Assembly (NCBI GenBank): GCA_005798685.1
Contig: SYIT01000074.1
Span: 27,639-91,638 of the forward strand
Direction of reading: 5' to 3'
Origin: Actinomycetota bacterium
Lineage (GTDB): Bacteria; Actinomycetota; Thermoleophilia; Solirubrobacterales; Solirubrobacteraceae
Length of the DNA stretch: 64,000 bases
Made by a program: the position numbers and the translations under genes. How positions within the stretch are numbered: the first letter of the stretch is position 1; every line of letters starts with the position of its first letter. Shown here piece after piece: positions 1 to 64,000 of the stretch. A model generated the notes under the pieces. That model was not told where the DNA came from. It saw nothing but the letters and a program-made list of their open reading frames with translations, and ran no database searches.

Positions 1-1473
1 GCGCATAACGGCCACCTTGTCGTGGCGCCGCTGCTGCTCTACAAGCTGCTGCTCCAGATTGCTGGCCTAACCGATTATTGGCTCTTTCGGGCCGTGCTCG
101 TCGCGCTTCATCTGCTCGTCGGCCTCGGCGTCTTTGTCCTTGCCCGCCGCCGCGTAGGTGACGTCGGCGCGCTCGTTGCCGCCGCGCTGGTGCTCTTCTG
201 TTTTGCTGCCGCTGATGACCTTCTCTGGGCCTTCCAGATCTCGTTCCTGCTGGCGATGGTCTTCGGCGTTTGGATGTTGGTTGGCCTCGAGAGCGGCAGC
301 TTCCGTGGAGACCTGCTGGCTTGCGTCTGTCTAGCCGGCACGCTCGCGTCGGCTGCGATCGGATTGCCATTTGCGCTTGCCGCAGTCGTGATCATTGGAT
401 CCGACAAGCGCCGCCTGCAGCGCGCCTGGGTTGTCGCCATTCCGCTGCTGCTGTTCGCACTCTGGTACCTCATCTATGGCGTCAGCGAAGTTAAGCTGGG
501 CAACGCGCCGATTGTTCCGCGCTATGCCGCCGAGATGGCGTCGAACGCCGCTGGCGGGCTGGTTGGATTGGGGATTGAGTATGGAAGGCCGCTGGCGCTC
601 GCGCTGGCCGCGGCAGTCGTATTCCGCCTCGCCACTCCCCGACGGGCTACTCCTTGGTTAATTGCGGTCGTTTTGACGGCCGTTGCCGTCTGGGCTCTAA
701 CTGCTTTGGCGCGGGGCGACATCGGCGAGCCGCTCGCCCCCCGCTACATCTATCCCGGCGCGGTTCTAATTGTGCTGATCGTCGTTGAGCTTCTGCGCGG
801 GCGCCGTCTTGCCACTTCCGCGGCTCCGATCGCCATGCTTCTTGTTTGCCTTGCCGGGCTCGCAAATTACGCAACGCTTGGCGCCTTCGCTGCCGGGTTG
901 CGCGGCAACGCTGACGCCTTGGAGGCGCGCCTTGGGGCTCTCGCGCTGGTTGGCACGGCAGTGCCGGATGGCTTTCAAGCCGTTCCGCGGGAGGCCCCCC
1001 AGATTACGCCACGCGGGGCACTGGAGTCGCAGCGAGATTTTGGTGCCATTGGGCTCTCGGCCGGCGCGTTGGCCTCTGCGAGCGCCAACCAGCGGGCCGC
1101 CGCCGACTCTGTACTGATCTCAGCCGGTGAGGTAACCGTGGGTCGCGCTTCGACGGTCAGCGGCAGCGCACCGAAACTGCTGCTAGTCCTCAACGCGAGT
1201 GCAGTGCCAGAAGGGGGCTGCACTCGCATCGTGCCTCGCCGCGGCAGCAGCAGCGTCGATCTTGCGCTGCCAGCGGGCAGCGCCCTCGCTCTGCGCTCGT
1301 CGGCGTTGGTCCCCGTCTTTCTGCGCCGCTTCGGTGACGGCTTCACCGCCAAGCCAAGTCTCGTGATACCGGCAAACAAGGCGACGCTTCTGAAGGCGCG
1401 GGCCGATGCCGCTGAGGCAGCATGGACGGTGGCACTGAAACCGTCGGCGCCGCTTACGCTCTGCGCTCGCTGA
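1..1473 (+). CDS. polytopic integral membrane protein, possible GT-C-like glycosyltransferase/polymerase; may be 5'-truncated by the window edge
   Basis: Track ORF 22..1473 (GTG). The same frame has no stop back to nt 1. The N-terminal two thirds are successive hydrophobic helices and the C-terminal third is a soluble Ala/Ser/Leu-rich domain. No diagnostic motif recognised; function is by context only. Confidence 0.55.
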   Translation, partial: AHNGHLVVAPLLLYKLLLQIAGLTDYWLFRAVLVALHLLVGLGVFVLARRRVGDVGALVAAALVLFCFAAADDLLWAFQISFLLAMVFGVWMLVGLESGSFRGDLLACVCLAGTLASAAIGLPFALAAVVIIGSDKRRLQRAWVVAIPLLLFALWYLIYGVSEVKLGNAPIVPRYAAEMASNAAGGLVGLGIEYGRPLALALAAAVVFRLATPRRATPWLIAVVLTAVAVWALTALARGDIGEPLAPRYIYPGAVLIVLIVVELLRGRRLATSAAPIAMLLVCLAGLANYATLGAFAAGLRGNADALEARLGALALVGTAVPDGFQAVPREAPQITPRGALESQRDFGAIGLSAGALASASANQRAAADSVLISAGEVTVGRASTVSGSAPKLLLVLNASAVPEGGCTRIVPRRGSSSVDLALPAGSALALRSSALVPVFLRRFGDGFTAKPSLVIPANKATLLKARADAAEAAWTVALKPSAPLTLCAR

Positions 1474-1494
1474 GCGGCTGCAGCCAGCAGGACC

Positions 1495-2583
1495 CTAGCT
1501 GTCTATCAGCGTCGCGCGGATCATCGCTTTGTTCGCTTTGATCCAGTCATTGATGTCGCTGAGAATGTTCCGCGCGTCGCGCTGCGGGCGCCAGTCGGTA
1601 ATTGAGCTGAGTTTCGTGCAGTCGGAGATGTAGACGGCAACGTCGCCTGGCCGATCCTCATTGGCACGCGTGATCTCGAGCTCTTTGCCGGTCAGCTCAC
1701 GGCAGAGCTCAGTCGTTTCGATCAGAGAGAGGCTCACGTCAACGCCGCCGCCGACATTTGCGATTACGCCGTTCCAGTGATCGGGGCGCTCCAACTGGTC
1801 ATTGACCAGTTCGATCAAATCATCGATGTGGAGCAGGTCGCGCACCTGCCGGCCGCTGCCGTCGAAGCCGATGTAGCTGAGCGGCATGTCGAAGTGATGG
1901 GCCATAAGCCAGTAGGTGAAGACGCCTTGGTCAACCTTGCCCATCTGCCACGGGCCGGCGATCACGCCGCAGCGGTTGATCACGCTCTGCAGCCCGAACA
2001 TCTCGGCGTACTCGGTGATCAAGAGCTCGGCTGCCAGCTTCGTCGTGCCGTAGAGCGTTCGAGCCCCTTCAAGCGGAAAGTCTTCACTGATACCGGTTGG
2101 AGAGGCGCCGGCGAGCTGCTGGCCCGCGGCGATCATGAAACGGGTTGGTGTTTGATCCAACTCCAGCGCTGCCAGAGCGGCAACGGGGTAGACGCGGCTT
2201 GTGGAAAGGAAGAGCATCTGCGCCGAGTCGCGCCGCGCCAGTTCCAAGCAGTGGTAGGCGCCGACGAGGTTTGATTGAAACGCGTAGCTCGTCTGGCCAT
2301 CAACGCCGGTCAGCGCCGACGGTTCGGCCGAGCACTCGACAAGAGCGTCGATCGGCGGAAGGTTCTGAAGATCATCCAGCTCGCGAACATCGCCCTTGAC
2401 GAAGCGAACCCCGGCCGCTTCGAGGCGCGGCAGGTTCAGCTCCGATCCGCGGCGATAAAGGTTGTCGAAGGCAGTGACCTTCCAGTCCGGGTGTCGCTCG
2501 ATCAGCGCGACGGCAAGGTTCGCGCCGACGAAGCCGGCGCCGCCTGTGATCAGTACGTGACGCTCCGCCGCGTCGGTGGCCAT
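1495..2583 (-). CDS. NAD-dependent sugar-nucleotide epimerase/dehydratase (extended SDR, CDP-paratose/tyvelose 2-epimerase-like)
   Basis: 'HVLITGGAGFVGANLAVAL' Rossmann motif, 'FDNLYRRGSELNL', and the catalytic YxxxK in 'YGTTKLAAE'. 362 aa. 1-nt stop/start overlap with the upstream methyltransferase gene. Confidence 0.85.
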   Translation of the reverse strand: MATDAAERHVLITGGAGFVGANLAVALIERHPDWKVTAFDNLYRRGSELNLPRLEAAGVRFVKGDVRELDDLQNLPPIDALVECSAEPSALTGVDGQTSYAFQSNLVGAYHCLELARRDSAQMLFLSTSRVYPVAALAALELDQTPTRFMIAAGQQLAGASPTGISEDFPLEGARTLYGTTKLAAELLITEYAEMFGLQSVINRCGVIAGPWQMGKVDQGVFTYWLMAHHFDMPLSYIGFDGSGRQVRDLLHIDDLIELVNDQLERPDHWNGVIANVGGGVDVSLSLIETTELCRELTGKELEITRANEDRPGDVAVYISDCTKLSSITDWRPQRDARNILSDINDWIKANKAMIRATLIDS

Positions 2584-3374
2584 CAGGCGGGAACCGCCAG
2601 CAGCTGCACGCCTCCAATAGCAAGCGCGCTGAGCGGCGTACCAGCTGTACTAGCCGGGATGATGCAATCGTTAGTGATCAGCTTCAGTCGGCTGACGCGC
2701 AGTCCCGCCCGTTCGATCGCCCCTCCAAGGTCATCGAGTGTGATGCGGTTGAGCGCGCGGTATTCGCTCAGCATCATCGCTCCCCAGCCAGGGTCAGTCG
2801 CCTCATCAGTTTCAATCCGCGAAGCGATCTCGTCATCGCTGTGGTCGAACTGCGCGAAGCCGTCTGGAAACCACTGCCAAAGGTGCGAACCATGCTCGGA
2901 GTTGTAGAACGGCCAGAGCTGAAGGAAGAGGACTCCGCCCGGTTTCAGAATGCGGCGAATGTCGCGCAGCAACGCCTCAGGATCAGCAACGTGTTCGAAC
3001 GCCGACCACGTCACGACAACATCAAAGCTGTCGTCATTGGCCGGGATCCGTTCCGGTTGCGACTTCACGAAGCTCAGCTCCGCCGGTAGCTCTCTGATGC
3101 CCTCTTCTGCCTTCGCCTCAGCGAGCAGATGTGACGTGTCGACCTCATTGAGGTCGTAACCGACCAACTCGGCAGGCTTGGCCTTGACTACAAGCCCGAG
3201 GTCGATGATCCCGTCACCGCAGCCGATGTCGGCAATTCGCTTACCGGCCAGGTCCATCCCTGACGACTGGCAGAGGTCAACTACCTCCTGCGCAGCATCG
3301 AAGTGGCCGCGGAACCACTCGGAGCGTTCGCTGCCGAGCCCAGTCGATGGGAGTTTTCCTTCCGATTTAGCCAC
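2583..3374 (-). CDS. class I SAM-dependent methyltransferase (paralog of 4382..5506)
   Basis: Motif I 'IADIGCGDGIIDLGL', 'FDVVVTWSAFEHV', 'LKPGGVLFLQLWPFYNSEHGSHLW'. These blocks are nearly identical to those in ORF 4382..5506. Confidence 0.85.
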   Translation of the reverse strand: MAKSEGKLPSTGLGSERSEWFRGHFDAAQEVVDLCQSSGMDLAGKRIADIGCGDGIIDLGLVVKAKPAELVGYDLNEVDTSHLLAEAKAEEGIRELPAELSFVKSQPERIPANDDSFDVVVTWSAFEHVADPEALLRDIRRILKPGGVLFLQLWPFYNSEHGSHLWQWFPDGFAQFDHSDDEIASRIETDEATDPGWGAMMLSEYRALNRITLDDLGGAIERAGLRVSRLKLITNDCIIPASTAGTPLSALAIGGVQLLAVPA

Positions 3375-3383
3375 GTCTAGTGC

Positions 3384-4385
3384 TCACCAATTTCGGAGCT
3401 CGTCACGCAGGCCGTCGAGCTCCGACCGCAGCTCAGACTCAATTCGGTTGATGCGGTCGGCCTGCAAATTGAGCACGTTCCTTACCAGCGGCGGCATCCG
3501 CAGCGCTGCTTCGATCCTGTCTAGGCGGCCGGCCTCTGAATCGTCACCGACGCTGGCCGGGGCCGCTCTGCTGCCACCGGCGTTTGGTCGGATTGGGTTC
3601 TCCGGGACGGGCTTGGTCGACTCAAGTGGGCGTTCGAGAATCACGTAATCTTGAATGTCGAGCGCGCGTCTTGGCAAGTAGCCACGGACACTGAAACCGG
3701 ACCTTCCCCAATGCTCAAACACATACCAAGGGGCGTGGATTGTCGTGTGGTAGAAGTCAGGGAACCAGCTTCCCACGTACGAGTCATCGGCGATGAAGAC
3801 GATTCCCCTCGACTCGAGCTGCTCGCGCCAGCCGTAGGTGCTCTCGCCTGTCACCGCCGCGCCGTTCTCGATCTGCTCGAGCACGATCTCGCCATGAACC
3901 GTTGCGAGCACCAGCCCTCCTGGCTTTGTTACGCGGTAGAGCTCAGCCAGCCAGAGGTCCTGCATCCGTTCGTCGATGTGAGTGAAGACGCTGTGGTTGA
4001 AAACCAGATCGAACGATTGATCGTCGTACGGGAGCGGCGGCTCGGCCGTGTTGGCACTAAAGCTTGCGAAACCGAGGTTCTCGTTTGACCAATCCATCGC
4101 CTCTTCGTCGATGTCACAGCCGTAGAGCTTCGACTGCTCGCCAACCGGCTGAAGCCAGCGCATGATTCGCCCGCAGCCACTGCCAAACTCGAGGATCGAT
4201 TGGTAGTCGAGCAGGCTAGTGCCGACCGTGGCTAGGACGGCCTCAATGTCGCGGACTGAACGCTTACCGGTTGCGAGAAAACTCTTGAGCACCGCACTCC
4301 TTGCCTCATCGGCCTGAAACGACGTGACCCGATCGATCAGGTGGTCGGGCGGCGTGGGAGCTGTGTCATCAAAGACGATTGTCAT
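3384..4385 (-). CDS. class I SAM-dependent methyltransferase with C-terminal coiled-coil tail
   Basis: Motif I 'ILEFGSGCGRIMRWL', 'FDLVFNHSVFTHI', 'TKPGGLVLATVHG'. The C-terminus 'LQADRINRIESELRSELDGLRDELRNW' is heptad-like. ATGA overlap with the upstream gene at 4382-4385. Confidence 0.85.
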   Translation of the reverse strand: MTIVFDDTAPTPPDHLIDRVTSFQADEARSAVLKSFLATGKRSVRDIEAVLATVGTSLLDYQSILEFGSGCGRIMRWLQPVGEQSKLYGCDIDEEAMDWSNENLGFASFSANTAEPPLPYDDQSFDLVFNHSVFTHIDERMQDLWLAELYRVTKPGGLVLATVHGEIVLEQIENGAAVTGESTYGWREQLESRGIVFIADDSYVGSWFPDFYHTTIHAPWYVFEHWGRSGFSVRGYLPRRALDIQDYVILERPLESTKPVPENPIRPNAGGSRAAPASVGDDSEAGRLDRIEAALRMPPLVRNVLNLQADRINRIESELRSELDGLRDELRNW

Positions 4386-5506
4386 ACCGGTGAAGGTACC
4401 GCGAGCAGCTTCACGCCGCTGGTTAGGAGGTCGCTCAGCGGGAGATCAGCCGAAATGTCATTAGGAAGGTTCACGGTCTCGCTGATCAGCTCAGCTCTGC
4501 GCACGCCAAGCCCCGCTTCGCGCATCAGCTCGTGGAGCTCGTTGAGAGTTAGCCGATTGAGGCTGAGATACTCGTCGTCAGCGGGCCGCCGTGCGTCTGT
4601 TCCGGTCTTGCCCTCGAGGCTCGCGATGATCTCGTCGTTGGGGCTGAGCAGGTGAGGAAATCCGCCGCCGTGGGTTAGCCACAGATGTCCGCCGTGATCG
4701 GAGTAATAGAACGGCCATAGCTGCAGGAAGAGGAACCCATCGGGGCGCAGGATTCGCCTGATCTCCTTCAACATCGCCAGCGGCTCGCTCACGTGCTCGA
4801 AGACCGACCACGTGACGACGACGTCGAAGCTTTCGTCTGCGGCCGGAATCGAGTCGATCCCTGACTCCGCAAAGCTGAGGTTGTCGGGCACGCCGTCTAC
4901 CCCGGCGGCTTGAGCGGCAAGTTGAAGCTCACCAACGTCGGTAGGGGAGACATCGAAGCCGACTAATCGCGAGGGCGCGCCGCGCGTTGCCAGTGCGAGG
5001 TCGATGATTCCATCGCCTGACCCAACGTCGGCGACCTCTCGGCCTCCGATTCCCAAGCCACTCGCGGCGATGAAACCGAGAAGCTGATCGGCTGCGTCAA
5101 CGTAGTGGGCGGCAAACCACTCTTCATCTGACTTTCGCTCGTGCTCGCTCGTCGCGAGCGAGATGCCATCTCCCGCCGTCGAGATCTCGAGGGCGCGCCG
5201 CGCGAACGCAGCCGCCTCACGCGTATCGGCCGCCGTCTTCTCGAGCTCGCCTACGTGGCGTAGCGTCTGTGTGACTGCGTCCTGCGTCTGTGTGACTGCG
5301 TCCTGCGTCTGTGTGACTGCGTCCTGCGTCTGTGCTGAAGAATCCCGAAGTTCGCCGATCTCGCTGGAGATCGCCGCCATGCGTTCCTCGAGCATGCCGA
5401 CGTGACCCGCCGTCGCGAAGCGCTTGCGTTTGATCCACTCTCCAATACCAGCCATCGGCGAAAGAGTAACCGCGGAGCGGGCTAGCGAGTGGGAGCCATT
5501 GCCCAA
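4382..5506 (-). CDS. class I SAM-dependent methyltransferase with N-terminal coiled-coil/heptad-repeat extension
   Basis: 'VADVGSGDGIIDLAL', 'FDVVVTWSVFEHV', 'LRPDGFLFLQLWPFYYSDHGGHLW'. The N-terminal ~120 aa are helical and contain QDAVTQT x3. An alternative start ATG lies at 5455. Confidence 0.85.
   Translation of the reverse strand: MGNGSHSLARSAVTLSPMAGIGEWIKRKRFATAGHVGMLEERMAAISSEIGELRDSSAQTQDAVTQTQDAVTQTQDAVTQTLRHVGELEKTAADTREAAAFARRALEISTAGDGISLATSEHERKSDEEWFAAHYVDAADQLLGFIAASGLGIGGREVADVGSGDGIIDLALATRGAPSRLVGFDVSPTDVGELQLAAQAAGVDGVPDNLSFAESGIDSIPAADESFDVVVTWSVFEHVSEPLAMLKEIRRILRPDGFLFLQLWPFYYSDHGGHLWLTHGGGFPHLLSPNDEIIASLEGKTGTDARRPADDEYLSLNRLTLNELHELMREAGLGVRRAELISETVNLPNDISADLPLSDLLTSGVKLLAVPSPV
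5263..5334. repeat. perfect 21-bp direct tandem repeat, 3 full copies plus a 9-bp partial copy, in-frame inside CDS 4382..5506
   Basis: The unit gcgtctgtgtgactgcgtcct occurs at 5263-5283, 5284-5304 and 5305-5325, followed by gcgtctgtg at 5326-5334. On the minus strand it encodes QDAVTQT repeats. Confidence 0.95.
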
Positions 5507-5571
5507 GCGCTTTAAGGGTCTTCGTCTAAGCTACGCGCGATGCTGCGTCTGCGCCCTGAAGTGGGCAGCCA

Positions 5572-6351
5572 ATGAAGGCCGTGATTCTCGCTGGAGGCCG
5601 CGGTTCCCGCCTCAGCGAGGAAACTTCAGTCAAGCCAAAGCCGATGGTCGACATCGGTCCAAAGCCGATTCTCTGGCACATCATGAAGCAGCTCTCGACG
5701 CACGGGGTTGATGATTTCGTGATCTGCCTGGGCTACATGGGTTACGTGATTAAGGAGTACTTCGCCAACTATGCGCTGCACTCGTCTGACGTTACCTACG
5801 ACATGCGCGCGGGGACTATGGAGGTTCACGCTTCAACAACCGAGCCTTGGCGCGTGACGCTCGTTGACACCGGCGAGGACACAATGACCGGAGGGCGACT
5901 CAAGCGCGTGCTGTCGTACGTAGCGGACGAGAAGGACTTCATCTTCACCTATGGAGACGGTCTCAGCGACGTCAACGTAACTGAGCTAGTTGAGTTTCAC
6001 CGCGCCGCCAGCGTTCTCGCAACCGTAACCGCCGTTCAGCCGGCTGGGCGCTTCGGCGCGCTCGAGATGGACGATTCAAGCGCGCTGGTGGAGAGCTTCC
6101 AAGAGAAGCCGCGCGGCGATGGGGCCTGGATTAATGGCGGCTATTTCGTCCTCAGCCCTGAGGTAGGCGAGTTGATCGAGAACGATCAGACGGCTTGGGA
6201 GGAGCAGCCGGTTGACGCGCTCGCAAAGCAGCGCCAGCTCGCCGCTTACCGCCACAGCGGCTTTTGGCAGCCAATGGACACGCTGCGCGACCGCATCAAC
6301 CTTGAGCAGATGTGGGAGAGCGGCAATGCTCCTTGGAAGAGCTGGGAGTAG
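5572..6351 (+). CDS. rfbF: glucose-1-phosphate cytidylyltransferase
   Basis: 'MKAVILAGGRGSRLSEETSVKPKPMVDIGPKPILWHIM...VICLGYMGYVIKEYFANY' is the typical RfbF/DdhA N-terminus. 259 aa. Confidence 0.92.
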   Translation: MKAVILAGGRGSRLSEETSVKPKPMVDIGPKPILWHIMKQLSTHGVDDFVICLGYMGYVIKEYFANYALHSSDVTYDMRAGTMEVHASTTEPWRVTLVDTGEDTMTGGRLKRVLSYVADEKDFIFTYGDGLSDVNVTELVEFHRAASVLATVTAVQPAGRFGALEMDDSSALVESFQEKPRGDGAWINGGYFVLSPEVGELIENDQTAWEEQPVDALAKQRQLAAYRHSGFWQPMDTLRDRINLEQMWESGNAPWKSWE

Positions 6352-6383
6352 GCGGGTTGCCGGGTGTTCCGCAGCAGGTTGCC

Positions 6384-7445
6384 GTGCCGGGTTCGGCGCA
6401 GTGGCGCGGTCGCCGCGTGCTCGTTACCGGTCATACCGGCTTCAAGGGTTCATGGCTAAGCCTCTGGCTGGATTCTCTGGGCGCGGAGGTCTCCGGGCTT
6501 TCAGATCAAGTGCAGCCAGCGCCAGCTCTCTTTGCTCAGGCCGATCTCGAGCAGATTGTTGATCACAACATCGCCGACGTTCGTGACGCCGAGGCCGTTC
6601 ACGCAATCGTCGAGCGGGTCCAGCCCGACGTCGTCTTTCACCTCGCCGCCCAACCCTTCGTTCGCCGGTCCTTCCGCGAGCCGCTCGAGACGTACGAGAC
6701 GAACGTGATGGGCACGGCCAACGTCCTCGACGCAGTACGCCGCGTTGGTGGAGTGCAGGCGGTCGTCGTTGTCACCTCAGACAAGTGCTACGACAACGAT
6801 GAGCAGCAGCGCCCGTTCGTCGAGACGGATCCGATGGGTGGCCACGATCCATATTCGAACTCCAAAGGCGCAGCGGAACTGGTAACCGATGCCTTCCGCC
6901 GCTCGTACTTCTCAGAGCCCGGCACCGCAAACATCGCCTCTGCCCGCGCCGGCAACGTGATCGGCGGCGGCGACTGGGGTGAGGACCGCCTCATTCCCGA
7001 CATCATGCGCGCAGTGATGGCCGGCGAGCCGGTGCAGATCCGCAGGCCTGACGCCGTCCGTCCATGGCAGCACGTCCTCGACCCACTCAGTGGCTACCTG
7101 GTGCTTGCGCAGGCACTGATCGAATCTGGCGAGCAGGCCCAAGCATGGAACTTCGGCCCCTCGATCGACGATGCCAAGCCCGTTTCGTTCCTTGTCGAGC
7201 GGCTTGCCGAGCTCTGGCCCACACCGATTGAGTGGGAGATCGACAACGGCGACCACCCGCACGAAGCTCACTTCCTCAGCCTCGACTCGGGCAAAGCGCG
7301 CGAGCTGCTCGGTTGGCGGCCGGGGTGGGATCTCGACGAAAGTCTAGATGCAACGGTGGCTTGGTTCGAAGCGCTGCAATCCGGTGAGGCAATGGGACCA
7401 TTCAGCCTAAGGCAGGTCGAGGACTACACGGGTTCGCCCGCGTGA
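6384..7445 (+). CDS. rfbG: CDP-glucose 4,6-dehydratase
   Basis: 'WRGRRVLVTGHTGFKGSWLSLWL' and 'SDKCYDN'. The track ORF starts at 6312 inside rfbF; the GTG at 6384 gives the canonical N-terminus. Start is uncertain, end is firm. Confidence 0.9.
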   Translation: MPGSAQWRGRRVLVTGHTGFKGSWLSLWLDSLGAEVSGLSDQVQPAPALFAQADLEQIVDHNIADVRDAEAVHAIVERVQPDVVFHLAAQPFVRRSFREPLETYETNVMGTANVLDAVRRVGGVQAVVVVTSDKCYDNDEQQRPFVETDPMGGHDPYSNSKGAAELVTDAFRRSYFSEPGTANIASARAGNVIGGGDWGEDRLIPDIMRAVMAGEPVQIRRPDAVRPWQHVLDPLSGYLVLAQALIESGEQAQAWNFGPSIDDAKPVSFLVERLAELWPTPIEWEIDNGDHPHEAHFLSLDSGKARELLGWRPGWDLDESLDATVAWFEALQSGEAMGPFSLRQVEDYTGSPA

Positions 7446-7517
7446 ACTGCTACTGCTCCGCTAGCCTTGCTCTGGCCAGCGCCGCGAACTGAAGCTTGAT
7501 CGCACAGAGAGTAATTT

Positions 7518-8618
7518 GTGGAACAGAATCTAATCCAATCCGAGCCGTTTGAGGATCTCTTTGTTCTGGAGATGGCTAACAACCACTGGGGGGACCTTGA
7601 TCGCGGGATGCGAATCATCAAGGACTTCGGTCAAGTTGTGCGCTTCAACAATGTTCGTGCCGCGATCAAACTCCAGTTTCGCGACCCGGATAACTTCATT
7701 CACAAGGACTTCCGTGATCGCGACGACATTCGCTACGTAAAGAAAACGCTTGCGACGACGCTTCAGCGTGACGACTTCGCGCAGCTAGTTGAAGCGGTGC
7801 GTCGAGCCGGGTGCATTCCGATGGCAACGCCGTTTGACGAGTCCTCGGTGGACCTCTGCCGGGAGCTGAAACTCCCACTCGTGAAACTGGCGAGCTCCGA
7901 TCTCAACGACTGGGTGCTTATCGAGAAGATTGCGACCCTTCGGGTTCCCGTTATTGCATCGAGCGGCGGCTCTTCACTAAAAGACATCGATGATTTGGTG
8001 ACTTTCTTCCGCAACCGAGAGATTCCACTTGCGCTCAATCACTGCGTCTCGCTATATCCGAGCGAGGACACCGAGCTTGAGCTGAATCAGATCGACTTCC
8101 TGCATCGTCGCTATCCGGGGTTGACGGTTGGGTTCTCGACCCACGAATACCACGACTGGACAAGTTCGATGCTCGTTGCCTACGCCAAGGGCGCGCGAAC
8201 TTTCGAGCGTCACATCGACATCGATGATGGCGAGTACGAGGTGTCCCCATACTGTTCTCTCCCCGATCAGATCGACGAATGGTTCAAAGCCTTCTGGAAG
8301 GTCAAGGAGATGTGCGGCGCTCCCGGCGTTGCGAAGCGAATTCCACCGCAGCGCGAAGTTGACTATCTCGATGGACTTGTGCGCGGCGTCTATGCCCGTC
8401 GCCCGCTCGCAGTTGGTGAAGTTCTGAGCGACGACGACATCTACCTTGCCGTCCCGCTGCTCAAAGGCCAGATCTCCTGCCGTGAGCTGATTGCCGGTGA
8501 GGAATTGGTGGCGCCGATCGCCGTCGACGCTCCGGTCATGGTCCAGGCCATCGGCGGCCCATATGGCCGCAACCCGAGCCTGCGCGCCCAGATTGAAGCC
8601 CGCGGCCTCGAAGTCTGA
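7518..8618 (+). CDS. NeuB-family (N-acetylneuraminate-synthase-like) PEP-condensing enzyme with C-terminal SAF-like domain
   Basis: 'FVLEMANNHWGDLDRG', 'KLQFRD', 'ATPFDESSVD', 'KLASSDLNDWVL', 'LNHCVSLYPSEDTELELNQIDFL', 'VGFSTHE', 'FERHIDID'. GTG start. Confidence 0.8.
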   Translation: MEQNLIQSEPFEDLFVLEMANNHWGDLDRGMRIIKDFGQVVRFNNVRAAIKLQFRDPDNFIHKDFRDRDDIRYVKKTLATTLQRDDFAQLVEAVRRAGCIPMATPFDESSVDLCRELKLPLVKLASSDLNDWVLIEKIATLRVPVIASSGGSSLKDIDDLVTFFRNREIPLALNHCVSLYPSEDTELELNQIDFLHRRYPGLTVGFSTHEYHDWTSSMLVAYAKGARTFERHIDIDDGEYEVSPYCSLPDQIDEWFKAFWKVKEMCGAPGVAKRIPPQREVDYLDGLVRGVYARRPLAVGEVLSDDDIYLAVPLLKGQISCRELIAGEELVAPIAVDAPVMVQAIGGPYGRNPSLRAQIEARGLEV

Positions 8619-8622
8619 CCGG

Positions 8623-10410
8623 ATGACCGATCGATCGCCGGTCAAGTACGCGGACCTAGTCGCCGACTGGCTCGTCGAGCTGGGCTGCACGCATTGCTTC
8701 TTCGTTGCGGGCGGCAACATCATGCACCTGCTGTCGTCGGTGCGCTCGCGTTTCGTCTGCGTCCCGGTCGTGCATGAAACGGCCGCTGGCATCGCAACTG
8801 AGTACTTCAACGAGGCTGCTGACGGCGCGAAGGCCTTCGCGCTGGTGACCGCCGGGCCTGGCGTGACGAATATTCTGACGGCGATGGCCGGGGCGTTCCT
8901 CGAGAGCCGTGAGCAGCTAGTGATCGCCGGGCAGGTCAAGTCTTCGGATCTGGCAGCCCCCGAGCTGCGCCAGCGTGGAATTCAAGAGATCGACGGCGTG
9001 GCGATGACGTCGCCGGTCGCAGTTGCCTCGCTCCGTGTTGATCAGCCGCTCTCGCGAGAAGAGTTCTTCGGTGCGGTAGAGGTGGAAGGGCGTCAAGGCC
9101 CCGTGTTCCTTGAGTTCTGCCTTGATGCTCAGGCTGCCCCGGTCGATCCTGCTGAGGCGCGCTTCATCGCGCCGCTAGACGACCGCTCGAGCAACACGGA
9201 CGATGGCGCAATTGAAGCTGCCGCCGAGCAGATCGCCGCTCTGATGGCTGGCGCCGAACGGCCTGTTTGGTTGGTTGGAGGAGGCGTTAGCAGGTCGGCT
9301 GCTTCTGCTCTCCGCCCGCGCCTTGAGGCCCTTGGGGTTCCATTGCTGACAACTTGGAATGGTGCCGACCGGATCAGCGCCGACAACCCGTACTATTTCG
9401 GCCGTCCGAATACTTGGGGTCAACGCTCGGCAAACATGATCCTCCAGCAGGCCGACTTGGTCGTTGCGCTCGGTACAAGGCTCGGCCTTCAGCAGACGGG
9501 GTTCAACTGGCAGCAGTTTGCCCCCGTAGCTCACACCGTTCAAGTTGACATTGATCGCACGGAGCTTGAGAAAGGGCACCCGCAGATTGACCTCGCTCTC
9601 GAATTGGACGCAAACCGTCTGCTCGAACTGCTCTGTGGTCGTGAATATGCCAGCTACGAAAGCTGGGTCAACTACTGCCGCGAGGTTCGCGCAGCGCTCC
9701 CACTGATCGAAGCGAACACCTGCGGCGCCGGCTACGTTTCTCCTTACAAATTCTACGAACAGCTCTGTGAGCTGTCGCGGGAAGACGACGTGTTCACCGT
9801 CTGCAGCAGCGGCGGTGCGAACTCGGTGGGGATGCAGATGATTGAGCCAATCGGCTCACAACTTCTGATTGCCGACAAGGGTCTCGCTAGCATGGGATAC
9901 GGCCTCGCGGGCGCGATTGGGGCGGCCTTCACAGCGCCTCAACGGCGCGTGTTATTGGTCGAGGGTGACGGTGGGTTCGCGCAGAATTCGCAGGAGCTTG
10001 CAACGGTCGCTGTCAACAACCTCAACGTCAAGATCGCAATCTTTGATAACGCCGGCTATGCGTCGATCAAGATGACGCAGCTCAACTACTTTGACGGCGA
10101 ATACCTCGGCTGCGACATCTCCTCCGGCCTTGGCTTCCCCAACTGGGAGGCGCTCTTCGCTGCCTATGGAATTCCATGCGTGACGATCGACGACGCGGCC
10201 TTCGCGGGTGGTGCTCTGGCTGATTCGCTAGATCAGCCTGGGCCGATCGGAATCATTGTTCGCGTCGACCCTGAACAGACCTACTTTCCGAAGATCAGCA
10301 GCCGCGTGACCGAGAGCGGCTCAATGGAATCGAACCCACTCCATATGATGACGCCCGAGCTGCCTGACGAGATTCTCGCTCAGGTAGCCCGCTACCTTCC
10401 GGGCTCGTGA
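8623..10410 (+). CDS. thiamine-diphosphate-dependent enzyme (acetolactate-synthase fold; YerE-like candidate for sugar C-branching)
   Basis: 'ADWLVELGCTHCFFVAGGNIMHLL', catalytic Glu in 'VVHETAAGIATEY', 'TAGPGVTNILT', and ThDP-Mg motif 'VEGDGGFAQNSQEL...FDNAGY'. The track ORF 8491 start lies inside the NeuB-like gene; the ATG at 8623 follows its stop. Confidence 0.85.
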   Translation: MTDRSPVKYADLVADWLVELGCTHCFFVAGGNIMHLLSSVRSRFVCVPVVHETAAGIATEYFNEAADGAKAFALVTAGPGVTNILTAMAGAFLESREQLVIAGQVKSSDLAAPELRQRGIQEIDGVAMTSPVAVASLRVDQPLSREEFFGAVEVEGRQGPVFLEFCLDAQAAPVDPAEARFIAPLDDRSSNTDDGAIEAAAEQIAALMAGAERPVWLVGGGVSRSAASALRPRLEALGVPLLTTWNGADRISADNPYYFGRPNTWGQRSANMILQQADLVVALGTRLGLQQTGFNWQQFAPVAHTVQVDIDRTELEKGHPQIDLALELDANRLLELLCGREYASYESWVNYCREVRAALPLIEANTCGAGYVSPYKFYEQLCELSREDDVFTVCSSGGANSVGMQMIEPIGSQLLIADKGLASMGYGLAGAIGAAFTAPQRRVLLVEGDGGFAQNSQELATVAVNNLNVKIAIFDNAGYASIKMTQLNYFDGEYLGCDISSGLGFPNWEALFAAYGIPCVTIDDAAFAGGALADSLDQPGPIGIIVRVDPEQTYFPKISSRVTESGSMESNPLHMMTPELPDEILAQVARYLPGS

Positions 10411-11345
10411 TTAGCTCGACAATCGAGCGGCTCAGAGCAGTCGATCGCATCGTCGTCCTAGGTGCAAACGGATGGTTTGGGCGGACGATGGTTGATCTGC
10501 TCGAGGAGGCGTATGGCGCCGATCTGGCCGAGCGGACGGAGCTGTATGCACGTGGCGCCCACCGACTCACTTCATCTGAGGGGCGCGACCTCCGCGTGTC
10601 ACCGCTGAGTGAGCTTGGCGGCCTTTCAGCTAAGCCAGCGACGCTGCTGGTTGATTGCGCCTACCCAACCCAAGAGCAGGTCACAGCGCTTGGCCCCGGA
10701 GCATATGTCGAGGTCGTCGGTGAGCTGCGCGAACAGCGGCGCACGGCGCTTGAGCAGCTTCGGCCGGAGGCTTTCGTTTCGCTCTCCTCCGGTGCGGCGA
10801 AGCTCTTCGCCGATGGCCTTCCAATCGCCGAGCGCACAAAGGTGTATGGGGAGATGAAGTGGCTCGATGAGAGGCAGATGCTTGAGGATTGCCCTGAGCT
10901 GGGAGTGAGGCTTTGCATCGCGCGTATCTACGCCGCTTCGGGCCCTCACATGACGAAGGCGTCGAGCTACGCACTCGGTGACCTAATTGAGCAGGCTCGC
11001 GCTGGCGGCGCTATTGAGATACGCGCACCGCACCGGGTCATGCGTTCCTACACGCTGGCTGCGGACACGTTGGAGCTTGCCGTGCTCGCCTCGTTAGGTA
11101 CCGATGCCGACCGACCGGAGCTGTTCGAGACAGGCGGCGAGCAGGTAGATCTTGCGGAGCTGGCACGCCGGGTTTCTCTCGTCGTCCGTGGTGAGGAGCC
11201 GGAGTTGCTGCTCGCCGAGCCCGATGGAAGCGCTGACGACGTTTACCTAGGCGATCCTTCGCGGATCGCGGAATTGGCTGATCTACACGGGCTTCATCTC
11301 GCGGGCCTCGACGAGCAGATCCTCAGGACGGCTGAGAATGGTTGA
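10407..11345 (+). CDS. NAD(P)-dependent SDR-type oxidoreductase (candidate sugar ketoreductase)
   Basis: 'IVVLGANGWFG' glycine-rich loop and YxxxK in 'YGEMKWLDE'. GTGA overlap with the upstream ThDP gene. Confidence 0.7.
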   Translation: MISSTIERLRAVDRIVVLGANGWFGRTMVDLLEEAYGADLAERTELYARGAHRLTSSEGRDLRVSPLSELGGLSAKPATLLVDCAYPTQEQVTALGPGAYVEVVGELREQRRTALEQLRPEAFVSLSSGAAKLFADGLPIAERTKVYGEMKWLDERQMLEDCPELGVRLCIARIYAASGPHMTKASSYALGDLIEQARAGGAIEIRAPHRVMRSYTLAADTLELAVLASLGTDADRPELFETGGEQVDLAELARRVSLVVRGEEPELLLAEPDGSADDVYLGDPSRIAELADLHGLHLAGLDEQILRTAENG

Positions 11346-12018
11346 AGACTTGCGATGGGATGTAGTCCTCTTTGACCTCGATGGAACGATCATTGATCCC
11401 TTCGACGGAATCGCCGACGGTGTCCGCAAGGCATTCGCTGAGGTTGGCGAGCCCGCGCCCGCGGATGAGAGAATCCGCGGCTGGATCGGCCCACCAATCG
11501 GAGAGGCGTTCGCGGCAGAATTCGGCCACCTTGGCCCTGACGCCGTAGCGACTGCGCTCGCCACGTTCCGTCAGTCGTACGACAACGGTGGCGCCCAGAG
11601 CGCAACTCTCCACAGCGGGATGCGTGAGGTGATCCTCTCCCTCCACGACGCTGGGGCCTACGTCGCTGTGACAACGATGAAGCCACGGCTCATAACTGAG
11701 GTCATCCTTGAGCAGCATGACCTGCGCGCCTCGTTGGATGGTGTGTTTGCTCCGGCTGCGGACCAGGCTTCGTCAAACAAGTCTGCGCTAGTGGCAGAAG
11801 CGTTGATCGACGCGCGCGCTGCGGGGGCCGGAGAGAAAAGCGGGGTCGTCGTCGGTGACAGAGCGGACGACATGCGGGCCGCTCGATTAAATGACCTAGC
11901 TGGCGTTGGGGTAGCTTGGGGTTTCGGCGAATCGGCTGAACTTCTGCAGGAGCGTCCGCTTGAAGTTGCGACTTCACCGCTGCAATTGGTCACCATTTTG
12001 GGGGTAGGTAAGGTCTAA
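11338..12018 (+). CDS. HAD-superfamily phosphatase (phosphoglycolate-phosphatase-like)
   Basis: Motif I 'VLFDLDGTIIDP' and motif IV 'VVVGDRADDMRAA'. 226 aa. Overlaps the upstream gene by 8 nt. Confidence 0.85.
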   Translation: MVEDLRWDVVLFDLDGTIIDPFDGIADGVRKAFAEVGEPAPADERIRGWIGPPIGEAFAAEFGHLGPDAVATALATFRQSYDNGGAQSATLHSGMREVILSLHDAGAYVAVTTMKPRLITEVILEQHDLRASLDGVFAPAADQASSNKSALVAEALIDARAAGAGEKSGVVVGDRADDMRAARLNDLAGVGVAWGFGESAELLQERPLEVATSPLQLVTILGVGKV

Positions 12019-12022
12019 CGCT

Positions 12023-12976
12023 ATGGACACCGCGCAACGCAAACTTATCTCGGTAGTGATCCCCGCTTTCAATGAAGAAGCGAACATCCAGCAGCTCTCG
12101 CAGCGCCTCGCGGCGGTGTTCGACGAGGAGTCGAAATACGATTTCGAGGCGATCATTGTTGAGAATGGCTCGATTGATAAGACGTTCGAGCAGTCCGTCG
12201 CTGCTCGCGATCGGGACCCGCGCTTCAAGGTTCTCCAGCTCTCGCGGAACTTCCGGATGGACGGCGGTCTGACGGCCGGCCTAGCTAGCGCCAGCGGCGA
12301 CGCAGCCGTCCTAATGGCTGCAGATCTGCAGGACCCGCCCGAACTGATTCACAAGTTTCTGCGCAAGTGGGAGGAGGGCTACGAGATCGTCTATCAGATC
12401 GTCACCGACCGGAAGGGCACCGGCCCGATCAGGCGGATGAACTCCCAGCTCTTCTACTGGATCGCCGGCATGATGACCGATGGCCGAATTCCCCGCAACG
12501 TCAGCGACTTTCGGTTAGTCGACCGCAAGGTCTACCAGGCCGTCAATGTGATGGAGGAGCGCAACCGCTTCGTCCGCGGGCTATTCGCCTGGGTCGGTTT
12601 CTCATCGATTGGGATCGAAGCTGAGCGTGCCCCTCGCACCGGTGGAGTCTCCGGGGCGCACACATTCGGCGTGATCGACCTGGCCTTCAAGGGCATCTTT
12701 GCCCACTCCTATAAGCCGCTCCGACTGATCTCGCTCTTTGGCTTGACGCTCAGCGCGCTCTCGTTCCTGGCGATCATCGTATTCGCGGTTCGGTTCCTCG
12801 TTGAGGGTGTCCCATTCGCTGGATTCGGGACGATCGTCTGCCTCTTCCTGCTGATGTTCGGCTTCCTCTTCACGATGCTCGGCATCGTCAGCGAGTACGT
12901 CGGGCTTATCTACGAAGAAGTGAAGCAGCGGCCCAACTTTGTGGTTCGCACCAAGGTTGGGCTTGACGACGACTAG
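12023..12976 (+). CDS. family-2 glycosyltransferase of the polyprenyl-phosphate sugar synthase type (ArnC/GtrB/DPM1-like)
   Basis: 'ISVVIPAFNEEANI', 'AIIVENGSIDKT', 'MAADLQDPPE', followed by two C-terminal hydrophobic helices ('LISLFGLTLSALSFLAIIVFAV', 'TIVCLFLLMFGFLFTMLGIV'). Confidence 0.85.
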   Translation: MDTAQRKLISVVIPAFNEEANIQQLSQRLAAVFDEESKYDFEAIIVENGSIDKTFEQSVAARDRDPRFKVLQLSRNFRMDGGLTAGLASASGDAAVLMAADLQDPPELIHKFLRKWEEGYEIVYQIVTDRKGTGPIRRMNSQLFYWIAGMMTDGRIPRNVSDFRLVDRKVYQAVNVMEERNRFVRGLFAWVGFSSIGIEAERAPRTGGVSGAHTFGVIDLAFKGIFAHSYKPLRLISLFGLTLSALSFLAIIVFAVRFLVEGVPFAGFGTIVCLFLLMFGFLFTMLGIVSEYVGLIYEEVKQRPNFVVRTKVGLDDD

Positions 12977-13719
12977 GCCCCTGACGGCGGCTCCGTTACC
13001 TTCAGGCCGAGCGCCAGTGACGTCGCTCCGATAGGGCTGTAACGACCTGACGGCAGAACCATCTCGTTGAGCACTCTGCGCTCGTCGGCGTCGATCGCCT
13101 CGTCGAAGTAAAGAAGATCTCCGCGTTTTAGCATTGGCGAAAGAACGCGCCACGCTTCCGCGGTTGGCTCATAAATGTCGAGGTCGAAGAGAACGAGCCA
13201 CTGAGCGTCAACTTCCGCGGTGAGGTCAACGTCACCAAGCGTGTCTTCGACATCGCCCACATGCCACGTTACGCGCGCGTCATCAATCTCGGGCGTCCGC
13301 CCGCCTGCGTCGAATTCACCCTCGGGAAGACCGCGCCAGCCGCGGGGTAGGCCGGTGAAGCGATCGAATCCGTGCCACTCGACGTCTGCGCGCTTGAGCA
13401 TCGTGAGCCAGTGCTCGGTGGCGTAACCCCACGCGACGCCAAATTCAAGTACGAACAGTGGCCGGGTCGGATCAAGATGCGACGACATCTGCTGCCAAAG
13501 TTCCTCCCGCTTCCAGAAGAGCTTCACCGTTTCATCAAACGATGCTGACTGCCATCGCACAAAGCTCGCAACATCGCCGGCGTTGACGAATTTGTCGGCC
13601 AGGGCGGGAATGCGACGGACTACTCGTGCAGCGATCCCGTGCAGAACGATTGCCGACTGAGGCATCTCTAAGGCGCTGCGCATCCCGTGTTCATTTTTAG
13701 GCATAAGCGATCTCTCCAC
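12973..13719 (-). CDS. TylF/MycF-like class I SAM-dependent (O-)methyltransferase
   Basis: 'FVLEFGVAWGYATEHWL', 'WHGFDRFTGLPRGW' and 'LVLFDLDIYEPT' resemble the macrocin-O-methyltransferase family blocks (E.GV..G, FDSF.GLP, DgDlYeST). Converges on the GT2 gene with a 4-nt overlap. Confidence 0.6.
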   Translation of the reverse strand: MERSLMPKNEHGMRSALEMPQSAIVLHGIAARVVRRIPALADKFVNAGDVASFVRWQSASFDETVKLFWKREELWQQMSSHLDPTRPLFVLEFGVAWGYATEHWLTMLKRADVEWHGFDRFTGLPRGWRGLPEGEFDAGGRTPEIDDARVTWHVGDVEDTLGDVDLTAEVDAQWLVLFDLDIYEPTAEAWRVLSPMLKRGDLLYFDEAIDADERRVLNEMVLPSGRYSPIGATSLALGLKVTEPPSGA

Positions 13720-13736
13720 TAGAAGTGTCTCGGACC

Positions 13737-15089
13737 CTACTTACAAGCGTCGTGCAGAACCTCGAGCATGAAGTCAATCTGTTGATCGCCGAGGCCGGGG
13801 TAGACGCCGATCCAGAAGACGTTCTCCATTACGAAGTCGGAGTTCGTTAGTTCGCCAATGACGCGATGTTCGATCTTGCTGTAGGCCGGCTGCCTGAGCA
13901 GGTTGCCGCCGAACAAGAGCCTCGTTGCAATCCCGCGGTCTTCTAACGCCCGAACAACTTCGTTGCGCGTCACAGGGCCGCCGGGGCGGATCGCGATCGG
14001 GAAGCCGAACCAGCTCGGCGCGCTGTTCTGCGTTGCTTCAGGGAGGATCATCAGCTCTTCAAGGTCGGCCAGCCCCGCTCGCAGCCGCTCGTAGTTGTGC
14101 TGGCGAGCGGCGATAAAGCTCTCCACTTTGTCCAGCTGCGCCACGCCGACAGCTGCCTGCATGTCGGTGATCTTCAGGTTGTAGCCAATCTCCGAGTAGG
14201 TGTACTTGTGGTCGTAGCCTTCTGGTAGCTCGCCGAACTGCTGGTCGAAGCGCTTGCCACAGGTGTCCTGCTTGCCTGGCTCGCACCAGCAGTCGCGGCC
14301 CCAGTCACGGAACGATTCGGCAAGCACCTTGTACTTGCCCTTATCGCAGATCACGGCGCCGCCCTCACCCATCGTGATGTGGTGCGCGGGGTAGAAGCTG
14401 ACGGTTGCGAAATCACCGAACGAGCCGACCGGCTTGCCCTTGTAAGTACTGCCCAGTGCATCGCAGCAGTCTTCGACCAGCCAGAGATCGTGTTCCTCGC
14501 AGAAGGCGGTGATTGTGGCGAGGTCGAACGGATTGCCGAGCGTGTGGGCGATCATTACGGCCCGCGTCTTCTCGCTCAGCGCTTCTTCGAGATGGGTGAC
14601 GTCAATGTTGTAGGTCGGAATGTCGACGTCGAGGAAGACCGGGACGGCGCCGTTCTGAATGATCGGGTTGATCGTCGTCGGGAAGCCAGTTGCGAGGGTG
14701 ATCACTTCGTCGCCATGTTTGACGTGGCGCTTGCCCATCTTCGTTGAGGTCAGGCACGAGAAGGCAACGAGGTTCGCTGACGAGCCGCTGTTGACGAGCG
14801 TGGTGTGGCGGCGACCGAAGAGTTCCTTGGCGAAGCGCCGCTCGAATTCGGCTGCGTAGCGGCCCGTCGTCAGCCAGAAGTCGAGTGAGGAATCGATCAA
14901 GGCGACCACTTCGTTCTCGTCGAAGACACGGCCGGCGACTGGAACGGCGCTCTCGTCAGCGATGAACTCAGCTTCCGGGAAGGCGGCGGCGTGGTATTCC
15001 GCGGTCAGCGCGAGGATCTGGCTTCGCAGGGCTGCTGCGTCGTTGCTGCCTATTGTGGTCACTGGATTCGCTTCATCATCTGCGGACAC
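13737..15089 (-). CDS. rfbH: CDP-6-deoxy-L-threo-D-glycero-4-hexulose-3-dehydrase (E1; PMP- and [2Fe-2S]-dependent, DegT/RfbH family)
   Basis: '[13 protein letters not shown]'. '[14 protein letters not shown]' has His where aminotransferases carry the PLP Lys. The Cys pattern C-X57-C-X1-C-X7-C runs from 'EDCC' to '[11 protein letters not shown]', counted directly. Confidence 0.9.
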
Positions 15090-15107
15090 CCTACCGATAC
15101 CTTGACG

Positions 15108-15372
15108 ACAGTCAGCCTCTCGGTTCTATGTCCAACGCGGGATTCAGGCGAACGCGTCGTCGCGCTTCTTGACCAACTCCGCTGCGTTGCTGATGAGATC
15201 GTGGTGCTCGCTAACATCGAGGCCGATCCTGACGATGTTGCTTGCTACGCAACGGTCGCCGATCGTCTGCTGCGTTACGAGTTTGCCATGCCGGGGGAGC
15301 GGAGGCCTGACCGACTGGGCCCCGGAAATCAGTCTGGATGAGGGCCTGGTAGAGCTGCTGGAAGCGGCTCGA
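15108..15372 (+). pseudogene. decayed gene fragments: GT2-like N-terminus followed, in another frame, by an epimerase-like C-terminus
   Basis: In the frame of ORF 14991, '[33 protein letters not shown]' resembles a GT2 N-terminus. In the frame of ORF 15169, 'GLTDWAPEISLDEGLVELLEAAR' resembles an SDR-epimerase C-terminal tail. No full-length ORF. Lies in a 527-bp otherwise non-coding gap. Confidence 0.3.
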
Positions 15373-15616
15373 TGTGCCTGAGCGCCGCGCGCCGCGCTAG
15401 AGAATCTGCTGCACAGCAATCACAGCAACCGCGAAGCCTGAGCCGCAGGCGGCGATTAAAGCCAGTCGCGGGCCGAGCAGCTCGCCGCGGCGACGCGCTC
15501 GGCGGCGACGAAGATCTCGCCGCGAGACCGAGCTTGCGTAGATCACCTGTCGGTCGATCGCCACGAACCGCAGAATGCCCGCCGCGGCGGACGGAACTCC
15601 TTCAAATCGAGGCTTT

Positions 15617-16663
15617 CTAAGCGCGGCCGCGGAGAATTTCGTCTGCCACGCCGCTGAGCAGATCAACCGAGCGCGGCGCTTTGCCGTCCTCAACGATCAC
15701 CGCGCCGCCAGGGCGGTAGCCGTTCTGCCCCGCGCCTGGAGGGCGAATCAGGGCGCTGTCGTAAACCCACGAGCCGCTGTTGAGCAGCGTCGGCCCGTCG
15801 GCGCCGGCCGGCGTCCACATTCCATCCGGGTCGTCGCTGAGCGGGCCGCGGCGGTGGATGTGGCCGAAGATCACCGTCTCGGCAGGAATGTCGAGCCGCT
15901 CGCTGACCTCGGCTATTGCCGGCAGGAAGGCGCGGCGGTGGATTCCCTGCTCAACCACGAGCGCCGCAGCGGCGGCGACGTTGGCGGCGCCGGGCAGCTT
16001 TGCGGCCGCCGGCAGCCCGCGCAGCATCGCCTGGCGCAGCAGCCCTGCGCCGAGCTCCAGCCCCTCGGCAACTTGGTCGGGCATTGCGCTGGCGACCGCC
16101 TCCGTAAGCGCGCCGCTGTCGGAGCCGGGCGCGCGTTCGTAGTCGCCCACGCTTAGCTGCTCAGGCGGCCCCTCGCCGCCCCACCAGGCGAGCGCGCCGA
16201 GCACGTGGCGGTCGCCGTAGTGGCCGTGCATCGCGAAGATTCCCTCGCCGAGCCAGACGCCCGGGTAGCGAACCTCAACCTGCGCCGGCGCAAGCCAGCC
16301 GCAGAGCTCTTCGAGCAGCTCGCTGGCGCCGCGCGGAACTTGCGCCGAGAGCCGCAGCGGCTGCCCGCCCTTCAGGCGCTGCGATAGCCAACTGCGGATC
16401 AAGGCGTGGTCATGGTTGCCGGGAACGACGATCACTTGGCCGCTGGAGCCGAGCGCGCCGCCGAGCGTCTTCAGTACAGGCCGCGCCGCCTCCCTCGCCG
16501 CCTGCGGCCTTCCCTCAAGCAGTTCAAGCGTGTCGCCAAGCAGCACAAGCCGATCCATCTGCGCCACGCGCGACTCAAGAATTGCCAGTGCCTGCGGGCG
16601 TCTGAGCACATCCCGATCAAGCAGCGAGCCAAGGTGCAAATCGGAAATAACAAGAGTCCGCAT
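15617..16663 (-). CDS. metallophosphoesterase (calcineurin-like)
   Basis: 'MRTLVISDLHLG', 'LVLLGDTLEL', 'VVPGNHDH', 'FGHIHRRG'. The track ORF extends to 16807, but the ATG at 16663 places the DxH motif at the usual N-terminal position. Confidence 0.85.
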   Translation of the reverse strand: MRTLVISDLHLGSLLDRDVLRRPQALAILESRVAQMDRLVLLGDTLELLEGRPQAAREAARPVLKTLGGALGSSGQVIVVPGNHDHALIRSWLSQRLKGGQPLRLSAQVPRGASELLEELCGWLAPAQVEVRYPGVWLGEGIFAMHGHYGDRHVLGALAWWGGEGPPEQLSVGDYERAPGSDSGALTEAVASAMPDQVAEGLELGAGLLRQAMLRGLPAAAKLPGAANVAAAAALVVEQGIHRRAFLPAIAEVSERLDIPAETVIFGHIHRRGPLSDDPDGMWTPAGADGPTLLNSGSWVYDSALIRPPGAGQNGYRPGGAVIVEDGKAPRSVDLLSGVADEILRGRA

Positions 16664-16685
16664 CTGTATAAGGCAAGATACGGGT

Positions 16686-17234
16686 GTGGACTCGCTCCGT
16701 GGCCAATTGCTAATCGCATCGCCGGCAGTGCACGACCCAAACTTCCGTCGCACGGTCGTGCTGATCGCCGAGCACAACGAGGCCGGCGCGATGGGTGTGA
16801 TCCTCAACCGCCCGGCCGAAGTGACCGTCGCCGGCGCCGTACCCGAACTTGAAGAGCTGGCCGAGCACGACGAGGCAGTTCACCTCGGAGGCCCTGTCGG
16901 CGAGTCGTCGGTAACGGTGCTCGCCGAGTTCGCCGACCTTGACGCCGCCGCGATGCTGATCGACGACGACCTTGGCTTTCTTGGCTCGCAGGCCGACGCG
17001 CACGAGCACCTAGCCGACGTCGTCAACCGCGCCCGCGTCTTCGCCGGCCACGCCGGCTGGGAGCCAGGTCAGCTCGAAGCGGAGATGGAAGAGGAATCGT
17101 GGATCGTTGAGCCCGCATTGCGCGAGGACGTTTTCACCGAAGACCCCGATGGGCTTTGGTCGTCGCTGCTGCGGCGCAAGGGCGGCGAGTACGTCGTAAT
17201 TGCGACGATGCCCGACGACCCGACGCTTAACTAG
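16686..17234 (+). CDS. YqgE/AlgH-family (UPF0301) protein
   Basis: 'LRGQLLIASPAVHDPNFRRTVVLIAEHNEAGAMGVILNRP'. The GTG at 16686 gives ~182 aa, the usual family length. The track start at 16416 lies inside the opposite-strand gene. Confidence 0.85.
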   Translation: MDSLRGQLLIASPAVHDPNFRRTVVLIAEHNEAGAMGVILNRPAEVTVAGAVPELEELAEHDEAVHLGGPVGESSVTVLAEFADLDAAAMLIDDDLGFLGSQADAHEHLADVVNRARVFAGHAGWEPGQLEAEMEEESWIVEPALREDVFTEDPDGLWSSLLRRKGGEYVVIATMPDDPTLN

Positions 17235-17252
17235 CGCGACCCGCGCGACTGG

Positions 17253-19004
17253 CTAGCTGCGCGAAGCTGGACAGCGGTCGTTCCAGACGTACAGGTGAAC
17301 TGGCCGACCGTCGGGAATAGTGATCTTCCGGCTGTCGTAGCACCGGGTCAGCAGTGGCGTCAGGTCAGGGAGCCGCGCTTTGAGACTTTCAGTCTTCGTC
17401 GTCCATCCTGGCGTCGTGAACTTCGGCCCTAACGCCTCGACGATGCACATTGGGGGTTGCTGCTCAAGCTCACTAGCAAGCCGGTCGCGGTATGTCCCTT
17501 GAAGTTTGGTGTTTTGGAGAATCCAACCGGGCCCGAGGTATCGCGAAGCTGGTATCCAGTCATAGTTGGCGTAAAACTCAAACGCGGCGCCCCACACGAG
17601 CACGGAGGAGCCGGTCGGACAAGCCTCGGCAAGCTGATCCACGGAGGTGGCCGGGGCGGCCGGCAGTGGGTTCACGAGCGAATCGATATTGCGATAGATC
17701 GGCCCGCCTGCCGCGCTGGCGACCGCCAACGCGCTGATCACTCCCACCAGCGCCAGTGGTAGCCAAGTTGCGTTCCTGCCCGACCGGTCAGGGTCGGCCC
17801 CGATCGCAAGCCGCGAACCGAGAACCGCCGCGATCGCGCCGCCGCCGTATAGGACATTGGCGTAGTGGGGGAAAAGCGGGAAGGTGAAGAAGACCGTTGC
17901 TGCGCCGGCCAGGATTGGGATGATCCAAACGGCGGCAGCTGCAGCCGTTGCGGTTCGGCCGCGGCTGGCTCTGACTGCGACCACGCCGGCAAGGCCCGCC
18001 AGCGACCAGAACAGAGCAAGCGGGTAAGAGAGGATGAAGATTCCGAGCGGCTCAAACCGCTCAAGCAGAGTGATCTGTGGCGCGCCGGTGAGCGTTTCGC
18101 GCGCGGTGAGGTAACTCCAGTTAAAGCGTGCCGGCTCGGAGATGAAGTCGTCGAGCGTCTGCCCAATCGCAATCCAGAGAACGATCAGAATGCTCGGCAG
18201 TGCAAAGCCTGCGCAAGCCACCGCTACGTCCTTGAACAGCCCCCGTGCGCCGGGTGCGTTCCATCCGCGACCGAGCAGAGCGGCGCGCATCAGCGGCGCG
18301 GCAGCGACGAGCGTCAGTGCCAGAAGTGCGCTCTGGGGTTTGGCCCAGATTGCGAGGCCCGCGACCGCAGTGGCCAGAAACACCCGCCCTAAGCTCGGGA
18401 CGCCGGCTCCCGTGATCAGAATTAGGCACGCTCCCATCAGCAGCGAGAGCGGCAGCAGCTCAGTGCCCAGTGACAGAAAATCGTAGACGCCGCCGGTGAG
18501 GTTGGGGGCGGGGATCGCCGCAAAAAGGTAGATCGTGGTCGGCAGCGTCAATAGCGCACCGCGGATCCATCCGATGTAGCGGGAAACGCCGAACCAAGCG
18601 ACGAAGCTAATCCACACGTAAGCGGCGGCAGCAAGAACGTGCGCGAAGCTGAGCGTAAGGCCGAAACCGACAGCTGAGAAGAGGCTGAGAACGAGGGGCC
18701 AGAGGAACAGGAAGGTTGGCGTGGTGTAGTCGCCGTACGGCTGCAGTCCGAGCGTCGCGCGCCTGCCCGCAGCAAGCAGCTCGGCTTCATCGGGGTTGAA
18801 TAGCGGCGAGTTATTGAACATCGCGCCGCGGCAGGCATAGACCAATACCACGAGCACCGCAAGTGCAATAAACGGAGCCAAGCGAGCTAGCCAAAGTGCC
18901 GCCCCCTGCTTATCGGCAGTTGACGTATTGCCTGGTTCGTCCACCGGCGTAGCGTAGCTAGCGCACGGGGCAGCGGCGGTCGGTCTCGCCCGCCATGCGA
19001 TCAA
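17253..19004 (-). CDS. GT-C-fold membrane glycosyltransferase (ArnT/PMT-like)
   Basis: Many TM helices. The first extracytoplasmic loop carries 'LFNPDEAELLAAGRR' (DE motif position as in PMT/ArnT). A soluble C-terminal domain follows. The exact start is uncertain. Confidence 0.65.
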   Translation of the reverse strand: MIAWRARPTAAAPCASYATPVDEPGNTSTADKQGAALWLARLAPFIALAVLVVLVYACRGAMFNNSPLFNPDEAELLAAGRRATLGLQPYGDYTTPTFLFLWPLVLSLFSAVGFGLTLSFAHVLAAAAYVWISFVAWFGVSRYIGWIRGALLTLPTTIYLFAAIPAPNLTGGVYDFLSLGTELLPLSLLMGACLILITGAGVPSLGRVFLATAVAGLAIWAKPQSALLALTLVAAAPLMRAALLGRGWNAPGARGLFKDVAVACAGFALPSILIVLWIAIGQTLDDFISEPARFNWSYLTARETLTGAPQITLLERFEPLGIFILSYPLALFWSLAGLAGVVAVRASRGRTATAAAAAVWIIPILAGAATVFFTFPLFPHYANVLYGGGAIAAVLGSRLAIGADPDRSGRNATWLPLALVGVISALAVASAAGGPIYRNIDSLVNPLPAAPATSVDQLAEACPTGSSVLVWGAAFEFYANYDWIPASRYLGPGWILQNTKLQGTYRDRLASELEQQPPMCIVEALGPKFTTPGWTTKTESLKARLPDLTPLLTRCYDSRKITIPDGRPVHLYVWNDRCPASRS

Positions 19005-19010
19005 ATGCGG

Positions 19011-19433
19011 CTAGTGAGGAAGCCGCTCCTGTTCGGGCGCGTCTGCCTGGTCGGCGCTCTCAGCCTCAACCGTCATCTCCGGCAGCGAGTCGCCGCAGGC
19101 CGGGCACGAGGCGGGGAAGAAGCCGTTGTCGCGAACCTTGAGCCAGAAGTCGGTAGATGAATCCTCCCAGTGGGCGCCGCAGGTGCGGCAGTTGACCTTC
19201 GCGACGCCAACGATCGCCGGCTCGGCTTCGATCTCGACGACCCGGTCGGGCAGCCAGATCCGCTCATAGCCGACGGTGCGCGCCCACTCGATCAGGATCT
19301 CGGTGTGCTCTTCGCGCAGGCTGCTGCCCGATACCGCTTCAACGATCAGCTCTTCAGATTCGGTGATGTAGAAATCAAGCAGCGACGCGCGGACGCGGCC
19401 GAGCTGCATTGCGGCAGGGCCGCCGGAGATCAT
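19011..19433 (-). CDS. hypothetical protein with C-terminal CxxC...CxxC zinc-ribbon
   Basis: 'CRTCGAHW...CPACGDS'. The ATG at 19433 is preceded by GGAGG with a 6-nt spacer on the minus strand. The track ORF runs to 19625, which would overlap the divergent sigma gene. Confidence 0.6.
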   Translation of the reverse strand: MISGGPAAMQLGRVRASLLDFYITESEELIVEAVSGSSLREEHTEILIEWARTVGYERIWLPDRVVEIEAEPAIVGVAKVNCRTCGAHWEDSSTDFWLKVRDNGFFPASCPACGDSLPEMTVEAESADQADAPEQERLPH

Positions 19434-19599
19434 TGAGGGCCTCCAGCAGTTGAGTGTGATCCTCCCCTGACGAATGCAGGCTCGGACGAATGGGCGTTGT
19501 TTGGACATGCTGATTAGGTCGTTTGGCGCCACCGCTTTCTGACGGCGAAGAAGTTTTGTCAGAAAAGCCTGCTGCTCTGCGACCCTTCTGTTGTAACCG

Positions 19600-20256
19600 A
19601 TGACTAAGCCATTTCTCCCACTCACCGACGAAGCGTTCTGCGATCTCTACGAACGTGACCCGCAGAAGGCGATCGCCTACATCCACGGCGCGCTTCAGGC
19701 CGGGGAGAGCGAGGCTGGCCGCAAGGCGACGCAACTGCTCGTTTATCTACAGAGCGGTTTGATCTTCTCCGTCGTCTCAGCGAAGACGCCAAAGGACCAG
19801 GTTGATGAGGTTGCCGACGGCGCGATGGTTGAGGCTGTCGCCGCCGTGCTGAAGAACCCGCCTGAGCTCGTGAACTTGAAGCAGTTCCGTGGCTGGCTGG
19901 CGAAGATTGCCGCCAATCACTCTGCCGGCATCACCCGCACCGGCGCTGAGCAGGCGCGGCGCAGCTCGCAGCCACTCGACTACGACCCCGCCGAAGGCCG
20001 CAAGTCGAACGAGCCCAGCGCCGAGGACGACCGCTATGACGCGGTCGGCGACCGTGAGATCTTTGATGCGCAGCTCGAGCTACTAAGCGAGGAGCATCAA
20101 GCGATCATCCTGCTCCGCCTGCTCGGCGATAATTCTTCCAAGCAGGTCGTTGAGATTCTCTCCAGCCAATACGGCTGGGATTACAGCGCAAACAATGTTG
20201 ACCAGATCACCCGTCGCTTCCGCGGCGAGTGCAAAAAGGCAGCCGAGGAGCAATGA
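19600..20256 (+). CDS. sigma-70 family (ECF-like) RNA polymerase sigma factor
   Basis: Region 2-like 'FRGWLAKIAANH'. Region 4 'EEHQAIILLRLLGDNSSKQVVEIL...NNVDQITRRFR'. Confidence 0.7.
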   Translation: MTKPFLPLTDEAFCDLYERDPQKAIAYIHGALQAGESEAGRKATQLLVYLQSGLIFSVVSAKTPKDQVDEVADGAMVEAVAAVLKNPPELVNLKQFRGWLAKIAANHSAGITRTGAEQARRSSQPLDYDPAEGRKSNEPSAEDDRYDAVGDREIFDAQLELLSEEHQAIILLRLLGDNSSKQVVEILSSQYGWDYSANNVDQITRRFRGECKKAAEEQ

Positions 20257-20263
20257 GAGTGAC

Positions 20264-20881
20264 ATGACCACCGCGGACAAAATGTTCAGCGACTTTCGCG
20301 CCGCTTATGAGCGCGGCGAGCGCGCCAACATGGCCGATTATCTGGCCGGGGTTGGCGCCGACGAGCGCGACGAGCTTGAAGCGCGGATCAACCGCTACCT
20401 GATCGAGGAGGCGCCACTGCGAAGCTATGACGCAGCCGAGTTTGCTCGCGAGCAGCAGACGCCGGTGATGCAGCGGGCCGCCGAGCTCTTCGACGAGGCC
20501 GCGGAGGCGAACCTGGTGGCCGCGCGCGAGCGCGCCGGAATGACGCTTGACGAGCTGGCCGCGGCCGTGCTTGAAAAGACCGGGCTAGGCGGCGGCCAAG
20601 CCGAGCAGCAGAAGGCCGCAGGTTATCTCGGCCAGCTAGAGCAGGGAACGCTGCCGCGGCTCACGGAGCGCGTCCGCGACGCCGTCCGCTCAGTGCTCGG
20701 CACCGACCCTGCCTCCAGCTTCGCTGGCCCCGAATATGGCTTCGCCTTCCGCCTCAGCGCGCGCGATGAGGCCGCCCCGGACGAGAGCATTGAGCGCGCC
20801 GAGCTGCTGCTCGACGCGATGGCAGCGCCCAGTCCGCGCGGCTGGGACGAGGTGGACGAGCTTTTCCTGTCAGAGGACTGA
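20264..20881 (+). CDS. hypothetical protein with XRE-like helix-turn-helix
   Basis: 'ARERAGMTLDELAAAVLEKTGL...AAGYLGQLEQGTLP'. The ATG at 20264 lies 8 nt after the sigma stop. The track start at 20150 is inside the sigma gene. Confidence 0.55.
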   Translation: MTTADKMFSDFRAAYERGERANMADYLAGVGADERDELEARINRYLIEEAPLRSYDAAEFAREQQTPVMQRAAELFDEAAEANLVAARERAGMTLDELAAAVLEKTGLGGGQAEQQKAAGYLGQLEQGTLPRLTERVRDAVRSVLGTDPASSFAGPEYGFAFRLSARDEAAPDESIERAELLLDAMAAPSPRGWDEVDELFLSED

Positions 20882-21649
20882 GCGGCCGAGCGCGTCCTCA
20901 ACCTGCTCGCTGCTGCTGCCGATCGCTGCGGCTAGCTCAGCAGCGTCAATCGTTCCGGCGAGGTAATCGGCGAGCGCTGAGCCGCGCGCCTCGGCCGGCA
21001 GCCGCGGCATCTGGCCTAAAGGCATTCGGCATAGGTCATCGCGGTCCTCAAGCCCAAGCCGCTCAAAGCAGCCCTTCGCTTGGTGGTCATCGATCTGCGC
21101 GTCAAGCCTCACCAGCAGGCCTTGGTCGGTAACTATCTCGGTGGTCTCAAGCCGGATCCGCGCCGCCTTCGGGCTGATCGCGAAATGGTTTGCCAGCCTG
21201 CAGACCATCTCTAGCGTCGGCGAATCGTCCTCGAGCTCGCTGATGAAGCGCTCAACCGCCGGCCGAGGAGCGATGAACTCTGCGGCAAAGCGGTTCGCCG
21301 ACGATTCGTCGGGGTCAACCTCATCATTCAGCGACGAATTTGTGTCAAAGCCAGCGCCGTGGCCCAAAAAGTGGTGGCCGAGCTCATGGGCGAGCGTGAA
21401 GCGGCGCCGCACCGCCGCGTCCTTGCCGGCGATCAAAGCGACGTTCCAGCGCGGCAGCTTGACGTAGGCACCGGCCAGCCCCTCGCCAAGCTGCGCGATT
21501 ACAACAATTAGGTCAAAGCTCTCTTCAACCGTTGTCACGATGCACTCCAGCGGCGTGTCGAGCGGCACGTTGGTCTGCGCCCGCGCCTTCAGCGCCGCGG
21601 CCGTAGCCCGCTCCCTCCTCAGCTCCTTTTCAGCCTCACTCTCACTCAC
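20870..21649 (-). CDS. ImmA/IrrE-family zinc metallopeptidase (DUF955)
   Basis: HExxH in 'FTLAHELGHHFLGH' followed by 'ANRFAAEFIAPRP'. GTG start. The 3' end overlaps the converging HTH gene by 12 nt. Confidence 0.8.
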   Translation of the reverse strand: MSESEAEKELRRERATAAALKARAQTNVPLDTPLECIVTTVEESFDLIVVIAQLGEGLAGAYVKLPRWNVALIAGKDAAVRRRFTLAHELGHHFLGHGAGFDTNSSLNDEVDPDESSANRFAAEFIAPRPAVERFISELEDDSPTLEMVCRLANHFAISPKAARIRLETTEIVTDQGLLVRLDAQIDDHQAKGCFERLGLEDRDDLCRMPLGQMPRLPAEARGSALADYLAGTIDAAELAAAIGSSSEQVEDALGRSVL

Positions 21650-21733
21650 CGTGCGCGAGCGTACATCGCGGCGGGAACGGTTACGCAGAGCTGGGCGGTC
21701 TGCGGCCTCGCCGCCTCCGTATCATTTGCAGCG

Positions 21734-22870
21734 ATGAAGAATCCAAGCCAATCAGCCCTCGGTGCCTGGTCCGGAGGCCGTTTCATACATTATGGCGAGC
21801 AGATCGGCGAGCAGCGGCTGGTAGATCTGCTCCGCCCGGGCAACGGGATTGACACGCTGATCACCGCTGACGCTTACGGCGCGGGCGCCGCCGACCTGAT
21901 CGTCGGCCAAGCCTTGGAAGGGCTCGCGCGTGAGGACTACTGTCTCACCGGAGCCGTTGGCCACGACTTCTACGAGGGCCAGCGCCGAGGAGCGAAGGGC
22001 TTCCAGCGCTTCACCGATTCAGAGCTGCGCGGCTCCGAGCAGTACGCCAGCTACCTGCGGATGGCGACCGAGAAGAGCCTTGAACGCTGCGGTGTTGACC
22101 ACTTCGACCTGCTGCTGCTGCACAACCCTGACCGCGTCGGTTACACCAGTGAGGTCGTTTGGGAAGCAATGGCGCAGCTTCGCGAAGAGGGGCTGACCGG
22201 CCGGATCGGCGTGGCGCCGGGGCCGGCTAACGGCTTCACGCTCGACATCATCGACTGCTTTGAGCGCTTCGGCGAGATGATCGACTGGGCGATGGTGATC
22301 CTCAACCCGTTCGAGCCATGGCCGAGCCGCCTCGTGCTGCCAGCGGCGCAGCGACACGACGTTTCGCTACTCGCGCGCGTCGTCGACTACGGCGGCATCT
22401 TCCACGGCGACGTCGCGCCCGGGCATCACTTCAGCGAGACCGACCACCGCCGCTATCGCCCCGGCGACTGGGTTCAGAGCGGCTCGGCGAAGCTTGACGA
22501 GCTGCGACCGATCGCTGAGCGCCACGGGCTGACGACGCTCCAACTTGCCTGCCAGTGGACGCTGGCGCAGCCGATGGTTCGCTGCGTTGCCCCGACGCTG
22601 ATCCAGGAGGAGGGCGAGGGCGCGCGCGCAATCGAAGAGAAGCGCGCCGAGCTGGCCGCGCTGCCTGCCGGGATTGTCCTCACGGGCAAGGAGATCGCCC
22701 AGATCGACGCTGTCGGCGACAACGCTGGCTGCATGGCACTGAAGGGCGCGGCACCCGATTACGAGGGTGATCCTGTAGCCGACCAGTGGCCGCTCGACGA
22801 GCAGCTCGCCGCGTTGGCCGCGCGCTGGGAGATTGACCCCGACTCGCAGCTTCGCCTGCTCCACGCCTGA
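21734..22870 (+). CDS. aldo/keto reductase
   Basis: 'LITADAYGAGAADLIVGQAL', 'DLLLLHNPD'. 378 aa. Confidence 0.85.
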   Translation: MKNPSQSALGAWSGGRFIHYGEQIGEQRLVDLLRPGNGIDTLITADAYGAGAADLIVGQALEGLAREDYCLTGAVGHDFYEGQRRGAKGFQRFTDSELRGSEQYASYLRMATEKSLERCGVDHFDLLLLHNPDRVGYTSEVVWEAMAQLREEGLTGRIGVAPGPANGFTLDIIDCFERFGEMIDWAMVILNPFEPWPSRLVLPAAQRHDVSLLARVVDYGGIFHGDVAPGHHFSETDHRRYRPGDWVQSGSAKLDELRPIAERHGLTTLQLACQWTLAQPMVRCVAPTLIQEEGEGARAIEEKRAELAALPAGIVLTGKEIAQIDAVGDNAGCMALKGAAPDYEGDPVADQWPLDEQLAALAARWEIDPDSQLRLLHA

Positions 22871-23484
22871 TGGCCGAGCTCGCGCGCCCAACCGAAGCCG
22901 CACTTCCCGAGGACCCGCTGGAGCTCTTCGCTGCCTGGCTCGGCGACGCCGAGGCAAGCGGGATGACCGACCCAAACGCGATGACGCTCGCGACCGCCGG
23001 CGATGGCGGCCGGCCCAGCGCGCGAACGGTGCTGCTCCGCGGCTTCAGCGACGAGGGCTTCCGCTTCTTCACCAACCGCACCAGTCTCAAGGGCCGCCAG
23101 CTGGGAGAGAACCCGCGCGCCCAGCTGCTCTTCTTCTGGCGCGAGATCGGCCGCCAAATCCTGATCCACGGCAATGTCGATCAGCTAAGCGATGAGGAGA
23201 GCGACGCCTACTTCGAAAGCCGCGCGCGCGAATCAAGGATCGGCGCATGGGCATCGGAGCAGGGCTCGGTAATAGAAAGCCGCGAAGAGCTGATTGGCCG
23301 CGTCGAGGAGGCCGAGCGGAGATTCGAAGGCGAAGACGTTCCGCGCCCGCCGCATTGGGGCGGCTACCTCGTAAGCCCGCAAGCAATCGAGTTCTGGCAG
23401 GCCGGCGAGTTCAGGCTGCATGACCGTTTCGTTTATCGTCGTAGTGACGGTGGCCAGTGGGTTACCGAGCGACTCTCCCCTTAA
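22870..23484 (+). CDS. pdxH: pyridoxamine 5'-phosphate oxidase
   Basis: 'RTVLLRGFSDEGFRFFTNRTSLKGRQL', 'SRIGAWASEQ', 'PPHWGGYLVSPQAIEFWQAGEFRLHDRFVY'. 1-nt overlap with the AKR stop. Confidence 0.92.
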   Translation: MAELARPTEAALPEDPLELFAAWLGDAEASGMTDPNAMTLATAGDGGRPSARTVLLRGFSDEGFRFFTNRTSLKGRQLGENPRAQLLFFWREIGRQILIHGNVDQLSDEESDAYFESRARESRIGAWASEQGSVIESREELIGRVEEAERRFEGEDVPRPPHWGGYLVSPQAIEFWQAGEFRLHDRFVYRRSDGGQWVTERLSP

Positions 23485-23501
23485 AACCCGAAAGGCCACA
23501 C

Positions 23502-24515
23502 ATGTCCGAAGGTAATCGCCGCTTCCTGCTCGCCGAACGCCCTTCAGGGCCAGTCGATGACAAGACTTTCAACCTCGTAACCGAGGACGTTCCGGCAATC
23601 GCCGACGGCGAGGCGCTGGTGCGCGTGAAGTGGATTTCGATCGACCCGACGAACCGGATGTGGATCGGCGCTGAGCCGACCTACCTGCCTCCTGTTGGCA
23701 TCGGCGAGGAGATGCGCGCGCTGGGGCTGGGCGAAGTCGTTGAATCAAAGAGCGACGACTATCCGGTTGGCGCGGTCGTCACCGGCCTGACCGGCTGGCA
23801 GGACTACATGGTCACAAGCGCCGCGATGCCTTTGATGACAGTTCCGGCCGGCATCCCCGTGGAGCCGCAGACGCTGCTCGGGACGCTCGGCATGACCGGC
23901 TGCACGGCCTACTTCGGAATGCTTGAGATCGGTGACCCGCAGGAAGGCGAAACGGTTGTCATCTCGGCCGCCGCAGGAGCGGTTGGCTCTGTTGCCGGGC
24001 AGCTCGCAAAGCAGCGCGGCGCGCGCGTCGTCGGCATCGCCGGCGGCCCTGAGAAGTGCGCGTGGCTAAAAGATGAGCTCGGCTTCGACGAGGCAGTTGA
24101 TTACAAAGCCGAGGATTGGCGCGCGCAGCTAAAGGCCGCGACGCCGAACGGGATCGACGTTGATTTTGAGAACGTCGGTGGCGAAATCATGGAGGCCGTT
24201 TTCTCGCGCCTGAACATGAACGCCCGCGTCGCTCTCTGCGGCCTGATCTCCGGCTACAACGACACAGAGCCCGCTCCAGGCCCGCGCACATTCGGCAACC
24301 TGCTGGTGCAGCGCGTGACTCTGAAGGGCTTCATCATCCTCGACTACTACGCCCGCTTTCCCGAAGCGCTTGAGGCGCTCGGCGCGATGGTCGCCGCCGG
24401 AACGCTGCGCTCCGAGGAGACCGTCGTCGAAGGCTTCGACCAGCTCCCGGCCGCGCTGAACATGCTCTTTGCCGGCGAGAACACAGGGAAGCTCGTAGTT
24501 CACATCGAAGAGTGA
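23502..24515 (+). CDS. NADP-dependent MDR-family oxidoreductase (YncB/alkenal reductase-like)
   Basis: 'MSEGNRRFLLAERPSGP', 'ISAAAGAVGSVAGQLAK'. The ATG at 23502 was chosen because track start 23457 overlaps pdxH. Confidence 0.85.
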   Translation: MSEGNRRFLLAERPSGPVDDKTFNLVTEDVPAIADGEALVRVKWISIDPTNRMWIGAEPTYLPPVGIGEEMRALGLGEVVESKSDDYPVGAVVTGLTGWQDYMVTSAAMPLMTVPAGIPVEPQTLLGTLGMTGCTAYFGMLEIGDPQEGETVVISAAAGAVGSVAGQLAKQRGARVVGIAGGPEKCAWLKDELGFDEAVDYKAEDWRAQLKAATPNGIDVDFENVGGEIMEAVFSRLNMNARVALCGLISGYNDTEPAPGPRTFGNLLVQRVTLKGFIILDYYARFPEALEALGAMVAAGTLRSEETVVEGFDQLPAALNMLFAGENTGKLVVHIEE

Positions 24516-24602
24516 GCAGGCTCTGCGCGGTTCTCAGGCTTCTTTAAGACTCGGACCCCATGATGGTGGCACCCCCCAACCATCAAGGAGTTAATTGAAA
24601 CC

Positions 24603-25205
24603 ATGAAACGCTCACTACTCACCGCCTTCGTGGCGGCCATGGCAATGACAGCGGTGCTCGCCACCGTTGGATTCGGCGCAACCAAGAAGTCGAACAAGAC
24701 TTCCAAGGGCAAGACCAACAGCGCTCAGACGCAGACCCAGACGGGCCCCCCTCCGACAATGTCGGAAATGCTCGCCAAGCGCACAGCTCAGAAGACGGCT
24801 CACCAAGCCGCCCTCGCAGCCGAGCTCGGCGTAGGCACCAAGCAGCTCTCGGACGCAATGGCCGCAGTCAAGAGCGACAAGCTCGACGCTGCTGTTGCAG
24901 CCAACAAGCTGACGGCCGCGCAGCGCACAGCGATCATCGCCTGCGAAGGCGCTGAGCTGACCTGCGACCGCTCAAACCTCCCTGCCGGTGGACCCGGTGG
25001 ACCAGGCGAGCGTGGACATCGCGGCGGCCCTGAAGGCGGCCGGGCAGCAATGGCATCGGCTCTCGCAGCGAAGCTCAACCTGCCTGAGGCAACTGTTACT
25101 GCTGCGCTGAAGAAGACAAAGCCAGCACACCCAGCCGGCCGGCAGCACGGCCCACGCGGTCAAGGTGGCCCAGCCGGCGCAGCAGGTCCGATGGGAATGA
25201 ACTAA
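24603..25205 (+). CDS. secreted low-complexity protein (signal peptide; Gly/Pro/Arg-rich segments)
   Basis: N-terminus 'MKRSLLTAFVAAMAMTAVLATVGFGA' preceded by AAGGAG. Contains 'QTQTQTGPPP' and 'GGPGGPGERGHRGGPEGGR'. No family recognised. Confidence 0.65.
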   Translation: MKRSLLTAFVAAMAMTAVLATVGFGATKKSNKTSKGKTNSAQTQTQTGPPPTMSEMLAKRTAQKTAHQAALAAELGVGTKQLSDAMAAVKSDKLDAAVAANKLTAAQRTAIIACEGAELTCDRSNLPAGGPGGPGERGHRGGPEGGRAAMASALAAKLNLPEATVTAALKKTKPAHPAGRQHGPRGQGGPAGAAGPMGMN

Positions 25206-25245
25206 GCCCGCGACGCGAGCCAGTTCAAGTGATAATGGCGGAACT

Positions 25246-25974
25246 GTGACCGAATCAAACCCGCCGATCCTTGTTGTTGATGACGAGGCTCCGATTCGCC
25301 AAGCCCTCGAGCGCGCCCTGCGCCTCGAGGGCTTCGGCGTGGAGTGCGCCTCCGGCGGGCGCGAAGCGCTTGAGGCCGTAGCGCGCCGCGCGCCGGCGGC
25401 GATCATCCTCGACGTGACGATGCCGGACCTCAACGGCCGCGTTGTTTGCGCCAGGCTGAGGGCCGACGGAGTGAAAACCCCGATCCTGATCCTCTCCGCT
25501 CGCGACGAAGTTGAAGATCGGATCGCTGGGCTGCAGGCCGGCGCCGACGATTACCTCGTCAAGCCGTTCGCCGTCGAGGAGCTTGTCGCCCGCCTCCAAG
25601 CGTTGCTGCGCCGCGCCGGCGCCGGGCAAGGGCAAGAGGCAGGCGAAGAGTTTCAGGCCGCGCTGACGGTAGGCGATCTGATCGTTGACCCATCGGCGCG
25701 AAGCGTCACCCGCGGCGGCCGCGAACTCGAATGCACGCGGCGCGAGTTTGAGCTGATCGAAGTCTTTGCCCGCAACCCCGGCATCGTGCTGGAGCGCCAG
25801 CGCCTGCTGGAACTGGTCTGGGGCTACGACTGGGTCGCCGACACAAACGTCGTCGACGTCTTCGTCAGCTACCTGCGGCGCAAGCTGGAAGAGAACGACG
25901 AACCACGGATGATCGAAACCGTTCGCGGCATCGGCTTCGTTCTGCGCGACCCTGCAGCAAGCGACGCAAAATGA
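25246..25974 (+). CDS. OmpR-family response regulator
   Basis: 'ILVVDDEAPIR', 'IILDVTMPDLNG', 'DDYLVKPF', and winged-helix 'IETVRGIGFVL'. Confidence 0.93.
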   Translation: MTESNPPILVVDDEAPIRQALERALRLEGFGVECASGGREALEAVARRAPAAIILDVTMPDLNGRVVCARLRADGVKTPILILSARDEVEDRIAGLQAGADDYLVKPFAVEELVARLQALLRRAGAGQGQEAGEEFQAALTVGDLIVDPSARSVTRGGRELECTRREFELIEVFARNPGIVLERQRLLELVWGYDWVADTNVVDVFVSYLRRKLEENDEPRMIETVRGIGFVLRDPAASDAK

Positions 25975-27398
25975 GTCCGAAGAGCCTGACCGGGCGAGTC
26001 ACCCTGGCCGCAGTGGCCGCGGTCGGCGGCGCGCTGCTCGTAGCCGGGCTCGCCGTGATCATCTTCACTGCCCGCTCCGACCAAGCCCAGCTTGACCGCG
26101 ACCTGACGCGCCTCTCGCGCCAAGTTGACCGCCGCGCCGGCCCCGTCTTCTCGCCGCCAGACCAGCGCGGCGGACGGCCAGGCGGGCCGCCCGGCGAGGG
26201 AAGGGGAATGCGGTCGGGGCGTCAGCCGCGCGATAACGGGCCGCTCGAACCGAGCGGCGACCGCTTCACCCGCGTCGTGCTCGCCACTGGCCAGAGCTAC
26301 AGCGGCGGCGCCACCGTGCCGGCGAACTTCCCGCTAACAACTGCTGGCGAGATTGTGACCGTCAGTGCCGGCGGCGAAGACTGGCGCACTCTCGTGACCG
26401 ACTTGCGCGACGGTGACCGCCTGCAGGTAGCGGCGCGGCTGAGCGGGATTCAGGACAGCGCAAAGCGGCTGCGGATCGTCGTGCTGGCCGCGCTGCTCGG
26501 CGCGCTGCTCGCAACGGCGCTGGTCACGCGCTCGCTCGCGCGGCTCGCGCTTGGGCCTCTGCGGCGCCTGGCAACGACCGCCGACCAAGTAGCCGCAACG
26601 GTCGATCTTGCCGTGCGCGTTCCCGTCGGCGAAGGACCGGAAGAGATAGATGAACTTGCCGCCGACATCAACGCGATGCTCAGCCGCCTGCAGCGCAGCG
26701 CCGGAGAGCGCGAAGCGGCGCTGGCGAGCGCGCGCCGCTTCGCCGCCGACGCCGGCCACGAGCTGCGCAATCCGCTCACCAGCCTGCGCGCCAACCTTTC
26801 GCTGATTGAGCGCAGCGGGAACCTTGGCGACGACGACGTGCGCGCCGCCGTTAGTGCCTGCGCCGGTGACACCGCGCGGCTCGTCGCGCTCGTAGATCAG
26901 CTCCAGCAGCTTGCGCGCGGAGAGTCCGGCCCGCCGGCTACCTCAGAGCAGGTTGACCTAAGCGAGCTGGCCGACACCGCCGTCGTTGCGCTCGCAGACC
27001 GCTTCCCTGGCGTGACTGCCCGGCTGCGCGCGCCCGAAAGCGGGCCGCTGGTGAAGGCCGAGGCCGAGAGCCTGCGTATGCTGCTCGATAATCTGCTCGA
27101 CAACGCCGCCCTCCACGGCCGTCCAGACGGCAATATTGAGGTGGCTATCGACTTAACCATAAACGGCGACGCGGTAATTGAAGTCAATGATGACGGGCCG
27201 GGCATCGCCGAGGATCAACGCGCCCGCGTACTCGAGCGCTTCGTCCGTGGAGAAGGGGCGCGCGGGGCAGGAACCGGCCTTGGCCTAGCAATAGCTGCCG
27301 CGCAGGCAGCCCGCTACAGCGGCAGTCTCACTCTTGGCGCGTCACCGCTTGGTGGGCTCCAGGTCCGCGTCGTAATCCCAGTAAGCGCCTCGCAGTAA
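25971..27398 (+). CDS. sensor histidine kinase (TM-loop-TM, HAMP, HisKA, HATPase_c)
   Basis: H-box 'FAADAGHELRNPLTSL', N-box 'LLDNAALHG', 'DDGPGI', 'GTGLGLAI'. ATGA overlap with the response regulator gene. Confidence 0.92.
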   Translation: MSPKSLTGRVTLAAVAAVGGALLVAGLAVIIFTARSDQAQLDRDLTRLSRQVDRRAGPVFSPPDQRGGRPGGPPGEGRGMRSGRQPRDNGPLEPSGDRFTRVVLATGQSYSGGATVPANFPLTTAGEIVTVSAGGEDWRTLVTDLRDGDRLQVAARLSGIQDSAKRLRIVVLAALLGALLATALVTRSLARLALGPLRRLATTADQVAATVDLAVRVPVGEGPEEIDELAADINAMLSRLQRSAGEREAALASARRFAADAGHELRNPLTSLRANLSLIERSGNLGDDDVRAAVSACAGDTARLVALVDQLQQLARGESGPPATSEQVDLSELADTAVVALADRFPGVTARLRAPESGPLVKAEAESLRMLLDNLLDNAALHGRPDGNIEVAIDLTINGDAVIEVNDDGPGIAEDQRARVLERFVRGEGARGAGTGLGLAIAAAQAARYSGSLTLGASPLGGLQVRVVIPVSASQ

Positions 27399-27407
27399 GA
27401 GCAGAAA

Positions 27408-27424
27408 GTGGCGAGCCCCGCCAC
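27408..27424 (+). terminator. weak hairpin 10 nt after the kinase stop
   Basis: gtggcg-agccc-cgccac (6-bp stem). A T-rich stretch 'aaatttgttttgtc' begins about 11 nt downstream. Not a canonical hairpin plus U-tract. Confidence 0.3.
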
Positions 27425-27546
27425 GAATTAAGACAAATTTGTTTTGTCAGAAAACTGCACGGCGCCGCGACTTGGTAGATACTGGAAGTGGCGAAAGCGG
27501 TCGTCGGCGAAAGGGCGGCCGACGCTGCCAAAACAGCCAAAACTCT

Positions 27547-27555
27547 GGGGGGGGG
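27547..27555. repeat. G9 homopolymer directly followed by the AT-rich box TATAAATAAATG
   Basis: ctct-ggggggggg-tataaataaatgaag, read directly. Lies 30 nt upstream of the LuxR-type GTG at 27585. Confidence 0.9.
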
Positions 27556-27584
27556 TATAAATAAATGAAGAACTGGTTGACGTA

Positions 27585-28176
27585 GTGAGCGGAATTGTCT
27601 CCGCTGTCGGTTCGACCGACGCTGTCCACCGCGCCGCGCTAGCCGCCGACAGCGTGATCCCTTGCCTTGCCGTCGTCTACGGCGCTGTTGAGCTGGAGAG
27701 CGGCGCTGTCAACTTCATCTCCAACGCGCCAGATGTAATCTCCGACGAACTCGCGGGCCGCCTTGCCGCGCGCGCCACGGATCACCCACTGATCGAGTAC
27801 TCACTCGCCGGCAACGGCAATTCGGCGGATGTGATTGCGATCTCCGACCTGATGGATCCCGACGACTTTGTCGCCTCCGAGTTCTACGCCGACTGCTACG
27901 ACGGAACCGGCATTCGCGACGAGCTCCGCGTGCCGATCCCGACCCTGGTGGGCATCACGTCTGCGCGAGCGTGGGCTCACGGTGCGCGAGGCTGAGATCT
28001 TCGCGCTGCTCGCCCAAGGGCTGCGCAGCCAGCGCGTCGCCCACCAACTTGGAATAAGCGTGCGCACGGTCGAGAAGCACACCCAGAGTGTCTATCGCCA
28101 GCTCGGCGTCACAAGCCGCGCCGAGGCGGTGGCGCTGCTGATCAACGAATCGGTTGAGCTGCCTTCAACGAGCTAG
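27585..28176 (+). pseudogene. LuxR/GerE-family regulator split by a frameshift (N-terminal sensor-like part 27585..27995; HTH part in +1 frame to 28176)
   Basis: ORF 27585..27995 ends 'LRVPIPTLVGITSARAWAHGARG*'. The +1 frame reads 'LRERGLTVREAEIFALLAQGLRSQRVAHQLGISVRTVEKHTQSVYRQLGV', a GerE HTH. The frame switch is needed near 27955-27965. Confidence 0.6.
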
Positions 28177-28231
28177 GCGGGGCGGGGCTGCCTGCCCGCG
28201 CACCCGACTGCCTCTGGCAGCGGAGTGTCGG

Positions 28232-29248
28232 CTACTGACTGCGAACGAGACGCTGGTGGACAACGCCCCACTCATTGCCACCACGGAAGCCAAACAGCTC
28301 TTCGACGGCAATGAAGAAGAGGCGCCACTCGTGCAGTGCGGCCTCGGCATTCGGGCCGGCCGTCTTTGCGAGGGCTTGGAGTGCGGCGTTGCGATTGGCG
28401 TCAAGCTTTTCGAGCCAGTCGCGTGAAGTTCGCGAGTAGTGAGTCCCGTTGACCCACCACTGCTCGTCGACTCGCAGGTCATCGTCAAGCTGACCCATCA
28501 GCCCTGCCGCTGGCATCGTGCCACCCGTGAAGAAGCGGTTTGCCATCCAGCCGTCCTCATATTCGTATGCATAACGGCGGTGCGCGAAGGTGTGGACAAA
28601 GGCCGAGCCGCCCGGCTCAAGATGTTCGGCAACTAGCGCCAGCAGCGCTTTCCAGTTGCGAGCGTGTTCGAACATCTCAACCGAGATAACGCGATCGAAG
28701 CGCTGCTGCAAACGAAGCTCGTTGACGTCTACCGTGAGAACGTTGATTATGTCGGTGAGGCCGCGCTCGGCCGCGCGACGCTCAATCAGGTCCCGCTGAG
28801 CTGCACTATTGGAGACAGAGGTTATTTCGACGTCTGGGAAGTTCTCAGCGATCCACAATGTGACCGAGCCCCAGCCGCAGCCAAGATCAAGGATCGACAT
28901 TCCGTCTTCGACTGTTGCGCGAGCGATCGTGAGTTCAAGCATCGCCTCCTCGGCCTGTGCCAGCGTCGTTGCCGCTGACTCGTAGAGGCAGCATGAGTAC
29001 TTAAGTCGCGGCCCGAGTACGGTCTCGAAGAACTCCGGTGCGACAGAGTAGTGCTGGTCGTTGGCTTCGTCTGTTGCAAGCGCGATTGGGCCTTCACTGC
29101 GCCGCAAAGCGGCGCTTACAAGTGCGTCGTCTCCGCGGCCGCGAAATCGCTCTGTAAGCAGTCGCTGCGTGATCGCCGCGCGCGTCGCCAGACGTAGCGC
29201 AGGGTCGGGGATTCGCCCGGAGGCGATTAGTCGCTCACTGGTTGTCAT
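28232..29248 (-). CDS. cyclopropane-fatty-acyl-phospholipid-synthase-family SAM methyltransferase
   Basis: 'HYSVAPEFFETVLGPRLKYSCCLY', 'ILDLGCGWGSVTLWIAE', 'VISVEMFEH'. Confidence 0.85.
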   Translation of the reverse strand: MTTSERLIASGRIPDPALRLATRAAITQRLLTERFRGRGDDALVSAALRRSEGPIALATDEANDQHYSVAPEFFETVLGPRLKYSCCLYESAATTLAQAEEAMLELTIARATVEDGMSILDLGCGWGSVTLWIAENFPDVEITSVSNSAAQRDLIERRAAERGLTDIINVLTVDVNELRLQQRFDRVISVEMFEHARNWKALLALVAEHLEPGGSAFVHTFAHRRYAYEYEDGWMANRFFTGGTMPAAGLMGQLDDDLRVDEQWWVNGTHYSRTSRDWLEKLDANRNAALQALAKTAGPNAEAALHEWRLFFIAVEELFGFRGGNEWGVVHQRLVRSQ

Positions 29249-30159
29249 TGCGTCGGCGTAGCTTCGATCTTGTCGAGAAAATCAAGCAGCGCCTCGTTTA
29301 CCTCGTCTGGTCGTTCTTGCTGAACCCAGTGGCCTGCTCCGTCAATCACGATCACGTCGCGCAGGTCGGTGACCGAGCCGATCATCGCCTCGTGCGGCAT
29401 GAAAGCGCGAACGGGGTCGCGGCTACCGGTTATGAAGAGCGCCGGCTGATCGATCGTGCGGCCCTCAAACTGTTCGAGATAGGCCCAGCTGCGGTCCAAG
29501 TTGCGGTACCAGTTAAGGCCGCCGGTGAAGCCGGTGCGCGTGAACTCGTCACCGTAGAGCTGTAGATCCTCCTCGCTCATCCACGGCGGCGTTGGCGGCT
29601 CGTCATGGCGTGCCGCCCAGTCGGCGTTCCAGACCTCACGCGTTGCGAGCGTGCGGCGCACGTCGGCGCTTAGCGCCGCGTCAGCCACGCCGGGCTCTTG
29701 AATCCAGACGATGTAGAAGTCCTCGCCGATGTACTCCTCCATCAGCGAGGTCGGTTCGGCGGGCGCGCGCGGCACGTAAGGAACGCTGATCCCAACAACG
29801 GCGCTCACGAGCTGCGGTTGAAGAAGCGCGAACTTCCACGCCAAGTCGCTGCCCCAGTCGTGACCGACGACGACGGCCTGCTCAATCTCAAGCGCGCCGA
29901 GCAGCGCCGCCAGGTCGCCGGTTAGCGCTTCGATGTCGTAGGCCTCGACCGCCTCCGGCGCGCTGCTGCCACCGAAGCCGCGCAGGTCGGGGGCAATCGC
30001 GCGCCGCCCCGAATCGGCGATCGCTTGCATCTGATGGCGCCACGAATACCAAAGCTCAGGGAAGCCGTGGAGCAGCAGCACCGGCTCGCCCTCGCCGCAC
30101 CGAGCCACGTGCAGTTCGATCTCGCCAAGCTGAACCTGCTGGTGCGTGATTGCGGCCAC
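29245..30159 (-). CDS. alpha/beta hydrolase, epoxide-hydrolase-like
   Basis: 'LLLHGFPELWYSWRHQ' and nucleophile elbow 'VVGHDWGS'. 4-nt overlap with the downstream gene. Confidence 0.85.
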   Translation of the reverse strand: MAAITHQQVQLGEIELHVARCGEGEPVLLLHGFPELWYSWRHQMQAIADSGRRAIAPDLRGFGGSSAPEAVEAYDIEALTGDLAALLGALEIEQAVVVGHDWGSDLAWKFALLQPQLVSAVVGISVPYVPRAPAEPTSLMEEYIGEDFYIVWIQEPGVADAALSADVRRTLATREVWNADWAARHDEPPTPPWMSEEDLQLYGDEFTRTGFTGGLNWYRNLDRSWAYLEQFEGRTIDQPALFITGSRDPVRAFMPHEAMIGSVTDLRDVIVIDGAGHWVQQERPDEVNEALLDFLDKIEATPTQ

Positions 30160-30192
30160 GCGGTCAGCCTACCCAGCTTCGACTTCGTTGAT

Positions 30193-32544
30193 TCAGCCGA
30201 TACCGTCGGCGGCGCGGATCATTTCCCAGACCACCGGCGGGCTGAAAGGCAAATGGTTCTGCGCTTCAACTGGTCCTAACGCGTTGGCAAGGGCGTTGGC
30301 GATTGCTGGCGCTGGAGCGAGGATGCCCGACTCACCAACGCCCTTAACCCCTCCCGGGATGTGAGGGGCAGGCGTGCAGAGGTGTTCGATTTCTATTCGG
30401 GGAATCTCGCAGGCAGTTGGAAGCAGATAATCCATTAGCGACGCCGTTTGAATCTGACCGTTGGAGTCATAGGCAATCTCCTCCAGTAGAGCACCGCCGA
30501 TCCCTTGAGCGATAGCACCGATCAGCTGACCGTTGACGATTGCCGGGTTCAGAAGTATTCCGCTGTCGTTCACGGCTATATAACGGACGATCTCGATTGC
30601 CCCGCTGCCCGGCTCAATTTCGATCTCGGCCACATGCGTTCCGTAGGGAAATGTGCCGTTCGGAGGGTCGTAAGTGGCGCTCTGCTCAAGCCCGGGTTCG
30701 ACGCCATCCGGTAGTTCAAAGCCGGTCAGCGCGGCCTTTGCAAGCTGGGCGATCGGGACTGATTTTCCACCCGCCACGGCCTGCGAGTCGGCGAGAACGA
30801 CTGCAGTAGGGGCGACGTCCATAAACCCTGCGGCAATAAGCTGCAGCTTCGCGCGCAGCTCCTCCGCAGCAAGGCGGGCGGCGGCACCCGCGATGATCGC
30901 GACTCGGCTGTTGATTGCTCCAGCCGACGAGTAGGGGGTCATCTGGCTGTCGCCGAGGAGAACGCTTATTTCGCGCTCGGGGTCCAGGCCGAGAACGTCG
31001 GCGCATACTTGGGCAAGGATTGTCTCGTGCCCCTGCCCCTGGCTGGATACGCCGCTCAGAACGGTCGCTGCGCCATCGGCAGTCATACGGATCGTGACCG
31101 TTTCAGAGTTCCCGTGGTCGGTTCCTGCGCCGGCCATGATCCGCGAGTTGGTCAGGCCTGAGGGCTTGACGAAACTAGCCATTCCGATTCCCCGCAGCAA
31201 GCCCAATTTTTGCGCCTCTTCGCGCCGCCGCTCGAATCCCGCGAAGTCGCTGCGAGCGAGAGCTAGGTCTAGTGCCTCCTCGTAGTTGCCGCTGTCGTAG
31301 ACCATCCCTGATGCCGAGCTGTAAGGAAACTGATCGGGTTGGACGAAGTTGCGGCGTCGAACCTCGTGTGGGGGAAGATTGAGGCGCAAAGCCAACAGGT
31401 CGATGAGGCGCTCGATTGCGAAGGCCGCCTCCGGGCCGCCATAACCACGGTAGGCGCCAGCCGGGGTCTTGTTTGTCACTACGCCGCGGGCCTTGACCTC
31501 AACCGATTCAATCCGGTACGGGCCTCCGAGCATCTCGGCCGCGACACGAGCGAAACCAATTCCCACTCCGGTCGGCTCGCCGCCCATGTCGTAGAGGAGG
31601 TCGCCGCGGAGCGCCAGAATACGACCGTCTTGGTCCGCTGCCAGCTCAATGTCCCACTCGCACTGGCGGCAGTGGGCCGAGCCGATCAGGTTCTCCCGGC
31701 GATCCTCGATCCACTTCACCGGGCGACCGAAATGGCCGGCCAGTAGGCAGGTGATTACGTCCTCAGCGAAGACCGCTTCCTTTAAGCCAAAGCCTCCGCC
31801 GACGTCGGGCGTTATAACGCGCAGACGGCTAGTCGGCCAGCCACAAGCTTCAGCGATCACCTCGCTCGCGTGGTGTGCCGCTTGGGTGGAGATCCAGGCT
31901 GTGACACGGTCGCTGCCCGGTTGGGCGACCGCTAGGGCTGCGCGTCCTTCTAGCGGGCTCGCTGCGAGCCGCTGAATGCTGAACTGCTCATGCAGCGTGA
32001 TCGCCGCTTCCGCAAAGAGTCCGGGGTTTGCGACATCCCCTGCGGTGTACTCGGCGAGCACGTTGTCGGGCCAGTCGGGGTAAAGCTTCGTCGCGTCAGG
32101 ATCAATTGCAGCGCTTGCCGATGTGATCGCCGGTAGCGGCTCAAGCTCGAGCTCGACAAGTTCGCCTGCATCCTCAGCGATGTAGAGGCTGTCGGCCAGC
32201 ACGACGGCGATTGCCTGCCCTACCCAGCGGACGCGGTCGCTTGCGAGCAACTCGGTCTCGGTGATCTGCTGGTCAGGGTGGTTCCAGCCGACTTTTAGCG
32301 GGATCGCACCAATCTGAGCGAGGTCGGAGACCGTTAGGACGGCGTGCACGCCGGGGAGGGCGATGGCGCGCTCACAGTTGACGTTGACCAGATTGCCGTG
32401 CGCGATGGGGCCACGGACGAAGTGGGCGTGGAGGGTCCCTGTTGGATTCTGGTCGGCAACGAAGTTGCCCTCGCCGCGCAGTAGGCGCGGGTCCTCGAGG
32501 CGTGCGATTGATCGCCCCACTGCCCGGTCGCGGTGGGCGCTCAT
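30193..32544 (-). CDS. molybdopterin-binding large subunit of a xanthine-dehydrogenase-family hydroxylase (CoxL-like, not true CODH)
   Basis: 783 aa. 'RLEDPRLLRGEGNFVAD' and 'AGAYRGYGGPEAAFAIERL'. No 'VAYRCSFR' CODH active-site loop. Confidence 0.9.
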   Translation of the reverse strand: MSAHRDRAVGRSIARLEDPRLLRGEGNFVADQNPTGTLHAHFVRGPIAHGNLVNVNCERAIALPGVHAVLTVSDLAQIGAIPLKVGWNHPDQQITETELLASDRVRWVGQAIAVVLADSLYIAEDAGELVELELEPLPAITSASAAIDPDATKLYPDWPDNVLAEYTAGDVANPGLFAEAAITLHEQFSIQRLAASPLEGRAALAVAQPGSDRVTAWISTQAAHHASEVIAEACGWPTSRLRVITPDVGGGFGLKEAVFAEDVITCLLAGHFGRPVKWIEDRRENLIGSAHCRQCEWDIELAADQDGRILALRGDLLYDMGGEPTGVGIGFARVAAEMLGGPYRIESVEVKARGVVTNKTPAGAYRGYGGPEAAFAIERLIDLLALRLNLPPHEVRRRNFVQPDQFPYSSASGMVYDSGNYEEALDLALARSDFAGFERRREEAQKLGLLRGIGMASFVKPSGLTNSRIMAGAGTDHGNSETVTIRMTADGAATVLSGVSSQGQGHETILAQVCADVLGLDPEREISVLLGDSQMTPYSSAGAINSRVAIIAGAAARLAAEELRAKLQLIAAGFMDVAPTAVVLADSQAVAGGKSVPIAQLAKAALTGFELPDGVEPGLEQSATYDPPNGTFPYGTHVAEIEIEPGSGAIEIVRYIAVNDSGILLNPAIVNGQLIGAIAQGIGGALLEEIAYDSNGQIQTASLMDYLLPTACEIPRIEIEHLCTPAPHIPGGVKGVGESGILAPAPAIANALANALGPVEAQNHLPFSPPVVWEMIRAADGIG

Positions 32545-33434
32545 TTGCCGACCCTCGTCACGTCTGGAGGCGTCGCCATGGCGGCGGCCTCGGTCAACGC
32601 TTGAAAGCAGAGAGTCTGGGCCAGGGCTTTCCGGTATGAACTGCCACCGTGTATGTCGCTGGTCGGGCTGATCTCCGAGGCCGCCGCTTTTGCCGCCGCT
32701 GCGAGCTGCTGAGCACCTGGCAACTCACCCTCAAGCAGTTTCTCCGCAGTCCGGGCTCGCCATGGCACGGGGGCAGCAGTCATCAGCGTGATTCGAACGC
32801 CAGCGCAGCGACCTTGGGCGTCGAGCGGAATCACGACTGCTGCTCCACCCAAGGCAAAGTCGCCATGGCGGCGCGAGTACTCAACGAACGATTGACCGGC
32901 TCCATCGGGCGCTGCGGGGATCGCAATCTCAAGCAGCATTTCGTCCGCTTCAATCGCGCTCGTAAGGTGAGTGACGAAGAAATCGTCGGCACTTATTTCG
33001 CGCTTTCCGGATCGGCTGGCGACCGTCATCCGCGCTTCTAGTACGGAACAGGCGACCGGAAGTTCAGCGGCCGGGTCGGCGTGGGCGACAGAGCCACCGA
33101 CCGTCCCGACGCTGCGAATTTGTGGATGAGCAAGCCAGCCGATCGCCCGCGCCAGCAGCGGCCATCCGGCGCTGGCGAGCTTGGAACGCTCCAGCTGTGC
33201 CTGGCGAGTGGTGGCGCCGATTCGCAGCGTTCCGTCTTGACGGTTGATGTATGAGAGCTCACCGAGTCGCCCGATGTCAATCAGCACCGCCGGGCGCGCA
33301 AGACGGAAGTTGAGCATCGGAATCAGGCTCTGCCCGCCGGCCAATAACTTTGATTCGTCACCGGCTGTCGCCAGTAGCTCAAGCGCTTGATCCGGGTGGG
33401 TTGCCCTGACGTAATCAAACGGCGCCGGTTTCAT
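32541..33434 (-). CDS. FAD-binding medium subunit (CoxM-like)
   Basis: 'MKPAPFDYVRATHPDQALELL', 'LLAGGQSLIPMLNFRLA'. The ATG at 33434 was chosen; the track start at 33563 overlaps the CoxG-like gene. Confidence 0.88.
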   Translation of the reverse strand: MKPAPFDYVRATHPDQALELLATAGDESKLLAGGQSLIPMLNFRLARPAVLIDIGRLGELSYINRQDGTLRIGATTRQAQLERSKLASAGWPLLARAIGWLAHPQIRSVGTVGGSVAHADPAAELPVACSVLEARMTVASRSGKREISADDFFVTHLTSAIEADEMLLEIAIPAAPDGAGQSFVEYSRRHGDFALGGAAVVIPLDAQGRCAGVRITLMTAAPVPWRARTAEKLLEGELPGAQQLAAAAKAAASEISPTSDIHGGSSYRKALAQTLCFQALTEAAAMATPPDVTRVGK

Positions 33435-33439
33435 CAGCG

Positions 33440-34129
33440 TTAGAGATTGAAGTGGATCGTGACTCCGCGCTTGCTCCGGCCACGCACAACCAGCCCGATC
33501 AGCAAACCAACCACTGCCAAGGCGGCAATCCCTGGCGCAACTCGGCGCGCAATTGCCGGCCATGCTGCCGCGCCGATGTCAAGAAGGTCATCTTCCTCGT
33601 CGACCGATCGACGGCTTTCACTTAACCCTGACGCCGACAGATCGCCGCTCTTACGGCCGTGAGCGGTGTCACCGGCAACGGGTTCGCTGACGATCTCCTG
33701 CTCAAGGCGAAGAGCGAATTTATCGAGCATCGCACCTGCCACGTCGGCCATCAAACCTCGTCCAAACTGCGCCTGGGCACCACTCACATTGAGGTCGGTT
33801 TCGACTGTTACGCAGGTTCCCTGCCCGTCTTCGGTCAGCTGGTTGGTGATCGTCGCTGCCGCCGTGCCATGGCCGCGTAGCTCGCGGCCCTCGACGTCAA
33901 AGGAGATCGTTCGCGAGTCCTCGTCGATTTCAAGGACGCGCGCGATCCCGCTGTATTCGGTGACTACGGCGCCGAGCTTGACGCGCATCCGGCCGGCGAA
34001 GACGCCGGCTTCGTCGGTCGCCTCGACGCTGGCGCCAGGCAGGCAGTTCGCTGTTCGCTGAACATCAGCTATGGCTTCCCACGTCTCCTGCAGCGGCGTC
34101 GCGACGGTAAAGCTGTTCGTGATCTTCAT
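33440..34129 (-). CDS. CoxG-like SRPBCC protein with acidic linker and C-terminal transmembrane anchor
   Basis: 'MKITNSFTVATPLQETWEAIADVQRTANCLPG...GRMRVKLG'. C-terminus 'VAPGIAALAVVGLLIGLVVRGRSKR'. ATGA overlap with the CoxS-like gene. Confidence 0.8.
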   Translation of the reverse strand: MKITNSFTVATPLQETWEAIADVQRTANCLPGASVEATDEAGVFAGRMRVKLGAVVTEYSGIARVLEIDEDSRTISFDVEGRELRGHGTAAATITNQLTEDGQGTCVTVETDLNVSGAQAQFGRGLMADVAGAMLDKFALRLEQEIVSEPVAGDTAHGRKSGDLSASGLSESRRSVDEEDDLLDIGAAAWPAIARRVAPGIAALAVVGLLIGLVVRGRSKRGVTIHFNL

Positions 34130-34617
34130 CGTTCCGCGTCTTCCTGAGGCCGCATCTCGTTGGCCGCTATCTGGACCGCATCGACAATCGACTGGTAGCC
34201 CGTGCAACGGCAGATATTCCCCGCGATCGCTTCGCGAATACCCTGCTCGGAAATCTCATCGGCGTCGCGCATGTATGGCTCAAGCGACATCAGAAATCCC
34301 GGTGTGCAGTACCCGCACTGCAGTCCGTGGGCATCGAGAAAAGCCTTCTGAAGCGGGTGAAACTCGGGTGAGTCAGAGAGGCCTTCGACGGTGCGAACGC
34401 TTCGGCCCTCAGCCTGAATGGCGAGCATCAAGCAAGATCGGACTGGGGCTCCGTCGAGCTGAACAGTGCAGGCTCCGCAGACACCGTGCTCGCAGCCAAC
34501 GTGGGTCCCGGTAAGCCCCGCATCCTCACGGATGAAGTCGCTCAGCAAACGGCGCGGCTCGACCTCGGCGCGATAGGCCTGATCATTAATGTCGATTGTG
34601 ATCGTGGACAGGGTCAT
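34126..34617 (-). CDS. [2Fe-2S]-binding small subunit (CoxS-like)
   Basis: 'GCEHGVCGACTV' and 'GNICRCTGY'. 163 aa. Confidence 0.92.
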   Translation of the reverse strand: MTLSTITIDINDQAYRAEVEPRRLLSDFIREDAGLTGTHVGCEHGVCGACTVQLDGAPVRSCLMLAIQAEGRSVRTVEGLSDSPEFHPLQKAFLDAHGLQCGYCTPGFLMSLEPYMRDADEISEQGIREAIAGNICRCTGYQSIVDAVQIAANEMRPQEDAER

Positions 34618-34636
34618 CGCTCGTCGGCGGGGCAGA

Positions 34637-35722
34637 CTAGCCGCTTGTAGTCGTGTTGGAGTGGATCTGGCCTACGCCTTCGGTCAAACGCCCACCGCCG
34701 CGCCGGTTGAGAACGGCAACGATCTCGGCGGCAATTGAGAGGGCCGTCTCCTCAGCAGACGTGGCACCAATGTCGAGCCCGATCGGCGCTGAAAGTCGCT
34801 GCAGCTGTTGGTCGCTTACGCCGCGCTCAGCTAGCCGAAGCCCTCTCTCGTGTTGAGTGCGGCGGCTCCCCATGGCTCCCACATAGGCGGCGTCCGAACT
34901 GAGCGCCAACTCCAGCGCAAGGTCGTCGATCTTCGCATCATGGGTAAGCACCGCTACAGCGGTCGAAGCGCCAATCGCTCCCGACGAGAAGACCGCTGCC
35001 CTCGGCCAGGCGACGATTACCTCTGCCCCCGGGAATCGTTCACTGGTGGCAAAGCGGGCCCGTGGATCACAGACGCTCACTTGCCAGCCAAGTCCGAGCG
35101 CGGTAGCACAGAGGGCTCGAGCGAGGTCGGTGGCGCCGAAGATCAGCAGCCTCGTTGACGGCATGCTCAGGTCAACAAAGAGTCTGTCCGATTCTGTCTC
35201 GATAAGAACGCTCCGATCACTCCAGAGGTGCTGCTCGCCGGCGGCGATAGCGCGTTCGCGTGCACTCGGGCTCATTCCGTCGTTGGCGCATGGCTCGCGA
35301 TCGGGTGAAACCAGAACCCTTCCCGAGACGCTGCCAAGCTCGTCGAGCACACTGACCAGAGCAGCGCGTTCGCCGCGCCCTGCGAGAGTGGCGAATTGAA
35401 GTTGCAACTGGTCGCAGAAGCGTTCCACTTGGACTTCCAACTCGCCGCCGCAGGGGAGCTCAGACTCAATCGGATCGGCGTCGCGAGAATCGAAGGTCAG
35501 CAGCTGTGCGGGCGCTCCACCGATCACGCGCTCGGCTGCGCTGATGACCTCCGCCTCAACGCATCCGCCTGAAACGGCACCGACGGTTGCTCCATCAGCT
35601 GCGACTGTGAGCTTTGTGCCAGGAGGGTGCGGCGCAGATCCCCTGACGGCGACCACCGTGGCGATCGCCAAGTCGATCGATAATTCGCGGCAACGCTCTA
35701 TCTCTTTTAGGATCTCTTTCAA
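34637..35722 (-). CDS. XdhC/CoxI-family molybdenum-cofactor insertion chaperone
   Basis: 'AIATVVAVRGSAPHPPGTKL', 'AVSGGCVEAEV', 'RLLIFGATDLARAL'. Start uncertain: TTG at 35722 is proposed, because the track start at 35950 would overlap the divergent mocA-like gene. Confidence 0.8.
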   Translation of the reverse strand: MKEILKEIERCRELSIDLAIATVVAVRGSAPHPPGTKLTVAADGATVGAVSGGCVEAEVISAAERVIGGAPAQLLTFDSRDADPIESELPCGGELEVQVERFCDQLQLQFATLAGRGERAALVSVLDELGSVSGRVLVSPDREPCANDGMSPSARERAIAAGEQHLWSDRSVLIETESDRLFVDLSMPSTRLLIFGATDLARALCATALGLGWQVSVCDPRARFATSERFPGAEVIVAWPRAAVFSSGAIGASTAVAVLTHDAKIDDLALELALSSDAAYVGAMGSRRTQHERGLRLAERGVSDQQLQRLSAPIGLDIGATSAEETALSIAAEIVAVLNRRGGGRLTEGVGQIHSNTTTSG

Positions 35723-35808
35723 GTGAACGCTCTCAAACAGTTGTGCGGGGATGCGGCCGGCTGTCACTGCGGGGCGATCGTAACGCACGATGCAAGGCCC
35801 GGTCCCAG

Positions 35809-36396
35809 ATGACGTCGGCCGCTCCGCTGACGGCGACAATCGTTCTAGCTGCCGGAGGTAGTAGCCGCTTTGGGGCCCCCAAGCAGGCTGCCCCAGTCGA
35901 TGGCAGGCCGATGTTGACGGGGCTGCTCGAACGCCTGACGGGCAGCGCACCGCAGCCGCGCGTCGTTGTGCTCGGGGCGCAAGCGGAGCTTATTGGCGAT
36001 CTGGTCCCACGTGGTGAGTGGAGCGTTGTGATCAACAAAGATTGGGCCACTGGGATCGGCAGCTCACTCCAGGCTGGGCTCGCCGCAGCGCCGATCGCCG
36101 AGCAGGTATTGGTGGTGCTCGGTGATCTCGCTTGGCTGCAGGCTGAAGCGATCGAGAGAGTAGTTCAGCGTGCGCAGGTTTCGAACGCGGATGTTGTCCG
36201 CGCCTTCGACGGAGATCTGCCGGGGCACCCATTGCTGCTGCGCGGGGCGGCGCTGATCGCGGCGCGTAGCCAGAGTGGGGCCAGTGGAATGCGACCCCTT
36301 CTGGGGCAACTGTCGGTTGATCGCGTCGAATGCGACGGGCTCGGCGTGGCCCGCGACGTTGATCAACCCGGAGACCTGCTTCAACCACAGGGCTGA
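35809..36396 (+). CDS. mocA: molybdenum cofactor cytidylyltransferase-like NTP transferase
   Basis: 'ATIVLAAGGSSRFGAPKQAAPVDGRPML', 'VVLGDLAWL'. ATG at 35809. Divergent from the XdhC gene. Confidence 0.75.
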   Translation: MTSAAPLTATIVLAAGGSSRFGAPKQAAPVDGRPMLTGLLERLTGSAPQPRVVVLGAQAELIGDLVPRGEWSVVINKDWATGIGSSLQAGLAAAPIAEQVLVVLGDLAWLQAEAIERVVQRAQVSNADVVRAFDGDLPGHPLLLRGAALIAARSQSGASGMRPLLGQLSVDRVECDGLGVARDVDQPGDLLQPQG

Positions 36397-36418
36397 TCGC
36401 GCAGCTGAAAGTTCTTCC

Positions 36419-36447
36419 TTGACAAGGTGAGCCCGCCGACGTAGGTT
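36419..36447 (+). promoter_or_regulatory. sigma-70-type promoter TTGACA-N17-TAGGTT upstream of the IclR gene
   Basis: ttgaca at 36419-36424, 17-nt spacer, taggtt at 36442-36447. The same architecture occurs at 50451-50479. Confidence 0.6.
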
Positions 36448-36485
36448 CGTTCAGCAGGGGGAAATTGCGTTCAACCTGCTGAACG
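36448..36485 (+). promoter_or_regulatory. perfect 11-bp inverted repeat (candidate IclR operator / 5'-UTR hairpin)
   Basis: cgttcagcagg (36448-36458), 16 nt, then cctgctgaacg (36475-36485). A third gttca half-site is at 36468-36472. It abuts the -10 box. Confidence 0.6.
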
Positions 36486-36494
36486 GCTACCACC

Positions 36495-37334
36495 TTGACC
36501 GACGACCAGTATTACGTCCCAGCAGTACTCGCCGCCTCCCGGATTCTGGCGGCTCTCGCCCAGCCGGATGCTGACGGTCTGCGACAGAGCGAGCTCGCAC
36601 GGACGGCCGACCTCTCGAGGAGCACGGCACACAACATGCTCCACACGCTTGAGCACCTCGGGTACGTCCAGCGCGATCACACGACTAGGCTCTATCGACT
36701 CGGTGCGGCCCTCGTCCCTCTAGGGCAAGCTGCAGCGCAGACGACGAGGGTCGCCGAAGTGGCAGGAGAGCGAATTCCAACGCTTGCGGCCGAAGTGGGA
36801 CTCTCGTTCGCCTTGGCACAGGTGACCAGCTTCGATGAAGCTGTGATTATCGATCGGGCGTACGCCCCCTCGGGGCTTCATGTGGGCATCACCCTGGGCG
36901 ATCGCTACGGCCCGTTCGATGGCGCGATCGGCAAATGCATGCTCGCTGCGCTCGGAGCAGAGGACGCCGACCAACAGATCAAGCAAGCAGACCTTGCTCA
37001 GCGGACGGAGGCGACGATCACACGCCCGAAAGAACTGGCGCGAGAAGTCCGTCTAGTTCGCGGCCGTGGCTGGGCATCAAGTGTCAAAGAGTTCAACGAA
37101 AACCACGCCGTCGCGGCTGGGATTTGGGGGCAGGGGGGCCGGATGGAGTTAATCCTTCTGGCGCTTGGGTTCCCCGCTCAGCTCGGACCGAAGCAGATCT
37201 CCAGCGTGGGTTCATTACTGAGAGAAACCGCCGATGCCATCACTGAGGCATGTGGCGGAGAGCCAATCGATCGGGTGCGTCACGCACCTGTAACTACAGG
37301 CCCTTCAGGGGTCAAAGGGAGCAAGACCGCATGA
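36495..37334 (+). CDS. IclR-family transcriptional regulator
   Basis: wHTH 'LRQSELARTADLSRSTAHNMLHTLEHLGYV' followed by an effector-binding domain. TTG start; no ATG/GTG lies between it and the HTH. Confidence 0.88.
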   Translation: MTDDQYYVPAVLAASRILAALAQPDADGLRQSELARTADLSRSTAHNMLHTLEHLGYVQRDHTTRLYRLGAALVPLGQAAAQTTRVAEVAGERIPTLAAEVGLSFALAQVTSFDEAVIIDRAYAPSGLHVGITLGDRYGPFDGAIGKCMLAALGAEDADQQIKQADLAQRTEATITRPKELAREVRLVRGRGWASSVKEFNENHAVAAGIWGQGGRMELILLALGFPAQLGPKQISSVGSLLRETADAITEACGGEPIDRVRHAPVTTGPSGVKGSKTA

Positions 37335-38836
37335 GCGACCAAAGAGAAGTTGACCGTGTAATCACTGGTGGAACCGTCGTCACGCCTTCTGGCTCACGAC
37401 GCGCCGGAATTGCGATTGATGGGGAGCGAATCGTCGCGATTTGTGACGATTCGCTGCTGCCGCCATCCCGCGCTACGCATGACGCCAGCGGCCTCCACAT
37501 CATCCCGGGCCTCGTCGATACCGAGGCTCACCCGGGTTGTTACGTGCCGCTAAGGGAAGACCTCGCAAGCGAGAGCCGCGCGGCGGTTACCTCGGGCGTC
37601 ACGACCTGGGGTATTCACGCTCCGTCAACACGAATGGGCCACCCAGAGTGGGCCGAATTCGTCAACAAGGAGGACGTGATCTCGTTCCATGAGGTGATCG
37701 ACTACTTCACCGGGATCGTCGAGGACGTATCAGCCGTTGACACCTTCGTGACTTACATGTTGGAGACAGATCAGCAAGCGAAGGAGATCCCTGAGTACGC
37801 CCGCGACCACGGGGTCACGAGTTTTAAGCTTTATCTGCAGGCGATGAGCCCTGATGCTGAGCCAAACTGGCCCGGTCGTCGCGCCGGGCTTGGCGCTGGC
37901 TTCGATGACGGTGTCGTCTACCAGACGATGGAGAACACCGCGGCCCTCGGGTACCCCGGAATAGTGCTGATGCACTGCGAGAACTGGGAGATCGCTCGCG
38001 TCTTTGACGAGCGGCTGCGTGCCGAGGGTCGCACCGACTGGGCAACCTGGTCGGACCGCTCCCCTCACTTCCTAGAGGCTCAGCATGTCCGCCAGTACGG
38101 CCACTTCGCGGAGCATCTTGGCTGCCCGATTTACATCCAGCACGCGACCACGCCGGAGACATATCGGGAGATCCTTGATCTGCGCGGCCGTGGCGTAACC
38201 GTCCACGCCCAGACCGGTCCGCACTGGCTTGAGTTCGGCAAGGAGGAGCACAACGCGTGGCGGATTAACGTGCCGCTGCGATCGCGCGAGAACAACCCGA
38301 ACATCTGGAAGGCGCTCGCCGACGACGTCATCAACGCCGTCGGCTCCGACCACGTGACGCCGTTCGGTGACTCGGATTACGACTCCTGTTACAACGACAA
38401 CATCTGGGAGCTGAAGACCGGCTTTACGAGCCGCGTCGAGATGCTGTTGCCTGTGCTTTTGGAGGGCGTATATCAGGGGAAGATCTCGCTCACCAGAATG
38501 ATCGAGGTGGCCTGCGAAACGCCGGCCAAGATCTTCGGTCTCCACCCAAAGAAGGGGGCGATTGAAGTCGGCTCAGACGCCGACCTCGTCCTGGTCGACC
38601 TCGATAAGACTGTGCGCGTCGACAATTCGCAGCTGCTGACCCGCACAGGTTGGACGGCGCTGGAAGGTCACACGATGCACGGCTGGAACGTCGCCACATT
38701 CCTGCGTGGCAAGCAGATGTCGCGCTGGGAGGAAGGCGCCCCGGCCCCTGAGTTCATCGGTGATGCTGACGGCGAGTACTTGCGCCGCGTGCCGGGCCGC
38801 CAGCTTGTTGACGTCAATCTTCCCGAGGGGTCCTGA
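37331..38836 (+). CDS. cyclic amidohydrolase (dihydropyrimidinase/hydantoinase-like) with atypical first metal motif
   Basis: 'VITGGTVVTPSG', 'IIPGLVDTEAHPG' (ExH where HxH is expected), 'SFKLYL', 'LMHCEN', 'YIQHATT', 'VGSDHV'. ATGA overlap with the IclR stop. Confidence 0.8.
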   Translation: MSDQREVDRVITGGTVVTPSGSRRAGIAIDGERIVAICDDSLLPPSRATHDASGLHIIPGLVDTEAHPGCYVPLREDLASESRAAVTSGVTTWGIHAPSTRMGHPEWAEFVNKEDVISFHEVIDYFTGIVEDVSAVDTFVTYMLETDQQAKEIPEYARDHGVTSFKLYLQAMSPDAEPNWPGRRAGLGAGFDDGVVYQTMENTAALGYPGIVLMHCENWEIARVFDERLRAEGRTDWATWSDRSPHFLEAQHVRQYGHFAEHLGCPIYIQHATTPETYREILDLRGRGVTVHAQTGPHWLEFGKEEHNAWRINVPLRSRENNPNIWKALADDVINAVGSDHVTPFGDSDYDSCYNDNIWELKTGFTSRVEMLLPVLLEGVYQGKISLTRMIEVACETPAKIFGLHPKKGAIEVGSDADLVLVDLDKTVRVDNSQLLTRTGWTALEGHTMHGWNVATFLRGKQMSRWEEGAPAPEFIGDADGEYLRRVPGRQLVDVNLPEGS

Positions 38837-38837
38837 G

Positions 38838-39593
38838 ATGGCAGTTTGGGATGACGTACTTCCAGACATTGACCGCCAAGTCTTCGAGGCCGCGGGTTGG
38901 GGCAAAGACGCCGGCTACGGCGAGCGGCCGGTGCTGCTCGTCGTCGACGTCATCTACAACTTTGTGGGCGACAAGCCAGAGCCAATCCTGGAATCAATCA
39001 AGCGCTGGCGTTACTCCTGTGGCGAGCGCGGCTGGGAGGGCGTCAAGCACCTCGCCCGCCTGATCGAGGCAGCCCATGAGCAAGAGGTTCCGGTCTTCTA
39101 CACGGGCATGGATCGTCGCCCTGACGGCTTTGACCAAGGCGCCTGGAACTGGAAGAGCTACCGCTCAGGCGACGCATCGGATGTGAAGGGGTCTCTCGGT
39201 AACGAGGTCGTAGCTGAGATCGCGCCACAGCCGCAGGACGTGTACTTCGTCAAAGACAAGCCGAGTTCGTTTCTTGGCACGCCGCTGCTGAGTTATCTCA
39301 ACTATCTCAACGCTGACACGGTGATCACAACCGGCACCACGACAAGTGGCTGCGTACGGGCGACCGCTGTAGACGCCGCTCAGTACAACTTTCACTCAAT
39401 TGTTCCGGAGGAGTGCACTTGGGATCGCGGTGAGTTGACGCACAAGGTCAACCTCTTTGACATTCAGATGAAGTACGGCGATGTTAAGACGACCGACGAG
39501 GTAATCGAATATTTGCGCTCGTTGCCGAAGAGGCCGTGCGGAGAGAACACGCCGACCGGAAAAGCCAACTACACGGAAGAGAGCGACGGATGA
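38838..39593 (+). CDS. isochorismatase-family cysteine hydrolase (N-carbamoylsarcosine amidase / RutB-like)
   Basis: 'PVLLVVDVIYNF' (Asp), 'FVKDKPSSF' (Lys), 'TTGTTTSGCVRATAVDA' (Cys). The ATG follows the upstream stop after a 1-nt gap. Confidence 0.85.
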   Translation: MAVWDDVLPDIDRQVFEAAGWGKDAGYGERPVLLVVDVIYNFVGDKPEPILESIKRWRYSCGERGWEGVKHLARLIEAAHEQEVPVFYTGMDRRPDGFDQGAWNWKSYRSGDASDVKGSLGNEVVAEIAPQPQDVYFVKDKPSSFLGTPLLSYLNYLNADTVITTGTTTSGCVRATAVDAAQYNFHSIVPEECTWDRGELTHKVNLFDIQMKYGDVKTTDEVIEYLRSLPKRPCGENTPTGKANYTEESDG

Positions 39594-40159
39594 GCCTTAC
39601 GATTCGGAAGGTCGTTACCTATTGCGAAGAGATTCGCGTTGACGGAGCGCGAGCCGGTGAAGAGCCACTGCGTAAGGCTGCGGCCGCTGCGGTGGTAACA
39701 AACCCCTACGCCGGGAAGCCATTCTCGGACGATCTTTCAGAGATCGTCGATAACAGTGCAGAGCTCGGCAAGCTGCTTGGCGAGGCAGCGGCCGCCACAA
39801 TCGGTGTTCCCGTTGAGAGCTACGGCAAGGCATCGCTTGTAGGTACGGCAGGCGAGCAGGAGCACGCCGTAGCGATTAAGACGAGCGTCTTTGGTGATGC
39901 ATTTCGTGAAGCGATCGGAGGGGCGACGGCCTGGCTGCCGTCGGTATCTAAGCGTTGTGCGCCTGGCGCGAGCGTCGACGTGCCGCTTTGTTTCAAGGAC
40001 GAGGTTTGGGTTCGTTCGCACTATGACGCGGTCACGGTGACGATTGCTGATTCGCCCGCGCCGGACGAGATCGTGCTCGTCGTCGCGATCGCCTCCGGTG
40101 GCCGGCTTCACGAGCGACTTGGCGGAAAGACCGTCGAGGAGGCCCGTGCCGCCGAGTAG
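39590..40159 (+). CDS. 'amino acid synthesis' family protein (DUF1185)
   Basis: 'IRKVVTYCEEIRVDG...PLRKAAAAAVVTNPYAG', 'SYGKASLVGTAGEQEHAVA', 'VDVPLCFKDEVWVRSHYDAVTV', 'PDEIVLVVA'. 189 aa. ATGA overlap. Confidence 0.75.
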   Translation: MSLTIRKVVTYCEEIRVDGARAGEEPLRKAAAAAVVTNPYAGKPFSDDLSEIVDNSAELGKLLGEAAAATIGVPVESYGKASLVGTAGEQEHAVAIKTSVFGDAFREAIGGATAWLPSVSKRCAPGASVDVPLCFKDEVWVRSHYDAVTVTIADSPAPDEIVLVVAIASGGRLHERLGGKTVEEARAAE

Positions 40160-41654
40160 CCTAGATCACGGTGTGCTCAGCATCGGAGGCTGCGATGTCC
40201 TGCTGCCCGACGGCTCTGTTTCAGAGGGCGCTGGCCTGTGGATTGAGGACGGGCTTATCGCCGTTGCTCCTGCTGCCCCTGATCGGCAGGCCGAGCAGAT
40301 CGACGGCGATGGGATGTTGGCAATTCCAGGGTTGATCAACGCTCACAGCCACTCGCCCGAAGCCTGTCTGCGGGGTATTGGTGAAGGGCTAACGCTCGAG
40401 CCGTGGTTGATCATGATGTTTGCGTCTAGCGGCCTGTACAGCGAGCAGGACCACTATGACTGCGCACTGGCATCGGCGGCCGAGATGCTGCGGGCGGGGG
40501 TTACGACAGTCGTTGATCACCTCTGGATGACGCCGCCGAGTGGAGCCGCGATCGATGGCGCAATGCGGGCCTACCGTGACGCTGGCATCCGAGCGACGGT
40601 CGCCCCGCTGATGGGCGACCGCGATTACACGGAGGAGCTTGCCACCTCGGTCGGCATCGATCTAGGCGACGCCTCAATCGCCGCCCAGATCAAGCTGCTC
40701 ACCGCCGACGAGCTGATCGAGCTACTCAGCGGTGCGTTTGATCGCTGGCACGGCGCTGAGGGCGGTCGGCTGAGGATCTTGGCTGGCCCGAGCGGAATTC
40801 AGTGGGCATCGGACGAGTTGCTGGAGGGGCTCGCCGCGACGGCGCGGGCGAACGGTAGTGGGATCCACGTCCACCTGCTTGAAACTTTTGTGCAGGACGC
40901 GAGCTGTCGACTGCGCTTCGGTGGCAGCACCGTCGCAGCGCTCGACGACCTTGGCATCCTTGGCCCCGATTGCTCTTTCCCGCACAGCATTTGGCTTGAC
41001 GACGATGAGGTCGCGCTGATCGCAGAGCGCGGTGCGGTCGTCGTCCACAACCCTGCCGCCAATCAACGGCTTGGTTCGGGCCGGGCGCCGATCGCAGCCC
41101 TGCTCGACGCCGGTGCGACTGTTGCGCTGGGCACCGATGGCGCAGCCTCGTCGGACAACCACGACCTTTGGGACTGCGCCAAGCTCGCAGCGCTTATTCA
41201 CACCGACGGCGACAGCTGGGTAGACAGTGACCAGGCATTCGCGATGGCGACCATCGGCGGCGCTGCCGTCGCCGGTGGCCCTGCGCTACTCGGACGACTT
41301 GAGGTTGGCGCTCCGGCCGACGTCGTCTTGATTGAGCGCGACAGCCTTTGGCTGTCCGGAGCTCAGCAGATCGTCGCAAGCCTCGTCCTCTCCAACGGAG
41401 GTAAGGGCATTCGCCACGTACTTGTCGGCGGTCGGCCCGTCCTGCGTGACGGCGAACTGACCCTCGTAGACGAGAAGCAGACGATCAACAAACTTCGTGA
41501 ACAGACTGAGGCGCGGCGCGAAAGCGTTGCAAATCCGTCTGATCGCACGCGAGATGCGATGCGTCACATGGAGCAGGTCCGGGCTGTCGTAGCCGGGTTG
41601 GGGGCCACGGATGGCAAGGCTATGCAGTTTGTGGGTTTGGGAAAAAAAGGTTAG
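40146..41654 (+). CDS. amidohydrolase-superfamily deaminase/chlorohydrolase-like enzyme
   Basis: 'IPGLINAHSHSPEA' (HxH), 'HVHLLET', 'FPHSIWL', 'LGTDGAASSDNHD'. The GTG at 40146 overlaps the upstream gene by 14 nt. Confidence 0.82.
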   Translation: MPPSSLDHGVLSIGGCDVLLPDGSVSEGAGLWIEDGLIAVAPAAPDRQAEQIDGDGMLAIPGLINAHSHSPEACLRGIGEGLTLEPWLIMMFASSGLYSEQDHYDCALASAAEMLRAGVTTVVDHLWMTPPSGAAIDGAMRAYRDAGIRATVAPLMGDRDYTEELATSVGIDLGDASIAAQIKLLTADELIELLSGAFDRWHGAEGGRLRILAGPSGIQWASDELLEGLAATARANGSGIHVHLLETFVQDASCRLRFGGSTVAALDDLGILGPDCSFPHSIWLDDDEVALIAERGAVVVHNPAANQRLGSGRAPIAALLDAGATVALGTDGAASSDNHDLWDCAKLAALIHTDGDSWVDSDQAFAMATIGGAAVAGGPALLGRLEVGAPADVVLIERDSLWLSGAQQIVASLVLSNGGKGIRHVLVGGRPVLRDGELTLVDEKQTINKLREQTEARRESVANPSDRTRDAMRHMEQVRAVVAGLGATDGKAMQFVGLGKKG

Positions 41655-41655
41655 G

Positions 41656-41707
41656 GGAATGGCGGCGCTTCTGCCGCCATTCCAAGGTGGGGAGGCCCAA
41701 GGGGCCT
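41656..41707 (+). terminator. two consecutive GC-rich hairpins without U-tract (possible I-shaped terminator/attenuator)
   Basis: ggaatggcggc-gcttct-gccgccattcc (41656-41683, perfect 11-bp stem), then aggccc-aag-gggcct (41693-41707). Located between the amidohydrolase stop and the BMP gene. Confidence 0.45.
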
Positions 41708-41743
41708 TGAAGTTGGAACTAAAAACCGAATGAGGAGGAAGAG

Positions 41744-42775
41744 ATGAGAGGACTAAAGGGCTTGACCGCCTTAGGACTGACAGCAGTTGCGGCAGTGGGC
41801 GTGACGGCATGCGGGTCCAGCGATTCGAGTACCACGGAATCGACTGCGGCGAAATCGATCAAGGTCGCGATGGAACTGCCGGGACCGATCAATGACAAGG
41901 GGTTCAACGCTTCCGGTTATGCCGGGCTGATGAACTGCAAAGAGCAGGGTGCGACAACCACCTTTGCTGAGAAGGTTGCGGTTCCTGAGCAGGAGCGGAC
42001 GATGGAGGAGCTAGCCCAAAACAACGACGTTGTGATTGGTCACGGCTTCGAGTTCGGTGAGCCGGCTACGAAGCTGGCGCCGAAGTATCCGGATGTCAAG
42101 TTCGTGGTGACATCGAACCCGATCCCGCCGGAGGCGACGAATCAGGTAAACGTGATGCCGAACTCGACGCAGGGCGCGTATCTAGCTGGTGTAGCTGCCG
42201 GAAAGGCAACCAAGTCAAACAAGATCGGCGGAATCGGCGGTTTTGATTTCCCTGTGCTGAAGTCGCAGATGGAAGCACTTGAGGCTGGTGCGAAGTCGGT
42301 CAACCCGAACGCGACGACGAAAATCGTCTACCTCGGGACGTTCGATGACGTTTCTAAGGGCAAGGAAGCAGCGCAAAGCATGGCCGCATCGGGCATTGAC
42401 GTGATTTATCACATCGCCGACGCAGCCGGGATCGGCATCATCAATGGCGCACAGGCCGCCGGGATCAAGGCAATCGGTTGGGGCATCGACCAGAACTCGA
42501 TCGCGCCTGACACTGTGATCGCAAGTCAGATCGTCAAGACGGACGTGATGATCGGCGCTCAGTGCAAGGCAGCTATTGACGGCAAGTTTGTTGGCGGCAA
42601 AGTGGTTGTCAATGGCCTCAAGAGTGGGGTTATTGATCTGACCAAGGTCTACAACGAACCGGCCGATGTTCAGGCCGCAGTCGACAAGGCCAGGACAGCG
42701 ATTGAAGACGGCACCGAAAAGGGCGTGCCGGAGATTGCTCCAGGCATCCCATCAACCGGCCCTGAGAGCAACTAG
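41744..42775 (+). CDS. BMP-family (PnrA/Med-like) ABC transporter substrate-binding lipoprotein
   Basis: Lipobox 'GVTACGSS', 'PINDKGFNASGY', 'GGIGGFDFPVL'. GAGGAGG RBS upstream. Confidence 0.88.
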   Translation: MRGLKGLTALGLTAVAAVGVTACGSSDSSTTESTAAKSIKVAMELPGPINDKGFNASGYAGLMNCKEQGATTTFAEKVAVPEQERTMEELAQNNDVVIGHGFEFGEPATKLAPKYPDVKFVVTSNPIPPEATNQVNVMPNSTQGAYLAGVAAGKATKSNKIGGIGGFDFPVLKSQMEALEAGAKSVNPNATTKIVYLGTFDDVSKGKEAAQSMAASGIDVIYHIADAAGIGIINGAQAAGIKAIGWGIDQNSIAPDTVIASQIVKTDVMIGAQCKAAIDGKFVGGKVVVNGLKSGVIDLTKVYNEPADVQAAVDKARTAIEDGTEKGVPEIAPGIPSTGPESN

Positions 42776-42805
42776 AGCCCGGAACCAAGGAACACGAAGC
42801 GCGTC

Positions 42806-44320
42806 ATGACAGCACTGGTGAAAATGAGCGGGATCGTTAAGTCATTCGGCGAGACGATCGCCAACGATGACGTTTCGCTCGAGATCGCCGCCGGTGAGGT
42901 GCACGCACTGCTCGGCGAGAACGGGGCTGGCAAGACGACGCTGATGAACATCCTCTACGGGCTAACGATCCCGGACGAGGGAACGATCGAGGTTGGCGGG
43001 GTTGCCGTGGCACCACGGAACCCCGCCGACGCGATTGATGCAGGAGTTGGGATGGTCCACCAACACCCGCTCGTGGTTGGAGCGCTTACGGTGGCGGAGA
43101 ACTTCTCGCTCGGCGGGCTGGGTGACGGCTCTCCCGCTTCGATGCTTGAAGCGGTTGCCGATGTCGTGCAGACAATCCCACTTGAGGTTGATCCTAGGGC
43201 ACGAATCGACTCACTCCCGATGTCGCTCAGGCAGCGCGTGGAGATTGTTCGCTGCCTTGCGCACGGGGTCAGGGTTCTCGTGCTCGACGAACCGACCGCG
43301 GTACTGACCCCCAATGAGGTGCAGCAGCTCTTCGGCGAGATGGAGCGCGTCGTCGAACAGGGCCGAAGCGTCATCTTTATCACGCATAAGCTTGCCGAGG
43401 TCCAGACGATTGCACAGCGCGTGACGGTTCTGCGCCATGGACGCAATGTCGGCAGTTTCGCCGTCGGCGACATCACTTCAGCCGAGCTGGCAGAGCAGAT
43501 GGTGGGCCGAGAGTTGTCCGACCGTTCGGCGAAGGGCGCCCCGCGGGCAGCCGGCGCAGCCCGTCTGGAGCTCCGCGGCGTATGCGCGGTCGGCGATGAT
43601 GGCGAATGCCTGCTCGACAATCTTGACCTCGAGGTTTGTGCCGGCGAAATTGTTGCGATCGCCGGGGTGGAGGGAAATGGGCAACGGCCGCTTGCGGACA
43701 TCTGTTTCGGTTTGCGTGTTCCGGACTCAGGCGAGGTGCTCCATGATGACGAGCGGCTTCCTCAGCTAAGAGATTGGGGTCACTCTAAGGTTGCGATTGC
43801 GAGGATTCCGGAAGATCGCCGCCACGAGGGGCTTCTGATTGATTCGCCGCTCTGGGAAAATCTTCGCTACGGGCCGAACCTGTCAGCCAAGCGCGGGCTG
43901 ATCAACCGTCGGCACGAAGTTGCCCGCGCCCGTTCGCTACTCGAAGAATTCGGTGTCGTACCACCCGATCCAATGGTCGCTCCGTCGGCGCTCTCTGGTG
44001 GAAACCAGCAGAAGGTTGTGCTCGCGCGCGAGTTATCAAGTGATCCCGATCTGGTTGTTGCCGTGAACCCGACGAGAGGGCTTGACATCGGCGCCCAGCG
44101 CGACGTTCGCGACCGGCTGGCCGCGCTGCGCGACGCAGGCAGAGCGGTCCTCGTGATCTCGACCGACCTGGACGAAGTGATCGAGATCGGCGACCGGGTC
44201 GGTGTTCTCTATCGCGGTCGCCTCGAAACGCCAATCGCCCAAAACGCCGTTGATCGAGCCCGCATCGGTAAGGCGATGGCTGGGCTGCTGGATGATCAAC
44301 AGGACCGCGCAGAAGCATGA
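42806..44320 (+). CDS. ABC transporter ATP-binding protein, duplicated ATPase
   Basis: Walker A 'GENGAGKTTLMN', 'VLDEPTAVL', and second-half signature 'LSGGNQQK'. 504 aa. Confidence 0.92.
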   Translation: MTALVKMSGIVKSFGETIANDDVSLEIAAGEVHALLGENGAGKTTLMNILYGLTIPDEGTIEVGGVAVAPRNPADAIDAGVGMVHQHPLVVGALTVAENFSLGGLGDGSPASMLEAVADVVQTIPLEVDPRARIDSLPMSLRQRVEIVRCLAHGVRVLVLDEPTAVLTPNEVQQLFGEMERVVEQGRSVIFITHKLAEVQTIAQRVTVLRHGRNVGSFAVGDITSAELAEQMVGRELSDRSAKGAPRAAGAARLELRGVCAVGDDGECLLDNLDLEVCAGEIVAIAGVEGNGQRPLADICFGLRVPDSGEVLHDDERLPQLRDWGHSKVAIARIPEDRRHEGLLIDSPLWENLRYGPNLSAKRGLINRRHEVARARSLLEEFGVVPPDPMVAPSALSGGNQQKVVLARELSSDPDLVVAVNPTRGLDIGAQRDVRDRLAALRDAGRAVLVISTDLDEVIEIGDRVGVLYRGRLETPIAQNAVDRARIGKAMAGLLDDQQDRAEA

Positions 44321-45378
44321 CCATCGAAAGGTTTATTCCCGCGCTTACCCGGGGCGCCGTGGCGTTGATCGGCACCTTGGCCGTCGGCCTCGTCGCCGTT
44401 CTCGCGGCCGGGCTGGATCCGGTCACGACTCTTCAGGCAATCATCGACGGGGCGCTCGGAAGCCCATACGCAATCCGTCAGTCGCTGACCGAGGCCGTGC
44501 CCGTAACTCTTACGGCGCTGGGGGTGGCGGTTGCGTTCCGCGCTGGCCTGTTCAACCTCGGCGGCGACGGGCAGATCTACATCGGCGCGCTTGGCGCCGT
44601 GGGGATCTCGCTGCTCTTCCCAGATCTGACGCCGGCTCTCTTGATCCCGTTCGCGCTAGGTGTTGGAATGCTCGGGGGGCTTATTTGGGGAGGCATCGCC
44701 GGCGTGTTGCGTGCGAAGTTGAGGCTCTCCGAAATCATCACGACGATCATGCTCAACTTCATTGCCTTTTGGATCGTCAGCTACCTGGTGCATGGTCCAC
44801 TGAAAGATCCGGGGGGGAGCGGCTACCCGCTTACGCGCGAGATCCCCGAGGCGGCCCAGCTGCCGGTCTTTGGTGATCTGATCCCCTCTGGAGCGGTCCT
44901 GATGCTGGTGGCAGCATTCTGCGTCTGGCTCCTGCTGGAGAGGACGCCAACGGGCATCAAGATCAAGGGTACGGGTTCGAGCGCCTCGGCAAGCCATTTC
45001 GCGGGCGTGTCGATGAGCCGGGTAACGATTCTCGTTATGGCGATCGCGGGCGCTTTGGCTGGTCTTGGAGGCGCTGTCAGCCTTCAGGGAGATCAGTACA
45101 AGCTTGGTGATTTCTTCAGCCCCGGGTGGGGTTTCGACGCCGTAGCCGTAGCCTTGATTGGACGCGGAACAGCTGCCGGGACCCTAATTACAGGCATCGC
45201 AGTCGGGGCGCTTCGCAGTGGGATTCAGAGCGCCCAAGGGACGGCTGAGGTCCCATCGTCGATCGCCCAAATACTGCTTGCAGCGGCGGTCCTCTTTGTG
45301 ATCGTCGGTAATGCCGAGGGCGCGGGCCAACTTGTCCGCCGAAGCTGGGCCCGGACGAGAGAATTGGCCAGTGAGTGA
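44317..45378 (+). CDS. ABC transporter permease
   Basis: Polytopic. 'GLFNLGGDGQIYIGA' is typical of BMP/ribose-type permeases. ATGA overlap. Confidence 0.88.
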   Translation: MTIERFIPALTRGAVALIGTLAVGLVAVLAAGLDPVTTLQAIIDGALGSPYAIRQSLTEAVPVTLTALGVAVAFRAGLFNLGGDGQIYIGALGAVGISLLFPDLTPALLIPFALGVGMLGGLIWGGIAGVLRAKLRLSEIITTIMLNFIAFWIVSYLVHGPLKDPGGSGYPLTREIPEAAQLPVFGDLIPSGAVLMLVAAFCVWLLLERTPTGIKIKGTGSSASASHFAGVSMSRVTILVMAIAGALAGLGGAVSLQGDQYKLGDFFSPGWGFDAVAVALIGRGTAAGTLITGIAVGALRSGIQSAQGTAEVPSSIAQILLAAAVLFVIVGNAEGAGQLVRRSWARTRELASE

Positions 45379-46303
45379 TCTCTTTGACATCGTAACCTCG
45401 GCAACGCTCTACGCGGCGGCGATCAGGCTCGCTTTGCCGATCTTCCTCGCGGCGCTTGGCGAAACATTTGCTGAGCGCGCCGGGCTCGTAAATGTAGGTC
45501 TTGAAGGGATGATGCTGATGGGTGCCTTTGGCGCCGTGCTTGGCTCGGACGTCACCGGCAGTGCGTTGGCGGGCGTGGCGATAGGGCTGCTCTTCGCGGT
45601 TCTCGTTGCGGCGATTCAGGGTTTCGTTTCGATCAATTTTGGTGGGGATCAGATCGTCTGCGGTATCGCGCTCAACATCGGCGCGCTGGGCGTCACGGCC
45701 TTCCTGGTTAGAGCTATATGGGAAGGTGGTAACGCTCCCCAGGTCGCAGGTTTCTCGGCTTTTGACCTGCCCCTGCTAGCGAACGCTCCATTCGTCGGGG
45801 TAGCGGTCTTCCAGCAGGGTATTTTCGTCTATGTCGCGCTCGTGTTGGCGTTGATCAGTTGGTGGGCACTGATGAAAACTGGCTGGGGGCTGCGGATGCG
45901 TGGATGCGGCGAGGACCCATTGGCCTGCGAAAGTCTTGGTATCCCAGTCAAGCGCTTGCGTTGGCAAGCAATGCTGATCTGCGGTGCATGCGCCGGGCTA
46001 GGTGGCGTCTTCCTAGCTCTGGGTCAATTACTGACTTTCAGCGACGGGATGAGCGGCGGCCGTGGCTTCATCGCGCTCGCGGTCGTAATCATCGCGCGTT
46101 GGTCGCCAATGCTGGCGGTTCCGTCTGCGCTGTTGTTCGGTGCAGTAGAGGCGTTCGCGCTTCGCGTCCAGAGTTCTGATCTCAATGTTCCACCGGAACT
46201 GATGCTCGCGTTGCCGTATCTCGCAACGATCATCGTCTACGCGATCGTCGTCGGCCGCAGCAACCCGCCGGCGGCGCTCGGGCGAACCTATGTACGTCAA
46301 TGA
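45371..46303 (+). CDS. ABC transporter permease
   Basis: 'AERAGLVNVGLEGMMLMGA'. The GTG at 45371 overlaps the upstream permease by 8 nt. The track start is 45311. Confidence 0.88.
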   Translation: MSDLFDIVTSATLYAAAIRLALPIFLAALGETFAERAGLVNVGLEGMMLMGAFGAVLGSDVTGSALAGVAIGLLFAVLVAAIQGFVSINFGGDQIVCGIALNIGALGVTAFLVRAIWEGGNAPQVAGFSAFDLPLLANAPFVGVAVFQQGIFVYVALVLALISWWALMKTGWGLRMRGCGEDPLACESLGIPVKRLRWQAMLICGACAGLGGVFLALGQLLTFSDGMSGGRGFIALAVVIIARWSPMLAVPSALLFGAVEAFALRVQSSDLNVPPELMLALPYLATIIVYAIVVGRSNPPAALGRTYVRQ

Positions 46304-46323
46304 ACCGCTAAGGAGAAGACTCC

Positions 46324-47235
46324 ATGTCAGTTACGCAACCTTATTCGCTTCGAGTGGCCGCATACCAGCCAGCCGTTATTGCTTCCGAGCCTGAAGCCTC
46401 GCGCGTTGATGAGGCAGCCGAGGCAATTCGCCTCGCTTCGACCGATGGCGCTCAGCTGATCGTCTTCCCAGAGGGTTACCCGGGGCCGCTCCGAGCATCG
46501 GCAGACTACGACGCGGCGCCGGCGATCTCACAGGCGGCAGCCAGCGCCAACTGCGCGGTCTGCTGGAGCCGTATAGAACGATGCGATGACGGTCGCTACC
46601 GCAAGGTTGCCTACCTAATCAACGAGAAGGGTGAGCAGGTTCTCCGCTACGAGCGCGCCCACCCGGCGACCGGCGATATTCACCCGGCGCTCTCGGGGGT
46701 CTCACTTGCGCCCGGGCCAGAGCTCGGGATCGCAGAGCTCTTCGGCATCACGGTTGGCGTGCTTATCTGCTCCGAGCTGTGGCTTCCCGAAGTGTCTCGC
46801 TCACTTGTAGTGAGTGGCGCCGAGTTGCTCCTCGCTCCCGCCGGGGGTGGCTTTGGAAAGGTCGCTCCAAACTGGCAGCTGATAGCCCGCGCACGAGCGA
46901 TCGAGAACGAGGCCTATGTCGTCCTTACTCAGCACCTCTTTGGAGGAGAGGAAGGCGCAGCACTGATCGCTGGCCCGGAGGACTTGGTGAGCGAGTCGAA
47001 GAAGGCCGGCGTGCTGCTTGGCGATCTTGACCTTGCGAGGCTCCGCTGGCTGCGTGAGACTGACGATTCAATGGCGAATCCGAAGCCTTTCACTTCGCTC
47101 CCCGGCTTGTTGCGTGCTAGGCGACCGCAGCTTTACGGCGTGCTCAGCGCGCCTGCTGATGGCCTCTACGACTACGAAGGCAAGGCCACTCCGGCTGACT
47201 TTGTCGCGCCGAGCGCGCCTCCCGGGGTGTCATGA
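46324..47235 (+). CDS. carbon-nitrogen hydrolase (nitrilase superfamily)
   Basis: E-K-C triad context: 'LIVFPEGY', 'YRKVAYL', 'VLICSELWLPE'. Confidence 0.85.
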   Translation: MSVTQPYSLRVAAYQPAVIASEPEASRVDEAAEAIRLASTDGAQLIVFPEGYPGPLRASADYDAAPAISQAAASANCAVCWSRIERCDDGRYRKVAYLINEKGEQVLRYERAHPATGDIHPALSGVSLAPGPELGIAELFGITVGVLICSELWLPEVSRSLVVSGAELLLAPAGGGFGKVAPNWQLIARARAIENEAYVVLTQHLFGGEEGAALIAGPEDLVSESKKAGVLLGDLDLARLRWLRETDDSMANPKPFTSLPGLLRARRPQLYGVLSAPADGLYDYEGKATPADFVAPSAPPGVS

Positions 47236-48344
47236 GCACCGGTTGGGTTTGGGACGAGCGCTACATGTGGCATGACACCGGCCACGCAGCGGCGTTCCTG
47301 ACTGCGGGCGGCGTGCTTGAGCCCGATGAGCATGTTGAACGGCCCGCGACCAAGCGACGACTGCGCAATCTGCTCGAAGTGAGTGGGATGCTTGAGCAGC
47401 TAACGCCGATTAAGGCTCGCGAAGCAACGCCTGAAGAGTTGACGCGAGTGCACAGCTCAGCGCACGTAGAGCACGTTCAGCAGGTCAGCGCCAACGGAGG
47501 CGGCATGGCTGGTGATCAAACGCCGATCGGCCCGGGTGGCTACGAGATCGTGGCTCTCGCTGCTGGAGGCGCGATCGCTGCTGTCGATGCTGTCATCGGC
47601 GGTGAAGTCGACAATGCTTACGCACTGATCCGGCCTCCGGGCCATCACAGCGGCATCGATCAGAGCCTTGGCTTCTGCGTCTTCAACAACGTCGCTGTCG
47701 CGGCTGAGCATGCGCGCGCTGTCCACAGATTGGATCGGGTAGCAATCATCGATTGGGACGCCCACCACGGCAACGGAACGCAAGAGATCTTCTGGGATCA
47801 GCCAAGGGTTTTGACGATCTCCGTCCATCAGGACGGCGGCTATCCGCCCCGGTCAGGTCTCGTTGACGAACGTGGTTCGGATAAAGCGCTCGCAACAAAC
47901 ATCAACATCCCGCTACCTCCCGGATCAGGAGTAGGCGCATACGAGGCTGCGATCGGTCAGATTGTCGTTCCCGCCCTTCACGCCTTCCGGCCAGATCTGA
48001 TCATCGTCGCCTGCGGCTTTGACGCCAGCCCGATGGATCCGCTCGCGCGGATGATGGTTCACAGCGCCGGCTTCGCTGAGATGACTGCCTCCGTGATGGC
48101 CGCCGCCGATCAACTCTGCGGTGGGCGGCTTGTCTGCTGCCATGAGGGCGGCTACGCAGCGCCGTACGTTCCTTTCTGTGGGCTCGCCGTGATCGAGACG
48201 CTGAGCGGCCACAGCAGCGGCGTCGAGGACCCATTTCTCGGTGGCTATTCGTCACTTCCGTTCCAGGAGCTTCAGCCACACCAAGCCGCGGCGATTGAGT
48301 CCGCTTTCCCCGATCTAGCGAAGCTCAAGGAGGCCGCATCGTGA
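47232..48344 (+). CDS. histone-deacetylase-family amidohydrolase (acetylpolyamine/acetoin-utilisation type)
   Basis: 'IRPPGHHSG', 'IIDWDAHHGNGTQ', 'CCHEGGY'. ATGA overlap. Confidence 0.88.
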   Translation: MSTGWVWDERYMWHDTGHAAAFLTAGGVLEPDEHVERPATKRRLRNLLEVSGMLEQLTPIKAREATPEELTRVHSSAHVEHVQQVSANGGGMAGDQTPIGPGGYEIVALAAGGAIAAVDAVIGGEVDNAYALIRPPGHHSGIDQSLGFCVFNNVAVAAEHARAVHRLDRVAIIDWDAHHGNGTQEIFWDQPRVLTISVHQDGGYPPRSGLVDERGSDKALATNINIPLPPGSGVGAYEAAIGQIVVPALHAFRPDLIIVACGFDASPMDPLARMMVHSAGFAEMTASVMAAADQLCGGRLVCCHEGGYAAPYVPFCGLAVIETLSGHSSGVEDPFLGGYSSLPFQELQPHQAAAIESAFPDLAKLKEAAS

Positions 48345-49282
48345 GCGTCAAGCTGAACCGCGCGCAGCTCGTCAAGTCATCGAGCTCGACCCCGAACCCG
48401 CCCTACGGGGTAGACCCCAAGCTGACCTTCTACTGCCCTCAGGAGAACCTCGAGGCGCTCGATATTCCGGTAGTCAAGCACTTCTTGCGCTGGGCCGAGG
48501 ACGATTACAAACCGGCGTCGACGAAGAAGCCCAAGGTCCTCTTGCTGTTGCCGTGCCAGAAGGTCAAGCCTTACGCGATCTCGCCGGAACACCTCGCGAT
48601 CAACAGCTATCTGCTCGCTGCCGGCTATGCGCCGATGGAACGCGGCGATTGGCCGGAAGAGATCGGCGAACTTGCTGCCGGCCCGCTGCTTAGCAACGGC
48701 CCGCTTGAAGGCCACGGTTTGCAGATTGATCGCGCCGTCATCTCCGAGCCGTTTGGCTTCGTTCCCTACTCAGCGATGTACTACTGGAACGGCAAGCTCT
48801 CGCCCTGTGGCCAGTACGACGATCCAGGCCTGTTCGCGCACCGCGGGTTGGCGTGCACGTGGCGCAGCGACAATACCGCTGTGCCGCAAGATGGGAAGTG
48901 GCGCTGGGGAGACAACGAACGCGCCGCCTACGTCGAGGTTCACAACCGTCTTGCGGAGTCGATGGCAACGGCGCTCAGCCGTATTGCCTCTAACTACGAG
49001 GCAATCTACGCCTACGTCGCACCGGCGTTGACGCACCGGTCGTTCATTGTCGATCGCGCCCAGAGTACGGCCGCCGGAATGTCCAACGCTCGCCGGGTCG
49101 GCTCGCAGATACGCCCGCTGGTTGGTGTAAATGACCTCGTGCCGGGGCTCGTAAATCTCGTCCCCGACGCAACGCAGTTGGGGCGCCTGCGCAAGCAGAT
49201 GGGCGGCAGACTGCCGGCAAAACTGCTGTCTACCGACCCCGCGCTCAGACTGTTGACGACTGCAATCGGAGCCAATCGATGA
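48341..49282 (+). CDS. hypothetical protein carrying the ArcS C1-domain (DUF5591-type) PC-X3-KPY-X2-S-X2-H motif
   Basis: nt 48551-48592 encode P-C-QKV-K-P-Y-AI-S-PE-H within 'KVLLLLPCQKVKPYAISPEHLAI'. No TGT or PUA domain visible. Start/stop overlaps on both sides (GTGA upstream, ATGA downstream). Confidence 0.6.
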   Translation: MSVKLNRAQLVKSSSSTPNPPYGVDPKLTFYCPQENLEALDIPVVKHFLRWAEDDYKPASTKKPKVLLLLPCQKVKPYAISPEHLAINSYLLAAGYAPMERGDWPEEIGELAAGPLLSNGPLEGHGLQIDRAVISEPFGFVPYSAMYYWNGKLSPCGQYDDPGLFAHRGLACTWRSDNTAVPQDGKWRWGDNERAAYVEVHNRLAESMATALSRIASNYEAIYAYVAPALTHRSFIVDRAQSTAAGMSNARRVGSQIRPLVGVNDLVPGLVNLVPDATQLGRLRKQMGGRLPAKLLSTDPALRLLTTAIGANR

Positions 49283-50454
49283 CTATCGGATCACTGGAAA
49301 TTCGCAACCTCGGCGGCCTCGTCAGCGGTCGACTCGATGATTCGCTTCAGAGCGTGAACGAGATCCGCTGCGAGGATGGCCGGATCGTCGCGCTGGAGTC
49401 GGGCGGCGACGCCGATCTGGTGATCGACGCCTGCGGCGCAATCGCGGCTCCGGGGCTGATCGATTCTCACGCCCACGTCGTCTTTGGTGACTGGACGCCG
49501 CGCCAGTCAACTCTTGGCTGGATCGAGAGCTACATGCACGGTGGGGTGACGATGATGATGTCAGCCTCTGAGGTTCACCTTCCAGGACGACCGGCCGACC
49601 GAGAGGGAGTAAAGGCGCTGGCGATTACGGCCCAGCGTGCCTTTGCAGATTTCCGGCCCGGCGGGGTAAAGGTGCTTGCCGGGTCGGTGATCATCGAACC
49701 GACGCTCGAACCCTCAGACTTCGATCAAATGGCGGCGGCTGGAGTGAAGCTGGCGAAGGTCGGCTTCGGTGATTTCGACAAGCCCGCCGATGCTGCACCG
49801 CTGGTGCGAGCTGCTCAGGCCGCAGGAATGATCGTGATGAACCACACCGGTGGCGCATCTATTCCAGGCTCACGGCCGGTCACGGCGGAGGACTGCATCA
49901 CGCTCGGCTGCGACTTCATTGGCCACGCAAACGGTGGCCCAACGTCGCTGCCCGACGAAGATCTTCCGCTGCTGCTTGATGCCGCGGGCGCGATCCAACT
50001 GGTTCAGGCCGGAAACCTTCGCTCCAGTCTGCTGCTGCTTGAGTTGGCCCGCGAGCGAGGCGCGATGGAGCGGATCGTGATCGCGACCGACACCCCTACT
50101 GGAACCGGGGTCATGCCACTCGGGATGATCAAGACCGTGACCGAGCTCTCGTCGCTGGGCGGTATTTCCGCTAGCGATTCGCTAGCGATGGCGACAGGAA
50201 ACAACGCCCGCGTGCTGCGCCGCGAGGAGGGGATCCTCGAAGTCGGCCGACCGGCTGATTTCGCGCTGCTCGAGCCGCCTCTCGGGGGCGCCGCGGACAA
50301 CGCGCTGGCCGCGATCGAGAGGGGCGATCTGCCCGGCATCTCGGCCGTGGTGATTGACGGCGCGCTGCGAGCCCTGCGCTCACGAAACGCGCCAGCATCT
50401 ACGAACCCCGCCGCAGTTATCTCCGGGAACCTTCCAGCAGCGTTCAGGAATTGA
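49279..50454 (+). CDS. amidohydrolase-superfamily enzyme, enamidase-like
   Basis: 'APGLIDSHAHVVFGDWTPRQSTLGWIESYMHGGVTMMMSA', 'HLPGRP', 'MNHTGGASIPGS', 'IGHANGGPT'. The enamidase-like call is from my memory of that family's blocks. Confidence 0.7.
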   Translation: MTIGSLEIRNLGGLVSGRLDDSLQSVNEIRCEDGRIVALESGGDADLVIDACGAIAAPGLIDSHAHVVFGDWTPRQSTLGWIESYMHGGVTMMMSASEVHLPGRPADREGVKALAITAQRAFADFRPGGVKVLAGSVIIEPTLEPSDFDQMAAAGVKLAKVGFGDFDKPADAAPLVRAAQAAGMIVMNHTGGASIPGSRPVTAEDCITLGCDFIGHANGGPTSLPDEDLPLLLDAAGAIQLVQAGNLRSSLLLLELARERGAMERIVIATDTPTGTGVMPLGMIKTVTELSSLGGISASDSLAMATGNNARVLRREEGILEVGRPADFALLEPPLGGAADNALAAIERGDLPGISAVVIDGALRALRSRNAPASTNPAAVISGNLPAAFRN

Positions 50455-50479
50455 CAGTGAGTCGCCCCCGGCATAGGCT
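50451..50479 (+). promoter_or_regulatory. sigma-70-type promoter TTGACA-N17-TAGGCT upstream of the ALDH gene, flanked by GTTCAG-type half-sites
   Basis: ttgaca at 50451-50456 (overlaps the upstream stop), 17-nt spacer, taggct at 50474-50479. cgttcag at 50441-50447, gctga-gtt-tcagc at 50477-50489, gttcagc at 50502-50508. Confidence 0.55.
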
Positions 50480-50508
50480 GAGTTTCAGCCAATAAAACTA
50501 GGTTCAGC

Positions 50509-51933
50509 ATGTCGAATTCCTCAACTTCACTCGAAATCACCGGCCCCGGCGGCGGAGCTCCGCTCGGCGAGGTTGAGCTGACCCCGGTCGGTCAGGTCAG
50601 CGCGATAGTCGGAGCTGCGTGCAAGGCGCAGCCGGAATGGTCAAGGCGGACCGTCGCCGATCGCGCGGCGCTGCTTGAAGTCGCCGCCGACCTGCTCGAC
50701 CCGCAGAGCGAAGAGCTGTCGCTGTTGCTCGCCTCGGAGGCAGGGAAGCCGATAGACCAAGCGAAGTTTGAGATACGCGCATCGATCGGTCTGCTGCGCA
50801 GCAACGCACGCGAGGCGTGCCGCACCGCCGGGGGGCACGTGCTGCCAACAGAGGGCCTCAAAGGTGTTGACCGCGATTTCGTATACACGCGCCGCGAGCC
50901 ACTCGGCGTAGTGGCGGCAATCCTTCCGTTCAACTTCCCGGTCGAGCTCTACGTTGAGAAGTGCGCCGCGGCGCTGGTCGGCGGCAACGCCGTTGTCGTC
51001 AAGCCGCCGCTGGAAGACCCGCTCGCCGTGATGCGCTTCCACAAGGCTCTCCATGACGCTGGCGTGCCGACCGACGTTCTCGCAAGTGTGCTCGGCGATC
51101 GTGACGTTGGGGCGGAGCTCTCTCAAGCGGATGGCATCGCCGCCGTCTCGTTGACTGGCTCGACCGTGGCCGGGCTGGCAGTTGCCAAGGCCGCCGCTCC
51201 GACGCTTCGGCGGCTCCACCTGGAGCTCGGCGGCAACAACGCATCGCTCATCTTGAACGATGCTGACATTGAGTTGGCGGCATCAGAGCTCGTGCGTGGC
51301 CGCTTGCTGATGAACGGGCAGGCCTGCTCCGCAAGCAAGCGGATTGTCGTCGATCGCTCGCTGCACGACGAGCTCGCCGAGCGAATCGCCGCCGCCGTCG
51401 CTCTGCAGCGCGTGGGGTCGGCGACCGATCCTGAAACGACGATCGGCCCGCTGATTACAGCTGCCGCAGCAGAGCGGGTTGTAGCTCAAGCGGAGCGTGC
51501 GATCAGTGAAGGCGCATCGATCATCGGGGATGCCCCTGCCGCCGACGGCGCGTACGTAGCGCCGATGGTTCTCACGGAAGTCCCGGCTGCGGCTGCTGTG
51601 GCGAGCGACGACGAGATCTTCGGACCGGTCTTCAACCTGATTCCCGTCGACTCCGTCAGCGAGGCAATCGAGGTCGCCAACTCGTCGAGCTTCGGGCTGA
51701 TGTCGAGCGTCTTCAGCGCTGACGTCAAACGCGCCGTCGCAGTCGCCGAGAGGCTCCACTCGGGTGGCGTCGTGGTCAATGGAACCGACAACTATCGCCC
51801 ACCCGTAATTCCTTTCGGCGGCGTCGGACTCTCCGGAACTGGCCGCGAGGGGATCGGCTACACGATTGACGAGCTGACCCGTGAGAAGACAATTGTCCTA
51901 CGCAACTTTCGTGAACCAGAAGAGGAGCTGTAA
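50509..51933 (+). CDS. NAD(P)-dependent aldehyde dehydrogenase
   Basis: 'LELGGNNA' and catalytic Cys in 'NGQACSASKR'. 474 aa. Confidence 0.9.
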   Translation: MSNSSTSLEITGPGGGAPLGEVELTPVGQVSAIVGAACKAQPEWSRRTVADRAALLEVAADLLDPQSEELSLLLASEAGKPIDQAKFEIRASIGLLRSNAREACRTAGGHVLPTEGLKGVDRDFVYTRREPLGVVAAILPFNFPVELYVEKCAAALVGGNAVVVKPPLEDPLAVMRFHKALHDAGVPTDVLASVLGDRDVGAELSQADGIAAVSLTGSTVAGLAVAKAAAPTLRRLHLELGGNNASLILNDADIELAASELVRGRLLMNGQACSASKRIVVDRSLHDELAERIAAAVALQRVGSATDPETTIGPLITAAAAERVVAQAERAISEGASIIGDAPAADGAYVAPMVLTEVPAAAAVASDDEIFGPVFNLIPVDSVSEAIEVANSSSFGLMSSVFSADVKRAVAVAERLHSGGVVVNGTDNYRPPVIPFGGVGLSGTGREGIGYTIDELTREKTIVLRNFREPEEEL

Positions 51934-52571
51934 TGAGCAACCCCCGCCCAGTAGCCGGTGAAGCGACGCTCGTCGAGTCGGTTGAGGTCCCTGCAGGCGA
52001 ATCACGTTTCATCAACGTCAGGAAGGGCCAGATCCTTCAGCTTGTAGATCTCTACGGCGACCAGGTTGGTGACTTTGTCGCCTACAGAACAGACAAGCCT
52101 GACGAGTACCTCTCGCCAGCCCATACCTGTTCCTGCCTTACCAAGCTTACGCCCGAGATCGACGACGCGCTCTACTCAAACCACCGTCTGCCGCTACTGC
52201 GGATTGAGGCCGATGACGTAGGGCACCACGACTTCGTTGTGCCTTGCTGTGACCCTGAGCGCTATTCGGTTGATTACGACCTACCGGACCACCCGTCTTG
52301 CCTCGCCGGATTGCAGAAGGGGCTCGACGCGTTTGGCTCCGACTGGCCACTGCACGGTGAACTTGCCGCCAATATCTTCATGAACAACGTCGTAACGCCC
52401 GAAGGCCGGATCGAGACATTTGCACCGACCCACGGCGCCGAATCGGCTATCGATCTCGAAGTACTCGAGGATCTCGTTGTCGGACTGGTCGCCTGCCCGC
52501 AAGATCTCTCGCCTTGCAACAACTTTGATCCGACGGATATGGCGATCCGTGTTTGGGAGCGCCAAGGGTGA
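51933..52571 (+). CDS. DUF1989 / urea-carboxylase-associated family protein
   Basis: 'VPAGESRFINVRKGQILQLVDLYGDQVGDFVAY', 'GHHDFVVPCC', 'LVACPQD'. 1-nt overlap with the ALDH stop. Confidence 0.75.
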   Translation: MSNPRPVAGEATLVESVEVPAGESRFINVRKGQILQLVDLYGDQVGDFVAYRTDKPDEYLSPAHTCSCLTKLTPEIDDALYSNHRLPLLRIEADDVGHHDFVVPCCDPERYSVDYDLPDHPSCLAGLQKGLDAFGSDWPLHGELAANIFMNNVVTPEGRIETFAPTHGAESAIDLEVLEDLVVGLVACPQDLSPCNNFDPTDMAIRVWERQG

Positions 52572-53224
52572 GGGAGGACGTCGCAGATGCCGCGCGAATT
52601 TGCGCGCGGATGGGACTGGTCGAAGCTTTCGGTCACGTCTCTGCGCGGCTGCCCGAGGGTGGGTTCATGATCACGGCGACCCGGCCGTTGCCTGGCGCCC
52701 GCGCTGCAGAGGTGCTTCAGCTCAGCGATGAGGGCGAGATCATCAGCGGCGACGCCGAGTTACTGCCGTTGGAGACGCCGCTGCATGTCGCGATCTACGC
52801 GGCACGCCCCGATGTTGGAGCCCTTTGCCGTACGCACTCGCCGCACGCAGTTGCTTGGGGCGCTCGCAGCGCGGTGCCGCCGCTCGTTATCGGCCTCGAT
52901 GGCTTGAGTGGAGAAATAGCACTGCACGATGACACCGATCTCGTCGTCGAGATCGCCGCCGGCGCGGCCGCCGCCTCCAGCATGGGTGATGCAGATTGCC
53001 TGCTGATTCGGGCCAACGGCAACATCTGCAGCGGCGGCTCCCTCGGTGGGGCTGTGGTGCGCGCCTGGTTCCTCGAACAACGCGCGGCGAACGCAGCGCG
53101 CATCGGCGACGCAGCGCCGCTCGAGGGCGAGCAACTCGCACGCCGCTCGCGGCACTACGACGTTGAGCTCGTTCGCGCCTGGCGCTGGTGTCGTGCGCAG
53201 TTTGGTGATGGAGATCAGCTTTGA
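52568..53224 (+). CDS. class II aldolase/adducin-family protein
   Basis: 'AARICARMGLVEAFGHVSARL', 'CRTHSPHAVAW'. The GTG at 52568 gives a GTGA overlap. The track start is TTG at 52553. Confidence 0.8.
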   Translation: MREDVADAARICARMGLVEAFGHVSARLPEGGFMITATRPLPGARAAEVLQLSDEGEIISGDAELLPLETPLHVAIYAARPDVGALCRTHSPHAVAWGARSAVPPLVIGLDGLSGEIALHDDTDLVVEIAAGAAAASSMGDADCLLIRANGNICSGGSLGGAVVRAWFLEQRAANAARIGDAAPLEGEQLARRSRHYDVELVRAWRWCRAQFGDGDQL

Positions 53225-53253
53225 GCAAATCAGTCAATAACCCGGGAGGGAAA

Positions 53254-54300
53254 ATGAGAGAGAATAAATCAGCAGTAATGCGTCGTTCGTTTGGAGCAGC
53301 AGCTGTAGTTGCTGCACTCACGCTCGCCGCCTGTGGTGGCAGCGACTCAACAAACTCCGGTGGTACCGCCACCGAAGGCTCGGCGAAGCTGAAGAACATG
53401 ACTAAGGCGACGTTGATCCTCGACTTCCTGCCAAACGCAGTTCACGCAGGGATCTACCGAGCGGCCGCGGCGGGGTACTACGCCGACAACAACATCGACC
53501 TGAAGATCATTCAGCCGACGTCGACCGCAGACACGTTGAAGCTGATCGAGGCCGGCAAGGCCGACTTCGGAATTGCTGACGGTATTGACGTGGCAACGCA
53601 GATTGATCAAGGCCGCGGCGCGAAGGCGATCATGGCGGTCGTTCAGCGCCCGCTCGGTGGTCTGATCTCGCTTAAGTCAGAAGGCCTTACCGACGCTGCT
53701 GCGTTCAATGGCAAAACGGTCGGTTTGACCGGTGTGCCGTCAGACACGGCGATTCTCGACACGATCCTCGAGAACGGGGGCGAAAGTACCGACAGCGTCA
53801 AGAAGGTGACAATCGGATTCAACGGCGTTCAGAATCTTGAAAGCAAGAAGATCAACGGGTTCGTTGGCTTCTATCCGGCAGACGGAGTTCAAGTTGAAGA
53901 GGACGGGTTCCCGATCAACGTCCTCGAGTTTGATGAGAACGGCGGCCCGAAGTACCCAGGGCTGGTTGTCTTCTCTACCGAGAAGCGAATCAAGGAGGAT
54001 CCGGCGCTGATGAACGCGTTCGTCGATGCCACGGTTCAGGGCTACGACGACACGATCAAGGATCCGGCTCAATCACTCAACGACCTGCTCGCCGCCAATA
54101 AGGCGATGAAGCGGGACATCACGAAGGCCCAGCTCGACGCTTATCTGCCGCTCTTCTCGGCAGGCGCGAAGAACTACGGCGTGATCGACGAGGCGAACAT
54201 CGAGGCACTCTCGACCTTCCTCGTTGACAAGAAGCTGATCAAGGCACCGATCGCGCCTAGCCGGTTTGACACCAACGAGTTCGTACCTACAGGCAACTAG
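53254..54300 (+). CDS. NMT1/THI5-like ABC substrate-binding lipoprotein (NitT/TauT family)
   Basis: Lipobox 'LTLAACGGS', 'LILDFLPNAVHAGIYRAAAAGYY'. ATG at 53254 (track start 53221). Confidence 0.85.
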   Translation: MRENKSAVMRRSFGAAAVVAALTLAACGGSDSTNSGGTATEGSAKLKNMTKATLILDFLPNAVHAGIYRAAAAGYYADNNIDLKIIQPTSTADTLKLIEAGKADFGIADGIDVATQIDQGRGAKAIMAVVQRPLGGLISLKSEGLTDAAAFNGKTVGLTGVPSDTAILDTILENGGESTDSVKKVTIGFNGVQNLESKKINGFVGFYPADGVQVEEDGFPINVLEFDENGGPKYPGLVVFSTEKRIKEDPALMNAFVDATVQGYDDTIKDPAQSLNDLLAANKAMKRDITKAQLDAYLPLFSAGAKNYGVIDEANIEALSTFLVDKKLIKAPIAPSRFDTNEFVPTGN

Positions 54301-55100
54301 TGACTGAGACTGCTCCCCGGCTCCGGATTAAAAATCTGGGCAAGTCGTTCCCGGCTAGATCCGGGCACGACGCAATGACCGCGCTTGAGGGCGTGGACAT
54401 TGACATCCGGGCTGGGGAGTTCGTCTCGATCATCGGCCCTAGCGGTTGCGGGAAATCAACGCTGTTCAACATGCTGGCGGGGCTGATCAAGCCCTCGGCA
54501 GGGAAGATCTATCTAGACGGCGGCGAACCTGATTCGCTGCTCGGGAAGATCGGCTACATGCCGCAGAAGGATCTCCTGATGCCGTGGCGGACCGTGCTCG
54601 ACAACGTCACGCTGGGCCTTGAAATGGATGGAACGCGCCGTCGTAAGGCGCGAGCGCAGGCGATGGAGGAGCTTCCACGCTTCGGCTTGAAAGGCTTTGA
54701 GCAGCGCTGGCCGCGCAGCCTCTCTGGTGGAATGCGCCAACGGGCTGCGCTACTGCGCACGTTTCTAGCTGGCCGCGAAGTGATGCTGCTAGATGAGCCA
54801 TTCGGTGCGCTAGACGCGCTAACCCGCCAGGCAATGCAGGAGTGGCTGCTTGAGCTTTGGGCAACCGACCGCAAGACCGTTGTTTTCATCACGCATGATG
54901 TTGAAGAAGCCGTTTACCTCTCTGACCGCGTGCACGTGATGTCAGGGCGCCCAGGCCGCGTTGAGCTCTCGCTCGACATCACACTTCCACGCCCGCGCTC
55001 ATATGAGATGACTGTCAGTCCGGAATTTAACGCCCTTAAGCAACAGCTACTTGAGCCCCTTCACGAGGCGTCGCGCAAGCAGATGGAGGAGGTGCGCTGA
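54300..55100 (+). CDS. ABC transporter ATP-binding protein (NitT/TauT family)
   Basis: 'GPSGCGKSTL', 'LSGGMRQR', 'LLDEPFGALD'. Confidence 0.92.
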   Translation: MTETAPRLRIKNLGKSFPARSGHDAMTALEGVDIDIRAGEFVSIIGPSGCGKSTLFNMLAGLIKPSAGKIYLDGGEPDSLLGKIGYMPQKDLLMPWRTVLDNVTLGLEMDGTRRRKARAQAMEELPRFGLKGFEQRWPRSLSGGMRQRAALLRTFLAGREVMLLDEPFGALDALTRQAMQEWLLELWATDRKTVVFITHDVEEAVYLSDRVHVMSGRPGRVELSLDITLPRPRSYEMTVSPEFNALKQQLLEPLHEASRKQMEEVR

Positions 55101-55966
55101 TGGAGGCTGCTCCACAGCGCGTCGCGTTACCAACGCGCGAAACGCCGCCCCCTGGGACCCCAATATCGGTTCGCCTGCGCGCGCGGCTCCGCCGCTTCGC
55201 GCCGCCGCTGACATTCGCACTGCTGGTGCTCGGTATTTGGCAGCTCTATTGCACGGTCTCTTCCATTCCGGAGTCGAGCCTGCCAGCGCCAACTGAGATC
55301 TTCTCCGCTCTGATCACAGAACGCGCGCTGCTGGCGGAGAATGCCTGGGTGACGATCCAAGAGATAGCGATCGGCTACCTAGCCGCGATCATCCTCGGAG
55401 TCGGGCTGGCAGTGCTGATCTGCTCATCGAAGATGATCGAGCGCGCGGTCTACCCTTGGCTGGTCGTTTCTCAAATGGTCCCGATCGTCGCGATCGCGCC
55501 GATCATCGTGATTTGGACGGGCTTCGACCTGCGTCCGAAAATCATCGTGATCGCGCTCGTCAGCTTCTTCCCGATCGCCGTCAACACGATCGATGGCCTG
55601 AAAGCAACAGACCCGGAGATGACGAACTTGCTGAAGACATTTGGCGCCAAGCGCTGGGCGCGCTTCAAGACGGCGCAGTTCCCAGCCGCGCTGCCGTTCA
55701 TCTTCTCCGGCCTGCGGATCGGCGCTGCACTCTCCGTCATCGGCGCGGTATTCGCCGAATGGGTCGGTTCATCCGAGGGGCTCGGCTACCTAATCCTGAC
55801 CTTCAACAACCAGACCTCGACAACCGAGATGTTCGCTGCCGTGATTGTCCTTGCCTTCATTGGGCTAGCGCTATTCGCGCTCGTCGGCCTGCTTCAGCGC
55901 CTTACGATCCCTTGGTACGAAGACGCGCGGTTCGATGATGCTGATGGTCATGAGGGCGGCTCGTGA
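55100..55966 (+). CDS. ABC transporter permease (NitT/TauT family)
   Basis: Polytopic with an EAA-like loop 'TFGAKRWARFKTAQFPAALPFIFSGLRIG'. TGATG overlap with the ATPase gene. Confidence 0.88.
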   Translation: MEAAPQRVALPTRETPPPGTPISVRLRARLRRFAPPLTFALLVLGIWQLYCTVSSIPESSLPAPTEIFSALITERALLAENAWVTIQEIAIGYLAAIILGVGLAVLICSSKMIERAVYPWLVVSQMVPIVAIAPIIVIWTGFDLRPKIIVIALVSFFPIAVNTIDGLKATDPEMTNLLKTFGAKRWARFKTAQFPAALPFIFSGLRIGAALSVIGAVFAEWVGSSEGLGYLILTFNNQTSTTEMFAAVIVLAFIGLALFALVGLLQRLTIPWYEDARFDDADGHEGGS

Positions 55967-57345
55967 GCACGCTCGTCCGCGGAGCTTGGGTACTAGCGAT
56001 GGCTCCCGGGGCGAAGCTGATCCGCGATGGAGCTGTCGCCTTTTCCGACGACGGTGCGATCGAGGACGTTGCGCCGTTCGCGCAGCTTGCGGAGCAGTAT
56101 TCAGATGCTGAGATTGTTGGCGACGGTAACGGCATCGTGATGCCCGGCTTGATCAATGCCCACACTCATCTGACCGAAGGGTTGACCTCCGGGATGGGTG
56201 AGACGGCGACGCTCTGGGAATGGTTTGAGCGCGTAGTTGACCCTGCCGGCCGAGTGATCACGCGCGAAGAGGTACGGATTGGGGCCGAACTGAAAGCCGC
56301 CGAGATGCTCCGTTCCGGGATCACGACCGTCAACGACATGTCGTGCCACCGCAACCTCGGATCGTTCGCTTCGCTCGGCGCCGCCGATGGTCTCGCCGCT
56401 GCCGGGATGCGCGGCGTGATCTCGTTTGGAGCCGAGGACATCTACGAGGGTGCTCCTAGCGCTGACGTCTTCATGCTCGAACACGAAGCGCTCGCCGACC
56501 GCGTGGCCGACGAAGCGCTACTCGGCTTCCGCGCTGGGGTTGGCACCGTGCTGGGGATCAGCGAGCCGCTGTTCAAACAGACCGTTGCAGCGTGCAACGA
56601 GCACGACTGGGCGGTACACACACACCTGGCGGAGGTCCGCGAAGAGGTGACCGCCAGCAGGCTTAAGAACGGTTGCACGACAATCGAGCACGCAGGCCGG
56701 ATGGGTTTGCTGGATCGGCCAGTGATCGCAGGCCACTGCATCTGGTGCAGTGCGCATGACGTCGGCCTACTCGTGGATCGCCAAGTCGCCGTCGCCCATA
56801 ACCCGGTCGCGAACATGATTTTGGCTTCCGGGATCTGTGAAGTGCCGCGCCTAAGGAGGGAAGGAGTCCTCGTTGGCCTTGGAACCGACGGCGCTGCCTC
56901 GAATGACAACCAAGACATGTTTGGCGTTCTGAAGATGACCGGGCTACTGCACAAGGTTGCGGCACTCCAGGCCGACGCGATCACTGCAATCGACGTGATG
57001 CGGATGGCAACGCTCGAAGGCGCCCGCGCGCTCGAGCTCGACGCGCAGGTCGGCTCATTGGAGGTTGGCAAGCGGGCCGACGTCGTCCTGCTCGACGGCA
57101 ACACGCCGGAGCTGGCGACGATCCACGACCCTTGGCAGCAGATCGTTTACTGCGCAGTATCAAGCTGCGTTAGCGACGTTTGGGTAGACGGGAAACCACG
57201 GCTTAAAGCCGGCGAACTTGTCGATGCAGATCTGTCGGCGCTTGTCGATCAGGCACGCGTCGCAGCGATCGATCTCGTAACGCGCGCTGGTATGCGCGAC
57301 GAGTCGGTCTATGCAGGACCCGGCAGAGCCGGGCCATTCACTTAG
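55963..57345 (+). CDS. amidohydrolase-superfamily deaminase (MTA/SAH-deaminase/chlorohydrolase-like)
   Basis: 'MPGLINAHTHLTEG', 'HTHLAE', 'IAGHCIW', 'LGTDGAASNDNQD'. Confidence 0.85.
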   Translation: MSTLVRGAWVLAMAPGAKLIRDGAVAFSDDGAIEDVAPFAQLAEQYSDAEIVGDGNGIVMPGLINAHTHLTEGLTSGMGETATLWEWFERVVDPAGRVITREEVRIGAELKAAEMLRSGITTVNDMSCHRNLGSFASLGAADGLAAAGMRGVISFGAEDIYEGAPSADVFMLEHEALADRVADEALLGFRAGVGTVLGISEPLFKQTVAACNEHDWAVHTHLAEVREEVTASRLKNGCTTIEHAGRMGLLDRPVIAGHCIWCSAHDVGLLVDRQVAVAHNPVANMILASGICEVPRLRREGVLVGLGTDGAASNDNQDMFGVLKMTGLLHKVAALQADAITAIDVMRMATLEGARALELDAQVGSLEVGKRADVVLLDGNTPELATIHDPWQQIVYCAVSSCVSDVWVDGKPRLKAGELVDADLSALVDQARVAAIDLVTRAGMRDESVYAGPGRAGPFT

Positions 57346-57372
57346 ATCAACTAGCTAGGGAGCAAGAACAAG

Positions 57373-59013
57373 ATGAGCAACAACATCGACGTAATCGTCA
57401 TCGGCGGGGGCCACAACGGACTGACTTGCGCCTCCTATCTGGCTCGCGCCGGCCTTGGCGTGGTCGTGCTCGAAAGCTCGGACACTTCGGGAGGCTGCAT
57501 CAACACGATCGACCTGCCCGACGGCCGCGGCAAGATGGAACTCGGCGCTTACGAACACGGCGGGATCGTCGGCAGCGGCGTTGCCGCTGATCTCGAGCTC
57601 GAGAGTCGCTTCGGACTCAGCTTCCACATGCGCGACGAGGTGACGCTGGCGCCGTGTGACGACGGCTCGGCTCTGGCTTTCTACGCCTCGCTTGAGCAGA
57701 CTCTCGAGGAGCTCGAGCCGATCGTCGGCAAAGCCGACACCGATGCTTACCAGAACTTCGCCGCTTGGTCAGCGGCTGCGCTCGGGCTGCTGCGGCAGAC
57801 AGAGGCAGGGCCACCGCCAAGTCTGCGTGAGCTCGCTGCAGCCGCTGAGCTCACGCTCGGCGCGGAGGCAGGGCGGCTGCTGCAGACGCTCTTTGCTTCC
57901 GCCTCAACGATCCTTCGCGGCCAGTTCAGAGATGAGCGCCTACAAGGCCCGATGGCCCACTGGGCAGCGCACTCTGAACAGTCGCCGTCCGATCCCGGAA
58001 CCGCGGCAGGGGCCTTGATGCTCGCTGGAGGGCACGGTCACAAGTCGGCGCGGCCCGTTGGCGGCTCGCGCTCAACGGTTGAGGCGCTGGTTCGTTGTCT
58101 TGAGTCTTACGGCGGTCAGTTACACTGCTCATCGGCAGTCGAGAAGGTTGAGTTCAGTGGCGGGCGCGCAGTCGCCGTCCAGGCCGCCGGGCAACGCTGG
58201 ACTGCAAATCGAGCTGTCGTCAGTGCCGTTGACGCGAGGCGCCTCTTCTTGACGATGATGGCGCCAGAGGATGTGCCGCCGTCGATCCGCGACGAGGTGC
58301 GAAGGATCCATGTTGGCCAAAGCAACGTCTCGGAGCTGAAGGTTGATGCGATCCTCTCCAGCAAGCCGAAGGTCTCAGGCCCTGAGGGCTTCGACCGTTC
58401 GTTCATGCTCTCGGCCAACACGACCACCGATCTGGAACGCGCCTTCGCCAGCATCAGACTTGGGGACTTGCCTGAGCGAACACCGGTGATGATCGCCTTT
58501 CCGTCGAGTCTCGAACCCGGCTGGGCGCCCGCGGGTGGCGCCAACATCTGGCTGTCAACATTCGTCCCTTGGAAACCGCGCAGTGGCGCTTGGAATGAAG
58601 CGGAAATGGAGCGCGCGGCCGACAACATGTGGCAGACAGCCGAGCGCGCACTTGGCTGCTCTCTCGACGCGACCGAACGGCGCTTGACTGGGCCGGCCGA
58701 CTGGGTCGCCCGCCACGGCAATCCGCACGCAAACCCCAACCATGTCGAGATGAGCCTTGATCAGCTGCTCGCGTTCCGGCCATCGCCGAAGCTGTGCGGT
58801 TACTGCACGCCGATCGAGAATCTCTTCCTGACGGGCGCCGGAACGCACCCTGGCGGAGGCATCACTGGCGTGCCGGGTCGGAACGCCGCTGCTGTAGCGC
58901 TGGAGCAGCTTGGACTGGCGCCACGCAAACCATTATCTGAGCGGGTTCGGTCGCAGGCCGCTCTGCTACGCGACGCCCGAAAAGCCGCGCTCACTCTACG
59001 GAGGTCATCGTGA
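57373..59013 (+). CDS. phytoene-desaturase-family NAD(P)/FAD-dependent oxidoreductase
   Basis: 'DVIVIGGGHNGLTCASYLARAGLGVVVLE' and C-terminal 'LFLTGAGTHPGGGITG'. Confidence 0.85.
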   Translation: MSNNIDVIVIGGGHNGLTCASYLARAGLGVVVLESSDTSGGCINTIDLPDGRGKMELGAYEHGGIVGSGVAADLELESRFGLSFHMRDEVTLAPCDDGSALAFYASLEQTLEELEPIVGKADTDAYQNFAAWSAAALGLLRQTEAGPPPSLRELAAAAELTLGAEAGRLLQTLFASASTILRGQFRDERLQGPMAHWAAHSEQSPSDPGTAAGALMLAGGHGHKSARPVGGSRSTVEALVRCLESYGGQLHCSSAVEKVEFSGGRAVAVQAAGQRWTANRAVVSAVDARRLFLTMMAPEDVPPSIRDEVRRIHVGQSNVSELKVDAILSSKPKVSGPEGFDRSFMLSANTTTDLERAFASIRLGDLPERTPVMIAFPSSLEPGWAPAGGANIWLSTFVPWKPRSGAWNEAEMERAADNMWQTAERALGCSLDATERRLTGPADWVARHGNPHANPNHVEMSLDQLLAFRPSPKLCGYCTPIENLFLTGAGTHPGGGITGVPGRNAAAVALEQLGLAPRKPLSERVRSQAALLRDARKAALTLRRSS

Positions 59014-60008
59014 GCCCAGGAGTCGCCGATGGTCAGCCAGATGCGCTCGACCTGCTCACCGCCTACCAGCACAGCGCCGTCGTTGCGGCCGCGACACTGA
59101 CCGGCGTTGCCGACGCGATGGCTGCCGGAGAAAGCGACTCTGCTGCACTTGCGAGCACGCTCAGCCTTGATCCGCGCGCGGTCCGCGCGCTGCTCGGCTC
59201 AATGGTCGCGCTCGGCCTCGCAGAGGCGAAGGATACAGGGCACGTGCTGAGCGAGACCGGCGCCCCGCTGGCAACCGATCATCCGCGCTCAATCTCGGCA
59301 ATCGTCGGAAAAGAGTGGTTCTTCTACAAGGTTTGGGGCGAGCTGCCAGAAGCAATGAGCGATGGTCACGCGCGAGTCGATCCATGGCAGGTGCGCCTCG
59401 GCGACGATCCGCAGCAGGCGCTCGGCTTCCTGCGCGCGCTGGACGATCTCGCTGGTCTCTTTGGAGATGAACTCCCTGGCCTCAGTGGGATCACTGAAGG
59501 CGGGACGCTGCTCGACGTTGGTGGGGCATCTGGCTCACACTCGGCCTATTTGATTTCCGCGGTTGGTGGCATCGAAGCGACGGTTCTCGATCTGCCTGAG
59601 GTCGGCGTATTGGTTGAAGAGCGCCATCCTGAAGTTGCCTTCGTCGCGGGCGATCTCGACCAACCCCGCTTTGGACTCGCGGAGGGTCAGCAGTGGGACA
59701 TCGTTCTTCTGGCAAACATCCTTCACGATCATCCGCCGGCGAAGTGCCGCGAGCTCCTGGCCAGCGCCTTCGAGCTTGTGCGGCCAGGTGGCCGGATCGT
59801 GCTCTACGAATGGGTGCTCGACGACAACCGCGACGAGCCACCGGCAGTGGCGCTGTTCGCGCTGATGATGATGGTCGAGAACGAGGGGGGCAACTCGTAC
59901 ACCGAGAGCGAGCTGCGCGGCTGGCTCGAAGAGACGGGTTTCGCAGGCGTAGAGCTGCGCCGTGGCTTTGGCCCGATCGCCGGCGTCAGCGCAGTAAGGC
60001 GGGAGTAG
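59010..60008 (+). CDS. family-2 (COMT-like) SAM-dependent O-methyltransferase with N-terminal dimerisation/wHTH domain
   Basis: 'LLDVGGASGSHS', 'VLLANILHDH', 'GGRIVLYEW'. GTGA overlap with the upstream oxidoreductase. Confidence 0.82.
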   Translation: MSPGVADGQPDALDLLTAYQHSAVVAAATLTGVADAMAAGESDSAALASTLSLDPRAVRALLGSMVALGLAEAKDTGHVLSETGAPLATDHPRSISAIVGKEWFFYKVWGELPEAMSDGHARVDPWQVRLGDDPQQALGFLRALDDLAGLFGDELPGLSGITEGGTLLDVGGASGSHSAYLISAVGGIEATVLDLPEVGVLVEERHPEVAFVAGDLDQPRFGLAEGQQWDIVLLANILHDHPPAKCRELLASAFELVRPGGRIVLYEWVLDDNRDEPPAVALFALMMMVENEGGNSYTESELRGWLEETGFAGVELRRGFGPIAGVSAVRRE

Positions 60009-60071
60009 GGCGGGGCGCGACGGCATGGGAACTTTGCAGTGGATCAAACGATCAGGGGGAGCGTTTAAGCG

Positions 60072-61826
60072 ATGAAACTGACCGGTGGCGAAATAATTGC
60101 TGAGTATCTGATTGCTCAGGACGTTCCGTACGTGACCGGGATACCCGGGCACGGTGACATGGCGATGTTCGACGCGTTCAAGGGGCGCGAGGACAAGATC
60201 ACAATGATCACACCGCGCCACGAGCAGTCCGCGGCTCACATCGCCGACGCTCACTTCCGCGCCAGTGGAGTGCCAATGGCGACGATGACTTCGATCGGGC
60301 CGGGCTCGCTCAACGTCGCGACCGGTCTAGCTACGGCCTACGTTGATTCGATCCCGATGATCTCGTTCACGGGAGGCCCCCAGACGTACTTCGCTGGCCG
60401 AGGCGTGCTGCAGGAGCTTGAGCGTGGCCGCGAGAACGCCTTCCCCGACATAATCGCTCCTATGGTGAAGCGGGGGTGGAACGTTCAGCACCCCGAGCTT
60501 CTTCCCGACGTGTTGCCCCGCGCTTTCACTTGGGCACTTTCAGGAAGACCGGGCCCCGTTCATCTCGAGATCCCGATGGACGTTCAGGCACGTGCGATCG
60601 AGACCGAGATGCCGCGACCATCAGAGCATCCACAGGTGACGACGGTTCGCGCGGACCCCGATGCTCTTGACCGCGCCGCCGAGCTGTTGCTTGCCGCCAA
60701 GCGGCCAGTGATCCTCGCGGGTGGCGGCTGTATTCAGGCTGAGGCCTCGGAGCAGTTGCGGGCAGTGGTGAATCGACTGCAAGCGGCGGTCGTGGCAACA
60801 ATGATGGGCAAGGGTGTGTTCCCAGAAGACCACCCGCTATCGGCGGAGCACACAGGATCGAATGGAACGATGGTCGGCAACCACATGACGCGTGAAGCCG
60901 ACGTGATCCTTGCTGTCGGGACGCGCTTTGCCGAGCAGACCTGCTCGTCTTATGAGCCCGGGCAATCATTCTCGATTCCACCGACGAAGATCATCCACCT
61001 CGACATCGACCCAACTGAGATCGGAAAGAATTACCCAACCGAAGTTGGTGCGGTCTGCGACGCCCGATCAGGACTAGCTGATCTGCTTGATGCGATCAAC
61101 GATCGTGGAGGCCCGGAAGACTTCGAGCGTTCAGAGTACGTCGCTGAGATCGCCGAGTGGCGTGAGCGTTGGCGCGCTGCCCAGCAGGATCGTTGGACAG
61201 AAAACCTCTCGATGAGCCGCGTCCTGCACGAGATCCGCAGGCTCACTCCGCGCGAGACAATTGCGATCGCCTCGGCCGGCCACCCTCAGATTCAGGCCTT
61301 CCAAGAGTTCCTTGCCTATGAGCCGCGAACATGGCTATCTCCTGGCGGCTACTCGACGATGGGCTACACGATGCCTGCGGCGATCGGTGCCAAGCTCGCC
61401 AAGCCCGATGTGCCCGTGATCGGCTTCGCTGGCGATGGCGACCTCCAGCAGACGATTCAGGAGTTGGCCCTCGCTGCTGAGCTTGGCAGCGACATCGTAA
61501 TCGTCTGCCTCAACAACACAGGTTGGCTTTCGATCCGTGATTTCCAGCGTGGAATGTTCGGCGAGGATCGCGCCTTCTCGGTCGAGTTCCGTGCCCGCGA
61601 GGACGATCGCCTAATGCCGGTCGATTTTGTGTCGATTGCAAAAGCATTCAATTGCGAGGCCGAGAAGGTCAGCGACGTGACTCAGATCGACGGCGCCATG
61701 GAACGGGCGCTCGGTTCGGGCGGCCCGTACCTAGTCGAGTTTGACCTCTCGCGTGAGCCCCGTGACACTGAGGGCATCAATTCTGGCCACTGGGATCTAC
61801 CTAAGCCTGAGTACCTGCCGAGCTAG
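60072..61826 (+). CDS. thiamine-diphosphate-dependent enzyme (acetolactate synthase / sulfoacetaldehyde acetyltransferase-like fold)
   Basis: Catalytic Glu in 'PRHEQSAAHIADAHF', 'SIGPGSLNVATG', and ThDP motif 'GFAGDGDLQQTIQEL...LNNTGW'. Confidence 0.85.
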   Translation: MKLTGGEIIAEYLIAQDVPYVTGIPGHGDMAMFDAFKGREDKITMITPRHEQSAAHIADAHFRASGVPMATMTSIGPGSLNVATGLATAYVDSIPMISFTGGPQTYFAGRGVLQELERGRENAFPDIIAPMVKRGWNVQHPELLPDVLPRAFTWALSGRPGPVHLEIPMDVQARAIETEMPRPSEHPQVTTVRADPDALDRAAELLLAAKRPVILAGGGCIQAEASEQLRAVVNRLQAAVVATMMGKGVFPEDHPLSAEHTGSNGTMVGNHMTREADVILAVGTRFAEQTCSSYEPGQSFSIPPTKIIHLDIDPTEIGKNYPTEVGAVCDARSGLADLLDAINDRGGPEDFERSEYVAEIAEWRERWRAAQQDRWTENLSMSRVLHEIRRLTPRETIAIASAGHPQIQAFQEFLAYEPRTWLSPGGYSTMGYTMPAAIGAKLAKPDVPVIGFAGDGDLQQTIQELALAAELGSDIVIVCLNNTGWLSIRDFQRGMFGEDRAFSVEFRAREDDRLMPVDFVSIAKAFNCEAEKVSDVTQIDGAMERALGSGGPYLVEFDLSREPRDTEGINSGHWDLPKPEYLPS

Positions 61827-61859
61827 CCGATTCCGTCCCCAGGCGAGGAGATCAAGAGA

Positions 61860-63200
61860 ATGTCCGATCCACAGCGATCACATAGCGCGGCAGGGCAGGA
61901 GCTTCGCGACGAGTCAGATCAGTTCGTGCTCAAGTGCATGGGCGACGTTGATCTTGGCTTCAATGGCGGAGAGGGGCTTCATGTAACCGACAGTGATGGC
62001 AAGGAGTACCTCGATGCGATCTCGGCCGAGTGGGTGCTCAACCTTGGCTTCCGTAACCCTGAAGTGCGCCAGGCGATTATCGACCAGTTAGATCAGATCG
62101 ACTACGTATCTCCGGTCTTCGACAGCGACATCCGCACCAAGCTGGCGAAGAGGATTGCCGAATTGGCGCCGGGGCGAATCGAGAAGGTTCTCTACGCGCT
62201 TTCCGGCGCGGCGGCGGTTGAGGGCGCGATGCATCTCGCGATGCGGACAACTGGGGGTAGCGACTTTGTCTGCCTCGACGCGGCCTTCCACGGCCGCACA
62301 TTCGCAACGATCGGATTGACGTACGTGCATCCGGGAATGGTCGAGGGCTCCAATGCCGGTCTCGACCGCTACATCCCGCGCCAGATGCGTATACCGAACT
62401 ACTACTGCTACCGCTGCCCGCTCGGGCTGGAGCGAGAGAGTTGCGATCTGGCCTGCGCCGACTTCGTTGACTTTGCCCTCGAGCGTGGCCACATCAACGG
62501 ACCGGCCGGGGTCATCGTCGAGCCGTTGCAGGCCAATGGCGGCATGATCCCGGCGCCGGATGGTTGGCTGAAGAAGGTTCATGGAATCTGCCAGGACCAT
62601 GACGTCCCGCTGATCGTCGACGAGGTGCAGGGCGCTCTCTGCCGCTGCGGCCCGATGTTCGCCTCGGAGCGCCACGGGATTGAGCCGGAGATGATCATCT
62701 TGGGCAAGGCACTTGGCGGCGGCCTCCCGCTCTCAGCGACAATCGCGGTCCCGGAGTATTCGGAGCTGCTGCCTTGGGAGTACGGATTCACACAGGCCGG
62801 TAATCCGGTCGCCTGCGCGGCATCTCTGGCGATGTTGGAGCTGATGGTCCGCGACGATCTCCCCGCCAACAGCGAACGGATCGGGCAGCTGATGATGGAG
62901 TTGCTTGCCGAACTGGAGCCGGACTCGGAGCTGATCGGCGACATTCGCGGGGAAGGGTTGATGATCGGTGTCGAGCTGGTCCGAGACCGCGTGACGAAGG
63001 AGCCAGCCAACGAGGAGGCCGACATGGTCATGGGCGCCTGTCTTGAGCACGGACTTATCGTCGGCCGGACCGGCCCCGTTTTCGGAGCCAATGGAAATGT
63101 CATCAAATTCAAGCCCGCCGTCAACATCACGGAGGATGAAGCTGTGATGATCGTCGAGCTCTTCGGCCGCGCGTTGCGGCAGGTTGAAGCCAGCCTGTGA
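61860..63200 (+). CDS. class-III (omega-type) PLP aminotransferase
   Basis: 'LSGAAAVEGAM', 'LIVDEVQGALCRCG', and PLP Lys in 'ILGKALGGG'. Confidence 0.88.
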   Translation: MSDPQRSHSAAGQELRDESDQFVLKCMGDVDLGFNGGEGLHVTDSDGKEYLDAISAEWVLNLGFRNPEVRQAIIDQLDQIDYVSPVFDSDIRTKLAKRIAELAPGRIEKVLYALSGAAAVEGAMHLAMRTTGGSDFVCLDAAFHGRTFATIGLTYVHPGMVEGSNAGLDRYIPRQMRIPNYYCYRCPLGLERESCDLACADFVDFALERGHINGPAGVIVEPLQANGGMIPAPDGWLKKVHGICQDHDVPLIVDEVQGALCRCGPMFASERHGIEPEMIILGKALGGGLPLSATIAVPEYSELLPWEYGFTQAGNPVACAASLAMLELMVRDDLPANSERIGQLMMELLAELEPDSELIGDIRGEGLMIGVELVRDRVTKEPANEEADMVMGACLEHGLIVGRTGPVFGANGNVIKFKPAVNITEDEAVMIVELFGRALRQVEASL

Positions 63201-63997
63201 GCCACGGGTTCTCGCCACGGCCGCTGAGTTTCATCGCTGGACTTGGCTTCGAGGAGATGCCGGCAGCCGAGGTATCCGAGCAGCTTCTTGGCTGCGGCTA
63301 TGACGAGATTGAATGGACGATGGCGCACATCGATGAGCTCCTCCAGCCGGCGTCGGCGCTTGCGTGCCAGCAAGATCTCGTCTGCGGCGGCGATGAGGCG
63401 CTGCAGCTGACGCTCACCTCAATCGAGCGTGCTCACGAAGCGCAGATCGGGATCGTCAACGTCCTGACCGGGCCGAACCTTTGGGAGCGCGGTGCGACTG
63501 CAGGCGCCAATGAGGATCGTTGGGCCATCGCGCTTGGCGCGCTCGAGCAGATCTGCGCCCGTGGTGACGAGTTGGGTGTCAAGATCGGTTTGGAGCCCTG
63601 TTGGGGGACGCTGGCCTGTGACGCTGACTCGGCGCGCAGGGCACTCGATGCGGTGCCGGTCTCCGTCACTTTCGACCCGAGTCACTTCGTGATGACCGGC
63701 AACGACATCGCCGCGCTGGTGCGTGAATGGGGCGAGCGGATCGTCCATGTCCACCTCAAGGACGCATTCGGGAGTCCCGGCATTGAAGGTGAGGACTTTC
63801 AGTTCTGCATGCTCGGCGAGGGCAAGGTCGGCTGGCCCGAATTCTTCGCGGCGCTCGATGCGGTCGGCTATTCGGGCGCGCTCTCGATCGAGTTTGAGGC
63901 CTACTCCTACTACAAGCAGGTCCTTGGCTCGGACCCGAGTGCCGCCGCAGTCTTAGCCGCAGAGCAGGCACGCGCATTGGTTGGCGGTGGGCCCTGA
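63197..63997 (+). CDS. xylose-isomerase-like TIM-barrel sugar phosphate isomerase/epimerase
   Basis: 'KIGLEPC', 'VHVHLKD', 'LSIEFE'. GTGA overlap with the aminotransferase gene. Confidence 0.8.
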   Translation: MSHGFSPRPLSFIAGLGFEEMPAAEVSEQLLGCGYDEIEWTMAHIDELLQPASALACQQDLVCGGDEALQLTLTSIERAHEAQIGIVNVLTGPNLWERGATAGANEDRWAIALGALEQICARGDELGVKIGLEPCWGTLACDADSARRALDAVPVSVTFDPSHFVMTGNDIAALVREWGERIVHVHLKDAFGSPGIEGEDFQFCMLGEGKVGWPEFFAALDAVGYSGALSIEFEAYSYYKQVLGSDPSAAAVLAAEQARALVGGGP

Positions 63998-64000
63998 TGA

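Follow-up and report, generated by a model that had tools for sequence, protein, structure and literature searches.

The window, by which we mean the whole 64,000-nucleotide stretch of DNA that was analysed, carries a gene whose product we modestly favour as an enlarged, stand-alone member of the DUF5591 family, the C1 domain of archaeosine synthase (ArcS), and as an enzyme encoded in a conserved gene cluster that breaks down (or salvages) a nitrogen-rich heterocycle taken up from outside. By analogy, the product is best read as a cytoplasmic enzyme that would depend on Cys72. The gene resides in an array of 25 genes that all run in one direction, wherein every gap is 89 nt or less, and which is made up as follows:

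36495..40159, forward strand: IclR regulator, dihydropyrimidinase/hydantoinase-like protein AhD, isochorismatase-like (RutB/BiuH-like) hydrolase and AA_synth (PF06684)
40044..41654, forward strand: COG0402-type aminohydrolase AhC (8-oxoguanine/ammeline/formiminoglutamate deaminase-like)
41744..46303, forward strand: Bmp/PnrA-type ABC importer, comprising a substrate-binding protein, an ATPase and two permeases
46324..47235, forward strand: CN_hydrolase, a divergent nitrilase-superfamily protein
47232..48344, forward strand: HDAC-like (HDAH-type) amidohydrolase (Hist_deacetyl Pfam match, E 5e-86)
48341..49282, forward strand: stand-alone, expanded DUF5591 (ArcS C1-like) gene, 313 amino acids (ORF and translation)
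49279..50454, forward strand: enamidase homologue AhA (Eubacterium barkeri enamidase, PDB 2vun, E 1e-88)
50509..53224, forward strand: aldehyde dehydrogenase, DUF1989 protein (CgdAB/Tdm family) and class II aldolase/decarboxylase-like protein
53221..57345, forward strand: NMT1/THI5-type ABC importer (three genes) and second COG0402 aminohydrolase AhB
57373..63997, forward strand: CrtI/CrtO-like FAD oxidoreductase, O-methyltransferase-fold protein, ThDP enzyme, class-III aminotransferase and TIM-barrel protein (distal portion of the array)

The substrate-binding protein of the Bmp-type importer is encoded at 41744-42775 and that of the NMT1-type importer at 53221-54300; a third type of substrate-binding protein is found in Actinocorallia loci. 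The nearest relatives of the HDAC-like protein in the PDB are bacterial deacetylases, HDAH, and propanil and dimethoate hydrolases. The open reading frame for the DUF5591 protein begins with a GTG codon and overlaps the genes on both sides by four nucleotides, with GTGA shared with the HDAC-like gene at its 5′ end and ATGA shared with the amidohydrolase gene at its 3′ end. These codon overlaps had been reported in the first-pass annotation, along with a neighbourhood containing a nitrilase-superfamily gene, an HDAC-like and an enamidase-like amidohydrolase, and a nucleoside-class importer, and both observations are borne out by the genes listed above. The same annotation described a 313-amino-acid protein lacking TGT and PUA domains. 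This is also what a Pfam search finds, wherein TGT, PUA and pre-PUA domains are all absent and the sole match is a partial and sub-threshold one to DUF5591. The features in and just ahead of the gene are as follows:

48327..48333, forward strand: Shine-Dalgarno sequence AAGGAGG, 7 nt 5′ of the GTG start codon
48434..48448, forward strand: CPQEN block, C32-N36, in the N-terminal extension and specific to the bacterial clade (alignment)
48551..48592, forward strand: ArcS signature PC-X3-KPY-X2-S-X2-H, P71-H84, translating to PCQKVKPYAISPEH
48728..48769, forward strand: second ArcS-core motif, DRAVISEPFGFVPY, compared with IISSPLVVPREF in AF0587 and VISNGGVIPQQF in nt-1 ArcS2
48815..48829, forward strand: third ArcS-core motif, YDDPG, compared with NYDTP or NYDGDP in ArcS cores
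49031..49045, forward strand: THRSF block, specific to the bacterial clade, after the beta strand at residues 221-225

The signature had been claimed as an exact fit to the pattern given above, and the translation agrees. It occurs only once when the window is read in all six frames, against an expectation of 7.3e-6 matches given the residue composition of the window, and 126 of 134 full-length homologues have it in exact form. Five of its residues (C72, K76, P77, Y78 and H84) are invariant in an alignment of 31 sequences. The ArcS core is retained as Cys72, Lys76, Pro77, Tyr78, Ser81 and His84 together with the ISxP...VP and YD motifs, and YDDPG is present in 127 of the 134 homologues. Other conserved positions are particular to the bacterial clade. 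In the CPQEN block, C32, P33, E35 and N36 are invariant and Q34 is at least 90% conserved in the same alignment, and the CP.EN pattern is present in 123 of the 134 homologues. Likewise, H232, R233 and F235 of the THRSF block are invariant, and the clade-specific invariant Arg, His and Trp residues are R131, R168, W174, R175, W189, H201, H232 and R233. In the AF2 model of the protein (pLDDT 93.8), C72 is placed at the C-terminal end of strand beta1. By analogy it is the presumed nucleophile; the literature that we searched contains no demonstration of a catalytic role for the signature residues.

There are 377 homologues of the window protein, which come from several phyla and share 40-96% identity with it. 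A profile search with the DUF5591 model (PF17884) gave a divided result, wherein the window protein scored 21.7 bits, which is below the gathering cutoff of 26, whereas the nine relatives tested scored 27.9-33.5 bits. All 31 aligned family members match PF17884 at E<=0.01 (best E 2.6e-9), and the match in every bacterial member is confined to profile positions 1-47 of 150. Against the NCBIfam ArcS equivalogs, the window protein scored 19.9 and 19.3 bits, compared with cutoffs of 440 and 600. When a profile of the family was compared with PDB sequences, the sole match was AF0587 (2q07; E 0.0017). Alignment of the family to an ArcS-core alignment with hhalign gave 96.4% probability in local mode (E 1e-9, 86 columns, query 45-181) and 98.1% in global mode (E 8e-13, 159 columns), and reversed and shuffled controls gave 0.1% or less. 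The reference alignment in this comparison is small (four sequences, Neff about 2.4) because a homologue search with an AF0587 fragment yielded only one archaeal match and a scan of viral contigs for ArcS2 yielded none. With the lone ArcS2 sequence as the target, the hhalign match is weak and spans 42 columns.

A Foldseek search of the PDB with the AF2 model returned no significant match; 2q07 is absent from the top 50, and only weak Rossmann-like matches (SDR, SRP GTPase) were recovered. The support for the fold therefore comes solely from BFVD, in which the single significant match is the DUF5591/ArcS2 protein of Vibrio phage nt-1 (probability 1.00, E 8.6e-4, rmsd 5.8, TM 0.58 for the target and 0.44 for the query). 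On the strength of these sequence comparisons, the window protein is a real homologue of the ArcS C1 (DUF5591) core, albeit a remote and highly diverged one. The relation to ArcS C1 that was originally proposed from the signature thus stands as homology, as indicated by the profile-profile alignment, the ArcS2 fold match and the PF17884 matches in 31 of 31 members, with the reservation that the relationship is distant and falls below the Pfam cutoff for the protein itself.

Gene neighbourhoods were counted for 50 species, drawn from at least five phyla, whose loci are fully flanked. A COG0402 aminohydrolase of the AhB or AhC type is found in 46 of these loci and an ABC importer in 41 (a Bmp importer in 24), and these two are the constant partners of the DUF5591 gene. 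An enamidase AhA is encoded in 31 loci, and the module formed by the dihydropyrimidinase-like AhD, the isochorismatase-like hydrolase, AA_synth, the enamidase, DUF1989 and the class II aldolase (AldII) is found in 29. The carriers include members of Thermoleophilia, Acidimicrobiia (some of them sponge symbionts), Chloroflexota, Acidobacteriota and Alphaproteobacteria, as well as a Lachnospiraceae genome with a minimal unit of IclR, DUF5591, Bmp ABC, MatE and Amidohydro_1 genes. The linkage to importers and hydrolases that had been read from this one locus is conserved over at least five phyla, whereas the nitrilase and HDAC-like partners are in the minority, being present in only 15 and 12 of the 50 loci, respectively.

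The available annotations are generic and give no clue to the substrate. When plasmids were screened for carriers whose phenotype is known, only pRACO34Ac of Rhizobium sp. ACO-34A emerged, and its annotation is generic. No riboswitch was found at the gathering threshold in the window, at E<=0.1 in the 5′ portion of the cluster, or in 14 loci. The free nitrile/amidine or 7-deazapurine-type substrate put forward in the first-pass annotation is therefore conjecture, backed by no riboswitch, preQ0-pathway gene or publication that was found. A connection between the cluster's class II aldolase and the phage CDG decarboxylase DpdL was considered and rejected, since DpdL is a QueD paralogue.

If the protein is indeed an enzyme of a cluster for an imported heterocycle, then Cys72 would add to a nitrile or amidine group at its sp or sp2 carbon, working like the ArcS core. 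By analogy with QueF and QueF-L, a thioimidate-type adduct would form on Cys72, and water, or else ammonia or an amine that is lost or gained, would then resolve it. The amidine or nitrile of the substrate, or of a ring-opened intermediate, would thereby be converted into a form that the flanking enzymes can use, and the amidohydrolases, DUF1989 protein, deacetylase, aminotransferase and aldehyde dehydrogenase could act downstream. The clade-specific Arg, His and Trp residues and the CPQEN block may form a new small-molecule pocket that replaces the RNA-binding domains.

More tentatively, the clade may represent a small-molecule branch of the ArcS core whose members form a thioimidate and make or break an amidine or nitrile C-N bond in an undescribed, multi-phylum pathway for the catabolism of an N-heterocycle that bears or yields this group, with 7-deazapurines or thiamine-derived 2-methylpyrimidines as candidate substrates compatible with the conserved genes. 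In the first case, the compounds would be 7-deazapurines from tRNA, DNA or antibiotics (archaeosine, preQ0, preQ1 or toyocamycin). Perhaps the amidine or nitrile is first converted to a carboxylate and decarboxylated by the class-II-aldolase-type enzyme, with COG0402 deamination and oxidation by a Mo-hydroxylase to follow, and the route might end with an enamidase-type opening of the pyrrolinone and then a dihydropyrimidinase/RutB-type opening of the pyrimidine ring. In the second case, ring opening of a thiamine-derived 2-methylpyrimidine would give an acyclic acetamidine, which the DUF5591 protein could turn into an N-acetyl amine for the HDAC-like deacetylase, the aminotransferase and the aldehyde dehydrogenase.

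Another possibility, which we consider unlikely, is that the protein is a non-catalytic or accessory subunit, such as a scaffold, a channelling partner or a metal-delivery factor, which serves the DUF1989, enamidase-like or HDAC-like hydrolases and keeps the ancestral motif for binding. The commonest immediate neighbours of the DUF5591 gene are indeed DUF1989 (13 loci) and AldII (11 loci), and stop codons overlap start codons there. Moreover, ArcS itself works in a complex with RaSEA, and DUF1989 enzymes, CgdAB for example, assemble with inactive cognates into hetero-oligomers (PMC11271267). The invariant residues C32, C72, H84, H201 and H232 could conceivably form a metal site. However, purifying selection acts strongly, in different phyla, on every residue of the signature and on two other core motifs, and the gene is also found where DUF1989, enamidase and HDAC genes are missing. 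Minimal units contain only an importer and a COG0402 hydrolase, and thus no single partner is obligatory.

It is also rather improbable that the enzyme works in the ArcS direction, forming an amidine by joining a lysine- or ammonia-type amine to a small-molecule nitrile in salvage or biosynthesis instead of degradation. No other reaction has been demonstrated for the superfamily, and the O-methyltransferase-fold protein and the CrtI-like oxidoreductase are conserved in the cluster. However, the cluster consists mostly of importers, IclR and GntR regulators of the catabolic type, at least five C-N hydrolases, an aminotransferase and an aldehyde dehydrogenase, and neither core enzymes of a recognisable biosynthesis nor a radical-SAM partner are present.

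We think it very unlikely that the protein is a genuine 7-deazaguanine modifier, an ArcS2-like archaeosine or dG+ synthase that turns preQ0 in tRNA or DNA into an amidine, whose location in a catabolic operon is incidental. The exact ArcS signature would fit this function, the best fold match is to a phage ArcS2 wherein a stand-alone C1 domain acts on DNA, and more divergent bacterial DUF5591 proteins sit in defence- or DNA-type islands. On the other side, tblastn searches of the window and 80 loci with the QueD-like, FolE, ORF390, QueC and ORF392 proteins of phage nt-1 found no homologue at E<=1e-3, and DpdA-like homologues are likewise absent from the window and these loci. There is no radical-SAM or TGT enzyme among the 25 cluster genes or the recurrent neighbour families within about 10 kb on either side, nor is there a PUA protein in the window or the 80 loci. 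PADLOC defence models match neither the window protein nor the divergent DUF5591 proteins nor ArcS2. In addition, the linkage to importers and C-N hydrolases is kept over at least five phyla, with translational coupling, and the protein has about 160 extra residues that include clade-specific invariant positions. The early suggestion of a substrate other than tRNA therefore remains sensible, because the conserved context is one of small-molecule uptake and hydrolysis, with no genes for deazapurine or nucleic-acid modification.

Finally, an origin of the signature by chance or convergence, within a Rossmann-like protein of other ancestry, to which the weak Rossmann-like PDB matches in place of 2q07 and the confinement of the Pfam match to about 45 residues might point, is very hard to reconcile with the 7e-6 occurrences expected in the window, with a profile-profile alignment that takes in two additional motifs, has 96-98% probability and gives clean negative controls, with a DUF5591 protein as top BFVD match at probability 1.00, and with a relative, P0176, that bridges the families by matching Pfam positions 1-77 (E 1.6e-10), so that the signature was rightly taken as more than coincidence.

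The chemistry of DUF5591, in which an amine and a nitrile give an amidine, is so far known only from the modification of archaeal tRNA and viral DNA. A bacterial clade in uptake and hydrolysis operons would, if true, extend this chemistry to free metabolites, and the gene would provide a handle on a catabolic cluster of roughly 25 genes that is found in several phyla. If the substrate is a 7-deazapurine, this would answer how these widespread modified bases are mineralised. In either case the clade would provide a new kind of enzyme for biotransforming amidines or nitriles. Several cultured carriers exist, among them Actinocorallia aurantiaca JCM 8201, Microbacterium aquimaris KCTC 19124, Falsiroseomonas stagni DSM 19981, Ciceribacter sichuanensis S101, Parvibaculum sedimenti HXT-9, Conexibacter woesei and Rhizobium sp. 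ACO-34A.

Among known systems, the euryarchaeal ArcS proteins of Thermococcus kodakarensis and Methanocaldococcus jannaschii have the signature, the (V/I)IS-x-P...VP motif and the YD-x-P motif in the same order as the window protein. ArcS transfers lysine to a nitrile, after which the radical-SAM enzyme RaSEA completes G+, and preQ0 in the form of the free nucleoside or nucleotide is also a substrate of the T. kodakarensis enzyme in vitro (PMC11298593). The window protein probably carries out similar chemistry on the carbon of a nitrile or amidine. It differs from ArcS in lacking the TGT-like N domain, the C2/pre-PUA domain and PUA, in having no RaSEA partner nearby, and in being a bacterial protein within a catabolic cluster. 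Its approximately 160 additional residues are distributed over the N-terminal CPQEN extension, inserts at about 89-122 and 163-200, and a C-terminal portion of about 90 amino acids. A true ArcS fragment (P0196) carries DUF5591, pre-PUA and PUA, whereas the window protein shows only a partial DUF5591 match. The archaeal protein AF0587 (2q07) has this same three-domain composition and aligns over the signature, ISSP and YD blocks; the window protein has no PUA domain, and Foldseek does not pair the two structures.

C1 domains that stand alone are already known from phage and virus ArcS2 and from some archaea, and ArcS2 of Vibrio phage nt-1 has been shown to make dG+ in DNA (PMC10516641). The novelty first claimed for the window protein is thus to be narrowed: the stand-alone architecture has precedents in phages and archaea, whereas no account of the bacterial clade or its cluster was found in the literature on DUF5591/PF17884, PF06684, DUF1989, enamidase, 7X0R and archaeosine synthase in connection with catabolism. 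The stand-alone C1 core is common to the window protein, nt-1 ArcS2 (VPFG_00169) and the proteins of Sulfolobus virus STSV2. However, nt-1 ArcS2 has 226 amino acids rather than 313, is only about 14% identical, and is encoded next to QueD-like, FolE, QueC and DpdA2 genes, none of which accompanies the window gene. In the nitrile reductase QueF and the amidinotransferase QueF-L, the nitrile of preQ0 is attacked by a conserved Cys, and the resulting covalent thioimide is resolved by hydride or ammonia (PMC5485725). These enzymes are mechanistic analogues only, since their T-fold is unrelated and there is no homology.

No described pathway with this gene set, or containing a DUF5591 protein, was found in the literature. 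The individual partners, in contrast, have recognisable counterparts. AhA is homologous to the enamidase of nicotinate fermentation in E. barkeri, and the dihydropyrimidinase-like, RutB-like, HutF-like and DUF1989 members recall the Rut, Pyd, Hut and guanidine/CgdAB clusters. Amidine hydrolases, formiminoglutamate deiminase among them, belong to the COG0402 family, and carboxyguanidine deiminase belongs to the DUF1989 family (PMC11271267).

The ORF at nt 48341-49282 (+) encodes a protein of 313 aa and has a GTG start codon with a Shine-Dalgarno sequence, AAGGAGG, located 7 nt upstream. The first-pass annotation had reported an exact ArcS C1 signature (PC-X3-KPY-X2-S-X2-H) in this protein, codon overlaps with both adjacent genes and the lack of a TGT or PUA domain, and all of these factual elements are confirmed. 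Translation of nt 48551-48592 yields PCQKVKPYAISPEH, and no other stretch of the window fits the signature in any of the six reading frames (7.3e-6 occurrences expected from the window's own composition). The gene overlaps both of its neighbours, at its start the stop codon of an HDAC-like gene (GTGA) and at its stop the start codon of an amidohydrolase gene (ATGA), and a Pfam search of the protein finds neither a TGT nor a PUA domain.

Direct sequence evidence for kinship with ArcS is weak when this protein is considered alone. The DUF5591 profile PF17884 matches aa 45-89 over profile positions 1-42 of 150 with an E value of 1.9e-4, wherein the score of 21.7 bits is below the cutoff of 26 bits. 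The NCBIfam ArcS equivalogs score approximately 20 bits against cutoffs of 440-600, and 2q07 (AF0587) is matched at E 0.74 (phmmer, PDB).

There are 377 homologues with 40-96% identity, an exhaustive HMMER search gives 77 clusters at 50% identity, and a genome scan yields 191 matches among ~186,000 species genomes. The family is well conserved. All 31 members of an alignment of this bacterial family match PF17884 (best E 2.6e-9), and nine scanned relatives exceed its gathering score with matches confined to profile positions 1-47. A bridging relative, P0176, matches positions 1-77 (E 1.6e-10). P0196, a fragment of a genuine ArcS from an archaeon, covers positions 46-149 along with the pre-PUA and PUA domains, whereas the window protein has only the partial DUF5591 match. 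Across the whole bacterial clade, the PF17884 model sees only about the first 47 of its 150 positions. Because of this partial match and the window protein's score below gathering, the clade is annotated inconsistently in public databases ('hypothetical' or 'DUF5591 domain-containing'); some relatives are already named "DUF5591 domain-containing protein" at NCBI.

To test the remainder of the domain, a reference set of four ArcS cores was assembled from AF0587 residues 12-178 (reconstructed from HMMER alignments), P0196, the Vibrio phage nt-1 ArcS2 (experimentally validated; L083:38904-39584) and ORF75 of Methanobacterium virus PhiF1. Comparison of the 31-sequence alignment with this set by hhalign gives 96.4% probability in local mode (E 1e-9, 86 columns) and 98.1% in global mode (E 8e-13, 159 columns), against at most 0.1% for reversed and column-shuffled controls. 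The match to ArcS2 alone is weak. In this comparison the bacterial family has two more motifs in common with ArcS cores, namely DRAVISEPFGFVPY (aa 130-143) versus IISSPLVVPREF and VISNGGVIPQQF, and YDDPG (aa 159-163) versus NYDTP and NYDGDP. We are highly confident that the homology to the ArcS core is real, and it is remote.

An AlphaFold2 model built from the same alignment is confident (pLDDT 93.8, pTM 0.92) and places Cys72 at the end of strand beta1. Compared with viral structure models, it has a single significant match, the DUF5591 protein of phage nt-1 (probability 1.00, E 8.6e-4, target-normalised TM 0.58, 14% identity). Evidence in the other direction comes from a Foldseek search of the PDB, in which nothing scored significantly and 2q07 was absent from the top 50. 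The bacterial proteins are an enlarged version of DUF5591: the N terminus is extended and contains a nearly invariant CPQEN block, inserts lie at ~aa 89-122 and ~aa 163-200, and the C-terminal region (~90 residues) includes an invariant H232-R233. All of the ArcS-core motif residues are retained under strong purifying selection, and RNA- or DNA-handling domains have been lost from, or were never present in, the bacterial protein.

The DUF5591 gene is co-transcribed with importers and C-N hydrolases. It is number 12 of 25 genes in a strictly unidirectional array (36495-63997) whose junctions have gaps of at most 89 nt and many overlaps of 1-4 nt.

Features of the array, in order
IclR regulator
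AhD, dihydropyrimidinase/hydantoinase-like amidohydrolase
Isochorismatase-like (RutB/BiuH-like) hydrolase
AA_synth (PF06684)
AhC, COG0402-type aminohydrolase
41744-46303, Bmp/PnrA-type ABC importer, four genes
Nitrilase-superfamily protein, divergent
HDAH-type deacetylase
48341-49282, plus strand, DUF5591
Enamidase homologue (2vun, E 1e-88)
Aldehyde dehydrogenase
DUF1989 protein
Class-II aldolase/decarboxylase-like protein
53221-55966, NMT1/THI5-type ABC importer, three genes
AhB, second COG0402 aminohydrolase
CrtI/CrtO-like FAD oxidoreductase
O-methyltransferase-fold protein
ThDP enzyme
Class-III aminotransferase
TIM-barrel protein

The adjacent FAD oxidoreductase and O-methyltransferase-fold genes (57373-60008) recur as a pair in ~22-24 of 50 loci and are a conserved part of this nitrogen-catabolic cluster across phyla; in a degradative pathway such a combination is unexpected. 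The best NCBIfam match of the oxidoreductase is beta-carotene ketolase CrtO (309 bits, cutoff 1000). Upstream of the IclR gene, in divergent orientation, lies a xanthine-dehydrogenase/CODH-family molybdoenzyme with XdhC at ~29.2-36.0 kb (29245-35950, minus strand), a plausible candidate for a ring-hydroxylating first step on an N-heterocycle.

Components of the upstream molybdoenzyme
30193-32544, minus strand, large subunit
32541-33563, minus strand, FAD subunit
34637-35950, minus strand, XdhC

For context comparison, 80 species-level genome loci were fetched, onto which the window's genes and seven neighbour families defined de novo were mapped. Closest are the loci of two MAGs, one from Actinomycetota (96%) and one from Solirubrobacteraceae (87%). 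One order that recurs in Actinocorallia and in Acidimicrobiia (sponge symbionts among them) is AhD, isochorismatase-like hydrolase, AA_synth, enamidase, DUF1989, DUF5591, class-II aldolase-like protein, aminotransferase, AhB, FAD oxidoreductase, O-methyltransferase-fold protein and GntR. This block is partly inverted in some Chloroflexota and is attached to one of three different ABC importers. Solirubrobacterales have AhC, Bmp ABC, CN_hydrolase, HDAC and DUF5591, and the other module may or may not accompany them; Anaerolineae have CN_hydrolase, AhC, DUF5591, Bmp ABC and aminotransferase; and Alphaproteobacteria have DUF5591, AhC and an amidase with flavin monooxygenases. The minimal unit, from a Lachnospiraceae genome, is IclR, DUF5591, Bmp ABC, MatE and Amidohydro_1.

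In the 50 loci whose +-10 kb flanks are complete, a COG0402 aminohydrolase is found near DUF5591 in 46, any ABC importer in 41, an aminotransferase in 30, the six-gene enamidase/DUF1989 module in 29, a CN_hydrolase in 15 and an HDAC-like gene in 12. The commonest immediate neighbours are DUF1989 (13 loci) and the class-II aldolase-like gene (11 loci). No FolE, QueC, QueD-like or DpdA-like homologues turned up in the window or any of the 80 loci, the annotated neighbours include no radical-SAM or TGT gene, and searches of the window and of 14 loci gave no Rfam riboswitch.

Three importer types occur across lineages (compared in L037, L043, L054, L057, L066, L070, L073 and L074): Bmp/PnrA-type, NMT1/THI5-type and a third whose SBP has no Pfam family. 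The window has two. For the Bmp SBP, a putative vitamin-B6 binding protein is the best NCBIfam match, a weak one, and AtzT (atrazine/guanine-binding) is among its relatives in the PDB.

P0140 (730 aa) joins a LacI-family regulator (HTH and periplasmic-binding-like domain) to a DUF5591 protein of the clade; this fusion is either real or mis-called and, if real, would link the enzyme to a ligand-sensing regulator. The sole plasmid-borne homologue (L087, Rhizobium sp. ACO-34A plasmid pRACO34Ac 115998-146885; 494 kb, non-mobilizable) belongs to a variant of the cluster that also includes an HpaB-type monooxygenase, two polysaccharide-deacetylase-family genes, an '8-oxoguanine deaminase', an aminotransferase and an ALDH, and a gene annotated pyridoxal 4-dehydrogenase is ~11 kb upstream. 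More divergent bacterial DUF5591 proteins reside in defence/DNA-metabolism-like islands. The vicinity of P0176 (L084 759-1886) includes a Csm6_6H/Cas_Cas02710 protein as well as a BrxC/AAA-like gene. P0188 (L086 8001-9023) has a DUF2400 protein on one side and a NERD/UvrD-type helicase on the other, and DUF3427/NOV_C and SNF2 helicases are close by. These two proteins, for which PADLOC has no model, may be nucleic-acid-directed ArcS2-like enzymes.

ArcS adds the lysine epsilon-amine to the preQ0 nitrile to form an amidine, and also accepts free preQ0 nucleoside and its 5'-monophosphate (PMC11298593). The non-homologous QueF and QueF-L form a Cys-thioimide on the same nitrile (PMC5485725). Carboxyguanidine deiminase is a DUF1989 family member (PMC11271267). 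According to family annotation, formiminoglutamate deiminase and guanine-type deaminases belong to COG0402; all of these enzymes hydrolyse amidine or guanidine carbons. Perhaps Cys72 attacks the carbon of a nitrile or amidine group in the imported heterocycle or in a ring-opened intermediate. The adduct would be resolved by ammonia/amine release or uptake, or by water, and the product might be handed to the neighbouring hydrolases. Invariant Arg, His and Trp residues specific to the clade may form a new small-molecule pocket.

A small-molecule catabolic or salvage role is probable. Nitrile/amidine thioimidate chemistry specifically is a tentative proposal, with slightly less than even chances, and a 7-deazapurine substrate is improbable. 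The first-pass interpretation, which proposed a free nitrile/amidine or 7-deazapurine-type substrate rather than tRNA, is supported in part: ArcS-core kinship and the metabolite-processing context hold, while function and substrate are still hypotheses, which the existence of several cultured carriers makes testable.

The window protein belongs to the DUF5591 superfamily. Its gene context makes an ArcS2-type DNA modifier very unlikely, and identity with archaeosine synthase ArcS was rejected after architecture, equivalog score and partner genes within about +-10 kb were each tested and none agreed. Acting as a stand-alone core, phage ArcS2 produces dG+, and stand-alone C1 cores have been described for viruses and some archaea (PMC10516641), so the architecture alone is not novel. 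The searchable literature yielded no account of the present gene cluster, nor of any bacterial DUF5591 clade with a catabolic setting. Among these systems, the window protein is an expanded bacterial ArcS core in a metabolite-processing context.
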